A stretch of 56,491 nucleotides of DNA, taken from NCBI RefSeq assembly GCF_964213995.1, contig NC_135828.1:20708001-20764491 (forward strand), in the 5' to 3' direction. This document shows positions 1 through 56,491 of this stretch, piece after piece. The stretch comes from Mustelus asterias (lineage: Eukaryota). A program made the translations under genes and the position numbers. The first letter of the stretch is position 1. Each line of letters opens with the position of its first letter. The notes beneath the pieces are model-generated. The model made no database searches. It saw only the letters and a program-made list of their open reading frames with translations, and was not told where the DNA came from.

Positions 1-925
1 TCATTCCTAACAGGTTATTAAAGAACCACCACCTCCACCAATGTATGAGGAGGTAAGTGATATGATCTTCGCTTAGCTATGTCCTTTGATAATTGATTTA
101 ATAATGATGATTCCATACTGAGAAATTTGTTGAGAATATGAACAGCTTGCACCTAAATTTACTTACGTGCAACTTCTGTCCTGAATATTCAACTCCATGC
201 GAGGATGTTTTTTGATACAAACAGTGTACGTATTGCCCACACTCATAATAACTATTATCGACTACAATTTGGTTTGTAAAGTATAATTAAATCCCTTAAC
301 CCCAGCGAAATAATATGCCTTAGTTTCAGGAAAACTGGGATAGCAAAAGTTCAAGTCAGGCAGAAGAATCGCCTCCTTGTGCTAACTGGGTTATGAAAAG
401 TCAAGGGTCGAAGATTCTAACACAGTGCTTTGCAAAAGATCGCTGTCACACTGTGCCACTGAAGTGCATGTCTGTGTGGCCTTCAAAGTCTTGGGAGTGA
501 AGAGTACAAAACATCAACAGTCACAGGGAGGTCTGTGTTTCAGTCACCATTACAGAGAGATATGGTGGACAGAAGCATAATATAGCATTGTCCTTACATA
601 ATGACCTATTTTGGCAAGAACGATCAGAATTTGTTGTCCTGTATTTGTGTGTGAATAGGACATGAATTAATGCAGATTCCAAATGTCAAGTGTTAGCTTT
701 CCCTGGCTTTTACCCGATACGGAGTTCCAAAGAGAACACAAGAATCCTTTATTTGATTTCAGCATGAACATCCACTTAGTTTTTAATAAAGGCAATGGCA
801 ACTTGGATCGAAAATTGAAAGACACTCGCTGTTTGAGATTCACTCCACTGATTCCGAGTTTGGCAAAAAAGTCCAGTGAGGTTTTCCACTACCCCGGCAA
901 CTTTCCTTTGTTCTTCCCCCTGCAG

Positions 926-1021
926 GAATCTGACGATGAAGCCATGGCAAAGAAAAAGTGGCCAACAGTTGATGCGTCGTACTATGGGGGAAGAGGAGTG
1001 GGTGGCATTAAACGGATGGAG
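926..1021 (+). CDS. ANTXR1: Anthrax toxin receptor 1-like, internal coding exon ([32 protein letters not shown])
   Basis: Polypyrimidine tract + cag acceptor ending at 925; 96 nt, phase 0/0; gt donor at 1022. [24 protein letters not shown] is the conserved ANTXR cytoplasmic motif. Paralog identity (ANTXR1 vs ANTXRL-type) is uncertain. Confidence 0.95.
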
Positions 1022-1254
1022 GTTTTTAATGTTGCTTATTCTTGTTGAAACGTTCACGCACTGCTATTTTTGGAAAGGTTGCAAACAGTTCAGGAAAACT
1101 TGTGATCTAAGATTTGAAATTTGAAGCCACAGTGACATCTGTGCCACAATTACATTCCTGGCTGACTTTTCCTATTGTACAGAAAAGGTTTTCCTCTTGA
1201 TTTCTGCTTTAGAGAACTGCAAGAATTGAGTTGTACTGATGGCTCCAACTCTTT

Positions 1255-1800
1255 TGAAGTCAACCAGTTAAGCTAAATTAAACAAACTATGGAACAAAAT
1301 GAAAGGGGCAGCCCCTTAAAGGAATACTGTCTTAAACAAAAAGTGATTCTCAAATAAAACTTAAATCATTAAACTAAAATGTGATTAAAGGGGTCAATAA
1401 GACCTCCACCCCAGTCCCGGAGGTGCCCAACGGGCATGGAAAGCCTCGATGGTGTCTCCAGGGACACCCATCTGCGAATGTGACCGCACTGTAGAGGCAG
1501 ACAGTCGGATCAGACAACCCCCTCGACCGCCCGCTGCCTGGATCTGTTTATGGCAAGTTTGGTCAGGCCCAGACGCAAGTTCACGAAGAGGTCCTCCTCC
1601 TTCCCCACCCCCTCTCCACACCAAGAGATTAGGAGCGTGGGGCTGAAGTGCAAACAAAACTGCAACAAACAATATTTCAAATAACCAAATGTGGCGGGGT
1701 GCAGTCTCAGGCAACTTATATATGCATGGTCCACGGACTCCACAAGGCTGCCAGAATGGCTGCCATCTTGAGAGTTCGTGGAGCAGGCATCTTGGAAGGC
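1255..1800 (-). mobile_element. Tx1-clade (L1-like) non-LTR retrotransposon 3' fragment, decayed
   Basis: Minus-strand frames give ESVDHAYISCLRL (C-terminal Zn-knuckle remnant), LGLTKLAINRSRQRAVEGVV and EAFHARWAP, typical of Tx1 ORF2 C-termini; frameshifted. Confidence 0.7.
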
Positions 1801-2673
1801 CATGAGTACAGCTCTGCAAGCAGTAGCTGCCTTCAAAGCATTTGCTGAACAGACTGAAATGACAAACCAGCTTAAATTGTCCGCAACACTTTGTACTTAA
1901 GCCACTCAAGCTCTGATTAATAATGTCAGGATAACAATGAACCAACTATCAGTTGGCCTTTGCTCACATTATGAAAGGTAAAGGTGGTTTGCGGATTCTA
2001 ATAACTGGTAAATTTTAAAGTTAAATGAAATGGCTTCACAATGGCTTAGTTATTCGGGACTAGATATAAAACCCAAACAGGTTGGACTATCTATCCCCTT
2101 ACCAATCTGCATAGTGTCCTTAAATTGGTAAATTGAAGCCACAGTGGTACCACTTTCTAAATGCAGTTCAGAAATTACAGTGTAACAGCCGTTGCACTGA
2201 CCAGTGTTAGTTGCATCTGTAATTGTAAACACTAGGTGATCCACTGGATCCACTTGATCCACTGGAGCAGCTCATTGATCCACTGGAGCAAGCTGAGAGG
2301 GGTGATTGAAAAGCAGCAGTGCTGGTAAGAGATTAATTGGATTAATTGAATTGTTTATTTATTTAATTAGTCAGCTAGTGTGTGTATTTTTTTTGGCCTT
2401 TACTTTAACAGCAGTTTTTCAAGTTTAAAGTGAAAACTAGAAGTGGGCAGCAAAGGAGTCTGGGAAGGGTTTTTATTTTAACTTTAAAAGTCAGTTACCT
2501 GGGAGGTTCCCCCTCAGTAGTAGTTTTTTTTTCTCTCGGGCCCCTAGCCCTATAAATTGGTGCAGAGGAGATACCCGATCCTCTACACTGGTAGAGGATC
2601 CCACCCTTCCATCCTCCTCTAACCTAATTATAAGTGTGGGGAAGTTTTTTGTTTTCTTTTTTTCTTGCTGGTA

Positions 2674-3603
2674 ATGGCTTCAGGGATGGCAGTTCAGGCA
2701 GTATGCTGCATCTCCTGTGGGATGTATGTGGTGAGGAAATCCAGTAGTGTTTCAGGAGATTTTAGTTGTAAGAAGTGCATTAGATTGCAGCTTCTGGAGG
2801 AGCGTGTAAAGGAGCTGGAGGGGGAGGTAGAGGAACTCCGCATAATTCGGGAGGCGGAGGTGGAAGTTGATAGGAGTTATAGAGAAATAGTAACTCCTAG
2901 AAATGAGGCTTGGGTCAATGCCAGGAGGAGGGGTAAGAAGCAATCGGGAAGACAATCCCCTGGGGCGGTTCCCCTCCATAATAGGTTTTCGGTGCTGGAG
3001 GCTACAGTTGAGGAGGAATCAACTGAGCATAGAGAGCAGATCTCTGGGGGTGAGCCGAGTGAGAAAGCTCAGGTGGTTAGGGGCTGTAAAAGACTGGGCC
3101 TTGTGATTGGGGACTCCACAATTAAGGGGACAGATAGGAGGGTCGGAACTAAAGGTAGGGACTCAGGGTTGGTGTGTTGCCTACCAGGGGCTGGGGTCCG
3201 GGATGTGTCTGACAGGGTATTCAGGACTCTTAGGGGGGAGGGAGATAAACCACAAGTTATTGTACATGTGGGGACACACGACATAGGGAGGATAGGGGAA
3301 GGGGATATTAGGCAGGGATTTATGGAGTTGGGGTGGAAACTAAAGGCCAAGACTGACAGAGTGGTTATCTCTGGACTCTTGCCTGTACCACGGGATAGTT
3401 TAGAGAGGAATAGGGAGAGGGAAGGTTTGAATTCATGGCTGAGGGGATGGTGCAGGAGGGAGGGGTTCAGGTACTTAAGCAATTGGGGCTCGTACTGGGG
3501 AAGGTGTGACCTCTATGAGAAGGATGGTCTACACCTTAATCAGAAGGGGACCAATATCCTGGGGGGTAAATTTGCTAAGGCCATGCAGGGAGGTTTAAAC
3601 TGA
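2674..3603 (+). CDS. CR1 ORF1: Zn-finger/leucine-zipper plus SGNH esterase domain
   Basis: CxxC...CxxC followed by a heptad coiled coil; SGNH blocks IGDS, LPGA, HVGTHD and DGLH. ATG at 2674, with a second ATG at 2686 in strong Kozak context. Confidence 0.92.
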   Translation: MASGMAVQAVCCISCGMYVVRKSSSVSGDFSCKKCIRLQLLEERVKELEGEVEELRIIREAEVEVDRSYREIVTPRNEAWVNARRRGKKQSGRQSPGAVPLHNRFSVLEATVEEESTEHREQISGGEPSEKAQVVRGCKRLGLVIGDSTIKGTDRRVGTKGRDSGLVCCLPGAGVRDVSDRVFRTLRGEGDKPQVIVHVGTHDIGRIGEGDIRQGFMELGWKLKAKTDRVVISGLLPVPRDSLERNREREGLNSWLRGWCRREGFRYLSNWGSYWGRCDLYEKDGLHLNQKGTNILGGKFAKAMQGGLN

Positions 3604-3653
3604 TTCGGGGGGGGGGAGGGATCCTGAGTAGTGGGGCTGAAAGTGAGGGATGC

Positions 3654-6473
3654 ATGGATGGGGACTGCAATGCACGGCATTGCAGAGGTGGGGTGGAACA
3701 GGGTTTGAAATGTGTATACTTCAATGCCAGGAGTATTCGCAATAAAGTGGGTGAACTTGCAGCGTGGATCAGTACCTGGGACTTCGATGTTGTGGCTATT
3801 TCAGAGACATGGATAGAGCAGGGGCAGGAATGGATGCTGCAGGTCCCGGGGTTCAAATGTTTTAGTCGAAGTAGGGAAGGAGGTAGAAGAGGGGGAGGGG
3901 TAGCATTATTGGTCAAAGATTGTATCACAGTGTCAGAGAGGAGGTTTGATGAGGACTTATCTGTTGAGGTAGTATGGGCGGAGATTAGAAATAGGAGAGG
4001 AGAGGTCACCCTGTTGGGAGTCTTTTATAGACCTCCTAAAAGTTCTAGAGAGGTTGAGGAAAGGATTGCGGAGTCAATCCTGCTTAGGAGTGAAAGTAAT
4101 AGGGCAATTGTTATGGGGGATTTTAACTTGACTAATATTGACTGGAATTGTTATAGCTCTAGCTCGTTAGAGGGGTCAGTTTTTGTTCAAAGCGTGCAGG
4201 AAGGTTTTTTGACTCAGTATGTAGACAGGCCAACTAGAGGTGAGGCTATATTGGATCTGGTGCTGGGAAATGAGCCAGACCAGGTGCTAGACTTGGAAGT
4301 TGGTGTGCATTTTGGTGATAGTGACCACAATTCGGTTACGTTCACCTTAGTGATGGAAAGGGATAGGCATGAACCTCGGGCCAGTGGTTTTAGCTGGGGG
4401 AAGGGTAATTATGAGGCTATTAGGAGAGAATTAGGAAACATAGGTTGGACTAGGAGATTACAGGGACTGGGAACGTCCGACATGTGGAGTTTTTTCAAGG
4501 AGCAGCTACTGCGAGTCTGTGATAGGTATGTCCCTGTCAGGCAAGGAGGAATTGGTAGGGCTAGGGAACCGTGGTGCACCAAAAAAGTTTATTTGTTGGT
4601 TAAAAAGAAAAAGGAGGCTTATGTTCGGATGAGACGTGAGCACTCGGGTAGTGCACTAGAAAGCTTTAGATTGGCTAAGAGGGAGTTGAAGAGCGAGCTT
4701 AGAAGGGCTAAAAGGGGACATGAGAAGACTTTGGCGGATAGGGTTAAAGAGAATCCTAAGGCGTTCTATAGGTATGTCAAGAACAGAAGGTTGGTTAGGG
4801 CAAGTTTAGGGCCAGTTATAGATGGCAGAGGGAAGTTATGTGTGGAACCGGAGGAGATTGGTGAAGCATTGAACCAATATTTCTCTTCGGTGTTCACGCA
4901 AGGGGACATGAATATAGCTGAGGAGGACACTGGGTTGCAAGGGAGTAGAATAGACAGTATTACAGTTGATAAGGAGGATGTGCAGGATATTCTGGAGGGT
5001 CTGAAAATAGATAAATCCCCTGGTCCGGATGGGATTTATCCAAGGATTCTCTGGGAGGCAAGAGAAGTGATTGCAGCGCCTCTGGCTCTGATCTTCAGGT
5101 CGTCGTTGGCCTCTGGTATAGTACCAGAAGATTGGAGGTTAGCGAATGTTGTCCCATTGTTTAAGAAGGGGAACAGAGACTTCCCCGGGAATTATAGACC
5201 GGTGAGTCTCACTTCTGTTGTCGGCAAGATGTTGGAAAAAATTATAAGGGATAGGATTTATAGTTATTTGGAGAGTAATGAATTGATAGGTGATAGTCAG
5301 CATGGTTTTGTGGCAGGTAGGTCGTGCCTTACTAACCTTATTGAGTTTTTTGAGAAAGTGACCAAGGAGGTGGATGGGGGCAAGGCAGTGGACGTGGTAT
5401 ATATGGATTTTAGTAAGGCGTTTGATAAGGTTCACCATGGTAGGCTTCTGCAGAAAATGCAGATGTATGGGATTGGGGGTGATCTAGGAAATTGGATCAG
5501 GAATTGGCTAGCGGATAGGAAACAGAGGGTGGTGGTTGATAGTAAATATTCATCATGGAGTGCGGTTACAAGTGGTGTACCTCAGGGATCTGTTTTGGGG
5601 CCACTGCTGTTTGTAATATTTATTAATGATCTGGATGAGGGTATAGTTGGGTGGATTAGCAAATTTGCTGATGACACCAAAGTCGGTGGTGTGGTAGACA
5701 GTGAGGAAGGGTGTCGTAGTCTGCAGGAAGACTTAGACAGGTTGCAAAGTTGGGCCGAGAGGTGGCGGATGGAGTTTAATGCGGAGAAGTGTGAGGTAAT
5801 TCACTTTGGTAGGAATAACAGATGTGTTGAGTATAAGGCTAACGGGAGGACTTTGAATAGTGTGGAGGAGCAGAGGGATCTAGGTGTATGTGTGCATAGA
5901 TCCCTGAAAGTTGGGAATCAAGTAGATAAGGTTGTTAAGAAGGCATATGGTGTCTTGGCGTTTATTGGTAGGGGGATTGAATTTAGGAGTCGTAGCGTTA
6001 TGTTGCAACTGTACACAACTCTGGTGCGGCCGCACTTGGAGTACTGTGTGCAGTTCTGGTCCCCACATTACAGGAAGGATGTGGAGGCTTTGGAGAGGGT
6101 GCAGAGGAGGTTTACCAGGATGTTGCCTGGTATGGAGGGGAGATCCTATGAGGAGAGGCTGAGGGATTTGGGATTGTTTTCGCTGGAAAGGCGGCGGCTA
6201 AGAGGGGATCTTATTGAAACATATAAGATGATTAGAGGTTTAGATAGGGTGGATAGTGATAGCCTTTTTCCTCTGATGGAGAAATCCAGCACGAGGGGGC
6301 ATGGCTTTAAATTGAGGGGGGGTAGTTATAGAACCGATGTCAGGGGTAGGTTCTTTACCCAGAGGGTGGTGAGGGATTGGAATGCCCTGCCAGCATCAGT
6401 AGTAAATGCGCCTAGTTTGGGGGCGTTTAAGAGATCCGTAGATAGGTTCATGGACGAAAAGAAATTGGTTTAG
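3654..6473 (+). CDS. CR1 ORF2: AP endonuclease plus reverse transcriptase (939 aa, intact)
   Basis: APE motifs NARS, SETW, GDFN, SDH; RT motifs YRPVSLTS, DFSKAFD, QGSVLGP, FADD; CR1 C-terminus LERRRLRGD...FFTQRVV. The frame is open upstream to 3579. Confidence 0.97.
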   Translation: MDGDCNARHCRGGVEQGLKCVYFNARSIRNKVGELAAWISTWDFDVVAISETWIEQGQEWMLQVPGFKCFSRSREGGRRGGGVALLVKDCITVSERRFDEDLSVEVVWAEIRNRRGEVTLLGVFYRPPKSSREVEERIAESILLRSESNRAIVMGDFNLTNIDWNCYSSSSLEGSVFVQSVQEGFLTQYVDRPTRGEAILDLVLGNEPDQVLDLEVGVHFGDSDHNSVTFTLVMERDRHEPRASGFSWGKGNYEAIRRELGNIGWTRRLQGLGTSDMWSFFKEQLLRVCDRYVPVRQGGIGRAREPWCTKKVYLLVKKKKEAYVRMRREHSGSALESFRLAKRELKSELRRAKRGHEKTLADRVKENPKAFYRYVKNRRLVRASLGPVIDGRGKLCVEPEEIGEALNQYFSSVFTQGDMNIAEEDTGLQGSRIDSITVDKEDVQDILEGLKIDKSPGPDGIYPRILWEAREVIAAPLALIFRSSLASGIVPEDWRLANVVPLFKKGNRDFPGNYRPVSLTSVVGKMLEKIIRDRIYSYLESNELIGDSQHGFVAGRSCLTNLIEFFEKVTKEVDGGKAVDVVYMDFSKAFDKVHHGRLLQKMQMYGIGGDLGNWIRNWLADRKQRVVVDSKYSSWSAVTSGVPQGSVLGPLLFVIFINDLDEGIVGWISKFADDTKVGGVVDSEEGCRSLQEDLDRLQSWAERWRMEFNAEKCEVIHFGRNNRCVEYKANGRTLNSVEEQRDLGVCVHRSLKVGNQVDKVVKKAYGVLAFIGRGIEFRSRSVMLQLYTTLVRPHLEYCVQFWSPHYRKDVEALERVQRRFTRMLPGMEGRSYEERLRDLGLFSLERRRLRGDLIETYKMIRGLDRVDSDSLFPLMEKSSTRGHGFKLRGGSYRTDVRGRFFTQRVVRDWNALPASVVNAPSLGAFKRSVDRFMDEKKLV

Positions 6474-7400
6474 GTTGGAGGGTCACAGTTTTTTTTTTTT
6501 TTTAACTGGTCGGTGCAACATCGTGGGCCGAAGGGCCTGTTCTGCGCTGTAATGTTCTATGTTCTATGTTCTATGTAGCTTCCTGGAGATCTCTGGGGAT
6601 GAATTTATGTCTGATTACTGTCTGTTTTTTCGGTGGGGAGCAAGATTCAAATCGCCAAAAAAATCACCAACTCCTCACTACCTTTGCAAAAACGATTGCA
6701 GCTTTGGAGCAAAAGCAGATCTAATTAATATATTTAGGTTGGGAGATCTTATGGTGTATTTTGGACCCTAGTCCAAAATTGATCTCCAGGATTTCGAACG
6801 TAGTGTTTCAGAACAGTCAAAATTGATGAAAATTGATTTGCTCCTTTGACTTACATCTCCAGTCTTGTTGCTATTCTGAGTCTAACACAAGTGGCAATGC
6901 AACACTGGAGGGTGACGTCTGGATGTGCATTGTCATGTTGGCAAACAAGACTACAGCGTCCTTCAATCCTTTGACCTTGGCTCCACCCGGGTCTGATATA
7001 AGTGTCTCCAAACATTGCTATCAAAAAAATGATGGGAATGAATCTCCATCTTGTTACTTATGCAGTATATAAAATAGAGCTGTAGGTTTAAGCATTTTTT
7101 CAATGCATTGCAAAATGTCACAGAAGGTTCACCTTTTCTTCCTAAGTACAAGTCCACATATGTTGCTATCTCTTTTTCTGTTTCAGTAATTGAAAACATC
7201 TTTTCTGCACTAATGCACAGATGCTTTTTGTGATGTCGGAACATGTTTGACAAATTCAAAGCACATTTAATAAGTGGGAGCGATTCTACTGCAAATGTTA
7301 ACTTTACAAATTAACAATAGAGCATTGCAGCATTTAAAAAATACTTTATTTTAACTACACTTCACATTTTATAATTATTCCAATAATTAATTTGCAATAT

Positions 7401-7537
7401 CGGCCAAAATTCTCCGGTCTCACACACCCCGCAGTCGCTGCCAGCGGGAACGGAGAATTTGGTGCTCAGCCAAATCTCTGTTCACAACAGCGGGACCGGA
7501 GAATCCCAGCCAGGGGCGAGGTCAGACAATTCTGACC
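7401..7537. mobile_element. MITE-like element (GGCxGRATTCTCC-type TIRs)
   Basis: Imperfect terminal inverted repeats; similar copies at about 11404, 15083, 16571, 23229, 25951, 37989 and 54775. Confidence 0.65.
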
Positions 7538-7539
7538 TT

Positions 7540-8185
7540 TACATATGGATTAGGAGCACAAGTAGACCATTCGGCCCTCGAGCCTGCTCTGCCATTTGAT
7601 AAAATCATGTTGATCTGATTGTGGTCTCTTACTTTCCTGTTTACCCACTTGGCGCTTTGACTCCCTTCTTGATCAAGAATCTATCTAACCCAGCCTTAAA
7701 AATAGTCAATGATTCACCCTCCACATCTCTCTGGGGAAGATAATTGCACAGACCAATGACCGACTGTGAGAAAATGTTTCTCCTCATCCCTTTAAATGGG
7801 AGACACATAACTGTGTGTCCTGGTTCTGATCTCTCCAACAATGGGAAACATCCTCTCAACAATTCCCTTCAGGATCTTGTATATTTTAATAGGATCACCT
7901 CAAATTCTTCTAAACTCCATGGACACAGGCCCGACTTGCCCAACCTTTCCTCATAAGGTAACAACTTCATCCCAGGGATCAGTCATGTGAACCTTCTCTG
8001 AACTGCTTCTAATCAAGTAAAGAGACCAAAATTGTACATGGTACTCCAGGTGTAGTGTCACCAATGCCCTACACAATTGTAGCAATACAATTTTATATTC
8101 CATTCCCCTTGCAATAAGTGCCAACATTCCATTTGCCTTCCTAATCACTTGCTGTACCTGCATTGGAACTTTTAGTGATTCATTT
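7540..8185 (-). mobile_element. CR1 LINE 3' fragment, decayed
   Basis: Minus ORFs QVIRKANGMLALIARGMEYK...LEYHVQFWS and FSQSVIGLCNYLP are homologous to the ORF2 C-terminus. Confidence 0.85.
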
Positions 8186-8206
8186 GGAGTGGCACAGTGG
8201 CTATAA

Positions 8207-8620
8207 CTGCTGCCTCACAGCACCAGGGACCTGGGTTTGATTCCGGCTTTGGGTGACTGCCTTTGTGGAGTTTGCATGTGTCTGCATGGGTTTCCTCTGG
8301 GTGCTCCGATTTCCTCCCACAGTCCAAAGATGTGTAGGTTAAGTGAATTAGCCATGCTAAATTGCCCCTTAGTGTTCCAAGATGTGCAGGTTAGGTAGGT
8401 TGACCATGCTAAATTGGCCCTTAGTGTCCAAAGATGTGCAGGTTAGGTGGATTGACCATGCTAAATTGCCCCTGAGTGTCCAAAGTTGTGCAGGTTAGGA
8501 GGAATTAGCCATGATAAATGTGTGGGGTTACGTGGTTGGGGGGGTAGGGGTGGGCGCTGGTTGAGATGTCAGAGAGTCAGTGCAGACTCAATGGGCCGAA
8601 TGGCCTCCTTCTGCATAGCC
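8207..8620 (+). mobile_element. HE1-type V-SINE with internal ~52-bp tandem repeats
   Basis: tRNA-like head with A/B boxes, V-domain (gtggagtttgca...gggtttcctc), repeated unit and CR1-like tail. Confidence 0.85.
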
Positions 8621-9311
8621 AAGTTTTCAGACCAGGTTTTCTGGCGCTCAGTGCACAGAAAATCTGGGGGTGAGGTTTACGCCATCACTGGCAGGGCAGA
8701 ACCTGATGGAGCCTGTGTTTAAAATAAACACCAGCAAGAACCTCGTTTCCGACTCTTGCAGGATTTTGCACCCACATTGCCTTTTGCACTCACTTGAGTG
8801 CAAAATTCCTTCCCTCCCCCATTGCCCTTTGACCTTTCAGGGCACATGATATCATCAGCACTGAATGCCTAGTTTGATCAAAATCTGGGCTGAAATTCTC
8901 CCGTCTCACCCACCGTGGGAACCATAGAGGGTGAGAGAAGACCATTTGAAGGTCTGTTGAGCTCGGGCAGGAATTTGGGGTGCGCGTGGTTGGAGATTCT
9001 CGCCCCTCATCTTTACTGCAACTTTGTTTTTTTTGTGAAGCTTCTAGTTCTTTAAAAACAAATGAGAGAATGTTTGCCTCCCTCTGCTATTAATTACCCC
9101 ATTAATATTGAATTCTCAGAACTTGTGTTTCAAAGTTGCTTGTGCCTGAGATTTCACGAGTGAGTTCATAGCTAATGAGCAAACCAATCGTTCTCTCTTT
9201 CTGAAAGAAGGGAATTATGGTACCTAAGTATTGCCATCTTTTTTACAATGATTCCAATACTTACATTTCTTACAGTATTTCAACTTCCTGAATTAATTTA
9301 TTTTTGGTCAG

Positions 9312-9476
9312 GTACGCTGGGGTGACAAAGGTTCCACTGAAGAAGGTGCAAAATTAGAAAAACCCAAAAATGCAGTCGTCAAGATGCCAGATCAAGAGTT
9401 TGAACCGCTGGATCCTCGGCCCTACAAACCCCGAAGACCCCCACCAGACCAGAGAAAATGGTACACACCGGTTAAG
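9312..9476 (+). CDS. ANTXR1: ANTXR1-like exon ([32 protein letters not shown]...RKWYTPVK)
   Basis: cag acceptor ending at 9311, gtaatt donor at 9477, 165 nt in phase 0/0; continues the ANTXR C-terminal domain. Confidence 0.95.
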
Positions 9477-9640
9477 GTAATTTATTTCTCGCTCTGCTTA
9501 TCTTGTGTGTTCTGACTGATTATAAAAGGAGCAGGATAAAGCATCAAGTAATTCTGTGTCACATAATCACCCAAATAGTGCAGACATGTGCATTATGCTG
9601 GCCATGTCACAGACTGTTGCGTATTCTTTTTAGAAATTGT

Positions 9641-10759
9641 GAGCGAAATTCTCCCAGTTCCCTGCCAGTGGGTACGATAATGGGCATGAGGGGAGAACAT
9701 GATGGGAAATGGGAATGTGGACACATGAGAAGCGTTTGAGGACTATGGGTCAGTACTTGATGCAATTTAGAAGGATGAGGGGGTTCTCACTGTAACTTAT
9801 AGAATACTGAAAGGCCTGGATAGAGTGGACACGGAGAAGGTGTTTCCATTAGTAGGAAAGACGGATCCAATGGCACAGTCTCAGAGTAAAGGGACAACCC
9901 TTTAGAACTGAGATGAGGAGGAATTTCTTCAGCTGGAGGATGGTGAATCTGTGGAATTCATTGCCACAGAAGGCTGTGGAGGCCAGATCAGTAAGTGTGT
10001 TTAGACAGAGAGAGCGAGGTTCTTAATTGGTAAGGGGATCCAAGGTTATGGGGAAAAGTTGGGAGAATGGGGTATCAGCCATGATTGAATGACGGAGCAG
10101 ACTTGATGGACTGAATGGCCTAATTCGGCGCCTATATCTTTTGGTCTTATGGAGACCCAGAAATCAGTTTCATACCAGCGTGAGCTTACAGCAGGATCTT
10201 CTGCTGGTGACCCCCCCCCCCCCCCATGCCAGATTCACCATGATGCCAGCGAGAAACACATTTGGAATAACATGGCGTGCAGATGTTGGGACTCACCTGA
10301 ACAATGTTTGGGGCTGCCTCCAGAGTTCAGGATGGCGGCTGCACACCAGCCTGGACCCTGGGTCGGGCGAACGTCTGCAGATGGACCTTCCAGATGCGGT
10401 GTCCTGGAGAGGGTCCATCTTGCAGCCTTAGAATGTTTCAGAAGATCCATCTTCATTCTCAGGAGGTCCACCTTCCGGTCTCAGAGTGCTCCCGGAGTTC
10501 TATCTGCATTTTCAGGCGGCCCACCTTCTTTCTCCAATAGTGGGTCAGTGAAGTTGGGCGCCTTTTCAAACATGGCAGCTGGTTACGATGACAGTCTAAA
10601 GTGCCATCCAAGCCTGCCATGCCACTGAATATGGCGTAAAACATTCTGGTGCATAATTAATGAAGCCGGGGCTAGAGGATTTGGCCTCAGCAGCGGGAAA
10701 CATTCCACCTTCCTGCCCCCGCCACGGCCCTTAGCCTTAAAATGGGAGAATTCCGTCCT
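9641..10759. mobile_element. Non-autonomous TIR element interrupted by a CR1 fragment (about 9716-10150, +)
   Basis: Termini gagcgaaattctccca ... tgggagaattccgtcc; the internal CR1 3' piece ends in a CR1 tail. Confidence 0.6.
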
Positions 10760-11230
10760 ATGATTTGTGTCAATATTTTGCACATCAGAAAATGAATCAG
10801 TGAATTTTGAGTGAATGTGCACTGCAAAGCAAAGTGTAATGTTACAAAATAGTGCAATGGGAGATGGTTGTGGTTGAAAAACTGCGAATTAGTGTTTGGC
10901 CGTGTCACCGCATAGGAATAGTAGCTGCGGCATAGAGAATCTTGAACATTTGTAGAAAGCTGGTGAGACACAGTTGAGCCCACAGATACACAATGATTCA
11001 ATAGCAATTCATTAAGAATTTTCTAAAGTCAGAATTTCTAACTTAAAACTTGAAAATGGTGTTAAATATTTGTAGCATTCAAAAGTAGCCTGCATGGAAC
11101 ATGGAACAGGTTCTCTAAATAGTATTTTGTGTTTTAAAAAATATATTTCTAGAGTAAGATTCAAAATCAGTAAATTTTTGTCACATGCTTCCAATTCTTC
11201 TGTTTGACCACAATATATGAAATGACACTT

Positions 11231-11510
11231 GGGCCGGAGTTTTACTGGCACGCCCACCCGAGGCTCGTAAGGTCACGCCCGAGGCCAATGGAGAATGCTG
11301 TTCTGCTGTGCCTCGCCTGCCCCGATTCCGGGGCGGGTGTGCCGGTAAAATCAGGGCCCTTGTTCCTGCATAAAACGCCTGGGTCTGCCTGTCACGAGTC
11401 ATTGGCTGGAATTCTCCGGCCAGTCACGATTTGGCGCACAGCCAAATCTCCGTTCCATGCAACGGAACCGGAGATTCCCAGCCGACGGTGATGTAGGAGA
11501 ATCGGGCCCA
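11231..11510. mobile_element. Two adjacent MITE-like elements
   Basis: TIR pairs gggccggagttttac/gtaaaatcagggccc and ggctggaattctcc/ggagaatcgggcc. Confidence 0.6.
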
Positions 11511-11677
11511 TTATTAACACTGTACAGAGCTCAATGTATTGATGACTGGTACCAATGTGGACTAATGTGGACTAGGTTTCTGAGTTAATGTTTGTCATTT
11601 CTAAAGTGCAACAGGGTACTTTTTTGGTAAGCAGCAAGTAAATTTTGTTCCTAATATTGTTGTGATAATTTTTCTAG

Positions 11678-11758
11678 GGAAAATTGGATGCCTTATGGGC
11701 TCTTTTTCGCAGAGGTTATGATCAAGTATCTCTGATGAGGCCACAGCCTGGGGACAAG
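11678..11758 (+). CDS. ANTXR1: ANTXR1-like exon ([27 protein letters not shown])
   Basis: tttctag acceptor, gtaaaa donor, 81 nt in phase 0/0; matches the ANTXR GKLDALW...MRPQPGD motif. Confidence 0.95.
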
Positions 11759-11934
11759 GTAAAATCAGTCATAAATATATCTAAATATCTTTACAGCACA
11801 GAATGACATGCTAGTTCACTCCTGATTACTGTATTTAGCAATCTTGCTGCAATCAATTCCAGTCAAATTACTAGAACTATGATGCCAATTTTTGCATTCT
11901 TAATTTCTGAAATATACATTTATACATATGTTAT

Positions 11935-12140
11935 ATAGAATCGTAGAATTCCCTACAGTGCAGAAGGAGGCCATCTGGCCCATCTAGTCTGCCGCGATTT
12001 TCCAACAGAGCATCTTACCCAGGCCCTGTCCCCGTGATATTTATCTGCTCATCCCTCTAATTTACACACCTTGGCACGCTAAGGCAATTTAACATGGCCA
12101 ATCCACCTAAACTATACATCTTTGGACACTAAGGGGCTAA
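11935..12140 (-). mobile_element. HE1-type SINE 3' half
   Basis: Tail ctacagtgcagaaggaggcca plus 52-bp units. Confidence 0.8.
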
Positions 12141-12899
12141 TTTCAAATTTAGAATTACATTATCCCACTTGTGCAGTAAACAAATGTTATTGATTTAAGT
12201 AACGATATGTTGGAATTAATAATTCCGGTGAACTTGTTTTGCCATTAGCTTTTCCAATTATTTGGATATATAGTACAGGATACTTTGCCATATTTTGCCA
12301 ACTGAATCAGTAACGAACAAATAATCTGGTTAGTAAAAAAAGTATTTGTTAAAATCCTGATAAAATAAATCTTAGAACTAAGTATAATTTTAGTAGAGTG
12401 AAGCATAAATACTTCACTAAGAAGCTCTTAAAAATGAAATGGACATTTAACTGATCTGTTTCCTGTCTATTGTTGCTGTAATATTTGGATTTCAAAGAAC
12501 CTCCTAACATTTTTTTGCCTTTTAGCCAAGATAAATATTAAATGGATAGTTATGGGAAAAGGTGCATAAATCAATGTGTCATTTCTTTTCCTATCTTTTA
12601 ACCTGTCTTTTCATCCGTGGGGAACAAGGTGATGACATGATGTAGAACTAAAACAATAGGGGCAGATGACCTGGTTTCCTACACCATAGCTTACTTCGTG
12701 TTGGAATCAAAATTTTACTTGGATCATGATTTTTGTAAACCACAAGAATAGCTCATTTGCATGTGGTTGCACTTCAGACATTCCAAACATTTCACAGTGC
12801 AATCATAGTGAAAACAGCAGTAAATATTCAAAATAACTTTTCTCTGGTAAAAAGTATTTGACTACATCTTGCTGACTGTGAACAGTGTGGTAAGTCTAT

Positions 12900-13680
12900 A
12901 GGACCAATTATAACTTGGTTCACCGAGCTATCCAACAACATCTTGATTTTAAATTCTCATTCTCCTGTTTAAATTTCTCTATGCTCTTGCCCCTCCATAT
13001 CTCTATGAGAACCGTAGAAGGCTGAGGGGTTATCTTATAGAGATCGATAAAATAATGAGGGGCATATCAGCTAAATATCTTTTCCCAAAGGTAAGGGAGT
13101 CTAAAACTAGAGGGCATAGGTTTAAGGTCAGAAGGAAGAGATACAAAAGGGTCCAGAGGGGCAATTTTTTCACACAGAGAGTGGTGAGTGTCTGGAACAA
13201 GCTGCTAGAGGTAGTAGTAGAGGTGGGTACAATTTTGTCTTTTAAAAAGCGTTTAGACAGTTACATGGGTAAGATGGGTATAGAGGGATTTGGGCCAAGT
13301 GTGGGCAATTGGGACTAGCTTAGGGGCTTTTTAAAAAAGGGCAGCATGGACTAGTTGGGCTGAAGGGCCTGTTTCCATGCTGTAAACCTCTATGACTCTA
13401 TAACTCTGTGACCTCTTAACTCTGGACTCAATGTGCATTCACACTTCCTTTGCCCCATCGTTACTGATCATGCCTTCAGCAGTGTAGGCTCTAGGCTCAA
13501 GAATCCTCTCCTTAAACCTCTCCATCTCTCTTACACCTCTAAGCCATTCCTTAAAAGCTAACTCTTTGACCAAGCTAACTCCTTCTTTTGCCCACTGCCC
13601 ATTTTCATCTGATTACGCTTACATGATGCACCTCGGGGTGTCCGACTACATTAGGGAACTATATCATTGCAAGTTATTGT
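12900..13680 (+). mobile_element. L2-like 3' fragment with nested CR1 3' fragment (about 13005-13402)
   Basis: CR1 peptide RGHRFKVR...FFTQRVVSVWN with (ctctatga)n tail; flanks resemble an L2 3' end (ccttaaa...ctctttgaccaagct). Confidence 0.7.
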
Positions 13681-14762
13681 GAGATTGAGGGTAAACTGCA
13701 GGCAAAATGCAAATTTTCTTGATTCACAGAAAACTCTGTTTAAAAAAAATGCACTCTATAAAACAAATCCGCAGGAACGTTCTTTCTCTGACGAATTGGA
13801 TACAGAGGGAGTCAAATGTTGTTTAGAATCTGGTCTTAGACTGTTTTACTTTGTTGTTGGTGGTAATCTCTTGGTAATTTTCTTGCTGCTAAAACTGTAT
13901 GGGCAACTTGTACATTTTCAAATATGTTCTGATGTGGACAGGATATTGCAGTCCTAAGTTTTTGTGTCTCCTTACGTGAAGTAGGTCAAGATGAACAGAC
14001 AAGTTTATGTAGCCTGTTTCTGATTGACAGTTCGATTTCAGATCAAATGCTTATTCGTGATGCTCTAGAATAAAGCAATTCCATCGGTGCGCAGCATTAG
14101 GTCATTTCTGTGGTCTTCACAAAGCTGTGGCACCACATCCTCGCTGAAAAACTGAGGTTTTGTGTCATGTTGGCCAACTGGACATGCACGCTGCTATCAG
14201 ACTGTTCAGTTTCATTGTGCGACAGTTATGCAGGGTTCCTCGAAGAGATATACTTTGCACCACTGCGCCTCTCAGCTCCATCAATGACTTGGAGGATGTC
14301 GCTTGCTAGCAACGTGAACTTCCCTGTGTGTGAATGAATTAGAAAAAGACACCAGGCTAGAAATTGGATAGCCACAGTTTTTAGCCGCAAGATTGCAGAA
14401 CATGACCTGCCCATTCAGGGGGAGATGGGCAACACGTAAACTTGGTGTACCCACCTCATTTGGGTGATTGTGGAGTTTGCCTGAATGGCTCCCCTGCTGC
14501 TATCCTCTCCTAAATGCTGCCTGTGGCCTCGGTGCTCTATAGGGGTACCAGGCAACATTGTTAGCAAACCGTGTGATTCAGCTAGCCTGCTCTTCTTAAA
14601 GGCAGGCCACCTATCTTAAAGGTAAAACAAGCACATAATTGAAGGTCCCATTGATAAGAGCTTGCCTTCTGACTCTCTTAAGACTTGACCTATGTAGAAC
14701 TGAAGTTCTACAGTTGGACATGATGATGTTCTTTGCCAATGGTTGTCCATTAGCCTCTTCTA

Positions 14763-14890
14763 TGGGCGGAGTTTTATGGCCTCGCTCAACCCGAGACCAG
14801 AAAATCCCGCCCGAGGTCAACAGACCTTCCCATTGTCCACTCCTGGCCCGCTCTGATTCCCCTCGCAGACGGGGCAGTAGAATTCCGGCG
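14763..14890. mobile_element. MITE-like element
   Basis: gggcggagtttta ... tagaattccggc termini; related to copies at 8888-9006, 11231 and 47969-48095. Confidence 0.6.
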
Positions 14891-15082
14891 TAAAGTGATC
14901 TTTCAGATGTTGACACGGTGATACTGTGACACCCCCACCCCACCACACCACTGATTTCTACAAATATCTGATTCTTTGCTGTAACGTTACAATGAGCAAA
15001 CCTGCCTCATTATATTACTCTGAAGCCCTTGCTCATGGCTGACTCAAGGGACCATGATCCTGAGCTTGCAACTTTAGACATA

Positions 15083-15219
15083 GGGCTGGATTCTCTGACT
15101 CCGCTCGCAGCCAGGATTCTCCAGTCCCGCTGCAGTGATTGGAGATTTGGCTGAGCACCAAATTCTCCATTCTCACTGGCAGCGGGAGTGGGATGAGAAC
15201 GGCCAGAGAATCCTGGCCG
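15083..15219. mobile_element. MITE-like element
   Basis: ggctggattctctg ... cagagaatcctggcc TIRs. Confidence 0.65.
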
Positions 15220-16149
15220 TAGTTTTTTGTTGAGTGAGCTTTACAGGAATTAAAGATCAAGTTTGCACCCTTCCCACTGCCATTAAGTGTCATAAAGAAT
15301 TCCAACATTGTGTTTTTATTTAATTTATTTGTACTGTTGCAGGTTTGATTATCTTAAGGTATCACCCGTGACAATTCCCTGTGGGCAGGCAAGATCGGAA
15401 AATTTACCTCAAATGTTTATCTAAATTTTCCCACCATAGTGACTATGCTAAAATCTTTCTTGTTTTATGAATGTTAGCAATACATGGGATAAAAACTGAC
15501 AGCTTCAGTTTTTTTCCTATCTGATTTAAAACTCATGAAAAATGCGGTTTTTTAAATTGGCAATAAAATGATTCTTGATTATGTGAATGTGGTGAAGAAC
15601 AGAATATTTGACTGGAGGAAGTGGTTGAGTGCTGGAAAATTGAAATGGAATGATCAGCATTGTAGGTTAATGAGTTTATCCCTGTATGAATCTAATTCAG
15701 ACACTTCGAATGTTTGGAAATACTTGCGAAACTCTAGCTCTTCAGTATCTCTGTGAAGATATTTGTCCCAATTTCATTAGCATTCACCTTGAATGCAAAT
15801 ATGTTGAAAGAAAATCCTCATAAATAATCAAACAACAATAGTTGCTGGTAATTATTTTCAGCTTGTTGATTATTTAAAGGTCTGGTGAACTTTCTTTCTC
15901 CGACGGAAGTGCAGCTTGGACCTATCCTTTGCAGACTGTGATGAAATTGAGATTTCGAACAAAGAATTCTTGTCCTACATATAACATCACATTGGTGTTG
16001 TCTTTCAGTTGTGGCATTAAGATATTGCCACAGGGATCTGAGAATAACTGATTATGTTCCACTATTATAACCTATAAAAACAACTTCATAATAATAAACT
16101 CATTGTGTACTTTTGGTATTTATGAACATTCAATTACATGAATCTATTC

Positions 16150-16480
16150 TAGGTGTGTTTGTGCATGTGTGTGTGTTTTATGTTTATGTATATGTATATG
16201 TGTTTGTATGTATGTGTTTGTGCATGCGCATGTGTGTGTTTGTGTATGTACATGTGTCTGTTTGTGCATGTGTTTTATGTATATATATATATGTTTGTGT
16301 ATGTACATGTGTTTTATGTATGTGTATATATATGTTTGTATGTGCATGTGTGTTTGTGTATGTACATGTGTGTTTGTGTATATGTTGTATGTATATGTAC
16401 ATGTGTGTGTTTGCATGTGTGTATGTGCGCGTGCGTTTGTACATGTGTGTTTGTGTGTGCATGTGTGCACGCATGTGTAC
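16150..16480. repeat. TG/TA-rich degenerate microsatellite
   Basis: Alternating purine-pyrimidine low-complexity tract that generates spurious ORFs in all frames. Confidence 0.95.
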
Positions 16481-17439
16481 TACAAATAATAACCATAAGT
16501 CAATAAAACTTGACTTGGTGATGCTTTTGAAAAGCTATAGTTTTGCAAATATTTTGTTTTGTGAGATAGTGGCTGGAATTCTCTGATCTCGCCCATGGGT
16601 GGGATTCTCTGGTCCCACGGCAGTGATTGGAGCTCTGGCTGAGCGCCAAATCCTCTGTTCTCGCTGGCAGCGATAGCTGGGCGTTGGAGACCAGAGAATT
16701 CTGGCCAGTATGTGGGTCAGTCACATTGCATTCAATGCACATAGCACCACTTTGGAATTGTTAATTTGATCCCTGATTCTTGCAAGGTGTTTTCCAGTTG
16801 TTACAATGCTTGTAATATGCATGACTTTCACTGGCACAACTACTGAATCAGTTCAGCTTCCTGAAACTTTATATTGTATAATATGTGTTGCCAAATATGC
16901 ACCATCAACATGTGACATATTCATTTGGCATTAGTATTTTAACTAAGGGTGGATTTGGATCCACTATCCTTTCAAAGAGGTAGGAGAATGGAAAGAAAGA
17001 CTAAATTTAGTGACAAGAACTATTACCGCCCCAGTCTGAATTTGTTGCTGGTTCTAATAGCAGCCCATTTTCCTCCCATCTATCTTTTCTACACTTCTCC
17101 CCAAGTCTATTAGATGAATCATAGCAGTGGGGACAGTTCATGATGAGAATGAGCCTATAAGGAGATTTGAGAGAGAGGTCTTGGCATAGATCTCCTCACC
17201 TTCTGATTAGTCTTTAGTAGGTAAACAATCTTGACTAAGGCACTCAGTCAGTCTGTTGATCTTGTCTTCAGGGCACTTGAATGCTGCTTCATACCTCTGG
17301 GTGCTACAGCAACGGCCCCATTTCAGCACTGCTGAGTTTCTCCTGGGAGTTGTTGGTGAGCATTCACAGGACATCTGTCCTGAACACCTAACATCCCAAA
17401 CCAGGGGAGCTGAGTCATGATGGGTGAGGTCAGAAGTCC

Positions 17440-18010
17440 TTCAGAGGTAGGTTGAAGAAATCCAATACTCCCTTGCTCTTCTTCAAAATAGTGGATCATA
17501 GGATCCCTAAAGTGCAGAAGGAGGCCATTCGGCCCATCAAGTCTGCACGGACTCTCCAACAGAGCATCCCACCCAGACCCTATCCTGGAGCCACACATAT
17601 TTACCATGACTAATCCTCCTAACCTACTGATCTTTGGACTCGTAAGGGGCAATTTAGCATGGCCAGTCCACCTAACCAACGCATCTTTCAACTATGGGAG
17701 GAAACCAGACCACCTGGACACACAGATGAGGGGAGAACATGCAAACTCCGCATAATCACCCAAGGCTGGAATCGATCCAGGTGGCGCTGTGAGGCAGAAG
17801 TGCTAACCATCTTGCCATCTTTTACATCCGCCTGAGAGGTCAGAGTTAAACGGCTCATCTGAATGATGGCACGTCGCACAGTGATGGCACCTCGCACTGA
17901 ACTTCCTCAGTTCAGCACGGGAGTGTCAATCCAGATTTTTATGTTCATGTTTTGGAGTAGGACTTGAATCCACTGTCTTCTGACTCAGATGAAAGAGTGC
18001 TACAAGCTGC
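17440..18010 (-). mobile_element. Deu-domain SINE (SacSINE1/AmnSINE-like) with nested HE1 SINE (about 17497-17820)
   Basis: ctcttcttcaaaatagtg ... tttacatcc ... ctcatctgaa ... cctcagt Deu core is split by an HE1 copy. Confidence 0.7.
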
Positions 18011-19825
18011 GCTAACAGTTAAAACCAACGGATTTCCTGTATTATTGGCCAAATCCTCAAATGGCCAATTAGCTGTGCATTATGTCGGGAGTAACTGCAC
18101 ATCGTTAGTTAATAGATTCAGCTGTTATAATTATATGCAGCACAAATCCTTTATCTTCTAATTCTACAGTGAATGTTAATCAAGGAAGCTAAAAATCAGC
18201 GCATTGCTAATGATTCGACACATAACACGTCTGACAAGGAAGGCGTCACTCAGTTTCTGCGGAAGAAATTGGTTTCTGATTTCAGTCAACTGTTACATAA
18301 TGTATGGATCTGTTCCTTCCTCTTGCAAGTATAGCCCTATTGAGCTTTCTGAATAGGCTGTACCGTCCAGCTGTATTCTGCAACGTACATCCTGTCCCAC
18401 ACACAAATTCTGGTTAATAAGCCCACGTCTTCCTTTTGCCAACTTCTCACAATGAATACATTACATCTTCTGTTTGGACAGAACCTCCTTAAAGATTCAC
18501 AAAACCAGCATTGAGGGGGAGGGGGAGAATGGTTTAAATTAAATTGAAACACTTTTTAGATTTGGTGAAAGGATAGTGTATTATGCAGAACAATAACATA
18601 ACAATAACTAATGAGGCCAGGAAACTGCAATAAAAAGTGAATATCTGTCGGGTTTTTAAAAAAAAATTCTTTTGCATGACTCCCAGCTGCAGGTTTATGC
18701 GTGTACTTTGATTTTCTTCAAAGTTTTCTTCTTCAGTTAACCAATATTTACACAGAGTGGGAAACTAGTAATCAGGGCGCTGCATGTGTCTGAAATAATA
18801 CATGATGTCACCGGTTCAAAATATAATCCTCAAAAGATCGGTGACAGATCATTTTCCTTCCACGCAACAAGTGATTCAGCCGTCATGACACAGTGAGCGT
18901 GTGATGTGGCTCTTGCTAGTATCTTGACCCCACGCTGAAAGTAAGCAAAGTTGATTTTTCAAACTATTCTCACACATCCCCGGTGAGCCTCTCCATTGGG
19001 GGTCGCGCAAAAAGAAAACCCAGACAATTCTCTGTTTTGTTAACGGCAAATTTTTTTTTTTAAATGTTCAAGTAACATTCCACCAAGGAAAAGACTTCTG
19101 GAATATTAGTACACTAGCAGGACGTGTGACCACAGCATTCGCAGCCCGCATGTGTTCTCAATCTGAACAAATGCTAGCGGCATGATTAGTATTTGGAAAC
19201 CACGAACCAGCAAGCTGGAAAAACAACAGTATTCTCTTAAATTAGGGAGTCTTGTTTTCTCACTGATTGAATGATGAAAACTGGTCCAGGTTCAGTAAAA
19301 TTGCAGGTGTCATCGGCCGTATTAGCCGAACTTGCCAATCGCTCAGCGACAAAGATGAATCTCAGCCGTAGTTACCAATCAAACTTGTGTGGCTTGAACC
19401 AGCAATCTTTCCACTTTCTTGGAGTGGCTGGTAGACATGGAGCAGGACGTGACATTCAAGTTTCCTAAAGCTGTTTTGAGATTTGGGCGATACTGACAAG
19501 GCACGCTTAATACCTGTCATTAGCTGCATTGAAGAGGTGAAAATAGAACTCTTTGAAGTCATATGGTTCTTCTTCAATGGTGTTATGTAGGGAATTCTAG
19601 GATATTTCCCAGCAATAATGAAGGAATACTGATATATGTCCAAATCAAGCTAGTGTAAGACTTGGAGGGGAACTTGTAATGGTGGTCCCCTGCTATGGTT
19701 GCACTTGTCTTTGTCAAACATTGAGATTGTGGGGCTGTGAGGTCAAAATAAGCTTGGTGAGTTGTTATAGTACATCCTATAGATCGTACATGCTGTAGCC
19801 ACAATGTCTGATAATGGAAGGAGTG

Positions 19826-20120
19826 TTTAAAGTTTATTTATTAGTGTCACAGGTAGGCTTACATTAATACTGCAATGAAGTTATTGTGAAAATCTCCTAG
19901 TCGCCACACTCTGGCCGGCGCCTGTTTGGGTGCACTGAGGGAGGGTTTAGCATAGCCAATGTACCTAACCAGTACATCTTCAAGATTGTGGGAGGAGCAC
20001 CCAGAGGAAACCCATGCAGACATGGGGAGAACGTGCAGACTCTACGCAGGCAGTGACCCCCCCGAATCAAACCTGGGTCTCTGGTGCTGTGAGGCAGCAA
20101 TGATAACTACTATACCACCG
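19826..20120 (-). mobile_element. V-SINE, tail type B, inside an older LINE fragment
   Basis: Same head and V-domain as HE1 but ends in ...gtaagcctacttgtgacactaataaataaact-type tail. Confidence 0.8.
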
Positions 20121-21009
20121 AGTGGGTATTGAATCCATTGGCAGGGATGCCAATCAAGTGGACTGTGTTATCCTAGATGGTATCACGTTTACTAAATGTT
20201 ACTGTGGTTGCACACCCAGGTAAGTGGGGAGTATTTCACCTTATACCTTGTAAGTGATGGCAAAGTTTTGAGGGGTCAGGAGGTGAACCCCACACTATCA
20301 AGCGCCCAGCTTGCTGCAGTGTTGATATGGGTACAGTTGAATGCCTGGTCAATGAGATCCCCACCATGTTAAGAGCAAGAGACAGTTAAACCGTGATTTA
20401 GACAACTCCCTACTTCTAAACTTGCCAGTAGTCATCAACTATTGCTGGCAAAATGGTGGTTGTAGCAAATATTTTTCTCAAATAGATCTTGTTAAATCTT
20501 CCCCTCTCCAGCAGTTTGCATTCTATCAGCAGCATGTTTTGAAATATATGTCCTGACTTTTTCAGTCCCCCTAATATTGAAGGAGGCTTACAATTCATTC
20601 CTGTATCACTTGACTATGCAGTCACCATGGGTGGGATTTTCCAGCTGTTCCTGCCAGCGGGATATTCTGGTCCTGTTGATGATGACCCACCACAGGTTCC
20701 CCAGCACGAGAGTATGAGAACAACAGGAAACCCCATTGACAGTGGGCAGGACCAGAAGATCCTGCCGCCGCCAGACAATGGTGGACTATCTCCGTCACCT
20801 CCGAACACACAGTGAAAATCTCCTAGTCGCCACACTCCAGTGCCTGTTCAGGTACACTGAGGGAGAATTTAGCATGGCCAATTCACCTAACCAGCAGAAA
20901 CAGAAGATCCCACCCCAAGTGTCCAGCTCATTGGCACTGTTTTATATTGAAGTTTGGATTAAATTGCCAGTAGCCGAAGCATTTATCAAAAGTACAATGT
21001 ACAGGAAGA

Positions 21010-21440
21010 AAGATCGATCTACATTTATGTAGTGCTTTTACTGACCATTGGATTTCTCCAAGTGTGTTATAGCCAGTGAATTAGTTTTGGAATGCTGTTT
21101 ACAATTTCTGTTGTAATGTAGAAATCCGGCAGCCAATTTGCACACAGTCCCACAAACAGCAATGTGATAACAACCAAATGATCTATTTTTGTGATGTTGA
21201 TTGAGGGGTAAATGTTGGCAGGACGTCAGGTATAACTCTCCTACTCTTCTTCAAAATAGTGCTTTGGGCTCTTTTACATCCACCCAAGAAGGCAGATAGG
21301 GCTTTGGATGGAAGCCTCATCTGAAAGATGGCACTTTCAACAGTGCAGCACTCCCTCAGTACCTTACCGGAGTGTCAGTCTAAGTTTTTGTGCATATGGC
21401 CTGAAGTGGGTATTGCAAATTCAATCTTGTGATACAGAGG
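21010..21440 (-). mobile_element. Deu-domain SINE (SacSINE1/AmnSINE-like), near full length
   Basis: Deu core cagtgcagcactccctcagtac...gtgtcag and tail ggcagccaatttgcacaca...cccacaaacagcaatg. Confidence 0.75.
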
Positions 21441-21469
21441 TTAGAGTGGTAGGTACTCCAATAAATTCA

Positions 21470-21700
21470 CTCTCTTTCTCTCAGTCATTCCGTCTCTCTT
21501 TCTCATTCACTCTCTCTTTCTCATTCACTCTCTCATTTTTTTCCTGCTCTCGATCTTTCTCAACCATTCTCTCTCATTCATTTTCTTTCTCTTTTCATGT
21601 CTTTTCATGCTCTCTCTCTCTCTCTCTCTCTGTCTCACACATTCATTCTCTCCTGTGTGTGCATCTGCCTCTCAGTTTTACCTCTGTCTTTCACTCGATC
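21470..21700. repeat. TC-rich microsatellite/low complexity
   Basis: (TC)n and tctcattcactctc repeats. Confidence 0.85.
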
Positions 21701-21709
21701 TCTGACCAG

Positions 21710-22011
21710 CCATTCAGACCTGAAATGGCCAATCGAGCCTACACCGACAACAATTCCACCCAGGCCCTATCCTCGTACCCAACATATTTACTTTGCTAAT
21801 CCCCCGACACTAAGCAGCAATTTAGCATGGCCAATCCACTTAACCTGCACATCTTTGAAGTGTGCGAGGAAACCAGAGCACCTGGAGGAAACCCACACAG
21901 ATACGGGGAGAACATGCAAACTCCACACAAGCAGTCACCCAAGGCCGGAATTGAACCCAGGTCCTTGGCGCTGTGAGGCAGCAGTGCTAACCACTGTGTC
22001 ACCGTGCCGTG
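21710..22011 (-). mobile_element. HE1-type SINE
   Basis: Full head (gcacggtgacacagtggttagc), V-domain and tail. Confidence 0.85.
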
Positions 22012-22389
22012 CTCATCTTTATTCATTTCTATCTCTTTCTTTCTGCCTTTAAATAAACAAACTGAAAATTGTTTACCGATCAAAACTTGCCTCAAAAAAA
22101 GGTTCCAGGATTCACAATTTCATCATGTTCTGAGGTTTTTGGGAAAGTAAACTTGTAATGATTCCTTCCTGAGGCTCTGGCAGTTTTATTATAGATTTTT
22201 GCCTGCTGGACTTTCTAACACTTGCTCAGACTGCGGCTTTCTGGATATCATCCCTTGAATTTCCAGTGCCAGACCCTCAGCTCTGCAATTGCCTCTGTAA
22301 CCTGCTCCACCTTTCTTTCCCCCTTTAAGACCCTCCTATTTGACCAGGTCTTTAGTCACCTGCCCTGATATCTCTTTATTTGCAGGCAA

Positions 22390-22815
22390 ATTTTGGCCCC
22401 TCCAGAGGAGGACTTTGCAAGGTTTTGTTTTGCTGTTGTCTTTTCCGGTGCCTGGGTCGATGCCAAGTGGTCCGTCCGGTATCATTTCTTTGTTGAGACT
22501 TTGTAGCGATTGATACAACTGAGTGCATTTCAGAGGGCAGTTGAGAGTCAACCACATTGCTGTGGCTCTGGAGTCACATGTAGGCCAGATCAGGTAAGGA
22601 GGACAGATTTCCTTCTCTAAAGGATATTAGTGAACCAGATGGGTTTTTCCGACAATGGTTTCATGGTCTTCAGTAGACTCTTAATTTCAGATATCTTTTA
22701 TTGAATTCAAATTCCACCATCTGCCGTGGTGGGATTCGAACCCAGATCCCCAGGACATTATCTGGGTTTCTGGATTAATAGTCAAGCGATAATACCACTA
22801 GGCCATTGCCTCCCC
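22390..22815 (-). mobile_element. tRNA-derived SINE group 3, long variant
   Basis: Head ggggaggcaatggcctagtgg...ggttcgaatccc; body shared with copies at 29510, 30690, 33619 and 40597. Confidence 0.8.
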
Positions 22816-22894
22816 ATTTGTTTGAACACGCACTTGTGGAGCACCTTGGGGTACTTTACTATGTTAACAGTGTTACATAAATGCAAATCGTTGC

Positions 22895-23215
22895 TCATAG
22901 AATTCCTACAGTGCAAAAGGAGAACATTTGGCCCATCGAGTCTGCACTGACTCTCCAAAAGAGCATCCCACCCAGGCCCCCTCCTCCACCCTGTCCCCAT
23001 GAACCCATGTAAATACCATGGCCAATCCACCTAAACTACACATTTTTGGACACCAAGGGGCAATTTACCATGGCTAATCCACCTAACCTACACATCGTTG
23101 GGCTATGGGAGGAAACCAGAGCACCCGGAGGAAACCCATGCAGACATGGGAAGAACGTGCAAAATCCACACGGTCACCTAAGGCCGGTATAGATCCCGGG
23201 TCCCTGGCGTTATGA
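22895..23215 (-). mobile_element. HE1-type SINE
   Basis: Tail, two 52-bp units and V-domain. Confidence 0.85.
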
Positions 23216-25108
23216 AAGGAGAGGTATAGGCTGGGATTCTCCGATCTCGTTTTCCTCACCGCTGCTGCCAATGATTTTGCCTGATTTTGACCTAGTCAGA
23301 AATCCATTCACTGCAGCGGGACCAGAGAATCTCAGCCGCATGGGAGGTCGGAGAATCCCAGCCATCAACTTTTCCTTGTGGGAAGATGTCCGAGAAGTGA
23401 TCTCTTAAAGTTATATAAGACAGTGAACAGTATGAATAAGCTAAATCTTGAGCTAAAGCTTTAGACTAGATTTAGATGAAGAGAACAGCTTCAAACTAAT
23501 AAAAGGCAAGTTTAGCATTGTCTTCAGAAAGCTTGTCTTACAGAAATGGGAAGTATTAGGAATAGACTCTAAATAGAGTAATAGAAGTGAAAAACAGTTG
23601 GATGTTGCAACGAGGGACGTTCTGGATGGATGAACCAAGATAAGCAAAACTGTCTTTCTCTCGTGTAATTATCTTACGATTTCATGATTTAAAATATTTC
23701 CCTTAAAAGCCCCATTTTAACAGTTCAAGCTGATGACAGGCACTTCCATAACGATTACACTGCCTGTGGTTTGTGAGGCAAATACAAAAACCAAAATGAT
23801 GCAAAACTAAATAAGATTCTGAGCAGTTAATACAGGTGAAAATACAAATCATTGTTACTTGTTTTAATTTACAATATGACACGATGGTGTGTTTTAGTCA
23901 GCATATTCTCTGCAGGAATTTTATATTGCGGCATGTGGCTTTAACAACAGCAGGGCCAAAATGACACTGTTTTGAAGAACACACACACAGATTGCCATGG
24001 AGGTGGACACTAAGCATGGATTACAGAGTTCTTAGACCAGCTGAATGAAATGGCTTCGTGCATTGTTACCAGAAGTTGCTTTGTGATGCAGTTAGAGGTA
24101 ATTTACAACACAAGCCAGCATCTAGGTGGTCCAATGAAATGAATACTTCAATAGATAGACCTAAAAAGGACATGAGGTCATTCACAAGATGATAATCAGG
24201 GGCTGGCATTCAGGCATGATGTCCTCGGGCAAGGACTAAACAAATTGCTGTGATTGATTGGGCTTAAGTCGGGGTGAGGGTAACGCCTGCTGCCTCAGCA
24301 CTTGGGCAGTGAAAAGGCAATTTGGTGAGCAGTACGGCCAACAGCCAAACACAAGGATGAACATATGGGAAAGAGCAGAATGGTGCAGTATGAATACTGC
24401 ACAGATGTGAGTGGAGGTAAGGGAGTCGTTCCATATGGTGCCTTACTGGTCTTCGGTTGGTCATGAATGGCAACAAGCTTCAGCTCAAGACAGCAGAGAG
24501 ATTTACTGTCAGAACTAATGATGGGAGCACGAGGAGCAGAATGTAAGCAGACTGATAAGCTGCTTCTTAGGGGTGACAGGCTGAGTTTCTAAATGCAAAC
24601 TGGGAAATGGACAGCTGTCACGGTTAGGATCATTAGTCCAGTCTTCGACAATGCATCTCTGACACCTTGGTTTAAAGATTTAATGCATACCAGACTGCAA
24701 GAGAACAATATGCCAGGGGTATTGCATTAGAGTAATTATTACCCGTCATACCTCATTAATCTGTTTACCAAATCATTGTGGGGGAGGGGGTGGTGATCAC
24801 TTGACTGATTCGATTGTCATTGAAATTATGCATGGAAAAATCCACTGCAAAACAAAACTATAAATTAATACGTCTTCATCTGAAAACCCAAGGAATCATT
24901 TTTAACAAGCAGTGGTGATTTTTTGAAAAGTAACTGCAATAAAGAGAGCTTTGTTCATTGTAACGCAGTGCCATGATTTCTCATTATCCTCTTTTTGGTT
25001 GGGAGTCATGACAATAATTTAACATCTATTCCTGCCAGGATTCACAAATTGTATTATCATGTCCTTTTGTGCAGTTTAGCTCACTGCATTTAGTTTAATG
25101 TGTTCACG

Positions 25109-25312
25109 TTAGAAATGAGTAATTACAGCATTAAAAAGTGGCTCTTTGGGCCTCTGCGGCAGAAGTATTTTAAAAATATTGCACCAAATGATTAAAATTA
25201 AATTGTCCTGCAAATAATTCCTGTTTGAATATCAACATTTGTTCTATCTGTGTAATAATAATGATGATGATATCCTCAAAGTCCATTGACAAACACTTGA
25301 GAATTTTTGTAC
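25109..25312 (+). repeat. ~205-bp segment duplicated at 26347-26553
   Basis: Direct, diverged copy (ttagaaatgagtaattacagc...cacttgagaatttttgtac). Confidence 0.9.
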
Positions 25313-25319
25313 TTATAAA

Positions 25320-25390
25320 TTTTGATTTGATTTATTATTGTCACATGGATTAGTATGCAGTGGAAAGTATTGCTCCTTGCGCGCTATAAT
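25320..25390 (-). mobile_element. Rex1/Babar LINE extreme 3' fragment
   Basis: Reverse complement matches 46690-46760, including the (tcaaa)n tail. Confidence 0.75.
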
Positions 25391-26142
25391 ATTTTTGATC
25401 AAAGCATTTAGCGATTCGGTATTTAAAAAGTCAAATTCACTGTGTTGCACCAACAAGATCTGTTTGTGGTATGCTTATTGAAAGGATTGTTGGCTGCATT
25501 GTCTTCTCAAGCATGAGTTAATCTGATATATTCCATCTCATACCCAAACGTGGCTTATGTTTGTCAGTAGCCGCATTTCAACACATTGTTGAGCAGCACA
25601 AAGCAGATCTCGTGCTGACAAAGCGTTCATCCCAATTCACTTACATGCTTCCCATTCAGCCCCATTCAATTCGAAAATTATAAGGAAACTGCAAACTGGT
25701 GATCGCTTAAATCATTAACTCAATTGTGCACCTTCCAGGCACGTTGAGAACCGACTTCTTGACCAAAGCGATTTTGTCAGGCAGTCTGCTGGTAACAAAA
25801 ATTATCGTGTTACTATCTGATAAGAATTCAACTTTAAAAGATGACTCCATCCCAAAGTTTTTTAGTGAATAATAGCAGTTTTTCAAAACAAATTGTATGC
25901 CATAGGAATGTTAAGGCAAATAACAAAAGCAAATGTGAAAATCATGTAATGGCGGGAATTCTCTGACCTCGTCCAGGGCTGGGATTCTCCAGTCCCCTGA
26001 TACGAATGGAGATTTGGCTGAGCGCCAAATTCTCCATTCTCACTGGCAGCGATAGTGGGGCGTACAACATCTGAGAATTCCAATACCTATCATATCATGA
26101 CACATCTGGCAATTATAATGATCCAAAATAAAGCAGTGTTTT

Positions 26143-26633
26143 AGTTTATTTATTTGTGTCATGAGTAGGCTTACATTAACACCACAATGAAATTATTGTG
26201 AAAATCCCCAAGTCGCCACACTCGGGCGCCTGTTTGGGTACACTGAGGGAGAATTTAGCATGGCCAATGCTCCTAACCAGCACATCTTTCGGACTGTGGG
26301 AAGAAACCAGAGCACCCAAAGGGAACCCACGCAGAGACAGGTTACATTAGAAATGAGTAATTACAGCATTAAAAAGTGGCTCTTTGATCCTCTGGGCCTT
26401 TGCGGCAGAGATATTTTACGAATATTGCACCAAATGATTAAATTGAAATAAATTGTCCTGGAAATAATTCCTGTTTGAATATCAACATTGTCTGTGTAAT
26501 AATCATGATGATATCCTCAAAGTTCATTGACAAACACTTGAGAATTTTTGTACGTGCAGACTCCACACAGACAGTTACCCAGGTCCCTGGTGCTATGAGG
26601 CAGCAGTGCTAACCACTGTGCCACCATGCTGCC
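26143..26633 (-). mobile_element. V-SINE tail type B carrying a ~205-bp insertion of local DNA
   Basis: SINE halves flank 26347-26553. Confidence 0.85.
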
Positions 26634-27644
26634 TATTTAGTGTAACTCTAACGCTAACCCTAGCGTAACTAAATAGAAAGTGTAGTATTCACATTCTAAC
26701 ACCAAACAAAGAGGTATATCATTGTGAGTGCAGTCATTTGGGACACGATTGACAATTGAATGTTAGCTATATTTACACACCAATAAAATGAGTAATTTAA
26801 TCATATTGTAGTTTGCTGAAATATTTCAGGAGACTGATATGCCGCAACGACATGATGTAACTTGCTTTAGTACAGAAGCGACAAAACTGTTGATTGCAAG
26901 TTTTTAAAAAAAACAGAAGGGCATTCCTTTTCCTCATTTGCAAAGACCTAAGAGTGTGCCAAACAAAGAAGGGAATCTTTTCTGTCACAATATGGCTCAT
27001 GGCCTTTAAACTCTCCATCTGTTTGTCTGACAAGTAATCAAAGCTCGTGGCAGGAACTGGCAGCACTTTGACGGCCCTTCTCACTTTCACTGGAGTGAGA
27101 GTAATTTGAACAGATTCATCGTTTCTTCCTTGATTGTATACCAGTGATGGGTTAGCTATGATTTTTTTTTTTTACTACTGAGTATTTTTGTGTTTGATTA
27201 ACATAGCATGAAATGAGCACAGACACTTTGGAACCCCGGTTATATTCTTTAATCAGTCAATTGCCCAGAGGGACATTTAACGTGTTACGCGGTTATTTTT
27301 AACTGCTGTTTTAATTAAAATATAAACACTGTGAGGTGCAATTATTTGAAATTAAACTCTTGCTGAGTGACTCTGAGCTACATATGTACCCGTATGTAAA
27401 TACTTACATGGTTGCACTTCCGTTCCGATTGAAAGGGTTCAAATTGTAATCAGCTTCATTTGGGAGCTCTAGTGAAATCTCTTGCATATGCTGTGATATC
27501 AGGATAAAGTTGTGTTTCCTGTTAATAATGCTAATACACATCGTGCCATATTTCCACATCAGAAAAAGATTGGACATAAAGCCTGACCCACATCAAGCAT
27601 CCACATTTATTATTTACTATTGTGTTGTGCAAAGATTCCAAGCG

Positions 27645-27927
27645 TTTAAGTTTATTTATTGGAGTCACAAGTAGGCTTACATTAACATTGCAATTAAGTT
27701 GCTGTGGAAATCCCCTAGTTGCCACACTCCGGCGCCTGTTCGGGTACACTGAGGGAGAATTTAGCATAGCCAATGCACCTAACCAGCACGTCTTCCGGAC
27801 TGTGGGAGGAAACCCACACAGACATGGGGAGAACGTGCAGACTCCACACAGTCACCCAAGATCGGAATTGAACCCAGGTTCCTGGCACTGTGAGGCAGCA
27901 GTGCTAACCACTGTGCTACTGTGCCAC
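27645..27927 (-). mobile_element. V-SINE tail type B
   Basis: Head, V-domain and type-B tail. Confidence 0.85.
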
Positions 27928-28060
27928 CTTACTTACATTTAAATTAGGACTCGTCACACTGACGTAAAACGTTGCAAATTTAAAATGAAAATTCACGAAA
28001 CAGCAGACCATTAACATGTCATGACTAATTTTTTTCTCTTTTCCAAATGCTGGTTATTTT

Positions 28061-28362
28061 GGGGCGGCAAGATGGCATTGTGCTTAGCACTGCTGCCTCA
28101 CAGCGCCAGGGATCCGGGTTCGATTCACGGCTTGGGTCACCGTCTTTGCACGTTCTCCCTGTGTCTGCATGGGTTTTCTCTGACTGCTCCAATTTCCTCC
28201 CACAGTCTGAAAGACATGCTGGTTAGGTCTATTGGCCGTACTAAAATTCTCCCTCAGTGTACCCAAACCGGCGCCGGAGTGTGGCGACTAGGGGATTTTC
28301 ACAGTAACTTCATTGCAGTGTTAATGTAAGTCTACTTATAACACTAATAAACTTTAAACTTT
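28061..28362 (+). mobile_element. V-SINE tail type B, inverted relative to the copy about 130 bp upstream
   Basis: ggggcggcaagatggc head; taataaactttaaactt end. Confidence 0.85.
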
Positions 28363-29057
28363 TTTCCAACATTTTTCATTCCCATTTTGCACTATATTAA
28401 TGTAATAACAATGAATAAGCATGTGCAAACTCATGCACAATCAGCAGTGTTGTGGCATTGCATCATTGCTCCTGGTGATTGCAATGTAATGAAATCCTAG
28501 CAAATTAAAACCTGCGAAATGATTAATAGGTTCATGCAATGTGAACCATGGACAGCCACTTAGCAGAGGAAATATCAGATTGTTATAAATAAAAGTGCTA
28601 AATGAAGCTATTGTTAAGACAAATGGAATGTATTTAACTTTGAAATATGGTATTTGCTGCCAAACCTTTTACTTGTGCGAGAAGCATGTAAAGAAGCAGC
28701 TTATGAATTTGGTGTACGAGGGAGCAAAGATTCTGGGGAGCAGAATCAGATTTTCAAACCAGATTGAAATGCATTTTTTCTGTGCGTTGTGTGCGTGCGT
28801 GCATTGTGTGTGTATACAGAACCTGAGTATTGCTGAAAAAGTCCACTTGCCAACCAATCAGCTCTCTTCTCTTCTCATACACTATCAATTTGTTGTTTCC
28901 CCTGACATTGATATTTTTGTGACCTGTCCTGAAAAGTGTGAGAGGGCCTGTTCCTGTGCTGTACTGTTCTATTTTCTAAAAGGGCACCTTTTTCAGCAGT
29001 ACGCAACTTTGTTAATTAACTATAGACAGATGCAAGAGATTATGTTAAAGCTGGAAA

Positions 29058-29376
29058 CAGGCGACACAGTAGATCAGCACTGTTGCCTCGCAGTGCCAGG
29101 GACCTGGGCAGGGACCTGGGTTCAATTCCTGGCTTGGGTCACTGTCTGTGTGGAGTCTGCACGTTTTCCCCGTGTCTGTCTGGGTTTCTCCCGGGTGCTC
29201 TGGTTTCCTCCTACAGTCCGAAAGACATGCTGGTTTAGTGCATTGACCATGCTAAATTCTCCCTCAGTGTACATGAACAGACACTGGAGTGTGGCGACTA
29301 GAGGATTTTCACAGTAACTTCATTGTAGTGTTAATGCAAGCCTACTTGTGACACTAATAAATAAACTTAAAAACTT
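29058..29376 (+). mobile_element. V-SINE tail type B
   Basis: Same architecture as the other type-B copies. Confidence 0.85.
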
Positions 29377-29507
29377 ACACCTTGATGCTCTGAAATCCAG
29401 TTTAGTTTATCATTCGTACAAGGGTTAATATTTCTTTCTACCTACTTAGGAAATCATTGGTACGGGTATATTGTAAAGAAGGCTAGATTGTGTACTGTTG
29501 CTTGCTC

Positions 29508-29852
29508 AGGGTAGCAGTGGCATAGTGGTATCGTCACTGGACAAGTAGTCCAGAAAGCCAGAGCAAGATTTGGGGACCTGGGTTCAAATCCTCTCACGGC
29601 AGATGGTGAAACTTGAATTCAATAAAAATCTGGAATTAAAAGTCTAATGATGACCATGAAACCATTGTCAATTGTTGGAAAAACCCACCTAGTTCACTAA
29701 TGTCCTTTAGAGAAGGAAATCTGCCATCCTTACCTGGTCTGGCCTACATGTCACTCCAGTATCACTGCAATGTGAAATGGAGGGCACTTGGGGACAGGCA
29801 ATAAATGCTGGCACAAACTGCGATGCCCACACCCCACAAATGAATAAAAAAA
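29508..29852 (+). mobile_element. tRNA-derived SINE group 3
   Basis: A/B boxes, shared body, and aataaatgctggc...tgaataaaaaa end. Confidence 0.8.
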
Positions 29853-30385
29853 TTTCCTGATTGCAGAATATATCATTGCACGTTTACACACCACAGACAT
29901 TACTGGTCACCTATCCATGTTAGATATTCATTGTCGTAAGATGCCTATGTACCAACAGGTAGATTACAATTGTCTTTTGCTACTTCAGGTAGCACGGTGC
30001 TTAGCACTGCTACCTCACAGTGCCAGGGACGCGGGTTCGATTCCCAGCTTGGGTGACTGTGTGGAGTTTACACGTTCTCTCCTTAAAGCTATGTCTTTGA
30101 CCAATCTTTTGGTCATTTGGCCTAATATTTCCTTGTATAGTTCGTTGTCAACTTTTGTTTGACAATGCGTGTATAGTGCTGTGGGAAATTTTATTATGGT
30201 AAAGGTGCTATATGAATGCAAGTTGTTATTCTCGAAGACTTTCATTAACCTGCGAGTTTAGACAACGCTTATTAATTCTCCAGATTTATTTTGTGATTTG
30301 TTGCATCATCAACATTTCTCACTTTATATTATTGAATTGCAGCCACTAATAGATATCCATTGTGTCACTTTTGTATGTAAATATT

Positions 30386-30583
30386 GGCTGGGATTTTCCA
30401 GCAATTCCCACCAGCAGGATCTTCCAGTCCCGCCATTGCAGGTTCCCTGGTGATGGAGGTTGTGAAAAGCAGGAAACCCTGTTGACAGTGGTGGGACTGG
30501 AAGGTCCTGCTGCCAGTCAATGGCGGGCCACCTCACCACCACAAAACACGCCACTGCAGTGGCAGGGAGGGAAATCCTGCCCA
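30386..30583. mobile_element. MITE-like element, ~200-bp subfamily (also about 20629 and 52085-52290)
   Basis: ggctgggattttcc ... ggaaatcctgcc TIRs with internal palindromy. Confidence 0.6.
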
Positions 30584-30689
30584 ATGTGTACGTATAAAAA
30601 ATGTGAATAAAATCAAAAAAAGGAACTAAACCAATGTGGTATCCAAAACAAATTAACTGAAAGCTAAACCTTGCTGATAGTGACCCCGT

Positions 30690-31292
30690 TGCCTAGTGGT
30701 ATTATCGCTAGACTACTAATCCAGACTATTAATCCAGAAACTCAGCTAATGTTCTGGGGACCCAGGTTCGAATATCGCCACAGCAGATGGTAGAATTTGA
30801 ATCCAATACAAAAGAATGTCTGGAATTAGGAATCTGCTGATGACCATGAATCGATTGTTGGAAAAACCCATCTGGTTCACTCATGTCCTTTAGAGAAGGA
30901 AATCTGCCGTCCTTATCCAGTCTGGCCTACATGTGACTCCAGAGCCACATCAATGTGGTTGACTCTCAACTGCCCTTTGAAATGGCCTAGCGAGCCACTC
31001 AGTTTCAAGCATCTAGCAATGGGCAATAAATGTTGTGATGTGGAGATGCCGGCGTTGGACTGGGGTAAGCACAGTAAGAAGTCTCACAACACCAGGTTAA
31101 AGTCCAACAGGTTTATTTGGTAGCAAATACCATAAGCTTTCGGAGCACTGCTCCTTTCGTAGGAGCAGTGCTGCGAAAGCTTATGGTATTTGCTACCAAA
31201 TAAACCTGTTGGACTTTAGCCTGGTGTTGTGAGACTTCTTACAATAAATGTTGGCCAGCCAGCGAGGCCTTTGTGCCACGAATGAATAAAAA
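30690..31292 (+). mobile_element. tRNA-derived SINE group 3 interrupted by a Penelope-like palindrome
   Basis: SINE sequence resumes after 31242 with a duplicated target. Confidence 0.8.
31036..31242. mobile_element. Penelope-like element terminal palindrome (82-bp arms)
   Basis: Arms 31074-31155 and 31161-31242 with 2 mismatches; TSD CAATAAATGTTG at 31024-31035 and 31242-31253. Confidence 0.75.
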
Positions 31293-31510
31293 TAAACAAA
31301 GTTGACCATGAAAGAAACTTAAGTAGGAATAAAAAGCAATCTAAACTAAATTTTGTAAAAAAGAAATGCTGCAAGTAGTAGTTGCAAGTAATAATGTTAT
31401 GACCGGCAATTCCACTGCTGTGCACCATTTTTCCCTAGGTCACATTCATCTAAAGTGCAGGAGCAAACACGTGCAGATTGTAATTTTGTTATTTCTCTTT
31501 TTCCAACAAG

Positions 31511-31747
31511 GGTCGCTGCATAAACTTCACCAGGGTGAAGGAAAATGAAACCCCGCCTCCTTCGTGCAACGCTCCTGCCTCGCACATGCCGCCACCTCAC
31601 AACGAATACATCCCGCTGGCCTGTGAACTTCCCAGTCCTCCTGCTTTGTCCGCCCAGTCATGCGCGAGGAGCCCACCGCCTGGACCACCACCGTCTCGCG
31701 CACCCCCTCCTTCACGACCTCCCCCTCGCCCTGCGCTGAGAACCTGA
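31511..31747 (+). CDS. ANTXR1: ANTXR1-like terminal coding exon (GRCINFTRVK...SRAPPPSRPPPRPALRT*)
   Basis: T/C tract + aag acceptor ending at 31510; GRCINFTRVK and the Pro-rich RAPPPSRPPPRP tail are typical of ANTXR1 rather than ANTXR2; TGA at 31745-31747. Confidence 0.93.
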   Translation, partial: GRCINFTRVKENETPPPSCNAPASHMPPPHNEYIPLACELPSPPALSAQSCARSPPPGPPPSRAPPPSRPPPRPALRT

Positions 31748-32252
31748 CCTTCCCAGGATTTATGTCGATGAAAAGAACATTGCGAAAGAAGAAAGAAAAA
31801 GACAAGGCCATAAAGGAGAATACTACTGGACTTCAAGCCAAATATTTATTGAATTTCTGGGTTTCCTTGAAAGGGTAAAATCTGTTGCTGTGCAGCAAGC
31901 TTTTACCCGGAAAACCCAAATCAGTAGAACCTCTCTCTGGAGTGGGATTGTGTCCACCTAATGTACTATCCATATGTTTGAATTCTCGATAATTATAAGA
32001 TTGATTTCAAGTTGCGGTAAACCCTGCATTTTTTATCTTTTGAAAACTCAATACGTAGGTCAGAATTTGCATTGTTTTTGAAGGTTAGAAATATTGTTTA
32101 AAGGCCTGTATTTAAAAATCACTAATCTCTACTTTTGATGCTCAAGTGTGCCTTCTGTTAATGCTGCGACTGATTTTGTTCCAATCAGCGCTGGGGCCCT
32201 GAATTTCCTGCAGAGACACAGCCTGGAGATAGCATCCACAATTGTGCCCATT

Positions 32253-32535
32253 TCATAGAATGTCTACAGTGCAGAAGGAGGCCATTCGGCCCATCGAGTC
32301 ACAATCCCACCCAGGCCCTGCAACCCCATGCATTTACCCTGCTAATCCCCCTGACACTAGGGTCAATTTGGCACGGCCAATCCACCTAACCCGCACATCT
32401 CTGGACTGTGGGAGGAAACCGGAGCACCTGAAGGAAACTCACACAGACAGGGGGAGAATGTGCAAACTCCACACAGACAGTGACCCGAGGCCGGAATTGA
32501 ACCCGGGACCCTGGCGCTGAGAATCAGCAGTGCCT
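32253..32535 (-). mobile_element. HE1-type SINE downstream of the ANTXR stop codon
   Basis: Tail, V-domain and B-box. Confidence 0.85.
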
Positions 32536-33618
32536 GGTGAGCGTAAATCCTTTTAAAAAGCTCAAAGAAATTGCAATTAAGCGGCTGAAGAATGATTTAT
32601 CTTCTTGCTGTACTGAAAAACCTGACCATAACTTAGAGCATGCTTCTGAGAAATTGGAACTAAAATAAACTTGCACATGGGGGGAGGGGGCAGCACCAGT
32701 ATTGCGTACGGGCAGAGATGCTTTCATAAAATCAATCAATAGGTTGTAAAAGATGGAATTTTGGGTGTATTGTACTGAGGCCCACAGTCCACTCACAAAC
32801 TAAATTCCCCAGATTCTTAGGCTGCATATTTGCTTTGCTCCGTGATGGTGCATGTCTCTGGCTGCAAGTACACAGGAAATTCTAGGTCGGAATTTAATTC
32901 GAGAATAGTATTTGACAGATTTAATGTAAGTGGTTTTATTAAGGGTTCTTCTTGTAGTTCAGAATGCGAGATGATAGCATCGACCATCAGCACCAAGGTA
33001 ACTAGGTTCCTCTTCAAATTAAAAGATAAATGTCCTGACAAAATGAAGCCATGGTCAGTGAAGAGGCTCGCATGCATAATTAATGCGGTTAAAGCCAAAG
33101 GCCAGTTGACCTGCGAGACGACACTTTAAAGTTGCCAGTTGATGCAATTTACCTCGTAATTGATGAATTCGCAGAACTTTTTGGGGCCGGGATTTCACTT
33201 ATACTTGAGCTCTTTTGTACAGGGTTAGTGACCCTAAACTGTGCTCCACCTAAACAATGGCCCCAATCTAGCCTTGAATTTTAAAATGTTGCAGAGGGGG
33301 GACTTTGTTGCGTTGTGCGCAGGTTGTGACCCAAGTTATTCTGTTCTTCAAAACATGTATAGTTGAACTTGCTCTTCTTATACAATTTATTAGCTCGCTA
33401 CCAAAAAGCTGAATGTTCTTTATGCCAAGATCTGCATTATAGTTTTAACTGCAGATAATAGCTCATAGAAAACATTTAAGAGTTTAATTCGGTTTTGGAA
33501 ATGCTTGCCTGCTGGATGTTAAGCACTTTATAGTTATTTCAGTGTAAATATTAAGAGGCCAGATCCTTTTCCAGACCACATCAAATTCTGGTTATCTATT
33601 TTATTCCCAACAAGTTAT

Positions 33619-33977
33619 GGGGAGGTGATGGCCTAGTGGTATTATCGGTAGACTATTAATCCAGACTATTAGTCCAGAAATTCTGGGGACCCAGATTCGA
33701 ATCCCGCCACGGCAGATGGTGGAATTTGAATTCAATAAAAATATCTGGAATTAAGAATCTACTGATGACCATGAAACCATTGTCGATTGTCAGAAAAACC
33801 CATCTGGTTCACTAATGTCCTTTAGGGAAGGAAATCTGCCGTCCTTACCTGGTCTGGCCTACATGTGACTCCAGAGCCACAGAAACATCGTTGACTCTCA
33901 ACAGCCCTCGGGCAACTAGGGATGGGTGATAAGTGCTGGCCAGCCAGCGACGCCCATGGCCCACGAATGAAAAGAAA
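33619..33977 (+). mobile_element. tRNA-derived SINE group 3, complete
   Basis: ggggaggtgatggcctagtgg ... cccacgaatgaaaa. Confidence 0.85.
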
Positions 33978-34677
33978 ATTAGATGTACTTCTTTGCTTCA
34001 TGGCACAGGTACATTCTGGTGATGCATAACAATGTCTACTGTAGTGTTTTATAAACAGATGAGATACATAAATCCCATACTGCTAAAGAAAATATTGTAA
34101 GGTTTTGTGATATTAGAGAAGAAAAAAATCAAGTTTTACTGCAGGACAGTTAAATGTATTAATTTACTAAACTGTGGTCTAGGTGTAGGTACTTGAATCT
34201 GAGTAAAGGTGGCCACTAAATCTTCAAGATGCTAGATGCATGCAGTAGTAAATAATAGAGCAAGCATCATTGAGCTTGAGTAGATGGACATTTTGCTTTG
34301 TTAACATGTTATACATAACAACTATACTTAACTCCCTCTTATTAACTAACCATTAATGACTTGTAATCTTGTTTTGACATTGGCTACCTGACAGATGGAC
34401 TGGAGGCATCACTTGGTGAACAGGTAAAGAAGCTGTGTAATCATAAATTGAATTACAGCTCGAGAAAGGCACAGTGAAACGCCTATCATGCCTCTGGCAT
34501 AGCTGCACTACTTAATAGAATCATCAGGACGAAAACAGGGATTCACTATTCATTTGACTAATCTCTACCTTAGCCAATGATTTCCATTTTCCAAACCTAT
34601 CCCAAAGGAATTAAAATAATCTCAACACTGTTTTAGTGATGCAATGAAGACCATTTGTCCCATTTCAAACCCACCAA

Positions 34678-35036
34678 AGAATCATAGAAACCCTACAGTG
34701 CAGAAAGAGACAAATTGGCCCATCAAGTCTGCACCGACAGCAATCCCACCCAGGCCCTATCCCTGTAACCCCACATATTTATCCTACCAGTCCCCCGACA
34801 CTAAGGGCATGGCCAATCAACCTAACCTACACATCTTTGGACACTAAAGGGCAATTTACCATGGCCAATCCACCTAACCTGCACATCTTTGGAATGTGGG
34901 AGGAAACCTGAGCAAATCCATGCAGACACAGGAAGAAAGTGCAAACTCCACCCAGACAGTCACCCAAGGCCAGAATCGAACCCGGGTCCCTGGCGCGGCG
35001 AAGCAGCAGTTCTAACCACTGTGCCACCGTGCCACC
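34678..35036 (-). mobile_element. HE1-type SINE
   Basis: Full architecture with two 52-bp units. Confidence 0.85.
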
Positions 35037-35807
35037 CTAGATTCAGGGAATTCAAGCAATGCACACAACCCCACGTCAACATTGTGCAATGGTTGAAAGT
35101 TTATTTTACCTGACGAGCAACTGACAGCTTGCATCGCTGGGACTTGGTTTGGAAAATGGTTAACAAAATTTTAAGATGATAATAATGGTTTATTTTCTTT
35201 CATTCAAGCCCAATTTTCTGTCAACATGAATTTAGGAAGTAATCTATCAACAGTTTCTATAAAGGGCAGATATTCCAGTGAACATCTGACCTGTAGCTGT
35301 TCGACTGTTTGCATGACTTTCATCAGTTAGAACTTCTTGAAGTGGTTACAAGCCATAAGTGACAATTTGACAAACAAATTCTTTCCAGTTTTTTTTTTAC
35401 ATTGGTTTCTTTCCTAATTTTTGAGTCTTCTAAATGTTGATAGGATTGCCATTTAGGAATCAGGACTGGGATAGGGTTAAACTCCCCTGTCATAGTGTCA
35501 ACACAGTAGGCTGTATTATTTTTGAATAGCAATGTATAAAATTTCTGGACAACAATGAGATAAAGCAATCAGAAATCAGAACCAAAACTGGTGCATGTTG
35601 GAAATGTACAACTGGTTAATCAGCATCAGAAAGGAAAGATATGTAAATATTTCGGGTGGGACCTTTCGATTGATGACCTGCCGTGCATTTCAAGCATTTT
35701 CTGTTTTTCTGCAAAGAAAATAAAATTCTCTCCAGCAAGATGTTAGTTTGGTCACATTAAGATGCATGGAACATATGTATACAAAAGTATCGGGCAAATT
35801 ACAAGAT

Positions 35808-35992
35808 AAAGGCAAAATACTGCGGATGCTGGAATCTGAAACAAAAACAGCAAATCTCAGCAGGTTTGACAGCATCTGTGGCGAGAGAATAGAGCTCTGA
35901 TGAGGGGTCATCCAGACTCGAAACACTGGCTCGATTCTCTCTCCACAGATGCTGTCAGACCTGCTAAGATGTTCTAGCATTTTCTGCTTTTG
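35808..35992. mobile_element. Penelope-like inverted repeat with a central hammerhead ribozyme motif
   Basis: Arms cagcaggtttgacagcatctgtggcgagagaatagagc / gctcgattctctctccacagatgctgtcagacctgcta flank CTGATGA...GAAAC. Confidence 0.7.
35892..35932 (+). ncRNA. Minimal type I hammerhead ribozyme motif, probably degenerate
   Basis: GAGCT-CTGATGA-G-GGGTC-atcca-GACTC-GAAA-CACT-GGCTC: helix I, conserved core and helix II are present; helix III and the cleavage triplet are non-canonical. Confidence 0.5.
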
Positions 35993-36563
35993 GGACAAAT
36001 TACAGATTTGCAATACATTCAGCATCCCCACTAACAATTCTAAATTATCGCTTGTATGTTACATCTGGGCGGTGGTCTGTTACAGTTCACTGGGAGTATT
36101 GAGTCTACGGCAAGATGCATTTTTACATGCATATTGTAACCTGGAGTTATGGATAGTGATGGCAGAGACTCCAACTCGCTTCCCATCACATGGTTGAGCA
36201 GGAACCTCTCCTGCTCTTACTATCTACAATTGGCCTGTATTTGAAAGGGTTGATACTCTACCTGTTTGGCTGCGTTTAGAACGTCCCTTCCTTGACCATC
36301 AGCTCCTGGGGTGGGATTCGAACCTGGAGCTCCTGGCTCAGAGGCAGGGACAGTAACAAGACTTCCTATGTGACATCTACAGCATATAAATCTTACCACT
36401 GTACGAAAAAAAAGTCTTTTGTTACCAAAATGGCAAAATTATGTTTCACTGTAAATTTCTTTGTCTGTTTTCGTGAGCATTGACATCACACTGTTTTCAA
36501 TGGTTGTGCATCTGTGATGATAACTATGTACTTTTCCTTGTTGTCTGTAATGTTAATATCACT

Positions 36564-36614
36564 AATAAACTGCAATTCTTTTACATAAAATCATCAACTT
36601 TTATTTTTAATAAA
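36564..36614 (+). terminator. Candidate polyadenylation signals of the ANTXR gene (AATAAA at 36564 and 36609)
   Basis: Two AATAAA hexamers in a U-rich, repeat-free stretch. An earlier AATAAA at 32664 is an alternative. No transcript evidence. Confidence 0.3.
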
Positions 36615-36774
36615 AGGGATGTAATTAACACATTGGTTGTAAGTTCGGCAAAAATTATCGTGTCCTTGGGTCGCAGTTTTGTATAATTACAGGAATTATG
36701 CTAGTTAATAAGGGCAAAAGTTTATTCTTGCAATATAAACCCAAAGCTGCAAAGATTAATATTAAAACATAAGT

Positions 36775-37062
36775 TTTTAAGTTTATTTATTAGTGTCACA
36801 AATAGACATATTAACGCTGCAATGAAGTTACTGTGAGAATCTACTAATTGCCACACTCTGGCACCTGTTCGGGTGCACTGAGGGAGACTTTAGCACAGCC
36901 GATGCACCTAACCAGCACGTCTTTCAGACTGTGGGAGGAAACCGGAGCACCCGGAGGGGGACGCATGCTGACACAGGGAGAATGTGCGGACTCCACGCAG
37001 ATAGTGACCCAAGCTGGGAATCGAACCCAGGTGCCTGATGCTGTGAGGCAGCAGTGCTAACG
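36775..37062 (-). mobile_element. V-SINE tail type B
   Basis: Same architecture as the other type-B copies. Confidence 0.8.
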
Positions 37063-37174
37063 ACCTTGTATAGTTGTATTTCAACACGATATTTTAAGCA
37101 TTTTAACTATGCTTATGTTTTTTAATACTTTTATAGATTCACTTTCCCATTTTTTTCTTTTATCTTTCCACTGC

Positions 37175-37935
37175 AGAATCACAGAATTGTTATGGTGCAA
37201 AAGGAGGCCATTCAGCCCAACATGGCTATACCAGCTGGCAGCAGTGTGCTTGCCTCCTCCCTGTACTGCCTACCTGCTCCCCATTTCTTTTCAAGTAATC
37301 TAATTCCCTCTTAAATGGCTTGATTGAACCTGCCTCCACCGCACTCTTGGGCAGTGCATTCCAGAATCACTCGCTACATGAAATAGTTCTTTCTCACATC
37401 GCTTTTGCTTCTTTTGCCAATTGCTGTAAATCTGTGCCCTCTGATTCTTGATCCTTTCATAAGATCATAGCATCCTACAGTGCAGAAGGAGGCCATTCGG
37501 CCCATCAAGTCTGCACCGACCACAATGCCACCCAGCCCTATCCCCAATAACCCCATGTATTTACCCTAGCTAGTCCCACTGACGCTAAGGGGCAATTTAG
37601 CATAGTCAATCAACCTAACCCGCACATTTTTGGAGTGTGGGAAGAAACCAGGGCACCTGGAGGAAACTCACGCAGACATGGGGAGAACGTGCAAACTCCA
37701 CACAAACAGTGACCCAAGCCGGGAATCGAACCCGGGTACCTGGCGCTTTGAGGCAGCAGTGCTAACCACCGTGCTACCGTAGCGCCGCACGAGTGGGAAC
37801 AGCTTCTCCCTATCTACCCTGTCCAGACCCCTCATTTTTGAATACCTCAATCAAATCTCCTCTCAGCTTTCTTTTCCCGAAGGAAGAGAGCCCTAAGTTC
37901 TCCAATCTCACTTCACAACCAAAGTTCCTCATCTG
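37175..37935 (-). mobile_element. CR1 3' fragment with nested HE1 SINE (about 37457-37788)
   Basis: RGLDRVDREKLFPLV and GSRIRGHRF halves flank the SINE. Confidence 0.8.
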
Positions 37936-38139
37936 ACTTGTTTGTAATGTTATCAAAATTCCGAAGGAAACTCTTCAAAACATGCCATGGGCAGGGATTC
38001 TCCAGTCCCGCTGCAATGAATGGAGTTTTGGCTGAGCGCCAAATTCTCTGTTCTCATTGGCGGTGATGCGTGAATGGCCGGAGAGTTCCGCTTTGGAAGG
38101 GCACAGATGATGGCAAATAGATGCTAAGGATGTCAAGAC

Positions 38140-38460
38140 TCACCTTTGATTCGGTCTTTGTGTGGTCAGCAGCAATGGACACAGTGCTGTTCTCCACAAA
38201 ACCATCCAAATAGTGTTTCATTTACTTGTAACGATGCAGGTGCCTTGACTTGCCACAGAATGAAGACAGTGTGGCTGCTTCCTGGAAAAAGGCCACTGAT
38301 CTGTCTGCTGACATTCCTGAGGTCACATACCACCTTAACTGAGCATAGCCCGCCCTCTCTTCCCGAAGGCCGAAGGGTTTGTAGTGACATCCCGACTAAA
38401 GGCATCTCTCTCCACCCAAGGAAACCCTTCCATCTATGAAATCCCTTCATCCTGTCCATT
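38140..38460 (-). mobile_element. Possible very old Gypsy reverse transcriptase relic
   Basis: DLRNVSRQI...GLF...KAPASLQ, then YLDG in another frame, resemble DL.SGY.QI / GLKNAPATFQ / YLDD in the right order; weak. Confidence 0.3.
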
Positions 38461-39041
38461 TGTTGCTTTGTTCAACAGGGATAGGGGGCAAAAGTGGCAA
38501 CCCCCCGCCACCTTCCCCTTTGCAAATGTAGTTGTTGGCACATCCCTTTTATGTGTGCAATATTGCAGACTCCTTGATGTAGCAGCTGTCTCTTGGTGGC
38601 TTGGAAGGAACCAGCTGCACAAAAGCTTCTTGCTGTGATAATGACTTGTACAGGAAGAGCTTTACACGATCCAGATGTGGCGTGCAGATCATTGGCACTA
38701 CTGTCTTGTGAGGCTGAGTCAACAACAACAGGTCTCTTCCGGGCATAGAATTTTACAGCATACGTCAGGACGTTCAGCCCATCATCGTTCTGTCAATGTT
38801 TAAGCTTCACATAAACCTCATCCAATCTTATTTAACCTCACCCTATCAAAATGTCCTTCCATTCATTTCTCTCACACGTGCTTATCGCTCTCCCACTCTG
38901 GTCCACTTTAGTTTATTATAGTCCACTGTTGGTTTCATTTACAGTACCAGGGTCTATCTGGCTCAGGCTCTTAGGATGCAGGCATGTCCACACATAACCA
39001 CTGGGGATACTTACAGCAGAGGACAAATGAATTGATTGTCC

Positions 39042-40570
39042 TGGCACGTTGGCACAGTGGTTAGCACTGCTGCCTCACAGCGCCAGGGACCCGAGTTCGG
39101 TTCCTAGCTTGGGTCACTGTCACTGCGGAGTTTGCACGTTCTCCCCATGTCTGCGTGGGTTTCCTCCAGGTGCTCCGGTTTCCTCCCACAGTCCGAAAGA
39201 CAAAGAACAAAGAACAGTACAGCACAGGAAACAGGCCCTTCGGCCCTCCAAGCCTGTACCGCTCATTGGTCCAACTCGACCATTCGTTTGTATCCCTCCA
39301 TTCCCAGACTGCTCATGTGACTGTCCAGGTAAGTCTTAAACGATGTCAGCGTGTCTGCTTCCACCACCCTACTTGGCAGCGCATTCCAGGTCCCCACCTG
39401 TGTAAAAAACGTTCCTCTGATATCTGAGTTATACCTCGTCCCTCTCACCTTGAGCCCGTGACCCCTCATGATTGTCACCTCCGACCTGGGAAAAATCTTC
39501 CCACTGTTCACCCTATCTATACCCGTCATAATTTTGTACACCTCTATTAGGTCTCCCCTCATTCTCCGTCTTTCCAGGGAGAACAAGCCCAGTTTACCCA
39601 ATCTCTCCTCATAGCTAAGACCCTCCATACCAGGCAACATCCTGGTAAACCTTCTCTGCACTCTCTCTAAAGCCTCCACGTCCTTCTGGTAGTGCGGCGA
39701 CCAGAACTGGACGCAGTACTCCAAATGTGGCCTAACCAGCATTCTATACAGCTGCAACATCAGGCTCCAGCTTTTATACTCTATACCCCGTCCTATAAAG
39801 GCAAGCATACCATATGCCTTCTTCACCACCTTCTCCACCTGTGCTGCCACCTTCAAGGATTTGTGGACTTGTACGCCCAGGTCCCTCTGTGTTTCTATAC
39901 TCTTGATGGCTCTGCCATTTATTGTATAACTCCCCCTTACATTAGTTCTTCCAAAATGCATCACTTCGCATTTATCTGGATTAAATTCCATCTGCCATTT
40001 CTCCGCCCAATTTTCCAGCCTATCTATATCCTGCTGTATTGTCCGACAATGTTCATCGCTATCCGCGAGTCCAGCCATCTTCGTGTCATCCGCAAACTTG
40101 CTGATAACACCAGTTACACCTTCTTCCAAATCATTTATATATATCACAAATAGCAGAGATCCCAGTACAGAGCCCTACGGAACACCACTGGTCACAGACC
40201 TCCAGCCGGAAAAAGACCCTTTGACTGTTACCCTCTGTCTCCTGTGGCCAAGCCAGTTTTCTACCCATCTAGCCACCTCTCCTTGTATCCCATGAGCCTT
40301 AACCTTCTTAACCAACCTGCCATGAGGGACTTTGTCAAATGCCTTACTGAAATCCACACAGACGACATCCACGGCCCTTCCTTCGTCAACTGTTTTTGTC
40401 ATTTCCTCAAAAAACTCCTCAAAAGACATGCTGGTTAGGTGTATTAACCATGCTAAACTCTCCCTCAGTGTACCCAAACAGGTGCCTGAGTGTCGCGACT
40501 AGGGGTTTTCACAGTAACTTCATTGCAGTGTTAATATAAGCCTACTTGTGACACTAATAAATAAACTTAA
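39042..40570 (+). mobile_element. V-SINE tail type B split by an antisense CR1 insertion
   Basis: SINE halves at 39042-39202 and 40422-40570. Confidence 0.85.
39203..40421 (-). mobile_element. 5'-truncated CR1 LINE (RT to 3' end) with 7-bp TSD
   Basis: ORFs with DFSKAFDKVPHGRL and ISKFADDTK; (TGTTCTT)n tail; AAAGACA duplicated at 39196-39202 and 40422-40428. Confidence 0.93.
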
Positions 40571-40596
40571 CAAATTACAAGTTGCAGCTTGTAATA

Positions 40597-40985
40597 GGGG
40601 AGGTGGTGGCCTAGTGGTATTATGGCTGGACTATTAAACCAGCCAATGTTCTGGGGACTCGGATTCGAATCCCGCCACGGCAGATGGTGGAATTTGAATT
40701 CAATAAAAAATATCTGGAATTAAGAATCTACTGATGACCATGAAACCATTGTCGATTGTCGGAAAAACCCATCTGGTTCACGAATGTCCCTTAGGGAAGG
40801 AAATCTGCCACCCTTACCTGGTCTGGCCTACATGTGAATCCAGAGCCACAGCAATGTGGTTAACTCTTAACTACCCTCTAAAACGGCCTAGCAAACCATT
40901 CAGTTCAAGGGCAACTAGGGATGGACAATAAATGCTGGCCAGCCAGCGACACCCATGTCCCACGAATGAATAAAATAAAAAAAAG
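40597..40985 (+). mobile_element. tRNA-derived SINE group 3
   Basis: Complete copy, followed by a type-B SINE tail fragment (40986-41097). Confidence 0.85.
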
Positions 40986-41434
40986 CTTCCTTAGTGTACC
41001 CGAACAGGTGCCAGAGTGTGGCAACTAGGGGAGTTTCACAGTAACTTCATTGCAGTGTTAATTTAAGCCTACGTGTGACACTAATAAATAAACTTTAATT
41101 TGTTAACCATTCACATACTCTTGTTCCCTGCATGAAACATGCAATGTGTTTGGAATGCGAATCTTAAAAATTACATTTCTCCTTTAAGGGCTTAGATTAT
41201 CAAGCAAATCCCATCACCCATTTTCACCCAGTTCCCCTACAAACCCAGCTTGGTCCAAATTACCTGCCTAAACCTTTATACAAAGGCTGCCAACCCTCCA
41301 GGGTTGGCCTGGAGTCTCCAGGAATTGAAGATGACGACACTGCTGTGTGCGACCCTGGAGAGACATCATTAATTTTCTTTCAACATTTCTCCTTGCCAGA
41401 TATAAGAATATTGAAAATGGGAAGAAAAAACTCC

Positions 41435-41690
41435 ACACTGTCTGTACGGAGTCTGCACGTTCTCCCCATGTCTGCGTGGGTTCCCTCCGGATACACAGTT
41501 TCCTCCCACTCTCCAAAGATGTGCTAAATTGTCCCTTAGTGTCCCAGGTTTTTGGGTTAGGGGGATTAGCCGAGTAATTATGTGGGGTCATGGGGCTAGG
41601 GCCTGGGTAGGATGCTGTGTCGAAGAGTCGGTGCAGACTCGATGGGCCGAATGGCCTCCTTCTGCACTGTAGGGATTCTGTGACTCTGTG
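41435..41690 (+). mobile_element. HE1-type SINE, 5' truncated
   Basis: V-domain to tail. Confidence 0.8.
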
Positions 41691-42224
41691 AAAAAAGGTC
41701 TGTTTGACTAATAGTCGAGCATCTGTCAATTGGGTAATGAGTCTTTTGCTTTCTAATTGGTGTAGGAAGACAGTGTGTCACAAGGATGGATGTGTTGGCT
41801 GATTGATGGCTGGAACATGGGGACAAGCCGTGAGATGAAACCTCCAGGGATATATTTAACCACAGTTGGTAACCCTAACAGGCATGCACCGTGTGATCAT
41901 ACAGCCCCAAAATAAGCCATTGGAAATTTGAGCATCCCATCAATTAGGTGCTAGGGAGCCTGTACTCGGTTTTCCAACTTCCACTGTGCGCCATGCATCG
42001 AGGCGCCTTTAAGTGGACAGTCTGAGTGTGACCATAATTTATCTTTCACTCAAATTAGGCTGTCGGATTTGATAGGACGTTATCCAGGTGACATGTCACT
42101 GAGACTGCCTTTTACATTTGCGTAATCTATCAACAGAAGTAACCAGAAATGGTCTCAATGGACAAAGCTCTCAACCCACACGCAGTGCACCTGAAACCCC
42201 TGTTACAAGCCACTAACAAATGAA

Positions 42225-42682
42225 CACAGAATCCCTATAGTGCAGAAGGAAGCCATTCGGCCCATTGGGTCTGCACCAACTCTTCAACAGAGCATCAAGG
42301 CCCACCCCCTACCCTATCCCCATAACCCCACATATTTACCCCACTAATCCCCCTAACCTACACATCTTTGGACACAAAGGGGCAATTTAGCATGGCCAAT
42401 CCACCTAACCTGCACATCTTTAGACACTAAGGGGCAATTTATCATGACCAATCCACCTAACCTGCACATCTTTGGACACTAACGGTCAATTTTAGCATGG
42501 CCAATCCACCTGAACTGCACATCTTTGGAGTGTGGGAAGAAACCGGAGCGCTCGGAGGAAACCCACGCAGACACGGGGAGAATGTGCAAACTCCACACAG
42601 ACAGTCACCCGAGGCTGGAATCGAACTCGGGTCCTTGGCGCTGTGAGGCAGCAGTGCTAACCATTGTGCCACCGTGCCGCCT
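42225..42682 (-). mobile_element. HE1-type SINE with three ~52-bp units
   Basis: Full architecture. Confidence 0.88.
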
Positions 42683-43271
42683 GTAAGGCTCTGTTCAATA
42701 TCAATTTAAAACAGCTATATGGATAAAAATGAAGCTGAGTCATATAGAGTAGGTTCAAACTGCGATGTTCAGCCAGGGTGACAGAGAGAGTTGGTACAGT
42801 TGGCCTTAATGCCCCGGGGGCCGGCCAGAGGGAAGCCAGTCAGAGCTTCCTAATTTGATCATTATCCATCCCCTTGATGTCGAGTGTGTCCGCGGATGTC
42901 AGTTGAAGACAGGCTCATGCTCACAGTTCAATAACCTGGTGACAATCAGTGTCAAGGGGCTCACCTGTGAAATGGCTGCTGGGATACCAGAGGGCGGTGG
43001 GCACCTTTGAACCGGAGCTCAGGCTGACAGCACCTTCAGGGGTGAGGCAGGGAGAACCAGTCTGAAAGAAGTGACCTCAGAAAGCAACGTAAAGCTTAAT
43101 AAAACATGAAAGGGATCATGGTACAAAATATCGTATACATAGCTAAGTGTCACCTTGACTTAGTTTGCAGCATTTTCAGCTCTGAATAAGAAAGCTTAAC
43201 GTCCACTCCAGGATTTCTGTGTGTTATTTAGCCAGCTACTTTAGTGCCATAATGAGAGAGTGCTACACTGT

Positions 43272-43990
43272 TCATAGAATCATAGAATCCCTACAGTGCA
43301 GAAGGAGACCATTCGGCCCATCGAGTCTTCACCGACCACAATCCCATACAGGCCCTATCCCCATGACCCCTCATATTTACCCTGCTAATCCCCCTGATCC
43401 TAGGATTAATTTAGCATGGCCAATCCACCTAACCTGCACATCTTTGGACACTAAGGGACAATTTAGCATGGCCAATCCACCTAACCTGCACATCTTTGGA
43501 CACTATGGGACAATTTAGCATGGCCAATCCACCTAAAGGGGCAGCACGGTAGCACAGTGGTTAGCACAGCTGCCCCACAGTGCCAGGGACCCGAGTTTCA
43601 ATCCCGGCCTTGGGTCACTGTCTGTGTGGAGTTTTGCACGTTCTCCCCGTGTCTGCGTGGGTTTCCTCCGGGTGCTCCGGTTTCCTCCCACATTCTGAAA
43701 GACTGTGCTGGCTAGGTGCATTGACCCGAATAGGCTGTGGCGACGAGGGGAATTTCACAGTAACTTCATTGCAATGTTAATGTAAGGCTTACTTGTGACT
43801 AATAAATAAACTCTACTCTAACCCTCACATCTTTGGAGTGCGGAAGGAAACGGGAGCACCCGGAGGAAACCCACGCAGACACGGGGAGGATGTGCAGACT
43901 CCACACAGACAATGACCTGAGGCCGGAATTGAGCCCGAGTCCCTGGCACTATGAAGCAGCAGTGCTACCACTGTGCCACCATGCCGCCCC
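43272..43990 (-). mobile_element. HE1-type SINE with a type-B V-SINE (about 43538-43817, +) nested in opposite orientation
   Basis: HE1 repeat unit is broken at ccacctaa and resumes at ctaaccctcacatc. Confidence 0.85.
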
Positions 43991-44127
43991 ACACATCCTG
44001 TCAGAGGTAACGTCTGGCGGATGAGTTATCTTCCCCCCGCTTAGGGTGGAAATAATATTTTTTTAAATCATGTGGATTTAAAAAGAGGATTTTCACACTC
44101 TCCTGATTAACATCCCTTCCTCATTCA

Positions 44128-44440
44128 AGGGTGGAAGTGTCAATTACAAGGGGGCACAGGTTCAAGGTGAGAGGGGGGGAGTTTAAGGGAGATGTGCGGG
44201 GGAAGTTTTTCACGCAGAGAGTGGTGGGTGCCTGGAACGCGCTGCCAGAGGAGGTGGTGGAAGCAGGCACATTAGCAACATTTAAGAGGCATCTGGATGG
44301 GTACATGAATAGAGAGGGAATAGAGGGATACGGACCGAGTAAGGGCAGAAGGTTTATTTTAGTTTAGTTAGGGCATCATGATCGGGAAGGCCTTGGAGGG
44401 CCGAAGGGCCTGTTCCTGTGCCTTTCTTTGTTCTTTGTTC
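44128..44440 (+). mobile_element. CR1 3' fragment
   Basis: RGHRFKVRGGEFKGDVRGKFFTQRVV; (ttctttg)n tail. Confidence 0.88.
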
Positions 44441-44885
44441 TCATTCATTCCGTGTTTCTGTGGTCTGAAACTGGCTGCTGTGGTTAGCGTACCCACATTC
44501 AAAAGTAATCCATTTCCGTTTGGTCACAGGGAACCATTTCAAGTGCAAGCTCAGCATTGAACGTTATGCTTCAGTTAATTTGTTAAACTCTCTTTTTTTG
44601 TTCGGCTTTCAGACATCATTTCAGTGTCCTCAGAAATAACGGGTTCAGGCAAACATACTAGGGGATCTGGGGAAGAATCTCACACTGCCTGCCTTCCAAG
44701 GGTATTAAAGGTGGTGAAGATATGATTGAATGAGCCTTGGTTCCTGGTATTTAACCTGAATCTTGGCAGTCTGAGTGGTGGCGAAAGCTGATGCCTGCCC
44801 TGCGTGATATGTCCCCGAGGTGTGTTAAGATGCAGCAAGGCTAACTCAACATCTTGTTTGATAACTGGGCCTTCTCTTCCAGATG

Positions 44886-45008
44886 TTACAAAGAACTTCC
44901 ATTCTGGACCAGCGCAGAGCCAGGAACAACCCCATTAAAGGAACGCCTTTGTCCTCTTGTAATGTCACCATTAACATCAGCATTGCGGACCACAATATCA
45001 TCGGAGAC
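44886..45008 (-). other. Candidate minus-strand terminal exon (coding status unknown)
   Basis: Good acceptor tgcttctgttgttctgtag, then 40 open codons to TAA (VSDDIVVRNAD...VQNGSSL*); no recognised homology. Confidence 0.25.
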
Positions 45009-45034
45009 CTACAGAACAACAGAAGCAACATGAT

Positions 45035-45337
45035 GGGCGCAGTGGTTAGCACTGCTGCCTCACAGCACCAGGGACCCAGGTTCGATTCCCGGCTTGGGTC
45101 ACTGTCTGTGCAGAGTTTGCACGTTCTCCCCGTGTCTGCGTGGGTTTCCTCCGGGTACTCCGTATTTCTCCCACAATGCGAAAGACATGCTGGTTAGGTG
45201 CATTGACCGTGCTAAATTCTTCCTCAATGTACCCGAACAGGCACAGGAGAGTGGCGAGTAGGGGATTTTCACAGTAATTTCACTACAGTGTTAATGTAAG
45301 CCTACTTATGACAATAATAAATAAACTTTAAACTTAA
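45035..45337 (+). mobile_element. V-SINE tail type B
   Basis: Same architecture as the other type-B copies. Confidence 0.85.
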
Positions 45338-45519
45338 AACTGGTTTTCCTGAACCCCACGATTGCCGGATTGCTTTGGTGGGCCTCGGTAAGATGCTCTG
45401 TTGGAGAGTCGGTGCAGACTCGATGGGCTGAATGGTCTCCTGCACTGCGAGGATTCTATGATTCAATTGATGTTGTCAAAGTGAAATGTCGTTGCAAGTA
45501 TCATTTCCTTTAGGTGTTG

Positions 45520-47228
45520 GGGGTGATTCTCCGATCTTGCCGCGCCTGGCACAGACAGTGCGGTCCCGGAGAATGGTGTGCTAGCCTAAAAATACAAATA
45601 GGCGGCAAACAACTTGCAAGTTTCCCAGCCCCTTCCTAATGGTGCGAGCCGGATCGCACCCAGAAAGGACGCAAGCCCGATTAGCATATTTAATGTAGCA
45701 TTTAAATATACTTCGCCTGTTCAATCCCAGTGCACGGAATTCTACGGGCTTCAAGCGCGACACAATAAGGTTAAGAATCACTACTGGTGTCCACTAGTGG
45801 AGACTCGGCACCATGGTCACGCCAGGAGGTTTGGAGGCCAATGAAGCCCTCGAGTCGTCTCGGGCTTGGCCGGGCAGTGCCCATCGGGACCCAACTGTCA
45901 CGCTGGCAGTGCCTGGCAGTGAGCACCGGCGAGTTGGATCGGATCTCAGACAATGACGAGACAGAGAACAGGAATGAGATAGAGAATCTGGTGAACTGGT
46001 ACGACCACAATAATCTCTCCCTCAGTGTCAACAAAACGAAGGAGATTGTCATCAACTTCAGGAAGCTTAAAGGAGAACATGTTCCTGTCTACATTAACGG
46101 GGACGAAGTAGAAAGGGTCGAGAGCTTCAAGTTTTTGGGTGTCCAGATGATCAACAACCTGTCCTGGTCCCCCCATGCCGACACTATAGTTAAGAAAGCC
46201 CACCAACGCCTCTACGTTCTCAGAAGACTAAGGAAATTTGGCATGTCAGCTACAACTCTCACCAACGTTTACAGAAGCACCATAGAAAGCATTCTTTCTG
46301 GTTGTATCACAGCTTGGTATGGCTCCTGCTCTGCCCAAGACCGCAAGAAACTACAAAATGTCGTGAATGTAGCCCAATCCATCACACAAACCATCCTCCC
46401 ATCCATTGACTCTGTCTACACTTCCCGCTGCCTCGGAAAAGCAGCCAGCATAATCAAGGACCCCACGCACCCCGGACATTCTCTCTTCCACCTTCTTCCG
46501 TTGGGAAAAAGATACAAAAGTCTGAGGTCACGTACCAACCGACTCAAGAACAGCTTCTTCCCTGCTGCTGTCAGACTTTTGAATGGACCTAACTTGCACT
46601 AAGTTGATCTTTCTCTACACCCTAGCTATGACTGTAACACTACATTCTGCACCCTCTCCTTTCCTTCTCTATGTACGGTATGCTTTGTCTGTATAGCGCG
46701 CAAGAAACAATACTTTTCACTGTATGTTAATACACGTGGCAATAATAAATCAAATCAAAATCAAATCAAATTGTGCACCGGGGCAGTGGGGGCCATGACA
46801 GGGGCACTGTGCAAGGGAGGGGGGGTTCTGATAGGGGGGTATTGTGCAGGGTGGATTGTGCAGGTGGTCTCAATGGGAGGGCATGTTGGGGGTGTTGATA
46901 GGCAGATATGTTGGGGAACCCATTGGGAGAGCTCCAATGCTGCCTAGCCGTGTTGGGGAGGGTTCAGGGGTACATGCTGCTGATGGGGGTTGGGGTGGGC
47001 CCAATGTCTGCAGGGGGGATGGAGGGTGTCTTTCAGCGCACTCTGAGATCGGGGCACCCTTGCGAAACAGCGCCCGAGCTCTCAGAACCCAGGGTGTTTA
47101 GCACCAGCCTGAAACTCCCATCTCCTCCAAAACAATGAGTGATTGCGGTGCGGAGCACGCCGGAGAGACCGCCGCGGACCACTCCATTATTCTCACCATT
47201 ATTAGAAATTCTTTGGAAGAATTCCACC
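45520..47228. mobile_element. Non-autonomous GC-rich TIR element interrupted by a Rex1/Babar LINE
   Basis: Termini ggggtgattctcc ... gaagaattccaccc belong to the same TIR family as the MITEs. Confidence 0.55.
45935..46770 (+). mobile_element. 5'-truncated Rex1/Babar LINE (RT C-terminus plus 3'UTR)
   Basis: NNLSLSVNKTKEIVINFRK, FKFLGV, KKAHQRLYVLRRLRKF, IESILSGCITAWYG and RTNRLKNSFFPAAVRLLN; (TCAAA)n tail. Confidence 0.9.
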
Positions 47229-47250
47229 CAATGTATCAGCTGAATTAACA

Positions 47251-47554
47251 AGTTAAAGTTAAAGTTTATTTATTAGTCACAAGTAGGCTTACATTAACAC
47301 TGCAATGAAGTTACTGTGAAAATTCCCGAGTCGCCAAATTCCAGCGCCTGTTCGGGTACACTGAGGGAGCATTTAGCACGGCCAATGCACCTAACCAGCA
47401 CATCTTTCAGACTGGGGGAGGAAACCGGAGCACCCGGAGGAAACCCACGCAGACACGGGGAGAACGTGCAGACTCCACACAGACAGTGACCCAAGCCGGG
47501 AATTGAACCCGGGTCCCTGGCGCTGTGAGGCAGCAGTGCTAACCACTGTGCCAC
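47251..47554 (-). mobile_element. V-SINE tail type B, young-looking
   Basis: Close to the apparent consensus; (aacttt)n end. Confidence 0.88.
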
Positions 47555-47794
47555 TTCCAAGAGCAGTAATGTTCTTAATGGACTGAAGGAAGTGCAAGAA
47601 ACCCGCAAAAATATTGAGATAGTTTCAGGATTTCTCTGTACCAGGTGAATGGATGATATTATGCATCTGCTTCTGCAGATTTTTCTTGAGGGAAGTCAGA
47701 ATTGGTTTATTTACCACTATAACACTACAAGTTCAGTAGTTAAGGCAGATATTCGAGTCCTGGGTAGGCTGATGTGCAGCACCTGAAGGAAGTG

Positions 47795-48760
47795 CAGACA
47801 TTGGGAGGTCAAGTCACTGACTTGAATATAATGTGGGAAAATATCAGGCCTCTACCCAGGCGGGAACACTGGAAAAGCAGAATATTATTCAAATGGGGAG
47901 AGACTGCAGAAAGCTGCGGTTCAGAGGGATCTGGACATCCTCGTGGATGAAATCATCATAGAATCATAGGGCAGAATTTTCTCATCCCTGTCTGTCACGG
48001 AATCGTAGTGGGTGGGACAGGACCATGCAAAGGTCCGGGGACCTTGGGCAGGATTTTCCGGTCTTGGGGATGAGCGCGGCCAGAAAATCGCGCCCGTCAA
48101 TGCAGAAGAAGGCCATTCGGCCCATCGAGCCTGCACCGACAACAATCCCACCCATGCACTGTCGGCCTTTATTGTAATGGGCGATGGAGTATAAAAGTAG
48201 GGAAGTCTTCCTGCAAATGTACAGTGCATTGGTGAGACCGCACCTCGAATATTGCTTACAGTTTCGGCTTCCTGGCTTGAGAAGTGAAGCACTTGTATTG
48301 CCGCCAGTCTGACAAGGCTGAAATCCTGGGATGAAGGGGTTGCCTAATGGGGAAAGGTTGAGCAGGTAGGGACTATACCCATTGGAGTTTAGAAGAATGA
48401 GTGGTAGCCTTATTGAAACAGACAAGATTCTGAGGGGGTGATTTGACAAGGTAAATGCTAAGATGATGTTTCCCCTCGAGGGGGATATCTAGACCTGGAA
48501 GTCACAGTTGAAGAGGAATACGAGGAGAATTTTGCTGTTAATCTTTGGAATTCTCTACTCCGGAGAGCTGTGGAGGGTCATTGAATATATTCCAGGCTGA
48601 GTTTTTTGACCTATAGGAGAGTCAAGGGTTATGGTGGGGGAGGGGGGGTGGGGGGCGGCAGGTAGGAAACCGAATCACATCAGCCATGACCGTATTGAAT
48701 AGCAGAGCAGGTTTGAGGGCCGAATGGCCTACTCCTTCTCCTGGTTCTTAAATGTTCTTG
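47795..48760 (+). mobile_element. Decayed CR1 fragment with nested SINE tail and MITE
   Basis: LYSALVRPHLEYCLQF-like peptide and CR1 tail gggccgaatggcctactcct. Confidence 0.75.
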
Positions 48761-49664
48761 CATTAAATAAAATTTGAGATCTCCCTATAAGGATTGCACA
48801 GATAAAATGATTAATGCCATCGGGGAGGGAGTTGGATGTGATTGGATTAACTGGATTTTTCTGTTAAGTCCAATTTTATTGAAGAGGATTGTAAGGAACT
48901 TCCTTTCTTTGCTACGTGTGGTTATCCAAACATTCGGGGAGTCAGGAGAGAGAGAAAGGCATTCTCTATGGATTTGTGCATCATTCCTGTCAATCAATTA
49001 ATTACGCTGTAGAAGCAACCTCAAGGCAGACTGATGCACATTGTACCTTGATTTGGTTTCATGAGCCGTTATGGATCCACTTTACGGATCTTTTGGCTTT
49101 GTCCCAAAGAAATGGCCGACTCTAAATGCACATTCCTGATGCCTTGATACTTATCAGTTCCATTGCACAATATTCCCAGATACTGTTACCAACCCTTATT
49201 TACAAAAGCAGAAGGATTCTTTATTTAATTCTTTTAATTTTGCCATTTCTCACCCCCCATTCCAAATTCTATTCACAAATCCTAAACCCGACTTGGAACT
49301 AAATTACATTTATCCGTCAGGAAGAGAGTACAGAAATGGAAATATCCCCACAGGAGCAGTCAAAGCATCTTTATCCATGTTTTGACAAAGAAATAAATTT
49401 TGCCCATTACTGAGGACAACTGTCTGATCTGGTTGTATCTACCTAAATCCTACAATTTGCTGGAGATTCCAAGGGTTGGGTACAGCCTTTCTTTATAGAG
49501 TGAACCGGAATTTCATCGACAATTATTTGTCATGCGGGGGCATGTTCTCAAACCAGCTGCTTCAGCACACGAGAGATTAAGCAGAATTTATTCGACCTGC
49601 AGTTAAAACTGAGTTGTTTTTACATAAGTACCAACTGCTATCTATTTCTCACAATGCTCATTGA

Positions 49665-50196
49665 ATAGAATCATGGAATCCCTACAGTGCAGAAGGAGGC
49701 TATTCAGCCCATTGAGCCTGCACTGACAACAATCCCACCCCAGGCCCTATCCCCGTAACCCCATGTATTTACCCTGCTAATCCCCCTGACACTGAAGGGC
49801 AATTTATCATTGTCAATCCCCCTAACCTACACATCTTTGGACACTAAGGGGCAATTTAGCATGGCCAATCCACCTAAACTGCACATCTTTGGACACTAAG
49901 GGGCAATTTAATATGGCCAATCCACCTAACCTGCACATCTTTGGACACTAAGGGGCAATTTAGCATGGCCAATCCATCTAATCTGCACATCTTTGGACAC
50001 TAAGGGGCAATTTAGCACGTACAATCCACCTAACCTGCACACCTTTGGAGTGTGGGAGAAAACCGGAGCACCCGGAGGAAACCCACAAAGACACGGGGAG
50101 AATGAGTTAACTCCACACAGTCACCCCAAGGCCAGAATCAAACCCAAGTCCCTGGCGCTGTGAGGTAGCAGTGCTCATCACTGTGCCACCGTGCCA
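49665..50196 (-). mobile_element. HE1-type SINE with about five 52-bp tandem units
   Basis: Units start at 49839, 49891, 49943 and 49995 (period 52), plus a diverged unit at about 49787. Confidence 0.9.
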
Positions 50197-50610
50197 TGCC
50201 ACTCTAACTTGTGAAATAATTTGGGACATCCAAAAGCTGTGAAAGGCACTTTATAATTTCAAGGCTTTCTTTATAAGTGCAACACAGGGAGTAGAGAGAG
50301 AAGCAGAAGGTTCATGCCGGTGAGAAAGGGCTGATTAAATCTATGTGCAGAGCAAGAAGAATTGGGAGTGAAATCTCATTGAAATATTCAATGGCATAGC
50401 TAAGGTGAAATCAGAAAAGAATTCATCATAAATTAGATTCGGACATAAAATTGTTGCAACGAAACATTTTTTTTAGATAGGCTCAGAATAATGACAGAGA
50501 AATTGTTGTTATGTAATATACTTCATATCCTCACAAAGCGCTTTAAGCTCAATTAATAATTTTTGATACAGGCTGCCTCTGTTCTGTGGGCATGACACAA
50601 TGCTAGATTT

Positions 50611-50923
50611 GAATCATAGAATTCCTACAGTGCACAAGGAGGCCATTTGGCCCATCGAGTCTGCACTCACCCCCAATCCCACCCAGACGCTATCTCCATA
50701 ACCCCACATATTTACCCTGCTAGTCTCCCTGACACTAAGAGGCAATTTATCACGGCCAATCCACCTAACCTGCACATCTTTGGACTGTGCGGGGAAAGCG
50801 GAGGACCCGGAGGAAACCCACGCAGACACAGGGAGAACGTGGAAACTCCACACAGACAGTCACCCGAGGCCGGAATTGAACCCGGGTCCCTGGTGCTGTG
50901 GGGCAGCAGCGCTAACCACTGTG
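50611..50923 (-). mobile_element. HE1-type SINE
   Basis: Full architecture. Confidence 0.85.
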
Positions 50924-51353
50924 AACCTCAATGTGTTGAATAGTCTTTTCCCAACCTTGCGTTACATTTTCTTTTATCTGAATTAAGGATGAGCTGTGTT
51001 AGAAATGGGTGACAACCCACAAAATAAAACAGATTAGCAAAGCAATTTACTCTCTCATTTTAAAAAAAAACACAAAGAATTATTATAAGAAAGCGGGGGA
51101 CTGTGACAATGGAAGTATTATTGAAAGTGGGAGTGTTTGCTGTTTAAACCTACTGTACAAAAACATGTTTCCAAGGGTAAACATGTGTATTTTGTTATCA
51201 AAACATAGTGGCGGTGAGACTAATGTATCCAGCTTTATCTACATAAAATATTATGCTTCTACATGAGTCGCTGTAACTAAATCAGGTTCTACACCATATT
51301 CCAACATTACTTTCAGTTGGGTAGGCAGGTCTCACCGCTTAAAGCAACGCTGA

Positions 51354-54133
51354 TCATTCCGCAGTTACTGACTTAGCCATTATCCCTTGGACAGTCTCGC
51401 TACAGGGAGAATGGACAAAGCATGAATTTAACTCAGGGCATTTAAATGAGTCACAGCTATGGAGATAAGAAACAAAAATATTACATTTGGCATCCGAGAC
51501 TGCTAGCCATTTCGCTTTGTTGTGAGAAGGCGCTTGGGATTGCCTGTGACAATAATTGCACGTCTTTACATTTAAAAAAAAAGAGAGGGTCGACTCTTTC
51601 GCTGCAATTAAAATAACGTAACTGATTGACTACTCATCGCAGAAGTACAACCGGGTGGAATTGGAAAAGCAAATCCTGTCTGAAACCTGAAATTCTCCTA
51701 ATTGCTTGCTCAAGTTGTCAGTTGTCATGTTAGTTCAAGGTTGGTTTTCATAAGGTTGAGACAATCGTATGGATTCCATTGCCGCCAAGCTCCGACCAGC
51801 TGTTCAAGTCTAGAGAGTTTATGGTAAAACATGGGGGTGACAGTGCAGGAAATAGTGATATTCCAGCCCTCTGCACATACAAAGAGCGGGGGGGGAGAGG
51901 GGAAATCCACTGTGACTGAAGGATTAGTGTTCAGAATCTAGAGGGTGAAGCTGCTCTATGCTTTCGTTTTGTTTTAGGCCTGTACTTGATATTCTGTTTT
52001 TTCTTCCCTAGTTGGTTGAGGGTTGTTTGCCAGTTCCCTTCCCGCAGGTTTGATACAGTATCTGTGCAATCTGCAGATACTGAGCGGGATTCTCCAGTCT
52101 CTCAGCCGTGCGTTTCCCGCCGGCGGGAGGTGGAGCGTAGTTTGCTAGCGGTGGGATTCTCCTGTCCCGCCGCTGTCGATGGGAATTCCCGTTGACGTCA
52201 CCCCACGCTGGCGGGAAACCCGCGGGCGGGGGGTGCGCTGCTGACGGGACCAGAGAATCCCGCCGGTGTGAACGGCTGAAGAATTCCGACCGAGGTGCCA
52301 TGAACATTTTTTGCAAAGAGTCCTCCAATGCAAGTTAAAGTACGGTGCTGTTTTAGTTTAGTGTCTCGGATGTTTCAACACTGGATTATGTTTTGATGTG
52401 GTTACACCATACCTTTCAGCTAATTAGCCTCATTAGTCGTGTTGGAGCTACTGGGGGGTTGACGTGAGGGTTGGGGGGTGTGCGTGTGGGGGCGTTGGCG
52501 GGGTGGAGGGGGGGCGGGTTGGTGGTTGCACAGTATACTAATGCCTAAATAGAAACTTCAAACTATTGCTCGGGGTTTTAAAATGGAGTAGGCATTAAAG
52601 TTCAGCATCGAACTCTACCGATGGCAGTGACGTGTTATTTGAAGTCGCTATTGTTGATTATTCGAGACCTTTTCTATTTCAGTCAGACGGAGAGAACCCA
52701 ACAAAAGCTCCAGCACACCTGCGTAACAGAACTTCACTTTGTTTCACCGACTCGCCAGGCCTTTGAAGTTACTGCCAGTGCCTGTAAAGTACCCAAGAGA
52801 GATTTGAGACAATTGGCAGCAACCAACGCCACTTTGCCCCCTGGGGTATTTCATGCTACTATTGGGCAATGGGCAGATGATTAAAAATGGCCAAAGACGT
52901 GCATTAAAGGTTTGAAAACAGAGGAATGAAGTTCCAATAAAATCGACGGCCAAAATGATTTTCTTTGGCCATCGCACAGAAATGAAAAAAAAATTCCATT
53001 CTAGCTTTATATTATATAATCATCAGAGGGGGGCCATTCGGCCCATCGAGCCTGCACCCACTCTCCAGCAGAGCACCTTACCCAGACCCTATCCCCGTAT
53101 CTATCCCCCTAATCCCCTTAATTTACACATCTTGGGACACTAAGGGGCAATTCTAGCATGGCCAGTCGACCCAACCTCACATCTTTGGAGACAAAAGGGC
53201 AATTTAGCATGGCCATTCCACCTAATCTGCACATCTCTGGACTGTGGGAGGAAACCGGAGCACCCGGAGGAAACTCACACAAACGCAGGGAGAATGTACA
53301 AACTCCACGCAGACAGTGACCGGAGGCCGGATTCAAACCTGGGTCCCTGGCGTTGTGAGGCAGCAGTGCTAACCACTGTGCCACCGTGCTGCATTTGAAC
53401 TTGCTAACGAGTTACTGCCAAACCTCTTATCCCTTTCGCTATAGCGACTGAAATGCTGCCGGATTGATACTATGTTTAAAGAAAGATTCCTCCCCTGGTA
53501 AAGCTTGCTTATAGAACCAAAATAACCCGAAGGTTCACATCAATGTGTCAAAGCTGAGGAACTCCAGACTCCTATTAAATGAATTGATTTTCCAAAGCAG
53601 AATATAAATTATGAAATACTGATGGTGCTTTGTTGCATGAAGCGGAAACATCCTACGATTCAGCGTGAAAATAAGCTTTCCAATGAAGTGGACATTCTCG
53701 TTGCCACCTACATGGGGAAGGAGCACGTGTGATGATCCATTTTCTGAGTATCTCCAGATGGAATCTATGGGCATTGTTGCTTGGATCGAAGACGTCCAGG
53801 CTAAGGATAGTTCAGTCGGGGCGGGGGTGGGGACGGGCACTTTGCCAGTAGAAGGAATGTAGGGATCACAGAATCGTGGAATCCCTACAGTGCAGAAGGA
53901 GGCCATTCGGCCCATCGGGTCCACGCTGTCGTGTTTCAAAAAGGCTGGGGAGGTTGACTCTTGCCTCCCTCAGTTGGGCGTAACTACAAGATGCTTAGTT
54001 GTGATCAGTGACGGAGCTCATCACAAGTCAATTCTTGTAATCGCGATGGGCTTCCTCCCCGTGAGTTTCTTTTTCTGACTATCACGGGAAGACAAGTGGC
54101 TGAGGTGCTCGGAACCCGCTTTGCTGTCAGCAG
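51354..54133 (-). pseudogene. Decayed GFPT-like (glutamine:fructose-6-phosphate amidotransferase) pseudogene, C-terminal ~60%
   Basis: Last exon at 51399-51354 reads RDCPRD[+1 nt]MAKSVTAE* versus GFPT VD(C/F)PRNLAKSVTVE*, behind a ctccctgtag acceptor. Weaker collinear remnants lie upstream: ADSKAGS, ATCLPV, SSVTDH, VLS..EIEKVS, VTAIGR, TCLEDSLQKM, YLQIAQIL..AGRELANNP, LEQLVGAWRQWNP. Confidence 0.7.
53025..53390 (-). mobile_element. HE1-type SINE inserted in the GFPT relic
   Basis: Full architecture. Confidence 0.85.
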
Positions 54134-54568
54134 CTAGCACCAAATAGAACTTCCTGCTAACGATAGATAGCCATTAGTTGTGTGGAAATGGTATCTTTGT
54201 TACTGTAATGGTTTTAATGGGGTCCACGAGGTGGGCCTCTTAGAATATGAGCTCCCTGATTGAGGCAGTTAATGCTGTCTAATCCGGGAGCCCTGCAGGG
54301 GTCTATAATGTGGAGCGTCCAGGTTACTCAGGGTGTGTACTCTGTTCTGGAAGTGCCTGTGTTACTAACTATTGTGACTAAAACTGGATTTGGTGAAGGG
54401 ACACGTGGAGGTTATTTCGGTTTCGGTGGGTTGAGATATTGGATGGTGGATAATGGTGACACCGTGAACGTGATCACCTTTAATGGCGCTTCAACAGAAC
54501 AAAACTGGCTCATTTCCAAGCCCAGGGTGACAGGTCAACCATTTATTATCATCTGTGCTAAAAGACCA

Positions 54569-54910
54569 CGGGCGGGATTCTCCAGCCGCGCTCACCTGAA
54601 AACCATAGATTCCTGCCCGACTTCAATGGACCTCGGCCCACTCTCCCCCACCCTCTCCCACCACCCCCCCTCCCCCCCCCCCCCCCCACTCCCCCAACCT
54701 CCCCCCGGCCCTTTAGAATTCCAGTGTCAGGCGGGACGGGAGAATCCCGGCCAACGTTGCCTATTGCAGTCTGAAGGTCGGATTCTCCTACCTCCCCCGC
54801 AGCTGGGATTCTCCAGTCCCGCTGCAGTGCACGGAGATTTGGCTGAGCGCCGAATTCTCCATCCTCGCTGGCAGTGGTGGAAGGGCATGAACGGCCGGAG
54901 AATTCCGGCC
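54569..54910. mobile_element. Two MITE-like elements; the first contains a poly-C tract
   Basis: gggcgggattctcc ... ggagaatcccggcc, and ggtcggattctcc ... ggagaattccggcc. Confidence 0.65.
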
Positions 54911-54946
54911 TAAATATGGAATGACCCTGGCAAGCTGCCATTTAGT

Positions 54947-56030
54947 TGTTGTGATATCGCTTTAAGGGAAATGAGCACGTACCCAGGATGTAAAACAGTA
55001 TGTGACCAGCATCCTGCAGCTGGTGGGGGGGGGGGGGGGGGGGGGGCGGGCAGTTGTAGCTGTGCTGACTCAGTGAATAGCAGTCACTGAATCGGTAAAG
55101 TAGCTCGGTCTGCTGAGCCAACATCTCATTAAATAAATCGAACCAATGTACAGTTTACCAGTCCTGGTGTGAGATTGATGCATTTGTGTAAAGCGGACAC
55201 AGAAACATAACATGGTGGCAGCGATGCGAGCACAAAGACTAGAGGAGGAGCCACAGGCATGGTTTGGGGCAGTACTGAGACCATATGGGCAGTCAAACCT
55301 CGGGAGGCCAAGCCCTTCGACAGACAGTGCCCTGCCTAATGGGTGGATATTTGGTTTATGGAATAGTCGGACGGGCGGTTAATGGGAGCCAAAAGGATGG
55401 CTGCCACAGGTCACCTGACCACAGGGTTGGCATTTTGTTTTGGGAGCTACCATCAGGAAATACAAGAAGAAAATAACCCTCCCTCAGCTTGTGGAATCTC
55501 ACACCTCATTGTACAGGCCCCTTGCAATCAACACAAGCAGAGCAAATGCAGGCAAACTGGCTCCCCAACCTGAACTATCACAAAAGACTGAAATTGAAAC
55601 TCACTATACTGGAAAATATACTAATAATCACCTGTCTCTCTCCTGAGAAGGAATAATGGAATTTTGACCAGAGGCACAGAAACTGATTGTTAAGCTACAA
55701 TTAACCATTAGTGTGACATGTCACAGGACTCAAGCCTCTGGTCTTTCTGGGCAATCTTAACATAGCATCTTTAGCCTCATAAATAGTCTGCTATATAACA
55801 TCCAATTGGTGGACCACCAAGGAGCCGACTTCCAGGCAGAGCAACAGCCTGCCCCTCAAAGCCTAACTCTGCTGGAAGATTTCTTACTATCACCTGCAGA
55901 ACTCTGTGCCATCGCCTACCCTCGCCTAGTCTCTGTGTACCTGCTTCATCTTGTGGTAACAGCATCAAGTGGAAAGCAAACTCTACAACTCTAGTCTTGA
56001 ACCAGCTAAGCTCAGACTCCGATATGAAAG
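54947..56030 (+). mobile_element. Gypsy-type LTR retrotransposon relic: 5' LTR (54947-55212), PBS and decayed interior
   Basis: LTR starts TGTTGTG and ends CATAACA with an internal AATAAA, immediately followed by PBS TGGTGGCAGCG; the later FLLSPAEL resembles an integrase C-terminal motif. Confidence 0.6.
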
Positions 56031-56044
56031 AATTGCTGATTGGA

Positions 56045-56412
56045 CTCTTTAGACATAGCTCTTGGGATTAAAGGAATCAAGGGATATGGGGGGAAGGATG
56101 GATCAGGACTATTGAGTTGGATGATCAGCCATGATCGTAATGAGTGGTGGAGCAGGCTCGAAGGGCCGAATGGCCTACTCCTGCTTCTAGTTTCTATGTC
56201 TCTATTATCTCATTGCTGTTTGTGGGAGCTTGCTGTGCACAAATTGGCTGACACATTTCCTTTACACTTGTACTAATTTCTTCTTGAAATCAAACAATGT
56301 TTTGGCCTCAACTACATTCTGTGGGAGTGAGTTCCACACATTCACCACCCTCTGGGTGAAGAAATTTCTCCTCACCTCAGTCCTAAAAGGTTTACCCCGC
56401 ATCCTCAAACTA
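56045..56412. mobile_element. CR1 3' fragments in both orientations plus a Deu-SINE tail piece
   Basis: + strand tail gggccgaatggcctactcct; - strand FRTEVRRNFFTQRVVNVWNSLP. Confidence 0.8.
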
Positions 56413-56491
56413 CTCTTGAAATCATGTGAACTAATATTTATTTCTGTAGTTCTTGTAATGTTACCATCCATAGTTGTAAACCTCCATTATC

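Follow-up and report, generated by a model that had tools for sequence, protein, structure and literature searches.

A conserved slippery heptamer at the ORF1/ORF2 junction points to probable programmed -1 frameshifting in shark-type and bird-type CR1 retrotransposons

Comparison of ORF1/ORF2 junctions among CR1-type LINEs suggests that ORF2 of these elements is probably produced by programmed -1 ribosomal frameshifting at the heptamer U_UUA_AAC, which would yield an ORF1-ORF2 fusion protein. Ribosomes are likely to slip at this site because the heptamer is shared by the lineages compared, and ORF2 lies one base back, often without a start codon. Translation of ORF2 in LINEs is usually attributed to reinitiation, and no prior report of frameshifting in CR1 ORF2 was found in the literature covered, that is, outside the early CR1 papers.

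The element and the layout of its junction

The window analyzed here (the whole stretch of 56,491 nucleotides of Mustelus asterias contig NC_135828.1) contains a young full-length CR1 copy with the following features:

2271..6576 (ends approximate), + strand: young full-length CR1 LINE copy, delimited by sister-copy alignment
2271..2673, + strand: 5' UTR
2674..3603, + strand: ORF1, with an N-terminal CX2C-X16-CX2C motif, an SGNH/GDSL esterase and the C-terminus ...GGLN
3576..3578, + strand: TAA stop in the -1 frame, limiting the ORF1/ORF2 overlap to 7 codons ahead of the ORF1 stop
3579..6473, + strand: ORF2 frame, with an APE-type endonuclease (about 3717-4328) and a reverse transcriptase (about 5166-5831)
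3594..3600, + strand: slippery heptamer T_TTA_AAC, putative -1 shift site, kept in 14/14 lineages
3600..3707, + strand: -1-frame linker from the slip site to the endonuclease
3601..3603, + strand: ORF1 stop TGA (TAA or TAG in other lineages)
3607..3616, + strand: G10 run, specific to the window-copy family and slippage-prone
3611..3622, + strand: conserved G motif at +11 to +22 relative to the heptamer, made of two G patches followed by A; candidate stimulator
3650..3656, + strand: out-of-frame ATG at 3650 and in-frame ATG at 3654
6474..6576, + strand: 3' UTR with a terminal short GTTCTAT-type repeat

The element is assigned to CR1 on the basis of its ORF2 domains, ORF1 homology and 3' end. 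ORF2 matches PF03372, PF14529 and PF00078 (endonuclease and reverse transcriptase), and ORF1 is homologous to bird CR1 ORF1s, with the cysteine motif, recognized by reading of the translation, and the esterase, for which the GDSL domain match (E 1e-7, 32.8 bits) falls marginally below the cut-off of 32.9. Instead of poly(A), the 3' end has a short tandem repeat, and 5'-truncated copies are numerous, a combination known for CR1 and described in the available part of PMC2734521. The alignments of sister copies start at 2271-2275 and end at about 6576, full copies show 3-9 differences from the window copy per up to 2308 sites, and in one sublineage another 5' UTR is attached at about 2632. CR1 is abundant and young in the M. 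asterias genome, where the window-copy family numbers roughly 2400 copies.

The junction reads as the preliminary description had it: the heptamer stands in X_XXY_YYZ phase right before the ORF1 TGA, the ORF2 frame is open from 3579 to 6473 after the TAA, the G10 run follows a 6-nt spacer, and the predicted fusion, put there at about 1266 aa, is computed as 309+957=1266 aa. The ATGs at 3650 and 3654 had been overlooked. The latter, located 18 codons ahead of the endonuclease, is the one AUG in the window-copy family from which ORF2 could start before that domain, and the former has a G at -3. TTTAAAC by itself is not rare, with 16 occurrences on the two strands of the window; the signal lies in the conservation of the heptamer together with its phase.

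Conservation of the heptamer and of the -1 register

At loci chosen independently of the DNA pattern, TTTAAAC is present at 142 of 145 junctions. Both the TTA and the AAC codon are kept in 14/14 lineages with 26-76% pairwise protein identity (six of them bird-type), which are related and do not represent 14 independent events, whereas none of 26 other conserved columns used as a control is restricted to a single codon; in the background codon usage, TTA accounts for 13% of Leu and AAC for 37% of Asn. The codon preceding the heptamer encodes a variable amino acid (G, S, A, C, R, T, N or H) and ends in T in 144/145 copies. All three stop codons (TAA, TAG and TGA) are found as the ORF1 stop, and in two lineages (L088 and L210) in which this stop is shifted one codon later, the heptamer and the -1 register are retained. 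The heptamer sits in the reading phase of ORF1, and its conservation exceeds protein constraint. An alignment of junctions of the kind proposed in the preliminary description, covering shark-type and bird-type lineages, shows TTTAAAC kept in both, and the LN terminus suggested there for amniote ORF1 proteins is found in 74 of the 86 bird-type proteins that reach that end, as well as in 26 of 28 such shark/ray-type proteins.

Outside the window-copy family, ORF2 is in the -1 frame in 87 of 100 measurable copies, 78 of which have stop-free linkers; in 68 of these 78 open linkers, the first Met is located only inside the endonuclease, and none of the 87 in-register copies has an ATG inside the ORF1/ORF2 overlap. 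Nine linker lengths, from 95 to 257 nt, occur among these copies, and the -1 register is held in all of them; two of 12 measurable clusters (L215 and L200) are off register. Within the window-copy family, 79 of 100 young copies are in the -1 register. Free variation of the register among young copies, named beforehand as an outcome contrary to frameshifting, is not seen, although the other 21 are off register through slippage in the G-run.

The length of the G10 run is real and not an assembly error, a concern raised with the original observation, because exact junction counts across the genome give 1961 G10 against 325 G11; G10 is also found in four of six public-run contigs that cross the junction, with G9 and G11 in one each. 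The expansion of the run is one-sided (21 longer and 1 shorter per 100 young copies), and G11 looks like the result of recurrent slippage. A dominance of G11, initially suggested by 30 ranked loci, was rejected given that the ranking is biased and that position-ordered and whole-genome counts favor G10.

The G motif as a candidate stimulator

The stimulator is the least certain part of the frameshift model. Downstream of the heptamer, G is present at +11 to +14 and at +18/+19 in 13/13 lineages, and third codon positions are conserved as well. The preliminary description had invoked an RNA G-quadruplex; the canonical pattern (four G3 tracts, loops up to 7) is found in 0/12 lineages and the pattern with loops up to 12 in a single one, the window-copy family, whereas a two-tier G pattern is present in 8/12 lineages and a quadruplex appears in the predicted fold in 4/12. 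Because the G10 run is family-specific and the conserved core consists of two short G patches, a quadruplex stimulator is not supported as a general feature of the junction. The comparison does lend good support to the frameshift and fusion reading itself (heptamer, register, Met-less linkers and LN ends of bird proteins). The available part of a 2016 review lists no known case of natural quadruplex-stimulated frameshifting (PMC5009743).

A search for conserved downstream hairpins, with pseudoknots set aside, found none above shuffled sequences (z from -1.5 to +1.1 in 12 lineages and -0.43 in a further run). In the window-copy family, a segment of the 5' UTR (about 2595-2609) shows complementarity to the junction (-31.9 kcal/mol); pairing of the 5' UTR with the G motif is not a requirement because the sublineage with the different 5' UTR lacks that segment and still propagates. 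Another candidate partner of the G motif, a C-rich stretch that encodes Pro-Leu and lies about 635 nt upstream, turns up repeatedly, with weak pairing at bird-type loci and no clear covariation.

It is conceivable, as a tentative proposal, that the G motif, separated from the heptamer by 10 nt, serves as a linear element to which a protein binds, and rather doubtful that it acts as a weak two-tier quadruplex; a protein-bound linear motif fits about as well as a quadruplex, itself a weak idea. There is an analogy, and no more, in the -2/-1 frameshifting of PRRSV nsp2, which depends on nsp1beta and PCBP and uses a linear, structure-independent two-patch motif with a wild-type spacer of 10 nt (PMC4937337, available part); the CR1 motif likewise has two patches after a 10-nt spacer, but these are G-rich, not C-rich.

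Mechanism, alternatives and implications

Under the frameshift model, U_UUA_AAC comprises the last two codons of ORF1, where most ribosomes would terminate and release ORF1p, while in a minority tRNA-Leu and tRNA-Asn would slip by one base, and these ribosomes would continue through ...GLN-LIRG... into the fusion. Slow termination at the adjacent stop would perhaps aid slippage, and the off-register G11 copies would be dead-end slippage products. The heptamer is among the most shift-prone known and is the same as in the coronavirus IBV, where, as in retroviral gag-pol, the phase is the same and the polymerase ORF is in the -1 frame (PMC5009743, available part). Unlike these viral sites, the putative CR1 site belongs to a vertebrate non-LTR element, has the stop directly 3' of the heptamer and has no detected downstream hairpin. 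Among non-LTR elements, TRE5-A and TRE3-A of Dictyostelium have an ORF2 that requires a -1 frameshift, according to a figure legend in a review (PMC5911963, available part), but these are amoebal, tRNA-gene-targeting elements. Chicken and other amniote CR1s also have two ORFs, with homologous bird ORF1 proteins ending in LN; the available parts of PMC2734521, PMC11835228 and PMC4255032 do not give the mechanism of ORF2 translation. Natural in-frame ORF1-ORF2 fusions were sought among longer proteins, with two matches, neither listed with endonuclease or reverse transcriptase domains, which is weak evidence, and no relatives were found among genome contigs or viral contigs.

Termination followed by reinitiation, with ORF2 restarted near the stop at an AUG or another codon to give a separate ORF2p, is the mode of L1 and SART1, whose bicistronic RNAs make ORF2 dependent on ORF1 translation (PMC2881922, available part), and any sense codon can stand in for the AUG of L1 ORF2, according to PMC1965478 (available part), which cites the L1 work. 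In CR1, the heptamer and G motif would then be coupling signals. Some shark CR1 lineages do have a UAAUG stop-start overlap (the SART1-type form is present in 1/13 lineage representatives, L224, and absent in the window-copy family), the window-copy family has ATG 3654, and Met is present in the linker of 4/4 bird-type loci with a measurable linker. However, reinitiation predicts neither a perfect in-phase X_XXY_YYZ heptamer nor its retention at the moved stops, no AUG or near-cognate codon is conserved at the junction across the lineages compared, and in the window-copy family ATG 3650 comes before ATG 3654; CR1 departs from L1 and SART1 in the overlap of its ORFs in the -1 frame, in the invariance of its slippery heptamer and in mostly lacking an AUG. 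We regard reinitiation as quite unlikely. Ancestral frameshifting supplemented by reinitiation in lineages with a nearby AUG, including the window-copy family, is an unlikely reading too, and its probability is not exclusive of that of the frameshift model, with which it overlaps. Were both routes used, the constraint on the G-run length would be looser, and the window-copy family does combine a linker ATG with a long, slippage-prone run. Of the off-register copies, 16 of 21 have an intact ORF2 downstream, against 32 of 38 among the G10 copies. Nevertheless, intact ORF2 in very young copies carries little information on function, G10 outnumbers G11 six to one despite the one-sided expansion, and in a low-power test for an active off-register sublineage, G10 copies occur in all six shared-SNP groups of at least 7 copies and make up at least half of them.

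Two further explanations appear highly improbable. If the esterase simply needs the terminal LN and the -1 overlap reflects geometry inherited from an ancestor or chance, the invariance of L308 and N309 in 22 proteins is accounted for, but the invariant synonymous positions, unlike anything in the control columns, and the fixed third base of the preceding codon with its varying amino acid are not; the codon control largely refutes this explanation. Joining of the frames at the RNA level, by splicing or by polymerase slippage in the G-run, is similarly far-fetched: the G-run does slip, but this cannot remove the ORF1 stop because the stop is upstream of the run, and as to splicing, neither GT nor AG is conserved at the junction, where the preceding codon and the stop are both variable, and the public-run contigs spanning it show no deletion joint. 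Both routes were accordingly rejected.

Returning to programmed frameshifting, the broader proposal that CR1s from sharks to birds encode a gag-pol-like polyprotein, with a non-pseudoknot G motif, bound by a host protein or ORF1p or folded into a quadruplex, as the stimulator, is possible but tentative. In chicken, CR1 accounts for 11.8% of the genome (PMC11835228, available part). If frameshifting is the mechanism, CR1 would produce a fused esterase-endonuclease-reverse transcriptase protein at a fixed ORF1:ORF2 ratio, intact copies would have to be annotated and assayed differently, and the elements would possibly come within reach of host factors that influence frameshifting; a short reporter insert suffices for a direct test. 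Should the G-rich motif be the stimulator, it would add a new class to the natural stimulators of frameshifting, one conserved throughout jawed vertebrates.

The CR1 element and its ORF1/ORF2 junction

The window, which comes from a genome of 3.68 Gb, contains a young full-length CR1 element; the nearest named relatives of its ORF1 are from sharks, rays and skates. Upon re-reading of the sequence, the heptamer, both stop codons and the G-run were found where the preliminary description had placed them, and the ORF1-ORF2 fusion was computed to be 1266 aa long, as claimed there.

Features identified in the window
~2271-6576, +: full-length CR1-type LINE
2674-3603: ORF1 with GDSL esterase
3579-6473: ORF2 frame with endonuclease and reverse transcriptase (RT)
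3576-3578: TAA stop in the -1 frame
3594-3600: heptamer TTTAAAC
3601-3603: TGA stop of ORF1
3607-3616: run of ten G (G10)
39314-40417 (-), 44131-44322, 48181-48477, 13013-13267, 7665-8178 (-), 45775-46602: older, 5'-truncated LINE ORF2 fragments

No second ORF1 was found in the window. The sense strand of the element shows strong G-over-C skew (0.36-0.45 within 2001-6000, versus about 0 elsewhere), and short GATCCACTGG repeats are present at ~2237-2290. In one sublineage of the family (copies L005, L014, L018, L253 and L284), recognizable by SNPs at positions 3128 and 4384, another 5' UTR that contains repeats is joined on at ~2632; this swap happened inside a family just ~0.3% diverged. In some copies (L007, L013, L026), the first ~245 bases of the 5' UTR (2271-2516) have at least two matches, which suggests promoter monomers arranged in tandem.

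Conservation of the heptamer and the ORF2 register

Given that TTTAAAC is present 16 times over both strands of the window, a single instance means little, so conservation needed testing. Loci were gathered by protein search of the same genome with five diverged ORF1 queries, along with metagenome contigs, and ORF1 ends were placed by a profile omitting the last 11 columns; because the queries include the terminal LN, the collection could favour these amino acids but not particular codons for them. With the 30 loci that had been selected by DNA pattern set aside, the collection comprises 157 junctions. In 12 of these, one of which (L234) reads TTTAAAT, contig ends or indels put the stop at another distance than expected, and they were dropped. 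TTTAAAC is present in 142 of the 145 retained junctions, which form 15 clusters at 85% identity (14 once L200 is merged). In this junction comparison, of the kind proposed by the preliminary description, the heptamer is kept in all 14 lineages, six of them bird-type, even at 26-76% pairwise protein identity between representatives: all 14 use TTA and AAC, compared with single-codon use in none of 26 other conserved columns of the same representatives. The preceding codon encodes eight residues across copies, yet its third base is T in 144 of 145. TAA, TAG and TGA all occur as the ORF1 stop among these junctions, and in L088 and L210 the stop is shifted by one codon with heptamer and register unchanged.

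The statement that amniote ORF1s end in LN proved correct for bird-type homologues (74 of the 86 that reach the end; 26 of 28 among shark/ray-type proteins), and one locus, L067, is 98% identical to a penguin-named protein. Five database gene models (one ray, four birds) contain F-K-L, as the site reads in the -1 frame, and continue into the linker that precedes the endonuclease. Two ORF1 homologues (P0011, P0028) are misleadingly named in the database, one as a bacterial SGNH hydrolase, probably through contamination, and the other as a ribosomal protein isoform.

The predicted -1 register of ORF2 was recovered beyond the window's family in 87 of 100 measurable copies (7 are in +1 and 6 in 0; 13 others gave no measurable register), and 10 of 12 measurable clusters are in -1, with the window's family entered by its genome-wide numbers. 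The register is kept at linker lengths of 95, 107, 116, 122, 128, 137, 140, 167 and 257 nt. A recurring linker deletion starting at 3664 (3664-3693; L020, L257, L274), which in L020 spans 30 nt and is in-frame, takes out a small hairpin region and leaves the ORF2 frame intact. The 257-nt linker belongs to a young family (e.g., L089, L090, L092) in which a truncated endonuclease start runs into the end of another lineage's linker; this cluster looks chimeric, yet is in the -1 register.

The G-run and the downstream G motif

The junction pattern of the window's family has 2425 genome matches. Among the first 100 by position, the G-run is of the window's length in 78, longer by one in 15, by two in 3, by three in 1 and by four in 2, and shorter by one in 1; genome-wide, there are 1961 exact G10 junctions and 325 with G11. 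Free variation of the register among young copies, which would speak against the signal, is not seen, although 21 of these 100 are off; 79 keep -1. Public-run contigs spanning the site have G10 (X1, X12, X2, X5), G9 (X8) or G11 (X9), and those of X7 end within the run. Full-length examination of 60 of the 100 copies (all 22 non-G10 and 38 of 78 G10, a two-fold oversampling of non-G10) yielded six shared-SNP groups of 7-13 copies, every one mixing G10 with other lengths, with G10 making up at least half of each despite this oversampling. The mix fits recurrent slippage from G10 sources, in a test whose power is low because sublineages are few and ~20% of copying events slip. Just one off-register pair, L249/L250, is linked by SNPs and has an identical truncation point; the two lie 7 kb apart and are probably a local duplication.

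Counting from the heptamer, G is invariant over all 13 lineages at +11 to +14 and +18/+19, and 12 of the 13 have it at +15 and +20. As +11, +14 and +20 fall on third codon positions of ORF2, at which the usual share of G is 35%, the constraint appears to act on RNA. The site is the locally most G-rich stretch (G4Hunter 1.3-1.9, values that no more than 4% of background windows reach). As to the quadruplex stimulator suggested in the preliminary description, the canonical quadruplex pattern is found in none of 12 lineages, and a two-tier pattern in 8. No downstream hairpin better than shuffles was found, and long-range pairing of the motif was rejected or lacked clear support. With two patches after a 10-nt spacer, the motif may be likened to the PRRSV stimulator, which, as outlined in part of PMC4937337, is C-rich and protein-bound.

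Frameshifting or reinitiation

Early turtle and chicken CR1 papers reportedly place the two ORFs in overlap or close to each other, and a frameshift may already have been proposed in them. These apart, the consulted portions of the literature on CR1/LINE frameshifting (including PMC2734521, PMC11835228 and PMC4255032) contain no report of this signal. Excerpts of PMC5009743 rank U_UUA_AAC among the most shift-prone sites, state that no natural quadruplex stimulation of frameshifting was known in 2016 and attribute mammalian LINE ORF2 to unusual initiation; a figure legend of PMC5911963 names TRE5-A and TRE3-A as dependent on a -1 frameshift, to which the consulted portions of PMC5006619 add nothing.

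The main rival explanation is AUG-independent reinitiation, which sections of PMC2881922 and PMC1965478 describe for L1 and SART1. It accounts for the missing Met: 78 of the 87 -1 copies outside the window's family are stop-free between junction and endonuclease, the first Met lies more than 3 codons inside the endonuclease in 68 of these 78, and none of the 87 has an ATG in the ORF1/ORF2 overlap. It leaves the perfect heptamer unexplained. Counting against frameshifting are an in-frame ATG at 3654 in the window's family, a Met at varying places inside the linker of all four bird-type loci with a measurable linker, and UAAUG in some shark lineages. On balance, -1 slippage on U_UUA_AAC appears the most likely scenario: a minority of ribosomes would slip and make the ORF1-ORF2 fusion, and the G motif may contribute, as judged from sequence. 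The junction anatomy and its conservation are directly observed. The signal in CR1 LINEs is real, of recoding type and deeply conserved.

Follow-up and report, generated by a model that had tools for sequence, protein, structure and literature searches.

A frameshifted canonical GFPT last exon downstream of an intact third GFPT gene with a replaced C-terminus in Mustelus asterias

A GFPT last exon facing an ANTXR paralog

The stretch of Mustelus asterias DNA analysed here (the window; 56,491 nt of contig NC_135828.1, positions 20,708,001 to 20,764,491, referred to below as part of C69) holds the 3′ coding exons of an ANTXR paralog on its plus strand and, on its minus strand, a 46-bp element that resembles the very end of a glutamine:fructose-6-phosphate amidotransferase gene (GFPT, encoding GFAT; Table 1). 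The tail-to-tail arrangement proposed in a sequence-only reading of the window is borne out, with the last ANTXR exon encoding an ANTXR1-type proline-rich tail that aligns with the last exon of the ANTXR gene on C22. On the minus strand, positions 51399-51354 read ttctccctgtag followed by CGA GAC TGT CCA AGG GAT A ATG GCT AAG TCA GTA ACT GCG GAA TGA, that is, a splice acceptor followed by the codons of the canonical GFPT tail, interrupted by one inserted nucleotide, and a stop codon. The last exons of GFPT1 and GFPT2 encode VD(C/F)PRNLAKSVTVE, and the element is the same exon with one extra base. Branch-point-like words, judged by eye, lie upstream of its acceptor. Translation from the first AG yields RDCPRDNG and a stop, and a second AG, 4 nt further into the element, would restore the frame and yield TVQGIMAKSVTAE and a stop. 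The variant poly(A) word AGTAAA occurs 302 nt downstream of the element.

Table 1. Features of the window and of its surroundings (window positions unless a contig is given)
Feature	Position	Strand	Remarks
Convergent ANTXR paralog, 3′ coding exons	9312..31747	+	PF05586 exons 9312-9479 and 11675-11770; last exon ~31511-31747
Stretch around the exon, possible constraint	51295..51558		1 substitution in 264 bp vs 37 in 704 bp elsewhere in the relative's contig
Orphan canonical GFPT terminal exon	51354..51399	-	1-nt insertion; 4 of 14 residues changed
3′ splice site, intact-looking	51400..51460	-	Pyrimidine tract and TAG; phase-0 position as in GFPT1 and GFPT2
Region of claimed upstream remnants	51410..54200	-	No GFPT signal above chance; repeats 52088-52264, 53023-53398, 53865-53926
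Relic-to-GFPT3 gap (30.3 kb), portion inside the window	51400..56491	-	GFPT3 itself outside the window
Intact third GFPT (GFPT3)	G000:C69:20789667-20858887	-	Outside the window; same strand as the relic

This element copies the standard GFPT last exon with a frameshift, as the sequence-only reading had recognized. The pattern GCNAARTCNGTNACNGYNGARTRA has three matches in the 3.68-Gb genome, two in the final exons of the C16 and C22 GFPT genes and one at positions 51399-51354, and its reversed control has none; a chance match on one strand of 31.4 kb is expected at ~2e-6, for a pattern chosen after the exons had been seen. Likewise, the element came top when both strands of 256 kb were scanned with the canonical last exon in a frameshift-aware manner, scoring 55 vs 38 for the next candidate. 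In a blastn search of 40 kb with 54 exons of three GFPT loci, the last exon gave a weak hit (E 0.015) among chance and repeat matches. The element is also unprocessed, its acceptor standing at the canonical phase-0 intron position, which agrees with the non-processed nature first suggested for it. The 501-bp region that holds it proved single-copy in a DNA search, and 117 of 117 sampled words were present in two sequencing runs (X1 and X2), which possibly derive from the source sample. The runs listed as containing the words included no RNA, which bears on expression in neither direction.

The 1-nt insertion is shared by a relative that is ~4% diverged, a single contig of which covers positions 50973-51940 with 38 substitutions and nine gap letters; all nine gap letters are listed and none falls in the exon. 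Since a second organism's contig carries the insertion too, an assembly error is an unlikely cause of it. What is said here of the exon covers this relative, the listing comprising 40 of 229 substitution rows and 12 of 55 indel rows for the related organisms compared. For the same contig, 30 of the 38 substitutions are listed, and the other eight were taken to lie near the contig ends (the listed ones being those at higher depth). Among the substitutions listed for this one relative, none falls within 51295-51439 and one within 51295-51558, and the exon, its acceptor and ~160 bp upstream together hold a single differing site. The scan P value for this stretch is 0.0012 and the Fisher P value, for a window chosen after the fact, 1e-4, both from one relative, and the exon and acceptor alone give P=0.075. 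There is, therefore, a hint that the region around the element may be under constraint, a signal that comes from a single comparison with a window picked afterwards.

The 2.8 kb upstream of the exon had been read as collinear, decayed GFPT remnants, so that the whole of 51354-54135 would represent a fossil GFPT gene. Only the terminal exon of this proposal stands. Spliced, frameshift-aware alignment of 51410-54200 gave scores of 54 with GFPT3, 69 with GFPT1 and 78 with GFPT2, which is the level of shuffled sequence: dinucleotide shuffles attained these scores in 24/25, 13/25 and 10/25 cases, respectively, and genomic control windows in 50/50, 27/50 and 6/50 (50 used of 78). When the five exons invoked were decayed in simulation, they scored 402-626 at 0.2 substitutions per site and 136-229 at 0.4, so that relics decayed up to the latter level would have been seen; at 0.6 substitutions per site, the simulated scores (75-132) overlapped those of the shuffles. 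The putative remnants at 54133-51770 thus remain at shuffle level. Two of them, YLQIAQIL and TCLEDSLQKM, flank the repeat at 52088-52264, and the TCLED stretch carries an indel (at 52306) in three of four related organisms.

An intact third GFPT gene beyond the window

A profile search of the genome (TIGR01135) identified three multi-exon GFPT loci, on C22, C16 and C69. The first two supply the intact GFPT1 and GFPT2 that had been sought elsewhere in the genome, the C22 gene grouping with GFPT1 and the C16 gene with GFPT2. The third, here called GFPT3, has its nearest exon by profile search ~25 kb past the end of the window. Eighteen of its coding exons were located, all open and with normal splice sites, while the short ATG exon was not located; the rough model agrees with the database protein P0124 (XP_078055776.1, "GFPT1-like") at 678 of 684 columns. 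The gene ends in a replacement exon encoding VDDNKRLRKVEADYVPM and a stop (G000:C69:20789720-20789667), ~1.06 kb after the penultimate exon, with AATAAA 1.2 kb after the stop. The relic lies 30.3 kb downstream of this exon on the same strand. Whereas the C16 and C22 genes end in VD(F/C)PRNLAKSVTVE, the C69 gene is the one locus without this ending, and within the surrounding 256 kb AKSVT occurs only in the relic. Both listed database isoforms of GFPT3 end in the new tail; no isoform with a canonical end was found, and the relic frames, from either AG, occur in 0 of the 258 proteins fetched. The 30-kb gap held no other GFPT exon remnant, 17 exons scoring 25-46 in it vs 28-40 on the control strand. 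The match scoring 46 was rejected as lying inside a repeat, as was an apparent exon-6 match at ~58983, beyond the window end.

As the sequence-only reading had suggested it might, a third vertebrate GFPT survives intact in other sharks, rays and chimaera, and also in coelacanth and lungfish: the GFPT3 tail was found in sharks, rays, a chimaera (P0148), the coelacanth (P0081) and lungfish (P0157). With the coelacanth tail as the query, 16 of the 17 candidates were returned, all from cartilaginous fish, coelacanth or lungfish. At nine diagnostic sites derived from nine of the GFPT3-type proteins, 51 of 230 proteins (380-900 aa) carry six to nine GFPT3 residues, and the next best carries three. 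The new tail ends 42 of these 51 proteins, the canonical tail none, and the remaining nine end otherwise, eight of them in what looks like read-through into the last intron. Some names of GFPT3-type proteins were cut off or missing, and these proteins cluster with chondrichthyan representatives. No GFPT3 of ray-finned fish or tetrapods appeared among the cluster representatives and the best 120 matches, which is weak evidence for its absence from these groups.

In a tree of 27 rows with the tails removed, the nine new-tail proteins formed one clade (100/99), which united with GFPT1 (100/99), and no fourth GFPT clade was present among these rows. One of the rows comes from part of a chimaeric sturgeon model. 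The GFPT1 and GFPT3 clades each contain sharks and bony fish, and cyclostomes fall outside them, in this midpoint-rooted tree without invertebrates. A duplicated block with the same gene order (a BMP9/10-class gene, ANTXR, GFPT and NFU) is found on C69 and C22, and 30 kb beside the third ANTXR, on C1, contained no GFPT tail among exact motifs. GFPT3 may be an ohnolog of the vertebrate genome duplications, with a large segmental duplication as an alternative source.

The relationship with vertebrate GFPT1 (GFAT1; GlmS family, TIGR01135) is close. P0124 is 78-79% identical to caecilian and coelacanth GFPT1, the exon boundaries match, the ANTXR and NFU neighbours are the same, and catalytic and ligand residues outside the tail are kept. 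GFPT3 differs from GFPT1 in that the C-loop (670-681) is replaced by a 17-residue exon with loss of Thr679 and three extra C-terminal residues, in nine near-fixed changes in the body (including G440R, A477V and Y564F), and in the probable old exon left 30 kb downstream. The chondrichthyan "GFPT1-like" entries of RefSeq, Latimeria XP_005992489.1 and Protopterus P0157 are this gene itself and its orthologs; automatic annotation calls it "GFPT1-like" or GFPT1 and does not name it as a separate paralog. Some "GFPT1" annotations, such as those of coelacanth XP_005992489.1 and chimaera XP_007902783.1, refer to the GFPT3 paralog. The literature searched, with supplements and most subscription papers outside its scope, held no description of a third vertebrate GFPT, of a tail swap or of an orphan exon: in the accessible portion of PMC13188829, gfpt2 is the only GFPT mentioned, that of PMC11136554 is without GFPT, and the GFAT3 match in the accessible text of PMC5785516 is a citation artefact.

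Origin of the orphan exon

The relic matches GFPT1 of this genome at 10 of 14 residues, eight of which use a different codon, compared with a background of 177 of 325 shared residues between GFPT1 and GFPT3; for GFPT2, the count is five of nine shared residues. Because eight of the ten shared residues use another codon, the relic is not a recent GFPT1 copy. Only ~5 of its 27 non-degenerate sites have changed, whereas GFPT1 and GFPT3 differ by 1.19 substitutions per fourfold site. Under neutral decay from the duplication onwards, so low a count has P=0.01-0.02, which suggests that the relic was constrained for much of the time since then. It carries the C of the GFPT1-type tail (DCPR), in line with the clade of GFPT1 and GFPT3. 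Its flanks show no similarity to those of GFPT1, GFPT2 or the new exon, the best score being reached by 3 of 60 shuffles. In an ungapped register, the new exon keeps V668, D669, L674 and K676 of the old one and has the same splice phase; we infer homology of the two exons from these 4 of 14 identities.

Taken together, we consider it probable that the relic is the displaced old terminal exon of GFPT3, a gene which now ends in another exon and whose enzyme may couple its two active sites differently. Under this scenario, the last exon of GFPT3 would have been duplicated after the GFPT1/GFPT3 duplication and before the split of cartilaginous and bony fish. The proximal copy would then have diverged and taken over as the end of GFPT3, while the distal, canonical copy would probably have remained coding for long as an alternative last exon. 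Later, the distal copy would have been frameshifted; it is now probably non-coding and perhaps kept for a regulatory or splicing role. Exon duplication is a general mechanism for the origin of alternative last exons. In such systems, two terminal exons of the same splice phase stand behind one penultimate exon, as proposed for GFPT3, whose case differs in that the exchange affects an active-site loop and a frameshift has disrupted the distal exon. Another parallel is offered by the exonic remnants left after genome duplication (PMC2831330, in the part available), which also comprise a lone recognizable exon that has lost its coding role and shows a hint of non-coding constraint. In the systems of that source, the host gene was lost, whereas here it is intact with a replacement exon.

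Several other readings have to be weighed against displacement. The strongest of them, though still unlikely, is that GFPT3 still uses the relic as a minor alternative last exon. Regulated exons typically have conserved intronic flanks, and here the exon, acceptor and upstream ~160 bp are one site off the ~4%-diverged relative. Moreover, the pyrimidine tract and AG are intact, and use of the second AG would offset the single-base insertion, so that the product, TVQGIMAKSVTAE, would be in frame and retain the catalytic Lys, the Thr and the terminal Glu, each one residue closer; use of the first AG would give RDCPRDNG, a short non-functional tail. The variant poly(A) word AGTAAA follows at 302 nt. 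Yet DCPR is kept in the old frame and not in the AG+4 frame, neither relic tail is seen in the 258 fetched proteins, both listed isoforms end in the new tail, and AATAAA already stands 1.2 kb after the stop of the new exon. A somewhat less credible proposal holds that the relic is the last exon of a tandem GFPT gene between GFPT3 and ANTXR, which kept its canonical tail and was otherwise deleted, the exon possibly being regulatory as well. Such a gene would account for long coding constraint without alternative splicing, and exon remnants that outlive their genes are described in the available part of PMC2831330; against it, the tree has no fourth GFPT clade among its 27 rows, and neither the 30-kb gap nor the 2.8 kb upstream holds another remnant, although decay of ~0.2 per site scores >400 in simulation. 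The lack of any other exon remnant in the 30-kb gap favours the exon swap over the tandem gene.

Very little speaks for chance arrival of a transposed or retroposed 3′-end fragment of GFPT1 or GFPT2, which we regard as highly improbable. LINE machinery can move short fragments, but the relic has an acceptor where the canonical intron ends, it is as distant from GFPT1 at synonymous positions as GFPT3 is, its 3′ flank is unlike that of GFPT1 or GFPT2, and it sits on the right strand directly behind the sole GFPT without a canonical exon. A processed pseudogene or retrocopy, which the sequence-only reading had left open, is rejected on the acceptor at the intron position, the 8 of 10 codons unlike GFPT1 and the absence of flank likeness. 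Least probable of all is the original proposal, in which 51354-54135 would be a unitary pseudogene, several exons long, of a third GFPT that had been lost. The terminal exon does exist, as does a third lineage of GFPT, but that lineage is represented by an intact gene 30 kb beyond the relic in the same genome, and the upstream matches are at shuffle level. Furthermore, the hinge of GFPT3 is CKGVKANC and not the GKDKKGS assumed in that reading, and the same exons span ~30-40 kb in the three intact GFPT genes rather than the 2.8 kb of the claimed fossil. The proposal is thus largely refuted, remnants beyond ~0.6 substitutions per site lying below the sensitivity of the alignment.

A replaced active-site loop

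GFAT catalyses the first step of hexosamine synthesis. According to the part of PMC7000685 at hand, its C-terminal loop (C-loop, 670-681) connects the two active sites and lies over the sugar pocket; within it, Lys676 matters for catalysis and Thr679 takes part in the hydrolysis of glutamine, and tags at the C-terminus disturb activity. Similarly, the portions of PMC10087520 and PMC3224219 at hand describe a tail that closes the isomerase site and takes part in the ammonia channel, its last four residues being crucial for inter-domain signalling in Candida. A literature search for GlmS channel mutants found none.

Outside the tail, GFPT3 retains the equipment of the enzyme. The glutaminase residues Cys2, Arg95, Trp96, Thr98, His99, His108, Asn123 and Gly124 (as listed in the available part of PMC7000685) are identical in all nine GFPT3 rows, and so are the UDP-GlcNAc site (Gln310, Arg343, Gly355, Thr447, Thr458, Gly461 and His463), the sugar-phosphate site and the isomerase residues Lys558, Glu561, His577 and Lys676, the last assigned by the ungapped register after Asp667. 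The exceptions are Thr94, which is Ile in two rays, and Asp667, which is Asn in lungfish. In the tail itself, the canonical PRNLAKSVTVE with Thr679 and the terminal Glu is replaced by DNKRLRK(V/I)EA(D/E)Y.., which in the ungapped register amounts to A675R, V678E and T679A, loss of the VTVE end and a gain of three residues, lungfish running further. An AlphaFold2 model of P0124 (26 rows) was too poor for use, with a mean pLDDT of 51 and <50 across the tail (667-684).

We tentatively suggest that GFPT3 may be a folded enzyme that still binds fructose-6-phosphate, because the listed residues outside the tail and Lys676 are kept, and that transfer of ammonia from glutamine to the sugar may be weakened or rewired, because Thr679 and VTVE are lost and three residues are gained. 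A bolder idea, to which we give little credence at present, is that by exon duplication a third GFAT of jawed vertebrates swapped the active-site lid that bacteria and humans have in common, and so might have become a different catalyst or regulator (e.g. uncoupled from glutamine or using free ammonia), kept for >450 million years in urea-making or urea-retaining fishes, with the old lid surviving as a frameshifted, still constrained switch exon. Sharks, rays, chimaeras, the coelacanth and lungfish make or retain urea, and the link of GFPT3 to this trait would be a correlation only.

By itself, the relic is a small curiosity, and its value is that it records the likely course of a tail swap. 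The third paralog changes the view that vertebrates have two GFPTs, and, with a replaced loop that is nearly unchanged from shark to lungfish, it offers a ready-made test of the function of this loop.

The replacement tail of GFPT3 and other GFPT ends

The replacement last exon of GFPT3, the intact third GFPT gene beyond the window end, encodes KRLRK, which is similar to a basic nuclear-localisation motif. KRLRK is found in all of the fetched new-tail proteins (43/43), it being itself the criterion by which these proteins were counted. Two GFPT3 proteins, P0081 from the coelacanth and P0148 from a chimaera, bear the plain source name 'GFPT 1', which is likely a misnaming; a separate coelacanth protein, P0219, carries the canonical tail. 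In four bird GFPT1 models (P0191, P0194, P0196 and P0198), the canonical tail is replaced by GYDVDRIAASRD; this is either a further case of an alternative last exon or an artefact of the annotation.

The ANTXR paralog and other elements of the window

Downstream of the window's ANTXR lies an exon-like stretch of unique DNA, preceded by a pyrimidine tract and AG and reading DVTKNFHSGPAQSQEQPH up to a stop codon; this paralog may use it as an alternative last exon, or the resemblance may be due to chance. The window also contains a LINE, CR1-like by eye and apparently young, with long open frames of 326 aa and 964 aa, the latter an endonuclease/reverse-transcriptase.

Features and their coordinates
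Feature	Location	Strand	Remark
GFPT3 replacement last exon	G000:C69:20789667-20789720	-	KRLRK
Exon-like stretch	window 44876-44935	+	
LINE	window 2623-6473	+	
BMP3/GDF10-class and BMP9/10-class genes (L111, L106, L092)	G000:C69:20555101-20578571		
NFU1-type gene (L042)	G000:C69:20880321-20880494		PF01106; upstream of GFPT3
NFU1-type gene	G000:C22:69534168-69534341		PF01106; upstream of GFPT1

Neighbouring BMP-class and NFU genes

The BMP-class genes lie ~130-150 kb ahead of the window, and the BMP9/10-class gene on C69 scores slightly higher with BMP10 than with GDF2. Because their arrangement resembles the human GDF10-GDF2-ANTXRL region, the window's ANTXR may be the ANTXRL ortholog. Humans have one NFU gene; Mustelus asterias seems to have kept a second NFU paralog, with one NFU1-type gene at each of the GFPT3 and GFPT1 loci.
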